From: Macrostomum hystrix
Taxonomy: Eukaryota > Animalia > Platyhelminthes
Direction: 5' to 3'
Assembly: GCA_950097015.1 (NCBI GenBank)
Contig: CATNEN010000038.1
Coordinates: 2,976,001 to 3,040,000 of the forward strand
Length of the DNA stretch: 64,000 nucleotides
Shown here: positions 1-64,000 of the stretch, piece after piece
Numbering within the stretch: position 1 is the stretch's first letter
How the letters are laid out: each line of letters opens with the position of its first letter
Translations under genes and position numbers: made by a program
Notes under the pieces: model-generated
Database searches by the model: none
What the model was told of the DNA's origin: nothing
The model's input: the letters and a program-made list of their open reading frames with translations, nothing else

Positions 1-225
1 AATTTCGCATTACTTCACTATTCATTGTTCCCCAATGCCAACATCGCTGTATTCTGTATCTGCCACCAATTTGTGAAGTTTCGTAAATGCGCTTTTCGCG
101 ATGACGTTGCTTTATAAATAGACGTAGGTGAAAGCTTCTAAAATTAGCAACCGAACGACTCAACACAGAAAAGTAAATTGAAACGCGGAGCTAATGACAG
201 CCCATTGCAGAATCTCGCTGACGAC

Positions 226-1273
226 ATGTCGGAGTCCAGAATGAACGGGTGTGACGCAGAAGTAGTTCAAGAGCACAACGGACAACATGGCGGAGTGGTA
301 GGCAAAAAGCTGTCACTGTTTTCTTGTCATTGTTTTTTTTTACATAAAAACGATCCGTTTGATTCGATTTTCAGCAAATTCGACAACGCTTGACTAGTTC
401 AAACGTCGGTAACAATCGGAATGGTGTTCTACAGGAACAGCAGCCGCTTGGCTCGAGTGCAGTCAGCGACAGTCGGAACGGAGCTTTGCTAGAACAGCCG
501 CGGCGGTCGTCTGTCGATAGTGCCATCTCGCTGTCTGAGCGGGACTCCAGCAGAGTTGAGAATGCGAACCAAGTCGACAGGAGCTCAAATCGACATGCAA
601 TTGTCGGGTGGTCCGAAGACAGTGGTCACTTCAGTGGCCTCTTCCCGTCGCATGGTGACGCTGTTGCCGCGCCCGCCATTCCGTCCAGCCAGTCTAGTAG
701 TTCAGGTGAATGTTTGTCGGTGAATGCCGGTTGCAGACATTAACAGAAGAACAGCAAGGATGTATTGTACCAGAGTCACTTGTGCCAGCAGCACACAATA
801 GCCACACCAACTCACCCAGAACACAAACCCTGCCCCAAGCCAGACACATTGTTCAGCTTTATAATTTCGAATCATATTGTCAAAATTTTTACTAGCTCTG
901 AAAACAGTAGGTTTTCGAATAAACAAGGCAGATAAACGTTTTGAGCGTACAGGATGGCGTTCAAAATAATTATAAAAATTCACGCGGTGCACAAGTGCCA
1001 CAACAACACCCAACAGACCGCATCTACACCACCCACCTCATTTGCTGACCAATCAGCAGCGTGGGCCAGAATGTTTCTATAACTTGTGGGTTCAAGAAAG
1101 CAACGTAATTGGCATAGGTAAAAGCTGCTGATTGATTGATCACTGCAGAAGATATCAGCATCCCGATGAGAGCCCCAGTCAGTGCCAGAGACAGCCCCGA
1201 GAACTCCGTTCAAGGCTCGCCGGAGCTTGCGCGCGTGCGCCGTTCTGCTGAAGTTCAAGACACATCATCTTAG
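226..1273 (+). CDS. Possible small 3-exon gene encoding a ~175 aa Ser-rich, disordered protein of unknown function
   Basis: Phase-consistent GT-AG model: 226-297 (MSESRMNG..GGV|gtaggc), 376-705 (ttcag|QIRQRLTSS..SSSG|gtgaat), 1149-1273 (ctgcag|EDISIPMRAP..DTSS*). TATA-like TATAAATA at ~113. No recognisable domain. Confidence 0.3.
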
Positions 1274-1277
1274 TCTG

Positions 1278-1402
1278 CCTTCCTGCTGACAACCTTCCTG
1301 CTGACAACCTTCCTGCTGACAACCTTCCTGCTGACAACCTTCCTGCTGACAACCTTCCTGCTGACAACCTTCCTGCTGACAACCTTCCTGCTGACAACCT
1401 CC
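1278..1402. repeat. 15-bp minisatellite (CTTCCTGCTGACAAC)n, ~8 copies
   Basis: Direct tandem copies visible; source of the (GRLSA)n ORF. Confidence 0.95.
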
Positions 1403-2476
1403 CTTCTGTCAGCCTTACGGTTGTACGAGTTGTAACTTCTGGTTCTGTAAACGGCTCAAATTCGTATTCTAGCACCTTGCCGATAGATTAAGTATATATA
1501 TTTGTTTATTTAGAATTCAACATGCGGCACTTAAAATTTAAAGCTAGTACAGCAATTTTATTAATAACCTCGACGTCATATCTTCACATATCTTAATGTC
1601 GAACAAACTCAGTATTTTAGTCATCTGTGCATGCAAACACTTTCACCCTATGAGCTCACTCACAGCACACAGGCAGTTTTCTCTGTGATATTTAGTGTGC
1701 TCTTGCCGAATTTGACTAAAAAGCATGTTAAGATCCAGTTACATATTTTTGCTACAAATAATTTCCATCGGAGGTCAGGATCTATTATTTTTGTCTCTTT
1801 TTCAGAGAAAGAATTTGAACTCAAATAAAGTACGAATTAAACAATAGAATAGCTTATTACCTATTTTTTAAATCGCAAACGATGTGCTTTTAACAACCTT
1901 TTAGTACGATACCCATTTGCGCAAGCATTCACAACTTCAAGTATTGGCACCACCTCAAGTATTGGCCAAAACCAAAAGTTTTAAACAGACCAGCCTTAGC
2001 TGCTAACACTCAACAGATCACGTGTGAATGCATTCGGTTGGCAATTATAGCTCGTAAACAAAGGTCTCACGATCAGCATTAGCGAATGTGTTTTCTTGTA
2101 CCTGTTTGGACTTCGTGTCTAAAGGGTGCGCTGGACTGGGTAGCCAGCGTAAGTTCGCTATCCTTGTCTAAAAGTTGATAAAGTTCCTGAACTGTTTAAT
2201 TGAACAGTGTAAGACGAAATTGACGTTTGGTTCGACACTGGATTAGTGCGGATAAGGGGCTGATTAGCAGTAGAAAAATCACGCCATTTTTCCTTAACAG
2301 TTTCAGAGAATAAATAATACAAATAATAATAATTATAATCTTCAGCCCGTACTACTGCGAGCAGTACAAACTCGCTATATTCCGCGAAAATATAAAAAAG
2401 AGTCGAAATTAGTTGCCATTTTGCCTGCAGCGGAGGGCCGATGGCCTCATATCCTACCTAATGCACCTGCGTCCCT

Positions 2477-2703
2477 GACATCCTTCGAGCTGTCCTCGAC
2501 ATCCTTCGAGCTGTCCTCGACATCCTTCGAGCTGTCCTCGACATCCTTCGAGCTGTCCTCGACATCCTTCGAGCTGTCCTCGACATCCTTCGAGCTGTCC
2601 CCGGCATCCTTCGAGCTGTCCTCGACATCCTTCGAGCTGTCCTCGACATCCTTCGAGCTGTCCTCGACATCCTTCGAGCTGTCCCCGGCATCATTCGAGC
2701 TGT
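2477..2703. repeat. 21-bp minisatellite (ACATCCTTCGAGCTGTCCTCG)n, ~11 copies
   Basis: Tandem copies; periodic ORFs in several frames. Confidence 0.95.
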
Positions 2704-3327
2704 TTTTGAAAACATTCCATCTGTGCAATGCTGAGCAATTCCTAACCCAGCACATCGCGCATAAAAGTGCAATTGTAACTCTGAATAACATGGCCAGATC
2801 CCAGAGGCAAGCCCTGTAAGCTCTATGAGAGAAGCTTCGTCACACAAAGGCCTTCTCCTTACTGTCCAAAAGCTATAATTCAACATTATATGTAAAACTG
2901 CGCGCATTCGAAGCTTCTTCGCCACCAGGTCGAGGTGATAATTGAAGGGCCGGGCCGTCCGCTTGCTTTGGTGAGCAGTTAGCACTAGAATACAGCATAA
3001 TTATAGCCATCCGTGTGATCTTTGCCACCCCTCTCCTTGCCAGGGACTCGAGCTGGTTAATTAGGGTTTGTCGTGGTCTGATCCAGCTAGAATTTAGCAG
3101 AACTAGCGGCAAAAATCTAGAACATTGCTTGCTTCTGAGCTCACCTCAGGTATTTGAGCCATTGCCAATTTGTCTTATCATTTTCCGACTCCAGCCATAT
3201 CCGCGGCATGTCGAAGGCTCCAATTGCACGACCCGAATTAATTAGCCCCGTCTCTACATGCTGTCTCATCTATCTTCCACGTGTTCTACCGTTTCTTTCG
3301 TAAATCGTAACTGTCTGTTTCGCTGTC

Positions 3328-3740
3328 TGGGACTGCCACAGCTGCTACTAAGGTGGGCGTGGGACTGCCACAGCTGCTACTAGGGTGGGCGTGGGACTGC
3401 CACAGCTGCTACTAGGGTGGGCGTGGGACTGCCACAGCTGCTACTAGGGTGGGTGTGGGACTGCCACAGCTGCTACTAGGGTAGGTGTGGGACTGCCACA
3501 GCTGCTACTAGGGTGGGCGTGGGACTGCCACAGCTGCTACTAGGGTGGGCGTGGGACTGCCACAGCTGCTACTAGGTGGGCGTGGGACTGCCGCATCTGC
3601 TACTAGGGTGGGTGTGGGACTGGCACAGCTGCTACTAGGGTGGGCGTGGGACTGCCACAGCTGCTACTAGGGTGGGTGTGGGACTGGCACAGCTGCTACT
3701 AGGGTGGGCGTGGGACTGCCGCATCTGCTACTAGGGTGGT
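3328..3740. repeat. 32-bp minisatellite (GGGACTGCCACAGCTGCTACTAGGGTGGGCGT)n, ~13 copies
   Basis: Units start at 3361, 3393, etc. Confidence 0.95.
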
Positions 3741-4299
3741 ACTAAGGGTGGATGTGGGTGATAGTGGCAGCCATAATTACACATTTTCAGAAATCTATCC
3801 GCCGTAATTAAGATTTGTCAGCGTTACTCTACATAAGTATTAGCCACATCGGAAAAAAACTGTTCCTTGCAGAGACCAAATCGTTGCACAATTAAAACCT
3901 GAAGGATTACCTGACTTTTACCGGCTCTTAAACAGACTTTTTAATTGCTACAGCCCTCAATTAAGGCTCCTACAATCTGCGTTTCTCAGCGCCCACTTCC
4001 TTCCTCACTGCTCGGCCCTGATTGAGAACACGCCAATTAGCCGCTTCCTACAGACCTGCCGACTCACTCAAAGAAGCACAGCAGCTGTGCCCGTGGGCCT
4101 CTGAGATGCTGATTTGAGCACAACTGAGCTTACTATAGAAGCCAAGAGGCCTGCTTGAGTACAGTCGAGCAGATCGAATGCCTCTTTGAAGCAGCAAATA
4201 AAAGCTTTAAAAACATTTCCTCAGAGGGTGAGCTTGGACCCCTGCGTATGTCTGTGATGCTAGAAATTGGAAAAAACCGAATGATAAAGAGAGATCCAT

Positions 4300-4982
4300 A
4301 GATCCCTGTAAGTACAGTGGATTCCTGCTTCTGATCCCTGTGAGTACTGTGGATTCCAGCTTCTGATCCTCTGTGAGTACTGTGGATTCCAGCTTCTGAT
4401 CCTCTGTGAGTACTGTGGATTCCAGCTTCTGATCCCTGTGAGTTCTGTGGATTCCAGCTTCTGATCCCTGTGAGTACTGTGGATTCCAGCTTCTGATCCC
4501 TGTGAGTTCTGTGGATTCCAGCTTCTGATCCCTGTGAGTACTGTGGATTCCAGCTTCTGATCCCTGTGAGTTCTGTGGATTCCAGCTTCTGATCCCTGTG
4601 AGTACTGTGGATTCCAGCTTCTGATCCCTGTGAGTTCTGTGGATTCCAGCTTCTGATCCCTGTGAGTTCTGTGGATTCCTGCTTCTGATCCCTGTGAGTA
4701 CAATGAATCCCAGCTTTTGATCCTCTGTGAGTACTGTGAATTCCAGCTTCTGATCCCTGTGAGTTCTGTGGATTCCAGCTTCTGATCCCTGTGAGTTCTG
4801 TGGATTCCAGCTTCTGATCCCTGTGAGTTCTGTGGATTCCTGCTTCTGATCCCTGTGAGTACAATGAATCCCAGCTTTTGATCCTCTGTGAGTACTGTGG
4901 ATTCCAGCTTCTGATTCCTGTGAGTACTGAGGATTTCAGCTTCTGATCCTCTGTGAGTACTGAGGATTTCAGCTTCTGATCC
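4300..4982. repeat. 32/33-bp minisatellite (TTCCAGCTTCTGATCCCTGTGAG(T/TAC)TCTGTGGA-like)n, ~21 copies
   Basis: Tandem copies with AGTTCT/AGTACT variants. Confidence 0.95.
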
Positions 4983-5294
4983 GGATGCCCTGGATTGATC
5001 GAAAACTCCTCTATGATTCGATGAACGTAAAATAGATTTATTCTCAAGAACATTCATTGTAAACGATAAAAAAGCCGAACTTGAAATCAGTAATCAAGTT
5101 CTAGCAATATCCTGAATCAGACGAAGCGCAATAAACGAGAGGGGTGTAACAGGATAGATTTAGAAGGTAGCTAAGCATGTTTGGAACAAACAGGTAGGAA
5201 GCAAAATAGCGAAAAAAATGTTTGGGCTCTTCTCGCACCACTTGGAAGCCGAAAACACGGTTTAAACTCAGCCGCAAAATATCCTGACAATGAC

Positions 5295-6960
5295 CTATCG
5301 AGCCTCAAACAGCAGCTGATAGTCACCAGGAATTCTCAGAATTCCCAAACTGCCACGCAGGATTTCATCTCGCTTGGATATGAATTCATCGACCACGCGC
5401 ACCTTGAACTGCTTCATCACAGCCGAGAAGATCAGAAACACCTCCATGCGGCCCAGCGACTCGCCAACGCACACGCGCCGACCCATGGAGAATGGGATAT
5501 TCTTCCCAGAGCCGGTGAAGCTGCCGTCCGACTTGAGGAAGTGCTCGGGGTAGAACTCCTTCGGCCTGGCCCACACCCGGGCGTCCCTGGACATGCCGTA
5601 GGTGAACGGGAAGATCAGGGCATCCGTTGGGAAGCTGTAGCCATGAAACACCGTGGCCTCCTCCATCGCGCGGTGGAACAGAGCGAATGGGGTCAGCGAA
5701 ACAATCCGATAGGCCTCTTCGATCACCGCGCAGGTGAGAGGCAACTGGTCTCTATCCTTCATGATTGGCCTGCGGTCACCGTCGATCACCTGGTCAAGCT
5801 CCGCCTGCACCCGAGCCTGCCAGCCCTGCTCGAAGGCCATGTAGAGCAGCAGCCACTCCAGGCTGCGGGCAGTGGTGTCTGTGCCGGCCAAGAACAGCTC
5901 CATCACCACGCGGAGAATCTGGCGATGAGGAGCGATTTTGAACTGTTAGATCATATGTATCGCGAAGAATGACTTTGGCTACACGATACTTCAAGCACAA
6001 AAATCCTACCTGCATGTCCTTAAAAGACTCAAAGTCTCCCTCTGCTTCGGCCTTACGCCTCTCCTTAATGTACACATCGCAGAGGCACTCTGGCTCAAAG
6101 GCTTCGACATTATCTCCCATTAGCGCCAGGCGCTCCTGCACCTGTCTCTGGATGAATTCGTGGATCTCCTCGTTTACCTGGTTGAGCTCGTTCGAGGCCG
6201 GGAACAGGCGCACAATGTAGTCAGTCCAGGGGAACAGGAAAGGCAGGTTCGACAGCGGCCGGCCGGAGAATAGACGCCGCACGGCTGAGCGCACGAACTC
6301 GAGCTCTGGATCGCCGCGTTTGAACTGCCTGCCGAGAGTCAGGGTGGCGATGACGGCGTTTGTAGCCTCTGTGAAGGCATCCAGGACCCTCAATGGACGC
6401 GCGGACTCGCTGGCATCGTGCAGAACAGCAAGGATGTCATCGAGCTGGATGTTGACCATCTCCACTGATCGATCGCGGGCAAAACCGAAGTCTCGCAGCG
6501 TCTTCAGCGCCAGCCGTCGATGTTTCTTCCAGAGGTCTCCCTCGCTAAATAGAAGGCCGCAGCCGCCAGTCTGACGTTTAATCAAAGCCGATCGAGTCCG
6601 TCCTATGAAGTTTTCATCTTCAAGCAGCTCTTTGGCCAGGTCATAGTCGTTGATAACAATGAACAACTGGGAGCCCAGACGGTAAGAAATGATCGGTCCG
6701 TACTTATTGCAGAGCTCCAATGCGGACTCGTGCGACCTCGCAGGGTCCATGTCGGGCAGGGAGCCCACAAGCGGCCAGCCTCGTGGACCCGGCGGAAGCG
6801 GCGGTTTTTGCCCTCTGCCTCCAGTGACCCTGCGCACGAGCCACACTGCACCGACTGAAACCGCTGCGGCAGCCGCTAGGGCTGTCAGGGTAGCTAGCTG
6901 ATCGTCACCACCTGTCTGCTGCTGCTGCTGCTCGCGGAACAGATCTAGAAGTCGCTGCAT
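5295..6960 (-). CDS. Cytochrome P450, CYP2 clan, microsomal, ~524 aa, two exons (6960-6010, 5918-5295)
   Basis: N-terminal TM (LATLTALAAAAAVSVGAVWLV), PPGPRGWPLVG hinge, C-helix WKKHR, I-helix ELFLAGTDTT, K-helix EAYR, PEHF, heme motif PFSMGRRVCVG. A 91-bp GT-AG intron at 6009-5919 joins DMQ|ILRVVMELF in frame. Confidence 0.93.
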
Positions 6961-8839
6961 TTCACTGCTGTGATTGCAGTTTTGATATTGACGTTTTTTT
7001 TAATTCACGAGCCTCACTGTGAGACTAGCCGTTCTTCTTGCTTTGTTTAACTAGCCAGCGCCCTGGCTTTGCCTCTTATGTGCTTGGTTGCCAAAAGCTT
7101 TTTTCAAGCACCCTTTAAGAGCCTTTAATGTGCATAATAGTCGCGTTGGTGTGTACATTTGGCGCGTACATGTCAGTCCATGCATTCTGTCTAGCCCAGC
7201 CTGGCTAAAAATAGCACGGCTGAACAATGATAGTACGCAGAGTGACACCAAAGGTCTGCAACATTAAATGCGTCAGTCTAACGTTTTCACCAGTATGTTT
7301 TTAATAGCCAAGAAACTTTTTGTGGTGCCTGGCGCAGATCGAGGTGAAGATCGCAAAAATAGTGTGTCTCACCATGCGTCACAGCACCAGTTTTCTTTTT
7401 TATCTACGTTCGTACGTTATCTTAACTCTCCCGAATCTCATCTCTCTCCTGTCTAATTGCTCTACTGTATTATCTCTCCATATTAACCGTGTCTGATCTC
7501 CACTGCCTCATTTCTCCCCTGTTCTCCACTGCCTCATCGCTCCATAGTCTTTGCGGCCCGATTTAATCATTAGTATTCTCTCCTCTGCCCCGATTGCCGA
7601 CCTCTGCTTTAGCGTCTCGTTTTGTTGACAGAATAAAAGTTCTTTCAAGCTCAAATCCAGGAGTTCTTCCACTGAGCTGTTTTCAAACAGCGGTTCTACA
7701 TGTAGGTTCAAGGGTCTAATTAAGCTGAGAGCTATAACAGGACGGGTCTGCGGTTCGCATTAACTCCATCCATTGATTATCATCACTGCCAGCCACCTCA
7801 CCATAGTCTTCCGGCAGCTCTCGAGTGTGCATGACACGGGCGGGCTCGGCGGATTGAATTACCATGCCGCCTGCTTGAGTCGGTGCCACTATAGCGGCTG
7901 CCAAATCCAATTTGAGTTTTCAGGCGCGCACTTGCTGTCTGTCTATAGCGGCTGTCTTGCTGGCCATTTTCAGAGTGCAAAGAGAGCCCCACTTAGCCAA
8001 CCCTTGTGCACAGGTTTGGCATGCTTGCAGTCAGTCCTGAGGCCGAGCTCATGGTCCTATCGCAAAGCCAACAGGCGAAATGTTTTGGGGTGCGGTCGGA
8101 CCAACGCGGCGGATCCGCCCGCGTCCATGACATTGCTCTTGTGGGCGCTTGGAGTATCGATGATTGCGCCTATTTTTCCTCTCCTCTTTCCACTCTGCAT
8201 CTCCCCTCTGCAACTCGATTTAGTAAGAAAATGAAGAAACACGAGACCGACGTAAAAAATGCAAGCCTTTTAAATTGCGGCTACGGGACCATTTAGCGAT
8301 TCGAGACATTTCCACGGAGAAACGATAGCAGACTTTGAGAAGGATGTCAGCAGTACTTCTGGCAGGTCTGAGCGTTGTATATTTTTTCATGGACGAGAAA
8401 CATCCAGACTCCAGACTCCAGAAAATTTCTTCTTTGCTAATTATGTCAATGTTCAACTGCCAACTAGCCTGGATTCGACTCAACCGAGTAAATTCTGGCC
8501 TCGATGCGCAGGCTTATCATCATCTGGCCATGCTCACCTCATTTCGATTCCCCACCGAGGGCCGACTGAAGGTCCGAGTAATTTCCGGTCCCGCAGCCGC
8601 CTGACCTGCTCAACTAATTCGTTTTCGTGAGCTGAAAGGATTAGCTCTGGGTGCAGCTGCCGCGGCGGGAACATCTCGGAGTGGTCCGCTGCAATGTCCA
8701 AGCCACATCCGCCAGACAACGCGACCATCCTCAGCCCAGAACCAACATACATCTCAGTGTACTCGCATCGACTCGCATAGCTAGGGATTATTGAGCTTTT
8801 CGAGCTCGATGAGCCGTCATGTTAGGCAGTGCTCTGAGA

Positions 8840-9505
8840 GCTGTTCAGTCTCTGAGGCAGCCAGGAACAGAGACTATATCTCTATCGGCTAGCTGTTCAG
8901 TCTCTGAGGCAGCCAGGAACAGAGACTATATCTCTATCGGCTAGCTGTTCAGTCTCTGAGGCAGCCAGGAACAGAGACAATATCTCTATCGGCTAGCTGT
9001 TCAGTCTCTGAGGCAGCCAGGAACAGAGACTATATCTCTATCGGCTAGCTGTTCAGTCTCTGAGGCAGCCAGGAACAGAGACTATATCTCTATCGGCTAG
9101 CTGTTCAGTCTCTGAGGCAGCCAGGAACAGAGACTATATCTCTATCGGCTAGCTGTTCAGTCTCTGAGGCAGCCAGGAACAGAGACTATATCTCTATCGG
9201 CTAGCTGTTCAGTCTCTGAGGCAGCCAGGAACAGAGACTATATCTCTATCGGCTAGCTGTTCAGTCTCTGAGGCAGCCAGGAACAGAGACAATATCTCTA
9301 TCGGCTAGCTGTTCAGTCTCTGAGGCAGCCAGGAACAGAGACAATATCTCTATCGGCTAGCTGTTCAGTCTCTGAGGCAGCCAGGAACAGAGACTATATC
9401 TCTATCGGCTAGCTGTTCAGTCTCTGAGGCAGCCAGGAACAGAGACTATATCGCTATCGGCTAGCTGTTCAGTCTCTGAGGCAGCCAGGAACAGAGACTA
9501 TATCT
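8840..9505. repeat. 52-bp tandem repeat (GCTGTTCAGTCTCTGAGGCAGCCAGGAACAGAGACTATATCTCTATCGGCTA)n, ~13 near-identical copies
   Basis: Period 52 (8841, 8893, ...); internal inverted repeat AGTCTCTG/CAGAGACT. Confidence 0.95.
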
Positions 9506-10111
9506 AGTCTCTCAGAGAGAAAAGTTTACCAATCGTTACCTATGTAGCTCGTAGTGGTGACAAAATGACGAAAAAGTTTAGAACAGAAGAATCGATTGAA
9601 TATTTTCTCTCTCTAGGAAGCACTGTTGCGTGTCCAGCCGAGCACCTGCTAATGGGCCATAGTAGTTCAGGTAAGGAAGAACGCAAATCAATGATGCGAC
9701 CCTTCGCTGACCTCCGGAGCCACTCGATTTTCTCATTGCAAGCGGTGAAGCAGTTTCGCGCACGGGTAGTCAATCAATACTGACAGGCAGTACCCGTTTC
9801 TAAGAATAAACCCACAATGTCAACACCGCACTCTCAACCCATAGAGGCATTGAAGTGAAAGTAATTATTGAACGACAGGGCACCCGCTCTTCTGATAGTA
9901 GGAGTAGATATAGATGCTTTATTTGCTAAGCAAACGATGTCGGACTCATATCTATTGCACTTTAGGATAAGGAACCGCTCGAATAGGCTTCGGTGATCTT
10001 TTTGGGCCCTACAAAAATGGAGACTTGCTGGGGTACAACTGTAGCGTATTCTTATGCTGGCTGACGACAAGACAATTCATCGCGCTACTTTTGAGTCAAT
10101 GCTGAGGATGC

Positions 10112-11251
10112 TTAGAGTGGCAGAGGAATGGCTGCTGCAAGCGACCTGTGCCGCTGCAGGTGGTGCTGGTGCTGGTGGCGGTGCAAGCAGGCCGGTACCG
10201 TGTCGTGAAGCATGTCCGTGATGGAGTTGCCGCGGCAGAGTCGCATCTCGCTGCCACCGACGCCGCCGCCCATGCCCGCGTTTGTGGCCAGGCTGTAGAG
10301 GCTTCCCTGACGGCTGCCAGCGCCACCGACGGCCATGGACAGGTGCGGCGGACGGCCGGGCACTGGAGGCGCTGACGACGGTTGCTGCTGCTGCTGCTGC
10401 TGAAACGGTGGCGGCGGTGGCGGCAGCTGCAGCGGCTGCTGATGAAGGCCATCAAGATCGATAGGTTTCTCCCAGCGCGACGCAACCGGGGGCGCGGCGG
10501 TGGCAAGGTTGCTGGTTCGGGTGGCGTCCTCAGACTGGTACTGCGATGAGGCGCAGCAGGAGTAGAGCAAGAGGCCGCCCCCGCTAATCACCAGGATGGA
10601 GCCGGCCGTGATTGCTGGACGGTGGCGCCAGACGTGGCCAACAGCGATGAGGCAGCTGCCAAGCAGCAGGAAGGCCGCGATGCCTCCAGCCACGCAGGCG
10701 AAGAGGGCTCGCCGCAGACTGCGTGTTCGAATCAGAGGCACTCCGCCACGGCCTGGCATCGGCTGTTTTCGCCTGTTGCCTCGCAGACGCCGGCACCGAC
10801 GCTCCGAATGGTGCAGCTGCTGATGCTGGGCGCTTTCCAGTGCTGCTGCCACCTCCTGAAGGAATTCGTAGCTCTTGCCGCCCGGGCCGCTGCCGCCGCC
10901 TACGCCACCAAACGGGCTTTCGCCGCTGCCGCACCACGGACTGCGTCTCTTGCGACCGCGCTGCCGCGAGAGCCAGCGGCGAAAACGGTCCCGCAGGCTG
11001 CCACTGTCGCCGCCGCTGAAGCTGTCGGCGTCGTCAGCAAACGGCCTGGCTGCATCCTGACGAGTCAGCTGACCCCGCTGCTGGGAGCCCTGCTGGCCGC
11101 CGCCGCCGTCGCCGCCGCCGCCGCCTCCGCTCTGCTGACGAAAGGTGTGCAGCTTCTGGTCGAACTTGTTGTTGCACTTCTCGCAATCCGAGTTGCTGCT
11201 GTTTTCGGCCGCCTCGTCCACCGGGAAGATGCTCGGCGATGGTGGCAGCAT
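10112..11251 (-). CDS. Single-exon 379 aa protein with two adjacent TM helices and low-complexity (Gly/Gln/Pro) cytoplasmic tails; function unknown
   Basis: ATG-started GC-rich ORF. Hydrophobic segments ALFACVAGGIAAFLLLGSCLIAVGHVW and AITAGSILVISGGGLLLYSCCA follow a basic stretch (RTRSLRR). Codon style matches the other real exons here. Confidence 0.55.
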   Translation of the reverse strand: MLPPSPSIFPVDEAAENSSNSDCEKCNNKFDQKLHTFRQQSGGGGGGDGGGGQQGSQQRGQLTRQDAARPFADDADSFSGGDSGSLRDRFRRWLSRQRGRKRRSPWCGSGESPFGGVGGGSGPGGKSYEFLQEVAAALESAQHQQLHHSERRCRRLRGNRRKQPMPGRGGVPLIRTRSLRRALFACVAGGIAAFLLLGSCLIAVGHVWRHRPAITAGSILVISGGGLLLYSCCASSQYQSEDATRTSNLATAAPPVASRWEKPIDLDGLHQQPLQLPPPPPPFQQQQQQQPSSAPPVPGRPPHLSMAVGGAGSRQGSLYSLATNAGMGGGVGGSEMRLCRGNSITDMLHDTVPACLHRHQHQHHLQRHRSLAAAIPLPL

Positions 11252-12367
11252 GGTTCGTGCTGGGGGCTCGCAGCGCTAGGGACGGCCTGTCAGGTTTTTC
11301 AGGGGGCGGTTGTTGAAAGCTTTTGAACCGTCTCACGGGGTGAGGCCTGCCTGAGGTGGGGGGGCCTGGGGCTCCACCGCGCGGCCAGTCACGATGGCCG
11401 GAGGCGGGCAATTTTTAGGATTCCTCGGCAGATTATCAAGCTGAGATCTCATCTCCACACGTCACCAACCCCCAGCCTGGCTGTGTCCAACTGTGACAGC
11501 CTGGCGTATCCCATCATTCAGCTGGCCCAACCTGCATCGCCGACTGTCCCTCGGCCTTTCTAGTGAGAAGGTTTAGCATTTTTTTCCAAATGAAATCCCC
11601 AGCCACACAGTTGGCAAACTCAGCTTCTCTCCAATCCCATTCGCTGCCGCCTCCCCTTCCTCCTTCTTTTGTGGGCTTCAGCAACTCGGCAGAAATTCAG
11701 GTTTGAGCCCGGCCCATCTAAAGTAGCTCCCTCTCTTTTCTCTTTTTAAGCTTCCTGGGAGAGAAAGGACAGACTCAGCTGGCCCGTCACGCAACGGCCT
11801 GACCGGGTGGGCTCGTGGGCCGCATCATTATTCGGAGGGGGCAAGGCCCATGGCTCTGTTGCGTTTCTTTTTGCGTTTCTCCAGATTTTTTTACTTCCCC
11901 AGAAGCCCAGACTGGCATGCGGCCTCGCTAGGTCTGCCTCCTCTAACTGCACTTTGCCGAAACAGGCCTAATTGTTCCGCTGCCGCTGTTTACGTCACCA
12001 GCTAGTTGTTTCACTGAAGTTAAGCTTCTCACTGAAACGATCATAGGTAGGAGAGGCCATTCTACTCAGACACAATCGCGAGTAGTTTCATTTTTTATCA
12101 TTCTCTCTATCTACTAGTCGTGCTCAGACCACTGCTCACTAAATCAATTTTGAGCATAATGAAAAATTTAAACAACCAGCTGTGGCAGCACGCATTATTT
12201 CACGTGGCTGAGTTCACAGAGGCTGTAAAATATTTGAGGCAACCGATATTGGAGTCCGCGCAACTCGCTATGATGAGAAACTATAGGGATCTTTTACGAG
12301 CGTATGGACGCTGAGAGTAAAGCTTTGTGTAGGAATTATCATGTACTGCAGTATTAGTAGGGGACAA

Positions 12368-14921
12368 TAGTACCTGATACTAGCATTTGACTAGTACCTG
12401 ATACTAGCATTGGACTAGTCTCTGATACTAGCATTAGACTAGTCTCTGATGCTAGTATTCGACTAGTACCTGATACTAGCATTGGACTAGTCTCTGATAC
12501 TAGCATTGGACTAGTCTCTGATACTAGCATTGGACTAGTCTCTGATACTAGCATTAGACTAGTCTCTGATGCTAGTATTCGACTAGTACCTGATACTAGC
12601 ATTGGACTAGTCTCTGATACTAGCATTGGACTAGTCTCTGATACTAGCAATGGACTAGTCTCTGATACTAGTATTGGACTAGTACCTGATACTAGCATTT
12701 GACTAGTCTCTGATACTAGCATTGGACTAGTCTCTGATACTAGCATTGGACTAGTCTCTGATACTAGTATTGGACTAGTACCTGATACTAGCATTTGACT
12801 AGTCTCTGATACTAGCATTGGACTAGTCTCTGATACTAGTATTGGACTAGTACCTGATACTAGCATTTGACTAGTCTCTGATACTAGCATTGGACTAGTC
12901 TCTGATACTAGCATTGGACTAGTCTCTGATACTAGTATTGGACTAGTACCTGATACTAGCATTTGACTAGTCTCTGATACTAGCATTGGACTAGTCTCTG
13001 ATACTAGCAATGGACTAGTCTCTGATACTAGTATTGGACTAGTACCTGATACTAGCATTTGACTAGTCTCTGATACTAGCATTGGACTAGTCTCTGATAC
13101 TAGCATTGGACTAGTCTCTGATACTAGCATTGGACTAGTCTCTGATACTAGCAATGGACTAGTCTCTGATACTAGTATTGGACTAGTACCTGATACTAGC
13201 ATTTGACTAGTCTCTGATACTAGCATTGGACTAGTCTCTGATACTAGCAATGGACTAGTACCTGATACTAGCATTGGACTAGTCTCTGATACTAGCATTG
13301 GACTAGTACCTGATACTAGCATTGGACTAGTCTCTGATACTAGTATTGGACTAGTCTCTGATACTAGCATTTGACTAGTCTCTGATACTAGCATTGGACT
13401 AGTCTCTGATACTAGCATTGGACTAGTCTCTGATACTAGCATTGGACTAGTCTCTGATACTAGCATTATACTAGTCTCTGATACTAGCAATGGACTAGTC
13501 TCTGATAATAGCATTGGACTAGTCTCTGATACTAGCAATGGACTAGTCTCTGATACTAGCATTGGACTAGTCTCTGATACTAGCAATGGACTAGTCTCTG
13601 ATACTAGCATTGGACTAGTCTCTGATACTAGCATTGGACTAGTCTCTGATACTAGCATTGGACTAGTCTCTGATACTAGCATTGGACTAGTCTCTGATAA
13701 TAGCAATGGACTAGTCTCTGATACTAGCAATGGACTAGTCTCTGATACTAGCAATGGACTAGTCTCTGATACTAGCAATGGACTAGTCTCTGATACTAGC
13801 ATTGGACTAGTCTCTGATACTAGCAATGGACTAGTCTCTGATACTAGCATTGGACTAGTCTCTGATACTAGCAATGGACTAGTCTCTGATACTAGCATTG
13901 GACTAGTCTCTGATACTAGCATTGGACTAGTCTCTGATACTAGCATTGGACTAGTCTCTGATACTAGCATTATACTAGTCTCTGATACTAGCAATGGACT
14001 AGTCTCTGATAATAGCATTGGACTAGTCTCTGATACTAGCAATGGACTAGTCTCTGATACTAGCATTGGACTAGTCTCTGATACTAGCAATGGACTAGTC
14101 TCTGATACTAGCATTGGACTAGTCTCTGATACTAGCATTGGACTAGTCTCTGATACTAGCATTGGACTAGTCTCTGATACTAGCATTGGACTAGTCTCTG
14201 ATAATAGCAATGGACTAGTCTCTGATACTAGCAATGGACTAGTCTCTGATACTAGCAATGGACTAGTCTCTGATACTAGCAATGGACTAGTCTCTGATAC
14301 TAGCATTGGACTAGTCTCTGATACTAGCAATGGACTAGTCTCTGATACTAGCATTGGACTAGTCTCTGATACTAGCAATGGACTAGTCTCTGATACTAGC
14401 ATTGGACTAGTCTCTGATACTAGCATTGGACTAGTCTCTGATACTAGCATTGGACTAGTCTCTGATACTAGCATTGGACTAGTCTCTGATACTAGCATTG
14501 GACTAGTCTCTGATACTAGCATTGGACTAGTCTCTGATACTAGCAATGGACTAGTCTCTGATACTAGCATTGGACTAGTCTCTGATACTAGCAATGGACT
14601 AGTCTCTGATACTAGCATTGGACTAGTCTCTGATAATAGCATTGGACTAGTCTCTGATACTAGCATTGGACTAGTCTCTGATACTAGCATTGGACTAGTC
14701 TCTGATACTAGCATTGGACTAGTCTCTGATACTAGCATTGGACTAGTCTCTGATACTAGCATTGGACTAGTCTCTGATACTAGTATTGGACTAGTCTCTG
14801 ATACTAGCATTGGACTAGTCTCTGATACTAGCATTGGACTAGTCCATGGACTAGTCTCTGATACTAGCATTGGACTAGTCTCTGATACTAGCATTGGACT
14901 AGTCTCTGATACTAGAATTGG
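12368..14921. repeat. 24-bp minisatellite (GGACTAGTCTCTGATACTAGCATT)n, ~106 copies
   Basis: Period 24, contains the palindrome GACTAGTC; gives the (LVSETSPM)n ORF. Confidence 0.97.
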
Positions 14922-15107
14922 ACCACTCCTTGATAAGCTGTCTAGAAATGGCTTATTTCAGATAATGCCCGACACTAAAGAGCTTTGGTTTTTTGCTAAA
15001 ATTCATTGTAAACACTTAAGTGCATAAGCTCAGAACTTAAGGGATTTTGCCTACAGGCATACTGTTTCTGTTAGCTATAAATTTCACAAGTTCTGCTAAT
15101 TTGCCTA

Positions 15108-16122
15108 CTGTTAGTAGACTGCTCGCATCAACACAGTCCCAGTAGACTGATGTTAGTAGACTGCTCACATCAACACAGTCCCAGTAGACTGATGTTAGTA
15201 GACTGCTCACATCAACACAGTCCCAGTAGACTGATGTTAGTAGACTGCTCACATCAACACAGTCCCAGTAGACTGATGTTAGTAGACTGCTTACATCATT
15301 ACAGTCCCAGCATCCTACTGTTAGTAGACTGCTCACATCAACACAGTCCCAGTAGACTGATGTTGGTAGACTGCTCACATCAACACAGTCCCAGCATCCT
15401 ACTGTTAGTAGACTACTCACATCAATACAGTCCCAGTAGACTGATGTTAGTAGACTGCTCACATCAACACAGTCCCAGTAGACTGATGTTAGTAGACTGC
15501 TCACATCAACACAGTCCCAGTAGACTGATGTTAGTAGACTGCTCACATCAACACAGTCCCGGTAGACTGATGTTAGTAGACTGCTCACATCAACACAGTC
15601 CCGGTAGACTGATGTTAGTAGACTGCTCACATCAACACAGTCCCAGTAGACTGATGTTAGTAGACTGCTCACATCAACACAGTCCCGGTAGACTGATGTT
15701 AGTAGACTGCTCACATCAACACAGTCCCGGTAGACTGATGTTAGTAGACTGCTCACATCAACACAGTCCCAGTAGACTGATGTTAGTAGACTGCTCACAT
15801 CAACACAGTCCCAGTAGACTGATGTTAGTAGACTGCTCACATCAACACAGTCCCGGTAGACTGATGTTAGTAGACTGCTCACATCAACACAGTCCCGGTA
15901 GACTGATGTTAGTAGACTGCTCACATCAACACAGTCCCAGTAGACTGATGTTAGTAGACTGCTCACATCAACACAGTCCCAGTAGACTGATGTTAGTAGA
16001 CTGCTCACATCAACACAGTCCCGGTAGACTGATGTTAGTAGACTGCTCACATCAACACAGTCCCGGTAGACTGATGTTAGTAGACTGCTCACATCAACAC
16101 ATTCCCGGTAGACTGATGTTAG
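15108..16122. repeat. 42-bp minisatellite (TGTTAGTAGACTGCTCACATCAACACAGTCCCAGTAGACTGA)n, ~24 copies
   Basis: Period 42, visible directly. Confidence 0.97.
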
Positions 16123-16757
16123 CTATACTCAATACTTGCGTTTTCTGCGCACTCGTGCCAAGACTTTTAAGCACTGAAAAGCAAGTATTGAATCCAAAGT
16201 TATCTAAGGGTGCTATGGACGTTAAAAGACTGTTAGACGCTTTTCTTGTTTCTCGAAGAACTAAAAAACGCATTGCACTTCCTGGATGACCGGAGGGCGT
16301 AGTGAAATAGCTCTTATCTCCTAGGAATCCCCTTGTACTTTCAAGCCATAATGACAGCCCGCAAGGTTTTAATGAAACCTCACATAGTCCTCACAGCGAA
16401 CTTGAAGACAGGCCTGAGTTGCTCTCTCGCAGCTGGCTCTCTCCACCTCATTTCTATAATTGCTAATTGCAGAACTGAAGAGCAAATGAGTCCCATATAG
16501 CTAGCTTTCTGATCTTGTGTTTCAAGATCAAACCCATACTTCTGACTCACTCGTGATGTCTAGATGCAGCCAGCAAGGAGTTGTCTAGCCCTGTCCTGCT
16601 AATCTCTGATTGGCCAGATGTCTTGGCCATTAGGCGGGCTATCAATAGCTGGCCAGAGAGGCAGAACAAAATGAGAGGGCACGACGAGTACGGGGAGCTG
16701 CCACAGTAGGGATCGAGATCCGGCAGGGAAAGTACTCGTAGAAGAGCTGTCTCAATA

Positions 16758-16870
16758 TCAGCTCAGCTTCCAGCAGCTCAGCTCCCAGCAGCTCAGCTCC
16801 CAGCAGCTCAGCTCCCAGCAGCTCAGCTCCCAGCAGCTCAGCGCCCATCAACTCAGCTCCCAGAAGCTCA
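16758..16870. repeat. 15-bp repeat (CAGCTCCCAGCAGCT)n immediately upstream of the PDE start codon
   Basis: About 7 tandem copies ending 3 nt before ATG 16874. Confidence 0.85.
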
Positions 16871-16873
16871 GAC

Positions 16874-27395
<10,522 letters not shown>

Positions 27396-28089
27396 AACTG
27401 TTGCTAGACTGAAGTAAAATCATATGCTTGATAATTGCTACTAATAATTGCTACTAATAATAATACTAACAAAGCAAGCACTGCCTTAGTATACTCATAG
27501 TTTAAATAAGTTAACTTACTAATGTTGGCTCCTCTTTTCAAGATAAACTTTTTGCTTTGCATCAAATCAGTTCAAGCCAAAAACATGATTTTAACTTTGA
27601 TAGCTCGAGTTAGCATAATATAGAAATTTATCCGATATTAGGGACGAGGCTTTTGATAAGAAAAGTACTTCGAAGACCCGGAGTTTTAAATAAGTCGAAG
27701 ACTAAAAGAAGGACATGTGTCAGTAGTGCGCGGTTTATTTCTCATCGCACAGCTTACTTCTAGTAGTATACATATACGTCGATGATGCGCATGTGGTTAA
27801 GTACATTAGCTTCTGCGGCATGGGCGGAGGTAGATTCCGCCCCTGAGTTTATTTTCTTTACTGCTTAAATATGTGAAGCAAAGCAATTGTTTTCAGCACA
27901 TTGCGAGGTGATGATCTCAAAAATCAAAAGCTGTTGCGCAGGGAGAAAAACAAAGGATAGTTTTTTTCAAAGTCTTCTTGCTATTTTCTACAGAAGCCTA
28001 CAGGCAAGAGATAGAAGTTTTGAAAGTTTGCTTTTTGGCAAAAACACATTTTGTCGGCGTTGTCACAGCAATGTGATTTTGTCCAGCGG

Positions 28090-31000
28090 TCAGTTGCCCA
28101 TGGAGCGAGGCTGCGGTTCCTCTTTCTTGAAGATGTCCATCAGTTCGTCAAGCACCGTGGCCACCTTCTGAGGATTTCGCTCGCTTAGGTTAATTCCCTT
28201 GACCATCTGGCGCTTGACCTTGGGCTGGACGCGAGTTTTCGCGTCGGCGGTCGGGATGTCCTCGTACGGATCAAACAACGGGTTGAAGAAGCCCTTCACG
28301 CTGCTATACCTGAATATTTTAATAAAGCAGGGCTAGGATTTTTTTCTGATTTTAATCTAAATAGTTCAAGAGTTTAAGAATTCTGCGGCAGGCTTATGCT
28401 CGCAGCTTTGGTGTTTTAAAGAATAGGTGTTCAGTGGCATCTAAGACAAATATTTTTGCAGGACCGCCAACAGCTGCCCCGCTCAAGCTGCTACTCACTT
28501 GTCCTTTAGCGACTTGAAAACGTTCAATCGAGTCTTCACCTCGTCGAAAATGCTCTCGCTGCGGCCAACCATGGCGCGCCATCCGGGCACCACCCGGTCT
28601 ATATTCTTGGCGTTGATGCGGTCCTTGCCCAGCAAGTCGTCCACGTTGCTACCAGCCGCCTCGGCGTCGCGCGCGAGTTTCTCCTTGAACTCAGAGAAGC
28701 TCACCACTGGCACCGCCTTCTCTAGCCCCACCTGGGAGTTCTTCCTTTGCTTTTTGCCCGCCTTCGGTTTCGGAGCCTTCGAGGCAGCCGAACTGATGAC
28801 AGGAGCTTCCGTGATGGCCTGTCCAAGCAGCTGGAAGCGCTGGTTAAGCTCCTCGCGCCGGTCCTTGACAAAGTCGTACTTGATTGGCCCAATGTAAATC
28901 TTCGTGACGTTGATTCGCTCGGCCAGTTCGCGACCAGGCACCAGGGAGCGCGGATAAGGCGAAATCGGATTGCGCTTGAGGTGCTCCTTCTCGAAGCAGT
29001 ACTCCAGGTAAATGTTGTCCTCATTGATAAAGCGTATATTCTTGATGATTGCATCAGGTTTGATCTTCTTCTTGATCTTCTTGGACTTTTTTTCTTCTTT
29101 GGCAGCTGTATTAAAAATGGCGATTGTTCTGACACGGATAGACCGTTGAGATTGACCCTATAAGAAGTGACACCTATGCCAGTTGGGCCAGGTGTGAACA
29201 GCCAGTGGCACAGTCGCATCCAAATGCGGTGTACAGCCAGTCAGTCCATAGACTGGAGGTGGCCACTCCCACCCGAATATCCACCCATATAATGCTGGCA
29301 CCCTTCTCAATCCACAATAAATTACGAGCTATATGTACTTTTACTTTATTCCACTCACAGGAACCTGCTTTGTTCTCCGTAATGCTTGTTGTTGGCAGCA
29401 GCACCTGGGGATATGGCACACCCAGCGCCTTATCGCCGAAAATCCACTCCCTCCGTCGGTTCATAATCAGGCTCATCTTTTTTAGTTTGAACTTCGCCTT
29501 CATTTCTTTGTCGGACAGGATGAAGTATGAAGCGTCCATCACCTCGTCATCTGACTCTGGCTGTGTGATGAGTTTTTATAGTGGGAGAGTCAGCTAAGTC
29601 GAGATTGAGTTCTGCAACACAGGCTGAAGACATATAACTACACCAAGCCAATATGGAACAGATTTACAGCCAATGGCGCAGTCGCGGAAGCGAAGCCCAG
29701 GTTTTACCACACCCACCCCAAGTATGCTGGTACCGATTTTACAGTTTGGTCGTTCGGGTCTTAAGTCCAAAGTTAAATCAACTTTTCTGTAAGCTTAAAA
29801 CGAACCTATTTTCTGACAGATTGACAGCCTAGAAACGCAACAAAACATCATTCTGATCACTCAGATAGTTTTAGGACACCAGGCCTCACCTCTTGGGCCT
29901 CCTCTTCTTCCAATTCATCGCAAGCGGGCCCGCCGGTCGTTTCAACCTTATCGTAGCTGAGCGGATGCCCATTAAAGTCCGGGCCGCAAACCGTGTTGGT
30001 CTGGTAGCCAATGTCATCGCGGGGAACAAAGTTGCGAGGAGGCTCTAGCACGCCGAACTCGCTGCGAAATTGGAATTTGTCCTGCGGGCCCAACGGGTGG
30101 AACGAAAAGATGTAGGCCTGCGCATTTTTCACTGGGATATTGTTGGGCACCAGATTTCCAGCAGCGAATAGGCGGCTGTTCTGCTTCCAAGCCGAGTCCA
30201 GCAGTGACCGGTGCTCCTTGGCGCCATAGGGTGTGTCGCAATTCATATCGCCAAAGCTAGTCGAGCACTTGTTGCTGCGCTGGTAGGGGAAGTACAGTTC
30301 CATGTTGTCCACAGAGCTCTCTGTTATGTATATGCCGAACTTGAAGCTGAATTTTTTTAAAGCAAATGGATTTGTAGTTTCTTGAAATTTTGACTTATAT
30401 GGCGTTGTTAATAATTATCTGCTTGAAATATTGCACCCAGAAGAAAGTTGTTATTGTTTCCTAAAAACTGTAATCAAGAATGAATGGGTTGAGAAGCCTC
30501 ACCGCTGCTTGTTGTAGACTTGTCTCTTGCGATATTCCGGAAACCATCGCTCGAGCATGGTGTTGCAGATCTTCACCATCGTGTAGTCTGGCCCCTGAAT
30601 CTGAACGATCAGAAATTTGATCCATTTGAATTTGCCAACCTGTTTGTTTAGTATTCGATTGGTCATGAGGATGTAGCATTTGGACTTGCGAGAACATTTG
30701 CGAATGATAGCCGAGTGCTGCGGCTTCAGCAGGTTTAAGTTCTCGTCTGGAAATCAATTAAAAAGTACTTTTATTCAGTTACGTTTACAAGGCTTGTTTC
30801 TAGTTAATCCAAAGGAGTGAATCCTGTGGTTTCTGGCGCTATGAGAATATCTGTCCAAACTGTTGAAAACTTTTTAAATTAGTCATATGAAAAACGTGAC
30901 ATCCCAATCGGTAATTAAAGTTGCCCGAAGATCAAGAATAACTCAAACCTTTCAAGAACAGCAGGTACTCGCAAACCACCGGCTTATTATTTTGATGCCA

Positions 31001-31657
31001 CTTAGCGATGTTCTGGCCCAACTCCACAGCAAAATCGTGCTTCAACTTTTCGTCTGGTTTGAGGTCTGGTGGCACATCGCGCGGCGGGAAGGTCTCGCGC
31101 TGATCGGTGCTGGTCACTTCCTCCCAGTAAGGGCCGGGAAGTTTCTTATCTGTGAAGATGTGGGAATAGGGTGTCAGTTGTGTAACACAGCACTTCCAGT
31201 TTTCTAAAGGCTACAAATATACTTTACAACAGCCTTCGTTTCCTCAATTTTTCGCAATTGAAAGAAGCGAATAGTACACATATGGGCCTCCAGTAAGATA
31301 AATATGTGTGTGATATGATTTGCTTTTGCCGGCCATTTTATCTTCAATAGACTCATTTACCTCTACATTGCACAGCACAGGCTCACCTGACGTAAACATT
31401 CGCATGTTTCTTGGATCATTGAGCTTCTTTTCCAGGAAGGCCTGTTTCTTGGCAGCCTTGGCCGCATCATCATTGTTGGCGGCGTTGTTATTTTCCTCGT
31501 CAGGCTCGGTGATAAAAGCCGAGCCGCGGGCGCTATTGTTGCCCTGAGCGTTGAGGAGCTGGCATTCTTCTAGCTCCTGCAGATCCAGCTGGTTGATTTC
31601 TTGCAGTTTCTGAGAATCAGAATGCTGTGTGGTACCCAAGGGCTGGAAAATTTCCAT
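28090..31657 (-). CDS. Multi-exon protein of unknown function, ~704 aa, Lys/Glu-rich
   Basis: Phase-consistent exons: 31657-31387, 31149-30973 (GC donor), 30746-30503, 30346-29890, 29560-29422, 29105-28499, 28309-28090 (2115 nt). High-GC3 codons; AATAAA on the - strand at ~27735 and ~27850. Start codon and two junctions are uncertain. Confidence 0.65.
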
Positions 31658-33455
31658 GATCACGGTGGATGCTTCAAGTGCTGTAAATTGATTGTCGGGT
31701 AATTTTGCCAATTTAGTAACGTGTGGCGCTTGAATCTAAAAACTGTCTGCTTTAGCTTGAGAATTGCGGCAAGTTTTGGTCACATAGACACTTATAAGGG
31801 AAGCTTTTGCCATAGACTATTTTCCTGGACTACGCGTCATTCTTTTTGAGCAAATTAATCTTTAAACTATAATAAGCTGATTCCACTTTTGGACGGTTTT
31901 GGGCTAAAATAATGATTTGCACTTTTGAGTGCAAAAACTACGGTTTGCTAAAGGTTTGCTAAACAGAGCAGTTTTGGAGCAGCTTATAATGGGACTATCT
32001 TAATCGGTTCATTGTATTGGGATGTCCCCAGAATCCTTTGTAAATGCTACTTCGGATGTCATTAGCAGAGTCTTGATGGTGATTTCATTATGATGTGCTG
32101 TAGTCTGCTGAGCAGCCTCCAGGCAATCTGAGTGGTAAGTGTAGTCTAGGTACGGTTGGAGGGCTCGGGAGTGGGGAAATTTGCGGTTACCAGTGCACGC
32201 AAACTTCTACTCGCCACCCCCTCCTTGTTCTCTCTATCATTCCAGCTTTGTATGCGCACTGACTCACATTGCACTTTAATTGAGATTAGGTGCTATCGCT
32301 TCGGTTCGGAAGAAGACTGGCAGAATATCGCTCAAATGCTCCTACTATAAGTAGAGCACAGTCCGACGAATAAACGGGATGGTGTTTGCATGATTTTCAA
32401 AGTGTTCGCTTCAAGTATCCTATTCGAGCAGGCTAGTTTTCTTCGTGCGTTTAGAGTTTTAGTTTCCAGTTTGCAGTTTAGAATTCTGTCTTTCACCTTT
32501 CCTTTGTGTTCAGTCTAAAAGACAGAAACATGCTATTTCTCTAAGAACAAGATTCCTTGGGACTTAAAAAATTCCTCACTCCTGACCATCCATTGTGGGA
32601 AAACTTAGCAATCCAAGCCTGACTACCCGGTTGCTCCACTGCTACGAAGCATTCAGTGTTGAGGCCGGTAAACCCCCTCTGAGACTTAGCGTCCCCTGTG
32701 TTGGCTATTTTACCAATTTTGCGTGCCCTTATTTGTTTTACCAGTTGGTCCCTTCCCTGCTCTGCCATTGGCTGGCTCTTATTGGCTGAAAAGATTCAGA
32801 CAGGCGGGAATTCCGTGAGCGTGCAAAACTGCCATGAAAAAAAACGTTAAAAACGGCCCAAAAATACTGACACCCTAAAAACACCAACTAAATATTAACT
32901 AGTGAGGATAGCGACTAAGCTAAACCACACAGCGGCGATGTCTAACTTGTCACAGGACTGGGGGCTAGATACTAAGCCTAGTAACTAGTGACTCACTATC
33001 CAGTAGCTGTCTATCGAAACAGCGGACGCGGCTGTTGCCCGTCTATATATATCAGCGACGTTACCGGATGCCATGATAAAACTTCTAATGACGTCGCCCT
33101 CGGACTTCGGCGTTTGCCAATCATTCGTCTGAAAGACATCGAACGTCTTCGGTTTTTATAACCATTAAAGAATTTCACGTGTTTCTTTCAAAAATATTTT
33201 ACTTGCATGACTAATGACAAAAGGACCTTCTCACAACAAGCTTTGCAAAGTAACTGTAGAAACTAAAGGGCTTATCGTCCACGAAGGTAGAGGAGCAAAA
33301 ATTACCTAACAGAAATGGAGAAGAATGAAAAGTCGAAAAAACTATTTGTAAAAAAGAGAAAACATACCACGACAGTTAAATTGTCTTATTGCTTCGTGAA
33401 AGAAGCAACCTAGCTCCTAGATAATTACGGAAAAAAGTCTTTACGAACAGCAGCT

Positions 33456-34628
33456 TTAACTATTTACAACTTGGTCCAGCACGACGCTCTGAAAGTCATC
33501 CCTGATCCAGATGCCGTCCCAGGCAGTCAGCGTACTCATGTTCAGCTTCTCAAGGGGTCGCTGCGCAGAGAAGAGGCTATAGTTCCGCTCATGAAAAAAT
33601 TCTACGATTTTAAAAAAATTCGGCGAAGTGTGAGAAGTCAATGTCAGGTTGGAGCGCCAGAACTCCATCTGGACTGCCACGATCTTTCTCTCCTTGAACA
33701 GCCGCTCGCCAGTGGAGAAGAAGATGTGCTCGCTGGTCTCGATGTCGATCTTCATGACCACCAGGTCCGTGGTCACGCTGCTCAGAAGGTCATCGGCCCT
33801 GCCGGTCATCACGGGGATCGTGTCGGTCATGACATCCTTGTTGATCGTGGCACCGCCAACATTGCACCGTTCGGTATCAAAGTTGAGATACTTCAGAGAC
33901 ACGGAGTTGTGGAAGTACAACCACATCAGCTTCAGCTTGGGGTCGGAGCGCCAGTTCATGTCGTTGGCGGACATTCGGATCCTGATGAGGTTCCTGATGT
34001 TCGCGTCCACAGCCATCGTCGGTATGCCGGCATCCCTGGCCTGCAGTGTGTAGGCTCCGATGTTGCAGCCGACATCCATGAAGGTGACGGATCCTGTCGC
34101 GAACTTCTGAGCAATGGATAAAATCACTGTCACTTGTTCGGCCTCCCAGTTATGCATTGAAGACAAGATGAATCCGGACACAATGTCTTCAGGTGGGTAG
34201 GTGTAGATTGTGACGTTTCTACCCGTCAGCACGCTGGAAAGGTAGCCTTGGATGGCCGTTTTTTTCACCCTATTCAAGAGCTGAATTGGCAGTTTTTCTC
34301 TGATCTCGCATGGCGGAAACTTATTGTCAATCACCGCGTAGGCCGTCTGGTTCTGGCACAGACGCTGACGCAGTGTCGGGTGCAGGAAATCGATATCTCG
34401 GAGCTCCCAGTAGCCAGGGCATGCTTGTGGTGATGGCAACACGGAGCCTGGATGCTCTGAAAACAGCTTGTTGAGCTTTTCATCCTCGATTCTTTCAATG
34501 TTTGTACTAAATAAGGAAAACTGCGGCCATGCGTTCAACTGTCGGCTCCAGTACATGAGAATGATTAGCGTACAGCCAGCTAGAGCGATGAGGATGCTGT
34601 AGATTCGCACTTTCAGCTTGAATGCCAT
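33456..34628 (-). CDS. FkbM-family (Methyltransf_21-like) SAM-dependent methyltransferase, type II membrane protein, copy 1 (~390 aa)
   Basis: Signal anchor IYSILIALAGCTLIILMYW; motif I FMDVGCNIG; VVMKIDIETSE; VQMEF. Intronless. Likely ATG at 34628. Confidence 0.88.
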   Translation of the reverse strand: MAFKLKVRIYSILIALAGCTLIILMYWSRQLNAWPQFSLFSTNIERIEDEKLNKLFSEHPGSVLPSPQACPGYWELRDIDFLHPTLRQRLCQNQTAYAVIDNKFPPCEIREKLPIQLLNRVKKTAIQGYLSSVLTGRNVTIYTYPPEDIVSGFILSSMHNWEAEQVTVILSIAQKFATGSVTFMDVGCNIGAYTLQARDAGIPTMAVDANIRNLIRIRMSANDMNWRSDPKLKLMWLYFHNSVSLKYLNFDTERCNVGGATINKDVMTDTIPVMTGRADDLLSSVTTDLVVMKIDIETSEHIFFSTGERLFKERKIVAVQMEFWRSNLTLTSHTSPNFFKIVEFFHERNYSLFSAQRPLEKLNMSTLTAWDGIWIRDDFQSVVLDQVVNS

Positions 34629-35099
34629 CTTTGTTAAGAAAAAGCTTTCTTGTTTTGGTTCTCTGAATGCAGACGCAGGTAATAAAATTAGCAGTTTCTT
34701 TAGTGAATTACTCACGCTTTTATTTACTACTAATGTTTTATAGCTTGAAGAGCAGTTCTTGGTTGGCCCATAGCTAAGGCTGACTGACCCTTCTGGGCTA
34801 GCGCCCCGTGCACACCTCTGGACTGATGGCGAACCTAATCATCGCACCTATCTTCTAAGACCTCTCTCATGATAAGAGCTTTGAAAATCTCGAGACCCAC
34901 CGTATCTAAGAAGAGAGGCAAACACCTGCCAGATTACCTTTCTCTCTTTTTTCGTCTCGATAGAAAGCAGCTATTGCTAGAAACGAACAATTCCTAAGCT
35001 CCAGTTTCATGCGCGCCTTCAATGCACAGCCCTTGCCTGATCATTTCTTCGAGAGAGACGGGGTTGCTGGGTAAACAAACTTCTCAAATAAAACGGAAA

Positions 35100-35470
35100 G
35101 CTAATCATAACAATACTAATATTTGAAGGAGGGCTGCGGCAATGGCACATCATTTGGTGACACTAGACCCGCAGCCAGCAACGAGGCAATTCTGCCCATG
35201 CCACTGACTCCTGAGGACATACTCACACAGATACCGTACGCAGGCATACACTTACACAGGTGTGTACATCTGCCCTGACTTTCTCATCGTCAGGCAGTGT
35301 ACACTTTCACTGTGCCTTGGAGCTTGGCCCCAAAGGGCGTAAATTGCACGACAAGCCCCCAAGCCTTCTCTCCGCGGCTGCGCAACAAATGAATATGCCC
35401 TCGCTTCGCGGAATTGAGCTCAGGGACCTTGGTGCGAGGGGCAAACGCGATTGCTACTCTGCCACCCGAC
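35100..35470 (-). mobile_element. tRNA-derived SINE family A, near full-length copy
   Basis: Reverse complement of 24929-25290 over its whole length. Confidence 0.85.
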
Positions 35471-36049
35471 TACTAAACGGAAAGCTAGGGACTGCTTTTA
35501 CCGAGCCATCGTGGACCATAGTAGACATAGCCAGGACTGCTAAACAACACTACACAACAGTGTTGTTGTCATTATGGCATAGATAAATAGGCATAAACTT
35601 ATGTGCCTTGTTTTAGCCCAGAATTGTCTACTTGACGCCGTAGAGCAGCGCTCTCATTTCACACTGAGATACAGCGTCAGGACTAGCTTAAACTGTGAAC
35701 GAGAATAGGCCGTTTTCACAGCATGTTTGCGAGGCCATGTAGCTCCAGTTTATGAGAGTTGAATTGCTATGCTCCTTATGCAGTGCATGGAAATCTGGAT
35801 TTGTAAACACACTAAAACTTGCGCATTCAAAACTTCTGTCCTTTGAATTTCATTGCACTGACCATCCAAAGCTTCCAATTGACAAATTTTCATATTCGCA
35901 CTGAAGAAAGGCGAACATTTGTTCATGTTTTACTATTAGTAAGGTGAATGTCGGAGGTGAGAGGTAAAGAGTTTAAAGCGTTAGTCTCTCACACCAAGGG
36001 TTTCTTGCAAAGCTAGCGCTAGACCTCAGCTGTGACGTCATCGCACTTC

Positions 36050-37575
36050 AGGAGGTGTCTATCAGAGCCTTGGACAACTTGGTATCCGGTTGGACACACC
36101 TCGGTGGATCAACGAGGCCGTGGAGGAATCGGAGCGCTGATTGGCCCGAGACTGCAGTAGAGCTATCACTGCTCTTCCTTGTCACCCGGATGCTTCGGGT
36201 AAGTGTCCGGCTTTGCGGCCGAAATGCTCGCCTGTTCTGTGTTTTCGCGCCCCTGCCAACCCGCCCGGATGACACAGTTCTTGTCTTCGGTTCCGCGTAT
36301 CTCCGAGCGGTCGCTGTTTGTCACGCCCAACGAGAACGGCAGCACTCAATCGCTGGAGGACTCCCTGGAATGGCAGGATATGGACATCACACGCTTCCGC
36401 TCCCAGCAGGCTCGCGACTTTTGTAGGCTGCAAGAGGAGGCAGTGGAATGCGCGTTGCTGGTTTGCTACGCGAAGGCTGGCACAGTTCGACCACGTGTCG
36501 TGCGCTTCCGGCAGCGCCGCCGCGCTGTCAACTGCCTCACTATCACGCCGCTGGCTCTGCGGTCCGATCATCGGCTCCTCGTCTGCCACCCCGATCCCCT
36601 CTACCGCCCGCCGAAGCGGCTACCGCGGCGCTACTACCGCGCTCTCAAAGACGCTGGAACACACCACCCCATTGTTAGCGCTTTCAAGCGTCGAGGCGCG
36701 AGTACGCGGATGTGTGGGCTGACTGTCTATTTGCAGCAGACTGCTGTCGATGCGGTCATCCAAGCTGTCTCTGCCGCTGTGCCAGACGCCAGAGGGCGTA
36801 GTCTTAATGGCCTGGTCTGCCATTAATTGTCTGACGAGGCGGAAGCGTCGCATCCAGCTAAACCTGGCAGGTGACACTCCGGATGAGCGCAGGAACGAGC
36901 TGCGCGAGTTCTTCACCGACATTGTGAAAGCGCCATCTCCCCCGCTGCCCAGTATCCTGACGCTGCCGACAGTGTTGCCGTCGGAGGAGAGCTTCTGTGT
37001 AGCGCCAGGCATCATGGCCGATGTTTGCCCAGAAGACACGAGGCGGCAAAGCGCTTGGTCCGGACGAGGTGCCCATCGAGGCGCTGTGCATCCACTGTGT
37101 GGCCAGTCAGATCAACCGCGTGCTTTTCGATAAGACGGAGTGGTTGGCGTGGCGCACATCACCGCTATTCCTGCGAAGCCGGTCACCACACTGTTAGAGG
37201 AGCACAGAATCTGCCAGCGATCCTGCGCCACGACTCCTTCGAGACATCCTCCGGGATGCTTCAGGGAGGACACGCTAGCGCCGTTCCTATTCGTCTTGGT
37301 GCTTGACTGGTTGCATCGAAGTACTCTGTCTACAGACGACGAAGATTATTTCCTACTGCGCCGACGTCAACCGGAAAGGTGGCACGCCGTGGGCTCGCTT
37401 GCTTTCGTTCTGTGAGGGCGGTCCTGCAGTCCAAGGCCCTACCTGTTCGCCAGAGAGTGATGCTGTTCCAGGCGGTTGTCGAGACCGTCCTGCTGTCCAA
37501 AGCCGAGACCTGGACACTATCAGACTCGCTCGAACAGCAAGTAAACGTGGCGCACGCATAGATGGTTGTTCACTG
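36050..37575 (+). mobile_element. Degenerate non-LTR retrotransposon (RTE/RTEX-like) remnant with APE endonuclease and RT fragments
   Basis: Endonuclease traces NENG, FDHV, RSDHRLL; RT motif FETSSGMLQG/DTLAPFLFVLVLDW (frameshifted at ~37268); C-terminal LFQAVVETVLL..AETWTL. Multiple frameshifts and deletions. Confidence 0.8.
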
Positions 37576-37948
37576 TGCCAATAGATGATTTTGTAATGTG
37601 CCAATAGATGATCGTGTAATGTGCCAATAGATGATTGTGTAATGTGTCAATAGATAGTTGTGTACTGCGCGAATAGATGATTGTGTAATGTGCCACCAAT
37701 TGATGATCGTGTAATGTGCCAATAGATGATTGTGTAATGTGCCAATAGATGATTGTGTAATGTGCCAATAGATGATCGTGTAATGTGCCAATAGATGATT
37801 GTGTAATGTGCCAATAGATGATCGTGTAATGTGCCAATAGATGATTGTGTAATGTGCCAATAGATGATCGTGTAATGTGCCAATAGATGATTGTGTAATG
37901 TGCGTGATGATTGTGTAATGTGCCAATTGATGATTGTGTACTGTGCCT
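37575..37948. repeat. 23-bp minisatellite (TGTGCCAATAGATGATTGTGTAA)n
   Basis: Period 23 (37741, 37764). Confidence 0.95.
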
Positions 37949-38636
37949 ATAGATAATTTTATGCTAATCGATGTTTGTTACGCGGCTACAGTTTATTTAT
38001 TTATTTTGAGTGATTACGGCCAAATAATACTACTTACTAAATAATAATACTCGTATGTAAATATATATTTAACTATCTGCGATTTGAATGTTAAATTGTG
38101 CACATATTCACAGAAGAGAAAGCTACGAAAGCTCGTAGATATTTAAACTTTTTCTTCAACGCAAAATTCTAGGCAAACATTTAATTTCGAAGTACACTTC
38201 AAGCGCAGTAATAAGTTTCTATTTCACGGCCGCTAACGCCTAGCGACGTATTCTAGCAGAATTCTGCAGATATATTAATTTGACACTACCGAGATACTGA
38301 CAGTTAAAAAATGTGCTCAACATTTTCTCTTGAAAACACTGCACTTAACTTCGTGCAAAACGATAAACATAAATTTACACTGGAATGAACACCAGACTAT
38401 TTGGTCAGAGGAACTCAAAGTTACACAGGAGCTGATAATTGTTAATCGTTTTAAATAAAACTAGGCTACGCACGCATTGGACCAACAGATAAAAACAGAT
38501 AGAAAAATAAAAATGTCCACTATAAAAAAAGGAATTAAAAAAATAGGATCAAATAAACAAACTAAGGTTTTGCACGGTTCTAGCGCGGACAGATAATGAA
38601 GGCATTATTTCATCAGAGTTCAGAAATCACCATTCT

Positions 38637-39876
38637 TCAGGGCCTGCCACGCACAGTTTCAAGGAAGTCATTCCTGATCCAGATACCGTCCCAGTCAGTG
38701 AAGGTCCTCAGGTTGAGCGGAACGTTCAGGTTACCCAATGAAAACAGACTGTAATTGCGCTCTGTGAAAAAGCTGACTATTTTGTCAAAGTTCGGCGAAG
38801 TGTGAGCGGGAGCGGAACCCACCGTCTTCCAGAACTCCATCTGCACGGCCACGATCTTCTTCTCCTTGAACAGTCGCTGAGCGGTTGAAAAGAAAATGTG
38901 CTCGCTGGTCTCGATGTCGATCTTCATGACCACCAGGTTGGTCTTGACACTTGTCAGCAGATCGTCGCCCTTGCCGGTCATCACGGAGATCGTGTCTGTC
39001 ATGACGTCGCTGTTGGAATGAGCGCCGCCAACGTTGCACCAGCCAGCACCGAAGTTGAGAAACTGCAGGGACACGGAGCTGTGGAAGTACATCCACATCA
39101 GCTTCAGCTTGGGGTCGGACAACCAGTTCATGTCGTTGGCGGACATTCGGATCCTGATGAGGTTCCTGATGTTCGCGTCCACAGCCACCGTGGGGATGTC
39201 GGCCTCTCTGGCCTGCAGGCTGTAAACGCCGATGTTGCAGCCGATGTCCATGAAGGTGACGGATCCGGCGGGGAACTTCCTTGCGATCGACAGCGTCACT
39301 GCCACTTGGCCGGCTTCCCAATTGTGCGAGGATATCACACTGTTTGACACAATGTCCCCTACTGGGTAGGTGTAGATGATCACATTTTTCAGTGCGCTTC
39401 ACTGCGCTTCTGATGAAAGTTCTTACAGCCGTCTTGTTGAGCCTCTTCAGCAGCTGGATCGGCAGGTTTCCGCTGATCTCGCAGGGTGGAAACATATTAT
39501 TGACCATTGTGTAGGCGACCTGGTCTTGACACAGTCGCTCAGTCAGTGCCGGGTGCTGAAAGTTGATGCCCCTGAGCTCCCAGTAGCCCGGGCAGGCCTG
39601 GGCCGCGGCCGGAGGCGAGCCTTTTTTCTCCTCAAACAGTTTGTCTAACTCCGAAACTACCTTGACTTCTTCTACGTTGACTACCATGCTGGCCTTCGTA
39701 GGTTGAACCTTTTCTACCTCCGGTGGAGGTTTAGGCTGGTTGGGTTGGGCTTTTTCGGCCAGTTTAATTGGTAGCTGCAGGGACAACTGGTTCTTATAAA
39801 CCAGTAGCATAACAGCGGCGGCGGTCACCACACTAATCAAGGCGAAAAGCTGAGTCTGCTTGGAAGTAATCGCCAT
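38637..39876 (-). pseudogene. FkbM-family methyltransferase copy 2, frameshifted at ~39385-39410
   Basis: The N-terminal half (anchor, CPGYWELRG, PPCEI) is in ORF 38785-39876 and the catalytic half (DIGCNIG, KIDIETSE) is in ORF 38637-39383. There are 13 nt where copy 4 has 9 nt. Confidence 0.75.
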
Positions 39877-42699
39877 GTTAGTATGTCTGCAGCTCGCTTA
39901 TTTTAGTACAATGATCAAGCGTCTCTTATTGAAGCTGATGGTTCCCAAAAGTTTTATTTGACAGTTTAAATAGCTTTCGCTTCTTGCGTGGGGCTGGGCA
40001 GTGCTTTTTCAACCACTGCTCAAGGGTAGAGAGATGGAGCGGCTGTGGCATCCGTAGATTGGCTGTGCTCAGGGAAGATGTCGCCACAATAATGTACGCT
40101 CTCTGCGCACTCTCCATGGAGGTTGTCACTCCTCCCTGTGTGGCCCCCCATTCTCTCTCTGTCCTTCTCATGACTTTCCCGCACACTCAGGACTGGCAAC
40201 CAGTGGGTCTTCTCAGCTGCTATGCCCTCTGGGGTGGTCGTTTGGGAAAGGCTCAGCTATCGTCACCTCCTCTATTCTAGATTCTCGGTATGTATTCTAG
40301 GCATGTACACTGGGCCAAGCCATCCTGAGCTGTGCTCTAGTATGCATCTTTCTACGTTACATTGCAACGCTGCACAAGCTGTGTATATTTCAGACCTATT
40401 CTCTTTTGAATTGAATGAGTGTGATTGCTGTGCGATTGTGCGAACCTTGGGGGCTTACTAAGAGAGGCAGAACTAGGCATTTGCCTGGCACTAAAACACA
40501 ACAATTTTTAAGTATTTTCTAAAACCTTTTTTCAACCATTAGGTGAAGGAGGTAACATGAGTCTCACTCATATGAAAATAGAATTTGCCAAAAGTGCAGA
40601 ACTTTTTACGGTTATTTTTTTCTTTCTGTTGTAGGGCTCTTCTAATTATCTTACAGCTGCCACCACGTTGTCGTAGGGCTCCTTCCTCTTTGGGTTTATA
40701 TACCACCGATACTCCTTTATTAAATATTAACAATTGCTTATTTCATACCTTGACTTAATCCTTGAAATAACTCTTAGTTTCCTTTGTCTATGACTTAGTT
40801 ATTCTTCATAGGCTATGTATCCTCTTATTTCAGATGCATAAATTGCTTCAATTGGCCAGATAGGCTGCTTTCCTTCCCAAAATTTGGTAGCGTTCTCACG
40901 AGTGTCCGAGCGGCAAGACACTTCTTCCTCTCCTTACTTACTCACAACTGTCTGGCTCTCTGGTTTGTTCCCAGTCTTTCAAGGCTTCCAATGGACTGAA
41001 GTTGCCCAACTTTGCACACAGTGCTTTTCCACCAATCGGGATTTACCCTTCTTTTCTTTAGTTTTTACACTCCACTGCTTTTTATGACTATTCCCTTCTT
41101 TATTCTTTCGAATATTCCTGGCTTGTGTATTAACACGGACATGCTTTTCTCCTCTCTGAAAAAATTGAAAAGCACTTTGAGATTTATTCTCCTTTATTGC
41201 ACTCCGAACTGGGCACGGGGCACCGGTTGGTTTTTCTAGGGCTAAATTGCGGCTATTTTTATACAAAAATTGGGGGTGGATGACACAGTGTATTAAAACA
41301 AAGAATAAAATCGGGAAAAAGCATTTGGCGGGGATTCAAGTTATAAATCTACGGTAAATTTGGGCCTGCCTCATTTCCTTTTATCCTCGTTACTCTCATT
41401 TTTTAGTCCAATCATTATAAGCTCTGAAAGAATATTTTAAGAAAAAATCGGCACCCCTTTTATTGCGTTCGCAGTTGATTAAAGAAAATAATTCATTTTA
41501 TTTATCTGGGGCTAAAATGCCTATATATAAGCCTCAGAAAATGGAATTGTTTTACTATAAAATTACCATAATAGTGTTACTAGTGTTACTAGTGTTAATT
41601 TATGGTCGAGTATTTGATTTAAAAAATGTTTAAAGACCCTAAGACTAGGCTCAGGTCTTTCTGAGTGGATAAGAAATGTGATTTTTACACGTATTTTTAG
41701 TAGTTATTAGCAGGCAGGTTGGCTCAGGCAAGCATCCTGCTTTGCCAATGTTATTTTATGTATGTTTGTATGAATTAAGAAAATTTAAGTATCCAATTTA
41801 TAGTATAAATTATTAGGGCAGTTTTAAATTGGTACGTAAGCGAAAAAACGAAAGCCAGAACGAGCATTTAATCATTACGAATAATTTGATATTTTTACGA
41901 GTATTAAAAAAGGCAAAACGTAATAGTTCACCGCACGCACGAACATAGGGAATGAGGGAAAAGCTAGAGGGGTAAAATTAAGTCTAAGCAATCCAAATAA
42001 TGATTATCAAGCAATTAAAATATATTTATTTGACTTCTTATCACGAGGTGGTCAAGTAAAAAAGTACGAGTTAAATAATCTTGTAGGTCAAAAAAATGAG
42101 TAAGTTAAAATTTAATTTATGTAGTGGGCCAACTTTAAATTCGTATTAATAGTTTAATTTACGAAATGCTTTATGATAGAAGTGGTTTTACTATGCAAAA
42201 TATCCTCAATATAATTTGTTTTAAAATTCAAAATTATTTCAAAATAGTTTCTAAATCATTTCTAAATCATTTCTAAATAATTTCTAAATGTCAAAATTGA
42301 CGAAATGTCTAATTGAAAAAACTTGCTAATATAGTATGAATACTGATACAAGCCATTTAGCGAACTAAGAATACAAGCAAATTAAGAGCTTGAGAAGGAG
42401 TTGTTTATTTTATAAGGGAGAAATATTTCGTTTGAGAAGTTTCATTCAGTCAAATAGAGACTGAATTGTCGTGACCATCTGAGTCATTGGAACACCTTAT
42501 TGGACTGAGTGCCAATAAGTGTGAACAGTGCCTGAAACCGCTTGTGCCGAGTGAACTTTGCCGCGAACTCCATAAACCACAAAGTATCACAAATATCATT
42601 TTGGTTTTACGAAATGGGCTACTGCGAAGCCCATAAGCCACAGAAAGAATTTATGAAATAACCGGCCGGTGCCGCGAAATAGTTTATGCAATAAACACC

Positions 42700-43219
42700 C
42701 TGATCGGGAGAATAGCACAAGGGAAGCCGGATAATATTTGGCTCCTTGCTTGGTCTCCAGCGTGAAGTAGAAAAATCTCAAATACTCGTTCAGCATTGTC
42801 GACTCCATGGTAACCAGATCGGCCGTGCTGGTCTTGTTTCGAACAAACCCCGCAAAGCGGCCTCCATGCTCGTACATCTGCTCTCGACTTGTACGGGGCA
42901 AAGCCTGCAGCACAGCCGTATCCATTGCGGATACGTCAGCCGAAGTAATGTCTTTAGACGTTACACTCACATCGGCCGAATTGCATGGTTTGTTCCGCAT
43001 GAGATCCTCGGGGCAAGCCTCTTCTTCGCTTGGCAGTGGTGGCAGAGCATCATCGTTACCGCATTCAATGAATCGTATGAACTCCATCAACTCTTCGTCA
43101 TTCGCCTCGTCACGTCCACCCGTACTCAAGTCGCTGAGAAAGTTGACCTCATTTCCATTCAAGCCGTCAATGCATTCAATCGGCAAATTCCACCAATTTA
43201 TCATTCGTATGAGTGGCAT
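42700..43219 (-). mobile_element. Crypton / DUF3504 (ZMYM-QRICH1-KCTD1-type) tyrosine-recombinase N-terminal remnant
   Basis: DLVTMESTMLNEYLRFFYFTLETKQGAKYYPASL fits the L..yL..Fy...r.k.G..Y.p.SL pattern preceding DUF3504. Similarity stops right after it; AT-rich surroundings. Confidence 0.55.
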
Positions 43220-44158
43220 GAATAGATGTTAAAACAGGAACATGTATCCTCTGCTGCGGAGTTCCAGCTTATAAGGCCACTTGTAACTTCATTTAACATG
43301 TTTCGTCTATGGTAATTTCAGACTGCTCCGCTTAACTTTCGTTCCACTTTACTCCACAAATTTTTCGCTCCAAACGTTTAGTCTATGGCCATGATTTAGC
43401 TTGCGCCATGTGGAAAATGCCTATAACACAAATCCCTAGAATCACAAAGTGAACAATTCCCGTCTGGAAAGTTGTGTCCTAGCCGTTTTGAATTGGCTTT
43501 TGGACGAAAATAGACACAATTCCACTATCGAGAGGTCACGCTTCACACACAACTGCCTTAGCGTCGAGGCCGGTAGGCATGTAATCATACATTTTATTGT
43601 ATTGCATTTAGTTTTGTTGCTAATAGTTAAATTTACCGATAAAAAACAACACCAACGAAAATTGGTCAAATTTCAAAACACTTCTAGAAATTTATTCTCG
43701 CAACATTTTCTCGGACTGAGGAAAAAATACTAAGAAAATGAATCGATCATCTAATGAAGTGAGGCTATAGTGAGCAATGATAGGTCGATCATTGCTTGTG
43801 TACCAACGGCTGGTGTAACTACAACCAGATTTTGTTACACAGAAGGCATAACAAACAAAGCAATAGCAATTGCTAAAGCAATAGCAGGAGTATTTTAAAA
43901 AATGCTCAAAAGAGGCTGTTTAAATATTCACGACTAAAATATTCTTCATGGGCAGAATTGCATTCCTTAACGACATGCACCCTTCATCTAAATGAAAAGC
44001 GCAGTCATGAGCTAGATTCGAAATATTTTTTTTCTGCGTTTTCTAACAAAAATATATGAAAAAAGTCAAATGGATTAATAAAATTGTAAAGGACTTTTTC
44101 ACACCAGATTTCAATATCTGAAAAGATATAAAAAACAATGAATGGTCAATCCTCAGTT

Positions 44159-45376
44159 TCAATAACCGCGCACTTCTTTGAGAAAGTCGTTCCTGACCCA
44201 GATGCCGTCCCACTCTCGCACGTCCTTCGTCAGGTCCACCGGTTGGTGCAGGCTGGTGAGGGGGTACAGGGTGTAGCTGCGCTTGGTGAAAAAGTCGACA
44301 ATCTTGGCGAAGGAGGGCGACATGGAGGCGGGCATTGCGGCGTCGGGGCGGAAGAACTCCATCTGGACCGACACGATCTTTCTCTCACTGAACAGCCGCT
44401 CGCCAGTGGAGAAGAAGATGTGCTCGCTGGTCTCGATGTCGATCTTCATGACCACCAGGTCCGTGGTTACGCTGCTCAGAAGGTCATCGGCCCTGCCGGT
44501 CATCACGGGGATCGTGTCGGTCATGACATCCTTGTTGATCGTGGCTCCGCCAACATTGCACGTAGAAGTGCCGAAGTTGAGGTACTGCAGGGACACGGAG
44601 CTGTGGAAGTACATCCACATCAGCTTCAGCTTGGGGTCGGAGTGCCAGTTCATATCGTTGGCTGACATTCGAATTCTGGCTAGGTTCCTGATGTTTGCGT
44701 CCACAGCCACCGTCGGTATACCGGCATCCCTGGCCTGCAGTGTGTAGGATCCGATGTTGCAGCCGATGTCCATGAAGGTGACGGAGTCGGTGCGAAACTT
44801 CTTGACAATCGACAGGGTGAAGGTGACCTGCTCTCTCTCCCAATTGTGAGATGAAATAAGACCGTCGGACACAATGTCTCCAACGGGATAGGTGTAGATC
44901 GTGACTAGTCTGGCGGTCATTGCACTGATAATGTATGTTTTCACAGCCGTCCTGTTGACGCTGCTCAGCAGCTGGGCCGGCAAATGCTCGCTGATCTCAC
45001 ATGGAGGATATCTATTGTTAAGCTTCTCGTAGGCCACCTGGTTCTTACACAGTCGCTGAGCCAACTCTCGGTGCTGAAAGTTGACTCCTCTGAGCTCCCA
45101 GTAGCCCGGGCAGGCAGACGAGGAATTTGAGTCATTATTATGCTGCGCGAACAACTTGTTGAGCTCATCCTCCGAATCTTGCGGCTGGACCCTGGGCCGG
45201 CCATTGTTAGTGCTTTGGGCTGGTCTGGGCTTACTATCGGCATCGGATTTCACGATCAGCCGAGCCAGCTTGTGTGAAGGCTGTTGATTGCTGTAAATAT
45301 ATAATAGCAGGCCCGTCCCAATGGCTACTGTAGCGATCATGGCATACAGCATTGTCTGCTTCGTGTGAAGCGTCAT
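44159..45376 (-). CDS. FkbM-family methyltransferase copy 3, type II membrane protein (~405 aa)
   Basis: Anchor MLYAMIATVAIGTGLLLYIY; DIGCNIG; KIDIETSE; VQMEF. Intronless. Likely ATG at 45376 (MTLHTKQ). Confidence 0.88.
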   Translation of the reverse strand: MTLHTKQTMLYAMIATVAIGTGLLLYIYSNQQPSHKLARLIVKSDADSKPRPAQSTNNGRPRVQPQDSEDELNKLFAQHNNDSNSSSACPGYWELRGVNFQHRELAQRLCKNQVAYEKLNNRYPPCEISEHLPAQLLSSVNRTAVKTYIISAMTARLVTIYTYPVGDIVSDGLISSHNWEREQVTFTLSIVKKFRTDSVTFMDIGCNIGSYTLQARDAGIPTVAVDANIRNLARIRMSANDMNWHSDPKLKLMWMYFHSSVSLQYLNFGTSTCNVGGATINKDVMTDTIPVMTGRADDLLSSVTTDLVVMKIDIETSEHIFFSTGERLFSERKIVSVQMEFFRPDAAMPASMSPSFAKIVDFFTKRSYTLYPLTSLHQPVDLTKDVREWDGIWVRNDFLKEVRGY

Positions 45377-46179
45377 TCTTTGGCACCGAGGATCAGAGAA
45401 GCCGCCTTGAGGGCTGTCAAAATATTGTTTAGTTAGCAAGGTTTTGCCAGAACTAGGTGAAGTAAGTGCTAGCCTGCTTCTAATTCAAAAGCTTGTGCAA
45501 AGTAAAGAGAGTTGGAAACAAAACAGACAAGTCCCGCTGCTGCTGTATTGGCTGCCACACACTGTTCAAGACCTGCCTCCAGCCAATGCTCTCAGATGAT
45601 ATTATATTCCTACCCCATCTCGGGTACTCAAGCATGGACTCACCCAAGCCCTGCCCTCTGTCTGTGTTGCCTGTGTGAGCTCACAATCTGACGTACTCGC
45701 CTCAGAACCCCAGTCCGGCCTCAGAGGTCTCAGCCATTGTGTCAACCGCCCCACACCTGTCCTGGCGCGCTTGTATTAGCCTGTACATTCGCCGTGTACA
45801 TTCAGGCTCATTGTTTTAGCCGAGGCAGTGTACCGTGACTCCACTGTGCATGGGAGAGTAAGGAAAACACCTCCACTAGCTGGTACGCATTCGTTAGCAG
45901 CATTTTTCATTTGCTTGCAGTCCGTTTCATTTTCTCGTTACGGGCTAATATGAGCTGGCTAAAACAATAAGATGTAAGATTCTTCAGTTGTGTGAGGAGC
46001 TCGTAGTGTGAAATGAAATTGTGTTTTTACTTATTTCAGAACAGTAGTATGATACGAAAATTATTTTTTTTTTGTTTCAATAAAACCGATGTATATTTTA
46101 GCATGGGGTTTTTTAAAAGAACTCACAAGGTTGGGAAAATGACAAAGGTGCATAAAGTGGGAGATAAGAGAGTGGTAAA

Positions 46180-47470
46180 AGACAGCGGGGGCATGGGAGA
46201 GGGGAAATGACAGCGGGGATGGGAGAGGGGAAATGACAGCGGGGATGGGAGAGGGGAAATGACAGCGGGGATGGGAGAGGGGAGATGACAGCGGGGATGG
46301 GAGAGGGGAGATGACAGCGGGGATGGGAGAGGAGAGATGACAGTATGGGGATGGGAGAGGGGAGATGACAGCGGGGATGGGAGAGGGGACATGACAGTAT
46401 GGGGATGGGAGAGGGGACATGACAGTATGGGGATGGGAGAGTGGAAAATGACAGTGGTGGATGGGAGATGGGAGATGACAGTATGGGGATGGGAGAGGGG
46501 AGATGACAGCGGGGATGGGAGAGGGGAGATGACAGTATGGGGATGGGAGAGGGGAGATGACAGTATGGGAATGGGAGAGGGGAGATGACAGCGGGGATGG
46601 GAGAGGGGAGATGACAGTATGGGGATGGGAGAGGGGAGATGACAGTGGGGATGGGAGAGGGGAGATGACAGTATGGAGATGGGAGAGGGGAGATGACAGT
46701 ATGGGGATGGGAGAGGGGAGATGACAGTATGGGGATGGGAGAGGGGAGATGACAGTATGGGGATGGGAGAGGGGAGATGACAGTGGGGATGGGAGAGGGG
46801 AGATGACAGTATGGAGATGGGAGAGGGGAGATGACAGTATGGGGATGGGAGAGGGGAGATGACAGTATGGGGATGGGAGAGGGGAGATGACAGTGGGGAT
46901 GGGAGAGGGGAGATGACAGTATGGAGATGGGAGAGGGGAGATGACAGTATGGGGATGGGAGAGGGGACATGACAGTATGGGGATGGGAGAGGGGAGATGA
47001 CAGTATGGGGATGGGAGATGGGAGATGACAGTATGGGGATGGGAGAGGGGAGATGACAGCGGGGATGGGAGAGGGGAGATGACAGTATGGGGATGGGAGA
47101 GGGGAGATGACAGCGGGGATGGGAGAGGGGAGATGACAGTATGGGGATGGGAGAGGGGAGATGACAGTATGGGAATGGGAGAGGGGAGATGACAGCGGGG
47201 ATGGGAGAGGGGAGATGACAGTATGGGGATGGGAGAGGGGAGATGACAGTGGGGATGGGAGAGGGGAGATGACAGTATGGAGATGGGAGAGGGGAGATGA
47301 CAGCGGGGATGGGAGAGGGGAGATGACAGTATGGGGATGGGAGAGGGGAGATGACAGTATGGGGATGGGAGAGGGGAGATGACAGTATGGGGATGGGAGA
47401 GGGGAGATGACAGTATGGGGATGGGAGAGGGGAGATGACAGTATGGGGATGGGAGAGGAGAGATGACAGA
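46180..47470. repeat. 26/28-bp G-rich polypurine minisatellite (GGGGATGGGAGAGGGGAGATGACAGTAT)n
   Basis: About 47 units with three G-runs each. Confidence 0.97.
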
Positions 47471-47619
47471 GGATTTCATGACTTTCATGACAAAAATGAA
47501 GCAATGGGGGCAGTAGTTGAATATAAGCAGTCAAGAATGCCGCACACTGAGCAACCCAGATACATTGTAAAGTGCAGTGAACTGCTTCGCAGTTATTTGC
47601 TTATGCTTTGTTAACCTAT

Positions 47620-47930
47620 GTTGCAGCCTAGTGGTTAGGGCGTTGGACTCACGATTTGAAGGTCGGGGGTTCGATTCCCGACACCACTGGAACAATTTGT
47701 GTCCTTTAGCAAGACACTAAACTCTGCATTGCTTCAGTTCACCCAGCTGTTAAATGGGAGCCAGGTGGAATAATTGGGATAACTGGAATAATGGAATGGT
47801 GTGGCGTCCCCCAGTCCATGAACTGAACTACGAGTATTGCACGCAGCCTTCAGATGCGCCGCGCATTAGCTGTCGGCTGCACATCTGGCCCAATTGGCGC
47901 AGGTTTAATAAATTAATCAATAATTAATTG
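47620..47930 (+). mobile_element. tRNA-headed SINE with a CORE-like central domain (family B)
   Basis: A-box region GCCTAGTGGTTAGGGC; B-box GGTTCGATTCCC; then TGTGTCCTTTAGCAAGACACTAAACTCTGCATTGCTTCAGTTCACCCAGCTGTTAAATGGG, resembling the CORE/MIR domain; AT-rich tail. Confidence 0.7.
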
Positions 47931-48752
47931 TTACGCAAGTTGTATTTTAACTGAAGTTTCAAGTTAAATGGTTTGTCAGAGAATAACGCAAACACAGCAT
48001 GGCGAGGATTCGCTGATATTGTGTTAGGATTTGGACTTAAGCCGTACCTGCATTTGAGGAGTACAAAGTCGTCTGTTTCTCGCAATTTCGACTTGAATCA
48101 ACAAATCAAATAAGCAGGAAATTTAGAGTAGACACAAGGGATTATAACTCGTTACTGTTGATAAGTACAGTAGTTTGAAATTGTGAACCGATTCGAAAAA
48201 TAGTCAATGTTTGATTGGCGGAATGGACAAGCTGTTGATAAACAGAATTAAAAAAAAGAGAGATTTAATTAGTTAACAATCAATATAACAAATAATTATT
48301 TTACTATCTTCCATTTGCTAAAATATAATAACAATAAAATTGTTAAATAATAGTTACAGGGTCTTTCTAGTCTAAAAGTTCAACTAATACGTCACCAGCA
48401 TCAATAGGTCGGAAAAAGCTGCAATTCTTTGACAATGGAGCAACAGCAGACGCATGATCTCACTTGAGAATTATCTCATATCGTATCGAAGAAATAAAAT
48501 CGATGCAAATTCTATTTAACGTCGACCTTAAAAAATTGCAACTAAATAAAAAAACAATAGGAAGGAGACATATTTCTGCTTGAAAAGCAGGCGATATTTT
48601 GGCAAACAAGTCTGAGGACCCTTCGCTAGCATTCAAATAGCACAATTTCAGACGCATAAATTCTGAGTTAAAAATTGAGTTAAGTAGTTAAGGACTCGCT
48701 TCCGCACTGACTACTCCCACAACCATATTACATAGCTTCCTGAGACAGTGGC

Positions 48753-49991
48753 TCATTTACCGCGAATGGTGCTCAGGTAGTCATTCCTGATCCAGATGCC
48801 GTCCCAGTCGCGGAAGGTATTCAGGTCGAGCGGTTGGTTCAGGTTGCCCATGGAAAACAGGGTGTAGCTGCGCTTGTTGAAGAAGTCGACGATCTTGGCG
48901 AAGTTTGGCGACGCCGAGCCTAGCAGGCCGGCGTTGGAGCGCCAGAACTCCATCTGGACTGCCACGATCTTTCTCTCCTTGAACAGCCGCTCGCCAGTGG
49001 AGAAGAAGATGTGCTCGCTGGTCTCGATGTCAATCTTCATGACCACCAGGTCCGTGGTTACGCTGCTCAGAAGGTCGTCACCCTTGCCGGTCATCACGGG
49101 GATCGTGTCGGTCATGCTGTCCTTGTTGGACGTGGCACCACCGACGTTGCACCAGCCGGTGCCGAAGTTAAGGTACTGCAGGGACACGGAGCTGTGGAAG
49201 TACATCCACATCAGCTTGAGCTTGCTGTCGGAGCCCCAGTTCATGTCGTTGGCAGACATTCGGATCCTGATGAGGTTCCTGATGTTCGCGTCCACAGCCA
49301 CCGTGGGGATGTCGGCCTCCCTAGCCTGCAGGCAGTACACGCCGATGTTGCAGCCGATGTCCATGAAGGTGACAGATCCGGCGGGGAACTTCCTTGCGAT
49401 CGACAGCGTCAAGGACACCTGACCGCCTTCCCAGCTATGGGACGAGATCACGCTACCGGACACAATGTCACCCGCTGGGTAGGTGTAGATGATCACATTC
49501 CGACTGGTCACTGCGCTCCTGATGTAGGTTTTGACAGCCGTCTTGTTGAGCCTCTTCAGCAGCTGGATCGGCAGGTTTCCGCTGATCTCGCAAGGTGGAA
49601 ACTTATTTTCCACCATCGCGTAGGCGACCTGGTTCTTGCAGAGTCGCTGCGCCAGTGCCGGGTGCTGAAAGTTGATGCCCCTGAGCTCCCAGTAGCCCGG
49701 GCAGGCCCTCGCGCTTGCCGGCATCGGGTTGTTCTTGTCGGACAGCAAGGTGTCAAGTTCGTCAACCTGCTTCGCGTCAACCGGCTTATCTCGCGCCGGC
49801 ACCGCCGCATCGGCCTGCTTCACCTTTCCCTGCCTGAGCTCCGAAGGTCCAGAAGAAGTGTTCAGTCGCGTGATTCGCTGCATGATGAGCTGCATGTGCA
49901 TTGTGGCCTGGCCACTGTGCAGCAGCCAGAGCACAGCTGCAATGGCCCCCACTGACAGGACAATGAACACAGTGGCCTGCTTCGATCGCAT
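48753..49991 (-). CDS. FkbM-family methyltransferase copy 4, type II membrane protein (412 aa)
   Basis: Anchor ATVFIVLSVGAIAAVLWLL; DIGCNIG; KIDIETSE; VQMEF. Intact ATG-to-stop ORF. Confidence 0.9.
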   Translation of the reverse strand: MRSKQATVFIVLSVGAIAAVLWLLHSGQATMHMQLIMQRITRLNTSSGPSELRQGKVKQADAAVPARDKPVDAKQVDELDTLLSDKNNPMPASARACPGYWELRGINFQHPALAQRLCKNQVAYAMVENKFPPCEISGNLPIQLLKRLNKTAVKTYIRSAVTSRNVIIYTYPAGDIVSGSVISSHSWEGGQVSLTLSIARKFPAGSVTFMDIGCNIGVYCLQAREADIPTVAVDANIRNLIRIRMSANDMNWGSDSKLKLMWMYFHSSVSLQYLNFGTGWCNVGGATSNKDSMTDTIPVMTGKGDDLLSSVTTDLVVMKIDIETSEHIFFSTGERLFKERKIVAVQMEFWRSNAGLLGSASPNFAKIVDFFNKRSYTLFSMGNLNQPLDLNTFRDWDGIWIRNDYLSTIRGK

Positions 49992-51084
49992 TCTCGGCGG
50001 CTACTTGAAACTTTGAGCTACAATGCTTGCTTACCCAAGATACCTGTCCCGTTTCAGAGTTCTATTAAGAGGGCTTGGCGAATTTTCTCCACCTCAAACC
50101 AATGTCACGTCTGGCCGGCCCTGCTTGCACGCTGTGACGGCAGCGCTCATGCGGCCGTCCATAAATTAGACATAGGGGGTGGGGGGCGGGGCGGGCGGCG
50201 GAGAGAGTGGCAGCTACAAACGAATGAAACCTGACTCAGCCGCCACCCCAGTCCCGACCAATTGGTAAGCAATGAACGCAGGCCCCTTCTCCCCTAGCCA
50301 TGGGGGTCCACTCGCCAGTCCCGATCCCCCCCGGCCTGACGAATCGACCCGGGAGGGGTTTGGGGATTCCCCTCACACAACCCTGAACTGGGGAAGCTAG
50401 CCGACACTGAGGCAGCTGTGGCGTGCATTTTGCAGCGAAGCCGAATCCACCCTCTCGCACCCCCACCCCTTGTCTCGCATAGTTTGCCCAGTGGGTGATG
50501 GCTCGACTGTCCATTGGCTGACAGATGCAATGTCACACCCTACAGTCTACTTTCTCTTTTAACTCTCCCCCCCGCCCAAGCCTTGTGTACATTTCTCTGG
50601 ATGGAGTTTGATGTGTACAGTTGTACAGTTGTACATGCAGCCTCAGTACGAAGCTGTTTTCAAATTTGACACTCATCTCGGACGGAGAAAAAATGTTACA
50701 GAACTGGCAGAACTAAGCCTTCCACGTAGGACCAGTTGATGTGTGTTGGGAGCAAGAATTTTAGTCATTTTTGCCCTCTGTTGCCCCTGGAAACGGATTG
50801 GTGGGGTTGCTGTGCAGCATAGCAACTGCTGCCTGCGCATTTAAATAGGCTGTTTTGTTATAGACTCTCGTTGTAGAGTTTTGTTTTAGATTTCTCGGGG
50901 CCATTGTTTGAGCACTCTGCTTTGTTGGATAGCAGGTCCTGTGACTCACCTAATGCGCACCCGACTGCGGAAAGTACAGTTTTGAGTCGCAGCCAGTGAT
51001 TTCTAAAGCAGCAGCTTCTACTAGAAAAAATATTATATTTTCTGTCTAACAAGCAGACTGCGATAGCTGGCCTAGCAGTTAGAT

Positions 51085-51772
51085 AACCGTGTGGACACAC
51101 ACTATCTAACACGTGGACCCACCCTGTCTAACAGGTGGACCCACCCTGTCTAACACGTGGACACACACTGTCTAACACGTGGACCCACCCTGTCTAACAG
51201 GTGGACGCACCTTGTCTAACAGGTGGACCCACCCTGTCTAACAGGTGGACACACCCTGTCTAACAGGTGGACTAAACCTGTCTAACAGGTGAACCCACCC
51301 TGTCTAACACGAGGACCCACCCTGTCTAACAGTTGGACACACCCTGTCTAACAGGTGGACCCACCCTGTCTAACAGGGGGACCTACCCTGTCTAACACGT
51401 GGACCCACCCTGTCTAACAGTTGGACACACCCTGTCTAACAGGTGGACTAAACCTGTCTAACAGGGGGACCCACCCTGTCTAACAGGGGGACCTACCCTG
51501 TCTAACAGGGGGACCTACCCTGTCTAACAGGGGGACCCACCCTGTCTAACAGGGGGACACATTGTCTGGCAGGTGGACACACCCTGTCTAACAGGTGGAC
51601 ACATCCTGTCTAACAGTTGAACACACTGTCTAACAGTTGAACACACTGTCTAACAGGTGGACACAAACTGTCTAACAGGTGGACACATCCTGTCTAACAG
51701 GTGGACACATCCTGTCTAACAGGGGGACCTACCCTGTCTAACAGGGGGACACATTGTCTGGCAGGTGGACGC
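51085..51772. repeat. 22-bp minisatellite (CCCTGTCTAACAGGTGGACCCA)n
   Basis: Period 22 with variants. Confidence 0.95.
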
Positions 51773-51959
51773 CATGTCCTAGAGTAGAAGGCACCATCTA
51801 ACAGAGATAAACACAGGTCTATCTGTCGAACACACCTCTCTAATATGTGGGCAAACAATCTGTAACCTTACTGAGGACAATTCGCTCATTTTGGTTGATT
51901 CAAACTAGTGCAAATTTGGCAGCAAACTCTTCCGTTTAAGTTAGTGGCAGCCTATTTTC

Positions 51960-51961
<2 letters not shown>

Positions 51962-51993
<32 letters not shown>

Positions 51994-52053
51994 AGGCGCC
52001 GGTGGACAATGTATAGTAGGAAAACAGTTCCCTGACCAAGACACAGCCCATAG

Positions 52054-52084
<31 letters not shown>
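51962..52084. repeat. (CAG)9 and (CT)n microsatellites
   Basis: Direct reading at 51962-51988 and 52056-52084. Confidence 0.85.
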
Positions 52085-52088
<4 letters not shown>

Positions 52089-52450
52089 GCTCAAGATCAG
52101 CTCGAGGTCGCGGTCTGTCAGCTGCTGCGCGTATCTGCAGAGGGTCGCAAGTGTCTGAATGTCCAGTGAGAAGCGATCTGAGCACAGCATGGCTATTTAC
52201 TGTCTATTTTCTGCAATATCACGAGGGGAGTTGCACTTGATTAAAACGCCAAGTTAAGGCCCGACTGAGCAGTTTGAGATTGTGGGACTTCTGCCGAGTC
52301 TAATCCGGACCTTTTATATTGGGGATTAACTAAAACCCCCAGTATTTGGATTTATGGTTTTATCCCGTAAATCCCGTAGACAGGATTTATCCCGAACAGC
52401 CCTGATTTTTGTTTTTTTTCTTGCAATTATTTTGCACAGTGAATGAAAAA

Positions 52451-52625
52451 CTGGCGGATCAGGGAGTGAGCAGCCTTTAGAGGCTGGTGGATCAGGGAGT
52501 GAGCAGCCTTTAGAGGCTGGCGGATCAGGGAGTGAGCAGCCTTTAGAGGCTGGTGGATCAGGGAGTGAGCAGCCTTTAGAGGCTGGTGGATCAGGGAGTG
52601 AGCAGCCTTTAGAGGCTGGTGGATC
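52451..52625. repeat. 33-bp minisatellite (GGATCAGGGAGTGAGCAGCCTTTAGAGGCTGGT)n, ~5 copies
   Basis: Period 33. Confidence 0.95.
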
Positions 52626-52731
52626 GCTAAAACGACCAGTCCCGTCCCGGTCCAAGGGCCACGAAAGAACAATTTCACCAAATCCACTTCCTAGGACTTT
52701 ATCGGTGTAAAAAATTGTGGAAAAAGTTGGG

Positions 52732-53795
52732 CTGTGGGACAGCGGGATAATGACAATCGGACAGCGGGATAATGACAGTGGGAGAGTGGGATAGAGACAG
52801 TGGGACAGCTAGATAATGACAATGGGAAAGCTGGATAATGACAGTGGGACAGTGGGACAATGACAGTCGGACAGTGGGATAATGACAGTGGGACAGCTGG
52901 ATAATGACAGTGGGACTGTGGGATAATGACAGTGGGACAGCTGGATAATGACAGTGGGACTGTGGGACAATGACAGTCGGATAGTGGGATAATGACAGTG
53001 GGACAGCTGGATAATGACAGTGGGACTGTGGGATAATGACAGTGGGACAGCTGGATAATGACAGTGGGACTGTGGGATAATGACAGTGGACAGCTGGATA
53101 ATGACAGTGGGACTGTGGGACAATGACAGTGGGACTGTGGGATAATGACAGTGGGACTGTGGGATAATGACAGTGGGACTGTGGGATAATGACAGTGGGA
53201 CAGCTGGATAATGACAGTGGGACTGTGGGATAATGACAGTGGGACAGCTGGATAATGACAGTGGGACTGTGGGATAATGACAGTGGGACAGCTAGATAAT
53301 GACAGTGGGACTGTGGGATAATGACAGTGGGACTGTGGGATAATGACAGTGGGACTGTGGGATAATGACAATCGGACAGCTAGATAATGACAGTGGGACA
53401 GTGGGATAGAGACAGTGGGACTGTGGGATAATGACAGTGGGACTGTGGGACAATGACAGTGGGACTGTGGGATAATGACAGTGGGACTGTGGGATAATGA
53501 CAGTGGGACTGTGGGATAATGACAGTGGGACTGTGGGATAATGACAGTGGGACTGTGGGATAATGACAGTGGGACAGCTGGATAATGAAAATGGGAAAGC
53601 TGGATAATGACAGTGGGACAGTGGGATAGAGACAGTGGGACAGCTAGATAATGACAATGGGAAAGCTGGTTAATGACAGTGGGACTGTGGTATAATGACA
53701 GTGGGACGTTGTGATAATGAGAGTGGAACAGTGTGACAATAGCAGTGGGACAGCGGAATAATGACATTGGGACTGTGGGATAATGACAGTGCGAC
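52732..53795. repeat. 21/22-bp minisatellite (GGGATAATGACAGTGGGACTGT)n
   Basis: Tandem copies with ACTGTG/ACAGCT variants. Confidence 0.95.
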
Positions 53796-54759
53796 AGCGC
53801 TAGGCGCCTGACGTTTTACCTCGTTTCAGCCCTCTGCAGCGTATCAATATAATTGGCATAATGCGCACAGATGAACGAAAATTTCTCTCCAGAATTAGGT
53901 CTCGAGAGAACAAAACTATATAATTTCGAATCCAAACGAACATAGAGTTGCTACACAAGAGCTAGAGACAGAGAACGAAACACTTGCCGAAGCATAAACG
54001 GAGGACCCAGAACGCAGTCGATGCGAAAAAGAGCAAAGCAACAACGTATTTAGATGATGAATCCCCATAAAACCCCACTATCTTCCTAGATAAACAGCCA
54101 GAGACAACTGTATCCAACAATATACTCGTAAATTCAACACATCTATAACGGCCCAGATGGTGAATAAAATTATTCGTCTACTGGTTATTCAAACGAAAAC
54201 AATGCATGGGCACCAACATTCAATACATGGCGAATCAAACAGCTCAAATTATCACCGACCTGAACAAACAAGCCGAAATAACACGACAAAATAGCAATGC
54301 AATCAACAGGCTCAACACAATTTGCTGTTGCCACCACAAGTATCGTCGTCTGCATGCAATGTTTTGATCTTAGCAGTGAACCAGAACCAGTTGCTGACTG
54401 GTCTACAACTCCCAGCTAAATGCCAGATGATGTCCAATGCACTGCGAATATGCATTTATGATGTGTAAAATGGTATTTTTCGAGCCTGAAAAATTCCCAA
54501 AGCAGGTTTAGTGTTCGATGAACGAGCAAAATTAAATTACGAATACCACCTGCCAAGACTTAACACAAGCAACTACCATGCCCGGCGAAAACCCCGAGGC
54601 GCTTCACACAGCGATATCGAGGCAAACTCCACCACCAGACCCCGCAGAAATATATTGAAGAAACCACGAAAATCCACCATTGCCCATCAACCGAAGAATA
54701 ACAGAAGAAGCATCGACAGGAAAGAAGAAGGCACATTAATGGCTGGATTCGTGGCTCAG

Positions 54760-55150
54760 AGCAAGTCGGTGACATCAAGTCCAACGGTAACAACCTACTC
54801 ATTGGGGAGACGAGCCAGGGACAAGACTGTGCCTTCCGGAGTCTAACCTGGACACCGCTAACTCCACCAAGCGGTACCCGTTGCTCGTCCAAACGCACTC
54901 TCCTATGGAACTGCTGCGTGGCATCTCCTGACAAACGACTTCGGACATCGTGCCAACTAGACAGCAAGCCGACGAAAGAAAAGACGTTTCCATGGCACTG
55001 ACACTAGAACTATCATGTGTAAACTTCATTCGAGTCATTCGGTGAGACATGTGGCTGCATTACTCATTCCATGGTTTAAACCACGAATATACTTTCTATA
55101 AATACAAGCGCTAATCGACGTACAAATCGCAGACAACTCGAGCGGGCCAT
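54760..55150 (+). pseudogene. Possible decayed adenain-like (C5) cysteine protease of a Polinton
   Basis: Ordered fragments across frames: SNLDTANS; GGTACCCGTTGC (GTRC, two substitutions from GTHW); SYG; ETCG. Heavily disrupted. Confidence 0.35.
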
Positions 55151-56784
55151 TGGAAAGTGCCTGACAGCGTCCGGCGACCCGAAGTCTGTGCAGTGCGCAA
55201 TACCCAAGCAGGGCAACGAGGCGGGAGCAGTACAATGGGCCAGCATCAAAGCCACATTGCCATTTCCGACGATTCGGGCGATTCCTGGTGAAGGTCCCGT
55301 CAAAGAAGTGCCGATGTCGGAGTTCAAGGGTCTGTCCGGCATGTACCAATGCACTGTTCAGATCACTATTCTGTTCAGCTCGCGAGTTGCCAACAATCGG
55401 AGATTGTCCTACGCCATCAGATCGTTAGCGCTCAACAGACGGGACCCTGCGAGGCGGCCAACCTTCTCTATCGGCCTGCGACACCACGTCGATCCCCAGG
55501 CTGACGACGACACGACGACCATCCCGATGAACAGCCGCTCTCCTTCTCCAATACCGATGCCCAAGAAGCGACTTCAACCTGCGACGCGACAAAGCGGAAA
55601 ACTGTCCAGAAGTCTAAGGTTAACACTAAATTCAACCGACAGTTCCCCAAAAGAAGCTGATCGAGAGACCTTTACCTGCTGTCGTTCCAAAATTCAGAAG
55701 GACAGCAGTGAGAAATTTGAATTATTTAAACACTACTCGGTAGCAAAGACATCGCAACAGAGCATAGACGGACTCGATTCCACACCGACTCAAGGGACGG
55801 TTATATTACACATACTAAGAAATGCGGGTGTTGGTGATTATGCTATAAAAAACCGAGTCAGTTGGCTTTGCGAATGTTAGAATACACGTACTCACGTACA
55901 CGTACACGTTCTGAATTCTGTTATTTTCGTGCTAGCATAGAACATATATTTTTTCTATTCCATTTTAGCGTCGAGTTCTACTAATAGTCACCACCAGTCT
56001 CAGTTTTCTGGAAATTCTGGCATTTCAGTCCTGGAAACTATGAAATGCAATTTAGAATTGGTCTCAGCTCGTCCTATAGTATGCAAAAATCTCTCTGGGC
56101 CTCTATAAAATCTAAATCTATGCAAAAGGCAAACTTACTCAATATGGTGCCAGAACAAATCTTCAGATAGTGTGTACTCTAATTCATTCACCAACACCTT
56201 CCTCCGATTTAAGACGAATCTGTGAAAGTTCTTAGTTCCACGCACGTAGGAACGCTCAATGTCCCTATGATTGGTTTCTTTTACAAACTCAAAACGTGCA
56301 TTGGGACTTTCGTAGAAAGCACTTTCTCCTTGCGCTACGGCGCTGAGGAATTCCACAAAGCATAGGAATTCAATCTCTAGAAAATCCCAGTCTATATTGC
56401 AACATATTCCATTCCAAGAAAGTCGTCATAATGGGAGCTATAGGACTATATCCGATTTGATCCAGACCTATAACTACAATTACTTAACCACATTTTTTTC
56501 TTGTCGCGCCTTTTTCTTTGAGAGTGTTTTAATCGAATTCAACTATCCAAGCTTCACTTTCTCCAAGCACTACTATCCAATGCCCCCATGTTAGTGATAG
56601 CGCATACTTCCTTCCTTTCCTTTCCTTTCCTTCCATCCTTCCTTTCTTGCTAGTCCATTTAAGCGTAACATAATTCAGCTGCTTATTTATAAGACAGGTA
56701 ACAACAAGGGAGGGAAGTTGACCTTTAAAAGTATCAACATTTTACTCTTTTTTTTAAATACATTCCAGCCGCACCAGCTACTGC

Positions 56785-57086
56785 ATGACTCCGGCCGCCG
56801 ATCAAGTGCTACTGGGATCGGCTGTTGTACCAAGTTCTGCGTACTGCTCGACGGGAGTCGGTTGACAAGGTTCTAACCACATTAACGCATTTTTTGGAAG
56901 CGTTTGCTGCCTCCGGCTGGTTCGGTGCGAGTGAATCGTGGGCGACGTGTTGCGAGGAGGTCTATTATAAGCATTCCAAGTGTTGTTAGTGGACATGGTG
57001 GACGAGGTTTGGGAAGGCGTGTTAGTCGACGTAAGCGTTCGCGTGGACGGTCCTCTGCATCGAAGAAGCTCGTCAGTTTGTTTTAG
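56785..57086 (+). pseudogene. Decayed Polinton basic core-protein-like gene directly upstream of the MCP
   Basis: GDVLRG fragment and C-terminus GHGGRGLGRRVSRRKRSRGRSSASKKLVSLF*, ending 8 nt before the MCP ATG. This matches the usual position and basic composition. Confidence 0.45.
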
Positions 57087-57094
57087 AAGGAGGT

Positions 57095-58400
57095 ATGGAG
57101 CATTTCCTCGGTCCGAACATTGCTGCTTTGAAGAGTGAGCTGGCTTTGTTAGATCCTAGTCCGCTGCAGTTCTGTGTGTTGGAGAGACGGTATACTGTGG
57201 TGCAACACAAGAATGTTTTGGGTGGGGGATGCCGATCGAGTTCGAAATTATGCCTGCTGGCGATCTGTACGCTCGTACCTTGATTTGCAGGAGACTAGTT
57301 TGGGTGTGACTATTCAGGTCAAGGACACTAGTGGAGATGAGATAGACGCTTCAAAGAATTTTCTCTGTTTAAACAACTTGGGCATCGCCACGCTTTTATC
57401 GGATGTCGAGTTTCGTATCGGGGACACTGTTGTGGAAGGGGTTCGTTTTTGTATCCTTACAAGGCAATGCTAGGATACCTGGAGTATGGTGAGGTTGCAC
57501 CGCGTGCAGAACTACCTGCCTGGGGGTTTTACAAGGACACGGCTGGTGAAATGGTTTCACGGACCGGGAATTCAGGCCGTATAAAACGACAGGCCCTGAT
57601 TGCTGCCGGGCGTCGGTGTACGCTAACGGGTCCGTTGCTTTAAGATATGTTTCGTCAACCAAGATTTTTGCATTCGAACACACGTTTGCGTCTACGGCTG
57701 CATCCTGCGAAGAGTCAGTTTGTGTTGGGTGTGACCGCGATTGGGGATGGTGTTGCTTTGAACTCTTTGAACATTCACTTTCTGCCTGCAGAGTTACGTT
57801 TACGTTTCGTTCAGCCTTCTGGGAGTGTTCTCGGGGTCATGCGCACGGTCTAAAATCTAACAATGCGCTCTATCCACACCAAAGTTCGTCTTTAGGGACA
57901 TTTACTATTCATCGCGGTTGTCAAAGTCACACAGCGGAGTTTCCGAGTGGGGTACCACGTCTTCTGCAATTTTGTGTGGTTAGTAACGCCGCCTTCAATG
58001 GGAGCATAAGTCGCTATCCGTTCAACTTCGAGCAGTATTTAGAATTTTAGCAGTATTTGAGTCCACGTTAATGAGAAGCCTGTGCCTGCACAGCCGCTTC
58101 AGACCGATCTAACGAAGTCGTGCGACTCTGAGTATGTGTTCCTGCATCAGTAGCTGAGTCTCTACCTAAAGGCACAGGATTTGGATTTCTACGACATGTA
58201 TTATTACGACATCGGATACTCAATCTTCGCATTTGCTCTCGGTAGTGAGCTTGGTGTCGGTCGGGAGGTCCAGTTGTATAAGGAAGGCTCGAGTTACGGT
58301 TTCGTGCGGAGACGACGGAAGTCTACAACGTTGTGTTCGGTGGCGTCTTTGACAAGCAGCTGCAGATTACTGAACGAAGTGACGTCGTACCTGAGACGGC
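57095..58400 (+). pseudogene. Polinton/Maverick (adintovirus-like) double-jelly-roll major capsid protein, frameshifted pseudogene
   Basis: Collinear motifs across frames: LKSELALL, PIEFEI, YLDLQETSL, LNNLGIATLLSDV, YPYKAM, FYKDTAGEM, NSGRIKR, DMFRQPRFL, ALYP, VSNAAFNGSISRYPFNF, VPAQPLQ, GYSIFAFAL, VFDKQLQI. Confidence 0.85.
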
Positions 58401-58886
58401 TTGGAAATGCTTGAGCTACGCGGGGTTTCTGACCGTTTTTTGAATGGTAAAAGTATTTTGATTTGGTTTTTCTCTCTTGTTCCTATTCTGGTATTTTTGG
58501 TTATATTTCTCATCGATGAACTCACACGCGTATCTCGAGTATCACGCGTGTAATTGGCGAACATCGTGTTTGCTAAATCGTGTTTGTGGACCTCAAAATT
58601 GAACATGCAGTCGAGTTTTAGTTCAGGGTTTAACTAGTTGGGGGCGAACGTAGTATTGAGCCGCGAGGCGCGAAGCGCCGAGCACCGAGGCCTCGGTAGA
58701 GGCCGAGGGGCGAAATCGGAGTGAGCCCCACCTAAGATCCAGCGTACGTAGTGAGATAGAAAACACCTCGAAAATCACGCATTTTCAAGGCATATTGGGC
58801 GCCATTTGAGACTGCCTCAACCGTTTGCCTCGCGGGTGGTGTCGTTGGGTAGGTAACTTATAGGGTTATCCGATTTATGGCGGTTG

Positions 58887-58922
58887 GTTGCCATGGCAAC
58901 CCGTGAGGGTTGCCATGGCAAC
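58887..58922. promoter_or_regulatory. Two perfect GTTGCCATGGCAAC palindromes (RFX X-box consensus)
   Basis: Exact 14-mers at 58887-58900 and 58909-58922; functional role not shown. Confidence 0.4.
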
Positions 58923-61900
58923 GTAAAACTGCCATTTTTTTGGAAATCGATTTTACGCAAACTCATTTCCAGCGCACATTTTTTCTGGCACGGAGAAAAG
59001 TTGAGACACAAAAGTTGCGGGCAGGCCTGGCCCAGGCGAGGCAGGAAAGCGATTTTTCAATTTCCTCATAGTCTATGATAAAAGTGCAAAAAACATACTT
59101 TTAGGTACTGCTTTTTTGGGTTACATTTTCCAGCGCAGCTCCCCAAGGGCTGAATCGATTGTCACGCGGGTGGTGTCTTTTTTTTCTACTCGGTGAGTTC
59201 TTTCCAGCGAGGTGTGACTCAATGGACTGCGAGTGTACCGCGCGCCTGATATCTGATGAAGCAAGTGTAAAATATGGCGCAGCCAGATTTTACACTTGCG
59301 TGCTGCACGGTACTGCAGCTGAATGGCAGGTAGTTGCACTGCGCAAGTGGTGTCAAAAATTCGGCACGGATGCCTGCTACACGACGCTATGCAAGGCGAC
59401 TCTATGCAATGCACGGTTATCAAGCAGTACTGGGAAATGCAGTGCAAAACGTGCATTTTTGCCGTTTTCTCGAAAATGCATGCCGACCTTGGTGGAGTCA
59501 AAAATTTTTTTTTCGAAGACAAACAGTCGGACAGCTTAGCCGCAAGCGATGTAGTATGCACAACATTAGGGCACATGACATACTGAGTCGGCGTTGATAA
59601 AAGTACATCGCAAGTGTATTAAAAGTACATAATAGTGCACATACACTTTCGTGAAACATTAGTATTTTTCTCCTTTCGACGCGCGCATTTCGCGAAATCC
59701 GGCTCCGAATTTGTCGAATGATGCGTCAATCTACTGGAAATATTGTTTTGCGTCTAACAAGATATTGCGCGCACCTTTCGGCCCTACCCGGGCTGAGAAA
59801 GTCCACCCAGACTGGTGAAAGGTCGGGTTCGGGACCGGTGCAGACTTTGCTGTGCTCAAACCTACGGCTGGAGGCGAAAAGGGCGTAATACTCCTTGAGC
59901 TTGGTATTTAAAGATGCACATCCCATGTGGGTATATGGGAAAAATACTGCCGTCGATACACGTATTACCTGTTAGGATTAGTACCTGAAAATGTAATTAT
60001 GCACAGCGTGTACTTTGTGCATATTTGTGTGTACTTTTGTGTATAAGTCTGCGAATTCCTGATGGCTTTAAGCGCGGATGGCTTCAATCGACGCGGAATG
60101 TTGTCTACATTCCAACGACATCTCACACGGCTAGATTGGTTAACGTGTGTCGTGTCTGGATCCTATTGAGTACATGAAGGTAAGGGGTACAAATTTTGGA
60201 CACTATCATTTTTGAAGCATCCGTTATTTGCTATTGAAAGATTTTGCAAGTTCCGTTGATGATAAACAGTATCTGTGGTAGTTAAACTTTTTTTGGTTGC
60301 TTGCCGTTTGGCAAACGGTTTTCATTTTGATGATTAAATCCTAAATGATTGCAACTTTTTTAGCTTCTTCATTGATAAACCGACCGCCTCGCAGAAAATG
60401 CTTGCGTCGAGATTTTTGAATTGCTTTTATTAAAACAAGTGCATATTCAGTTTCTGCATTTTTTGTGCATCTAAATGCAGGAAGGAATGTAGCAGTCAGT
60501 AGAAATCACCTTATGTTGTATTTCCTTTTAGCGCGCACGTCTTAGTGTCGTTGAAACTTTTTATTTGAACATTATCGCCTTTCAGGACGTGTTTTGACGC
60601 TTGTCACATCACACACGCGCAGGCCTTTGATTTGTCTGGGTTTTTTACTTTTGCATGGATAATGTAATTGATGCGCATTTAAATGTCGGTCTTCATTGTC
60701 GTGTTGATAATGTCGATTATACTCTTTTATTGACTCACTTCTTGCAGTATTCGAAAGTATATGCCATATGCACAAAAAGTGCATTTATATTCTCTTACAA
60801 AGTCTTATTAATAATGTTCAATACGTAGGATGCCTTTTTATTGAATTAACACTATGTTACAGTCATCACAAATTTTGTGCAAGTGATGACATCTTAGATA
60901 TTTAAATTCAGGTCAAAAAGTCTGCTTCAAGCTGTGTAATATTTTCCCTATCTTTTCTATGCATTTATACTTAATTGCTTTTAATGTACTTGGCCAGTCA
61001 TATGAATCATTATTCTCCTTTATAAATTTGCTCTAGCACATAATGGTGCTATTGTAAGATTAGTTTTAATCTAATTAAAAAAATGTCTTAGCCAGCCCTC
61101 AATAGGCCTAGTCAATTTAATTTTGCATTTAAATTGCATTTAATTGCTGCTTATATGCTGTGCATATAGCCTCCACTTTTCAAGTCATCGAATCGCTTTT
61201 TAATTGTGTAAATTTCGCTGATTGTATTCCAGTTGCATGCAGTAATTTGGAATTTCATTCAAGTTTAATAAATGGCTGGCTTGTTTGTATTTCATATCGT
61301 ATGTTCCCTTGTTGACATGTACAGATTTTCTGGCTTAAATGGAGTATACATTATAAAATTAGGCTGAAGGCCTATTATCCATAGGCTTAGAGTGAAAGTA
61401 TAATAGAAAATGTATATGAAATAGTATTAATTATCCAGGTTTTGCTGATCTGTCCACCAGTCCAGTCATTGGTTTCAACTGCATATTGGAGCCTCCAATT
61501 TGGAGGAAAACCTGGTAGCCGGACTTAATCGGCTTAAGAGTCAGATTTATCTCCAAAGAAGCAGTAGCTGCAGCCTCTGGTCCCAATCAAGGCAGGCACA
61601 GGAAGCTGCATACATATGCCATAGGACTGCAGTTGGGCACCTCTAACAGATGGCCATTGACACAGAGCCAGATGCCCTGGAAGGCACAGGGTATCTGCAA
61701 GAGCAGCACAGTGGAGGGCATAGGCACTGACAACCAATGAACCAAATCCATGAGAAAATTTAATGTGTCTTCACACTTGCATCCATTATTAAATCCTTGT
61801 AGTCCTAGTATCAAGGTAGTAGTGATCAGAAGCCTTGAATTGATATATAATGAACCAAAGGCACTTTTGAGCTTTGAGGCTTTGAAGTTTCAAGATGTAT

Positions 61901-62391
61901 TTTACATATTCTATTCCCACATGTCATCCCATCTATTGTTTAATCGTCCATCATCTCATAGGGGGGCTATTATCCATAGGCTTAGAGTGGAAGGCCTATT
62001 AAAGGCATATGTATTATTAAATTATTGCGCTCGTAGTAGTAGAATCAGAAACATGTATATACATAAATGTGTAAATATGAACATGAAAATGAAATTATGG
62101 AATGAAATTTGCACAGGTATTTCATGCAGAGATAAAAAGTCCCATTGCAGCTATCATTCATTCATAATAAAAATGGCAGCATGCAACACAGCAAGTGAAA
62201 CATCATGCAAGCCTGACAAGCTGCATGATGATGTGTCTGTCAGGAGTACTGATGTGTGAGTAGTTCTCCAATCCATTGCAATTCCATGTGTGGAAATCCC
62301 ATCAAAGAAATTCCCATCCTGTCTCTCTCTCTCTCTTTATTTGGTGATATTAGTGATGTACTAATTTAGTATTGTTACTTTCATATCACAG

Positions 62392-64000
62392 GACGAGCAG
62401 TGACATCCGTGCTCCAATTCGTAGTCGCGGCCGGCCGTCAAAGCAGCGGAAGTTGGCTGCACGTGGGCCTGCTGGTGCCGCTGCATTGGGCGATTCTTCC
62501 TCGAAGCAAGTGCCTCCGGTGTCAAGTGAAGTAGGAGCTGCTTCGAAAAGGAGCACTGAGGAATCGCCCAATCCGCTTCAACAGACGGACAGCTGGCGTC
62601 CAGTTACATCCAGGCTGGGCATACCGAGGAAGAGCAAGCCCGTGTCGGCCACCGCGGCAGAGAAGCCAAGACAGGTTGTCGTCCACTCTGGAGTTGCCGT
62701 GGCAAATCGGTGGGACTGCCTGTCTGAGGTGAACGAGGCGGAGGTCGTACCAGAGGCCATGGACAGCAGTGTCATCAGCGACTGTGGATCGTCATTGTCC
62801 CTGGACTGTGCGTCGGTTGCGGATGGTGGGCTCCGAAGATCCAGTCGGATCAGGCGCATTACGCGATGCGCATGTTGCAACGAGGAATTGTCGCACAGTT
62901 CTTCAAGCTCGAGAGCGTCTTCTAGAGCTAGCGCACGTTCGAATGTGTCCACAGCTGTAGGCAATCCGGAAGGAAGGATCCCAGCTGACATCCGTGGGGC
63001 GTCTGGCAAAGCCGCTGGTGCCGCATCGAAGCCGCGCAAGGAATGTGCGCGCCGAAAACGTCAGCAGGCAGTTGAGTCGCGATCAAGCATCGAATTACCG
63101 GTCTCGGAACCAGCGGTAGCAGCCTTTGCGGTCGACTTGGGCTTGGATGATGGAGTGGGTTGCCAGCAAGACAACGTGTCGCAACCGGCTATTGATGTGC
63201 TTGCGTCAAATGGTACGTATTTAGTTATTACTTGTATTTGAGCATATTTGATAGAGAATGGGCATTTCGTGATTGATGACAGAGAATATTATACAGTAAG
63301 TATGTTTCTATGGAATGGAAAAGGTTTATGGTCTGAACGCATATTATATTTTTCTCCTCAACTGCTGCATTAGCTGTCAATCTTAGCTAACAGGCTGAAA
63401 GTTTAATATTAGCCAAAATAATTCCTTATTCGAAAGTGGACGAATTTTTATTACATTGTTGTGCTGAACAAACGTTTTACATTTAAGTTCAAATCTGTCG
63501 CCTACATTGCGCCGATAACATATGTACCTATTTATCAGGCGTACAAGTGGCTGCAGCTGCTGAACTGGTGCCGAATTTGAACGGAGATTCAGAGCCAACG
63601 TGGATCCCATGGGAAGATTGCCGCGTTATCCGAATTGATGGAGACGGCAATTGTTTCTTCCATGCAGTGTGTCAACAGCTGCTAGGTACGCCGTTGGAGA
63701 CGAACTTCGTAAACCTGCGAGAACGAGTAGCTACCGAGGCATATGCTATGCTGAGTGAATGGCACAAGGATGGTCGCATTTTTGGGGACATTGACAATAT
63801 TCTTTTGAACTGCTTTACGGAAGGACAAGACGTTCCTGACGAAATTCCTCCTGTTGTCGGTTACATATTGGGAGTGGAAATTTATATCTATGGCCCAAAT
63901 GGTGTTCGGCTGCAGTATTGCCCGTGCAAAGGCAAACCTGCTGCTACCGTGCGTCTGCAGCTGGTGAACGAGCACTACAGTGCTCTGACGGTGGTAGCTG
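62392..64000 (+). CDS. Partial multi-exon gene with an OTU-family cysteine protease domain, possibly transposon-encoded; continues beyond the window
   Basis: Exon 62392-63212 (Ser/Arg-rich, disordered) splices in phase 1 (AATG|gtacgt ... tttatcag|GC) to exon 63539-64000. That exon reads ..RVIRIDGDGNCFFHAVCQQL..LRERVA..LGVEIYIY..VRLQLVNEHYSAL, with the OTU DGNC and HY motifs intact. It is not in the supplied ORF track. Confidence 0.75.

Follow-up and report, generated by a model that had tools for sequence, protein, structure and literature searches.

A tandem array of FkbM-type methyltransferase genes in the flatworm Macrostomum hystrix: candidates for glycan O-methylation

O-methylated glycans are documented in flatworms and molluscs (PMC5936828, PMC3155867, PMC8699351), as the initial annotation of the DNA analyzed here had stated, and the N-glycans of planarians are heavily and selectively O-methylated (PMC5936828, PMC3155867, PMC7614267). 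The annotation was also right that the enzymes responsible are poorly defined; papers of 2018 (PMC5936828) and 2023 (PMC7614267) describe the invertebrate O-methylating enzymes as still without identity. The founding member of the FkbM family methylates a polyketide hydroxyl (PMC12085832), and therefore membership in the family alone does not fix the substrate. In a related family (PF05575), the substrate methylated by Vibrio cholerae RfbT/WbeT is the O-antigen polysaccharide (PMC9929944). Plants have type II sugar methyltransferases in the Golgi, for xylan GlcA and pectin, that are anchored and lumenal like the enzymes proposed below. These plant enzymes belong to protein families other than FkbM, and the likeness would be one of mechanism, not of membership. 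Their SAM is supplied via MFS_5 transporters of the GoSAMT type (bioRxiv 10.1101/2021.07.06.451061).

The window, a stretch of 64,000 nucleotides from Macrostomum hystrix, encodes four FkbM paralogues, arranged head-to-tail at 33456-49991 as originally annotated and all on the minus strand. The features are as follows.

33456-34628, minus strand: copy 1, a single-exon coding sequence of 390 amino acids from its ATG (MAFKLK...) plus stop
34554-34610, minus strand: anchor of copy 1, residues 7-25, from hydropathy
38637-39876, minus strand: copy 2, a paralogue split by a frameshift in the assembly
39390-39398, minus strand: frameshift site of copy 2, with 4 extra nucleotides relative to copies 1, 3 and 4 in the alignment
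39799-39855, minus strand: anchor of copy 2, residues 8-26, from hydropathy
44159-45376, minus strand: copy 3, a single-exon coding sequence of 405 amino acids from its ATG (MTLHTKQ...)
45296-45352, minus strand: anchor of copy 3, residues 9-27, from hydropathy
48753-49991, minus strand: copy 4, a single-exon coding sequence of 412 amino acids
49920-49976, minus strand: anchor of copy 4, residues 6-24, from hydropathy
49341-49361, minus strand: motif I of copy 4 (DIGCNIG, residues 211-217), the glycine-rich SAM-binding loop of the Rossmann fold
Parts of copy 4, in residues: stem about 25-96, of which 46-67 are disordered; catalytic domain about 97-410

The four proteins are 61-71% identical to one another. 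At the DNA level the copies share 75-84% identity over about 940 nucleotides, confined to coding sequence, and an attempt to align the DNA of their flanks found them not alignable. The open frame of copy 1 extends upstream of its ATG as far as a GTG at 34715. The array is an old tandem set of four single-exon paralogues, three of them intact. A count of four intact genes fails for this assembly at copy 2, whose N-terminal piece lies in the frame of the ORF at 38785-39876 and whose C-terminal 248 amino acids lie in the ORF at 38637-39383. The frameshift is polymorphic between samples. Two runs carry the broken form (X1 and X2, contigs identical to the window), while an in-frame allele is carried by one run (X3, contig depth 53) from a second sample of the species. 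The X3 contig lacks 1+3 nucleotides relative to the window and has 3 substitutions, which gives the in-frame reading SAVTGKNVIIYTYP, with flanks otherwise identical.

Contigs of transcript-like runs span 33450-34869 over copy 1 with no joints, and 38142-39449 over copy 2 with no splice joints up to 39449, where the compared stretch ended; the latter include about 495 nucleotides downstream of the stop. In runs X2, X3 and X6 coverage is limited to the gene bodies, and between 35450 and 38050 these runs show none except traces of depth below 2 at 35450-36249. Copies 1 and 2 are probably transcribed, a call made from the coverage pattern alone because the kinds of run are not on record. Loose contig ends occur at 33505 and 38845. 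Splicing was considered at both and rejected, as the sequence beyond 38845 is that of a more distant paralogue (LFREFDILV versus LFKEKKIVAV); we take the two ends as probable unitig joins between paralogues rather than introns. The genes can be described as intronless: their coding sequences are single open frames, and the contigs of copies 1 and 2 are colinear with the genome. An Rfam scan of 30000-53000 gave zero matches. The neighbouring ORFs in the window are a P450 exon and low-complexity artefacts, and neither a glycosylation gene nor a glycosyltransferase was found among them.

Every copy has the parts first ascribed to it, namely a basic N-tail, one transmembrane anchor, a stem that varies between 43 and 70 residues, a segment with cysteines and a Rossmann domain. 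The Cys-containing segment, CPGYWELR..LC.[ND]Q..PPCEI, follows the stem and precedes GCNIG, VDAN and DIETSE; all four copies have DIGCNIG or DVGCNIG together with VDAN and DIETSE. With the FkbM family (PF05050/TIGR01444) the copies share the Rossmann fold of class I SAM-dependent enzymes, the D-x-G-x-N-x-G of motif I, an acidic residue after strand 2, and D-[IV]-E-x-x-E. The N-terminal anchor, the stem and the Cys-containing pre-domain set them apart, as none of these was found in the bacterial entries examined.

Assignment to the FkbM-type SAM methyltransferases is supported at the level of the clade, with the copies themselves at or below the Pfam cut-off. PF05050 gives 22.0, 20.2, 23.3 and 15.9 bits for copies 1-4 against a cut-off of 22.7, which copy 3 alone passes, and TIGR01444 gives 22-29 bits against 37.7. 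In the HMM search proposed for the array, 87 of 93 homologues across the clade match PF05050 at E <= 1e-3 (best 4e-18); the copies themselves stay below the cut-off of TIGR01444 and, copy 3 excepted, of PF05050. The 87 matches and the modelled fold support the FkbM-type Rossmann domain as described. PF05575, the RfbT family, is matched by 8 of the 93 homologues and by 22% of the members of a mollusc cluster in the Atlas; its model has no match to the window copies at E <= 0.1. RfbT/WbeT also differs in being bacterial and cytoplasmic.

The AlphaFold2 model of copy 4 (pLDDT 89.5), one of the checks proposed in the initial annotation, has a class I SAM-methyltransferase fold. It consists of a long helix (2-45), a disordered stem (46-67) and a globular domain (97-410). 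Its top-ranking structural matches reach Z 12.3 and are class I SAM methyltransferases without exception, and the Methylobacillus FkbM structure 2py6 superposes at Z 10.4 (rmsd 3.0, 164 residues). Against the PDB, Foldseek finds a range of unrelated class I methyltransferases at low TM scores (0.23-0.35), a result that settles the class of the fold but goes no further. By sequence, solved structures yield only generic motif-I matches, in which the motif I stretch of copy 4 aligns with that of solved SAM methyltransferases; 2py6 reaches E 1e-3, and hence there is no close template. Neither the sequence nor the structure searches of solved structures returned a close relative from which the acceptor pocket could be read.

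The near-invariant columns are all kept (D211, G213, N215, G217, D234, N282, G284, D321, E323, E326, E348 and W396). D211, G213, N215 and G217 occur in 86-92 of the 93 homologues, and Cys134 of the PPC motif in 75 of 80. For most pairs of copies dN/dS is 0.2-0.3, with dS of 0.64-0.87; against the other copies, the C-terminal piece of copy 2 gives 0.20-0.24 and its N-terminal piece 0.23-0.46. These ratios support purifying selection on the copies and, with the retained columns, suggest that methyltransferase activity has likely been kept. The motifs are less distinctive than first thought. All four copies do have GCNIG, VDAN and DIETSE as reported, but these are normal variants within the wider eukaryotic FkbM clade: among the 93 homologues, D-x-G is followed by C in 36, A in 33 and S in 19, the acidic position holds D in 68 and E in 23, and T stands at the DIE-T position in 20. 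Since the motifs also occur in mollusc relatives, a distinct subfamily defined by them is too strong a description.

About 30 family loci lie in the 220-Mb genome (41 matches in a six-frame search), several of them in other tandem arrays. In a quick tree with SH-aLRT support, the clade of the window copies comprises 10 genes, all from the M. hystrix genome. Among outside proteins, the best identity to the window copies is 38-42%, whereas other subfamilies of this genome have Macrostomum lignano partners at 62-78%. The named relatives come from M. lignano, molluscs (Mytilus, Crassostrea, Ostrea, Saccostrea, Lymnaea, Mactra and Gigantopelta) and a nemertean, at E values of 1e-84 to 1e-9; rotifer relatives come from the taxa of the Atlas clusters. 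This phyletic range is drawn from a small sample, 30 cluster look-ups plus the Atlas taxa, in which members from nematodes or vertebrates did not turn up. The word-indexed protein search, with a single protein or a 93-row profile, returned three M. lignano proteins each time, and so no range can be taken from it. The M. lignano, mollusc and nemertean proteins have a basic N-tail, an anchor and a catalytic domain as in the window copies, and the Mactra protein also has DLGCNIG and VDAN. In M. lignano and molluscs, automatic annotation has already labelled the family as "Methyltransferase FkbM domain-containing" proteins, to which the window copies have only the 38-42% best identity given above. 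A literature search found no function assigned to animal FkbM-domain proteins.

Each copy begins with an N-tail of 5-8 residues containing 1-2 K/R, followed by one hydrophobic stretch of 19-22 residues at about residues 6-27; no further segment in the four copies exceeds KD 1.6. Every one of the 25 full-length paralogues has an N-terminal hydrophobic segment, as have 69 of 86 outside homologues, and its N-side is the more positive in 22 of the 25 and 57 of the 69. Because of this charge rule, the N-tail is predicted to be cytosolic and the catalytic domain lumenal, the bias being weak for copy 2 (a small charge difference) and copy 3 (a difference of 0). An anchor, a disordered stem and a globular domain are the usual layout of a Golgi enzyme. 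The Golgi-type architecture assigned earlier therefore agrees with hydropathy, charge and the model, its orientation being a prediction of the charge rule.

From the sequence, glycan O-methylation is the best reading of the array, and we hold it at about even probability. What we infer is the topology, by the charge rule, together with residence in the Golgi, the chemistry of O-methylation and the glycan nature of the acceptor. Each gene would encode a single-pass type II membrane protein with a cytosolic N-tail, a signal anchor and a flexible stem, placing a C-terminal class I SAM-dependent FkbM (PF05050) domain in the lumen of the secretory pathway. There it would transfer the methyl group of SAM to sugar hydroxyls on N- or O-glycans or glycolipids in transit through the Golgi, with SAM imported by an MFS_5 transporter of the SAMT-1 type and acceptor specificity differing between paralogues. 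The genome has two MFS_5 loci (about 333 bits), and the C. elegans orthologue SAMT-1 is a proposed Golgi SAM transporter (bioRxiv 10.1101/2021.07.06.451061); MFS_5 is found in most eukaryotes, so these loci discriminate little. Exons of GT32 glycosyltransferases are interleaved with close FkbM paralogues at C38:14.21-14.25 Mb. GT32 has more than 100 matches in the genome and only 2 of about 17 FkbM loci are near one, both of which may go back to the same duplication history.

The same enzymes with the same topology could instead methylate something other than a glycan: side chains on secreted or lumenal proteins, lipids, or small metabolites. FkbM itself works on a polyketide hydroxyl (PMC12085832), structural neighbours of the copy 4 model at equal Z include protein, RNA and small-molecule methyltransferases, and the window is without glycosylation genes. 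Yet RfbT, the relative with a confirmed substrate, uses a sugar (PMC9929944) and has its family matched by 8 homologues; the named relatives belong to phyla with methylated glycans; GT32 genes interleave with close paralogues at another place in the genome; and the abundant O-methylated glycans of flatworms are still without an assigned enzyme (PMC5936828). We consider a non-glycan acceptor unlikely, if the most plausible of the alternatives.

Less probable again, and by our estimate improbable, is that the N-terminus is a cleaved signal peptide and the products are released in soluble form, as enzymes or binding proteins that work outside the cell, in mucus or gland secretions for example, instead of residing in the Golgi. 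An N-tail of just 5-8 residues, with the hydrophobic segment beginning at residue 6-9, would suit a signal peptide, and an expanded, fast-diverging, lineage-specific clade resembles families of secreted proteins. The hydrophobic run of 19-22 residues is, however, longer than typical signal-peptide cores and forms part of a single long helix (2-45) in the model; the order of anchor, disordered stem and globular domain is that of a standard Golgi enzyme, and SAM would not be expected outside the cell. Least probable, and in our view very unlikely, is a reversed topology with the N-terminus out and the catalytic domain cytosolic, or a pseudo-enzyme, whether in a non-catalytic role or as decaying duplicates. 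The charge differences of copies 2 and 3, the frameshift of copy 2 in the assembly and the weak family-model scores would fit such a reading. Against it stand the more positive N-side in most paralogues (22/25) and homologues (57/69), the retention of all near-invariant motif residues, dN/dS mostly of 0.2-0.3 with both halves of copy 2 included (up to 0.46 for the N-terminal piece), and the existence of an in-frame allele of copy 2.

Returning to glycan O-methylation, we suggest, with a little less than even confidence, that the lumenal, lineage-expanded FkbM clade found in flatworms, molluscs, nemerteans and rotifers includes the animal glycan O-methyltransferases; its many paralogues would then set the residue- and linkage-specific methylation of planarian and mollusc glycans. 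Glycans of planarians, molluscs and nematodes prominently carry O-methylated forms of mannose, galactose, fucose and GlcNAc, which are targets of innate-immune lectins. The value of the array is tempered by the FkbM-domain auto-annotation that the family already carries in M. lignano and molluscs. It nevertheless offers a concrete, intron-free set, probably expressed and with a conserved architecture predicted to face the lumen, which makes the enzyme question directly testable. Judged on their predicted proteins, these genes are reasonable candidates for the enzymes that methylate invertebrate sugar chains.

Four related open frames were found in the window, as the initial annotation had proposed, all of them on the minus strand, along with three G-rich minisatellites:

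33456-34628, minus strand: copy 1, paralogous open frame
38637-39876, minus strand: copy 2, paralogous open frame split by a 4-nt frameshift into two ORFs (38785-39876 and 38637-39383, minus strand)
44159-45376, minus strand: copy 3, paralogous open frame
46189-47469: G-rich minisatellite, 28-nt period, 47 copies
48753-49991, minus strand: copy 4, paralogous open frame
51091-51753: G-rich minisatellite, 22-nt period, 30 copies
52734-53797: G-rich minisatellite, 22-nt period, 48 copies

The intact copies 1, 3 and 4 share 61-65% pairwise protein identity, and copy 2, over its C-terminal 248 residues, matches copy 1 at 71%. As the DNA of the copies aligns over coding sequence only (~940 nt, 75-84% identity), with no DNA-level alignment between their stems, untranslated regions or spacers, the array consists of old duplicates rather than of a segmental repeat of recent origin. 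Pairwise dS over the well-aligned parts of the four copies is 0.64-0.87 and dN/dS is mostly 0.20-0.31, values that indicate long-standing purifying selection on all four.

The minisatellites account for a strong GC skew and for the long Ser/Pro/His-rich minus-strand ORFs at 46061-47534 and 52691-53767, which are artefacts. Between copies 1 and 2 lies a dispersed repeat of ~320 nt (35130-35450), with at least 3,863 genomic candidates and ~90% identity among 40 scored copies; it has no Rfam match and looks like a SINE or MITE. Elsewhere, an open frame at 5794-6960 (minus strand) matches the cytochrome P450 model PF00067 over positions 1-261 (E 1e-30) and probably represents a single exon of such a gene.

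In this assembly copy 2 is frameshifted. Codon-by-codon alignment with the other copies places 4 extra nt at ~39390-39398, hence the two ORFs. When contigs from four public sequencing runs of the same organism were compared with window 33450-39449, the form with the extra nucleotides was also found in X1 (a genome-like run, depth 99.5) and in one X2 contig. An X3 contig, which comes from another sample, is without the 1+3 nt, has 3 substitutions at the site and identical flanks, and restores the frame to read SAVTGKNVIIYTYP, in keeping with the family pattern. The lesion is thus a polymorphism that differs among samples. The two halves of copy 2 still have dN/dS of 0.2-0.46, as would be expected if the lesion were recent. 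Contigs of two or three runs diverge from the window at 33505 and 38845, inside copies 1 and 2, and the sequence past the 38845 break resembles a more distant paralogue; an assembly join between paralogues is most likely, a recombinant or alternative transcript less so.

Coverage in X1 extends over 30 of 30 bins of 33450-39449. Runs X2, X3 and X6 (two studies; contigs totalling 33-48 million letters per run) cover copy 1 and upstream sequence (33450-34869, minus bin 33850-34049), copy 2 with ~495 nt past its stop (38142-39449) and the high-copy repeat at 35050-35450, and give no coverage across 35450-38050 save traces (depth <2) at 35450-36249. This pattern is what transcriptome assemblies give; as the library kind of the runs is not on record, transcription of copies 1 and 2 is graded as probable. 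In the DNA-like run the repeat at 35130-35450 reaches very high depth, and the transcript-like runs contain it too. A GC-richer patch (54%) at 36055-37133, whose two strands hold several overlapping ORFs of 120-207 aa, is present in the DNA-like run and absent from the transcript-like runs. Since the run contigs contain no joints within the coding sequence of copy 1 or 2, and nearly all family members genome-wide match as one stop-free open frame, the coding sequences are intron-free, as first described; this applies to the coding part, and the UTRs may hold introns.

Single copies are borderline against the curated models, scoring 15.9-23.3 bits for PF05050 (cut-off 22.7) and 22-29 bits for TIGR01444 (cut-off 37.7), and the proposed FkbM assignment is supported at the level of the clade. 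An exhaustive search returned 334 cluster representatives (E <= 1e-3), and PF05050 is matched by 87 of 93 aligned members (best E 4e-18), PF05575 (RfbT family) by eight. In the Atlas, the feature-based neighbours are without exception clusters of FkbM-domain proteins, belonging to diatoms, molluscs and rotifers. The AlphaFold2 model of copy 4 (93 homologues as input, mean pLDDT 89.5) matches class I SAM methyltransferases only, many tied at Z 10-12, with FkbM 2py6 (Z 10.4, rmsd 3.0 Å) having the lowest rmsd among those tied. Given the homologue matches, the Atlas neighbours and the structure comparison, the clade is clearly FkbM-type.

The window copies keep all the near-invariant columns of the 93 homologues (copy 4 numbering: D211, G213, N215, G217, D/E234, N282, G284, D321, E323, E326, E348 and W396). 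The motifs GCNIG, VDAN and DIETSE, originally singled out as unusual, proved ordinary inside the clade: the C of GCNIG is C in 36 homologues, A in 33 and S in 19, the acidic position is D in 68 and E in 23, the T of DIETSE is T in 20 and G in 40, and DLGCNIG and VDAN also occur in a homologue from the clam Mactra.

The claimed architecture was recovered. Each copy has an N-tail of 5-8 residues with one or two basic residues, one hydrophobic stretch of 19-22 residues (KD 1.96-2.54) with no comparable second segment by hydropathy in any of the four proteins, a stem that varies in length and sequence, the conserved segment CPGYWELR..LC.[ND]Q..PPCEI, and a Rossmann-type catalytic domain with DIGCNIG (DVGCNIG in copy 1), VDAN, CNVGG, DIETSE, MEF and WDGIW. 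The copy 4 model consists of one long helix (2-45), a disordered stem (46-67) and a compact alpha/beta domain (~97-410). The anchor is a family trait, found in 25/25 full-length paralogues in the genome and 69/86 outside homologues beginning with Met. By the charge-difference rule, the more positive flank predicts the cytosolic side. The N-side flank is the more positive in 22/25 paralogues and 57/69 outside homologues, so that the N-tail is predicted to be cytosolic and the catalytic domain lumenal; as the difference is zero for copy 3, this orientation is a call for the family as a whole rather than for each gene. The cysteine before the catalytic core (PPC), kept in 75/80 homologues, would fit a disulfide in an oxidising compartment.

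Across the 220-Mb assembly (42 contigs), in which the window occupies C38:2976001-3040000, a six-frame search gave 41 matches at ~30 loci, many in other tandem pairs or arrays. In a quick maximum-likelihood tree the window genes fall inside a ten-gene clade (SH-aLRT 99) whose members are all from this genome. They are not mutual closest relatives: copies 4 and 2 pair, copy 3 falls among dispersed copies and copy 1 branches off basally. Other subfamilies of the genome match Macrostomum lignano counterparts with 62-78% identity and the window clade reaches 35-42% at most, from which we infer a lineage-specific expansion, the M. lignano sample being limited. Named outside relatives come from M. 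lignano, bivalves, gastropods, a nemertean and a dinoflagellate; many others are unnamed metagenome proteins.

A second array on the same contig (G000:C38:14210493-14250863, loci L036-L041), placed by the tree in the window's own clade, includes a copy with an internal TGA and another that is frameshifted or split. Interspersed among its genes are GT32 (PF04488) exons at 14214766, 14218930, 14238319 and 14247950, two of these four ORFs clearing the Pfam cut-off, and a similar pairing lies near C38:13.81-13.86 Mb. As evidence for a glycan role this is modest, because GT32 has >100 matches genome-wide, only 2 of roughly 17 FkbM loci are near one, and none lies within the 64-kb window.

Glycan O-methylation by these proteins is plausible, on a case that is circumstantial but coherent. 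Besides the GT32 interleaving, the related family member RfbT methylates O-antigen polysaccharide (PMC9929944), and the predicted site of action would be the secretory-pathway lumen, where glycans are built. Planarian N-glycans carry extensive, selective O-methylation on mannose, galactose and GlcNAc, by enzymes stated as unidentified in 2018 (PMC5936828); the same gap was stated for C. elegans in 2023 (PMC7614267). C. elegans glycan methylation requires SAMT-1, an MFS_5 protein put forward as the Golgi importer of SAM (bioRxiv 10.1101/2021.07.06.451061), and the M. hystrix genome has two strong MFS_5 loci (~333 bits). As FkbM proper methylates a polyketide, an acceptor other than a glycan is a real if somewhat unlikely possibility. 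That the hydrophobic N-terminus is a cleaved signal peptide and the protein secreted is improbable, since the hydrophobic run is long and the enzyme needs SAM. Very improbable is a protein facing the cytosol, against which stands the family-wide charge bias, or an inactive one, against which stand the intact motifs and the dN/dS values.

Automatic annotation already names relatives 'Methyltransferase FkbM domain-containing protein', and literature searches found no tested function for any of them. The window genes are taken as new members of a known family, for which the proposed role in glycan O-methylation, though unproven, is plausible and testable.
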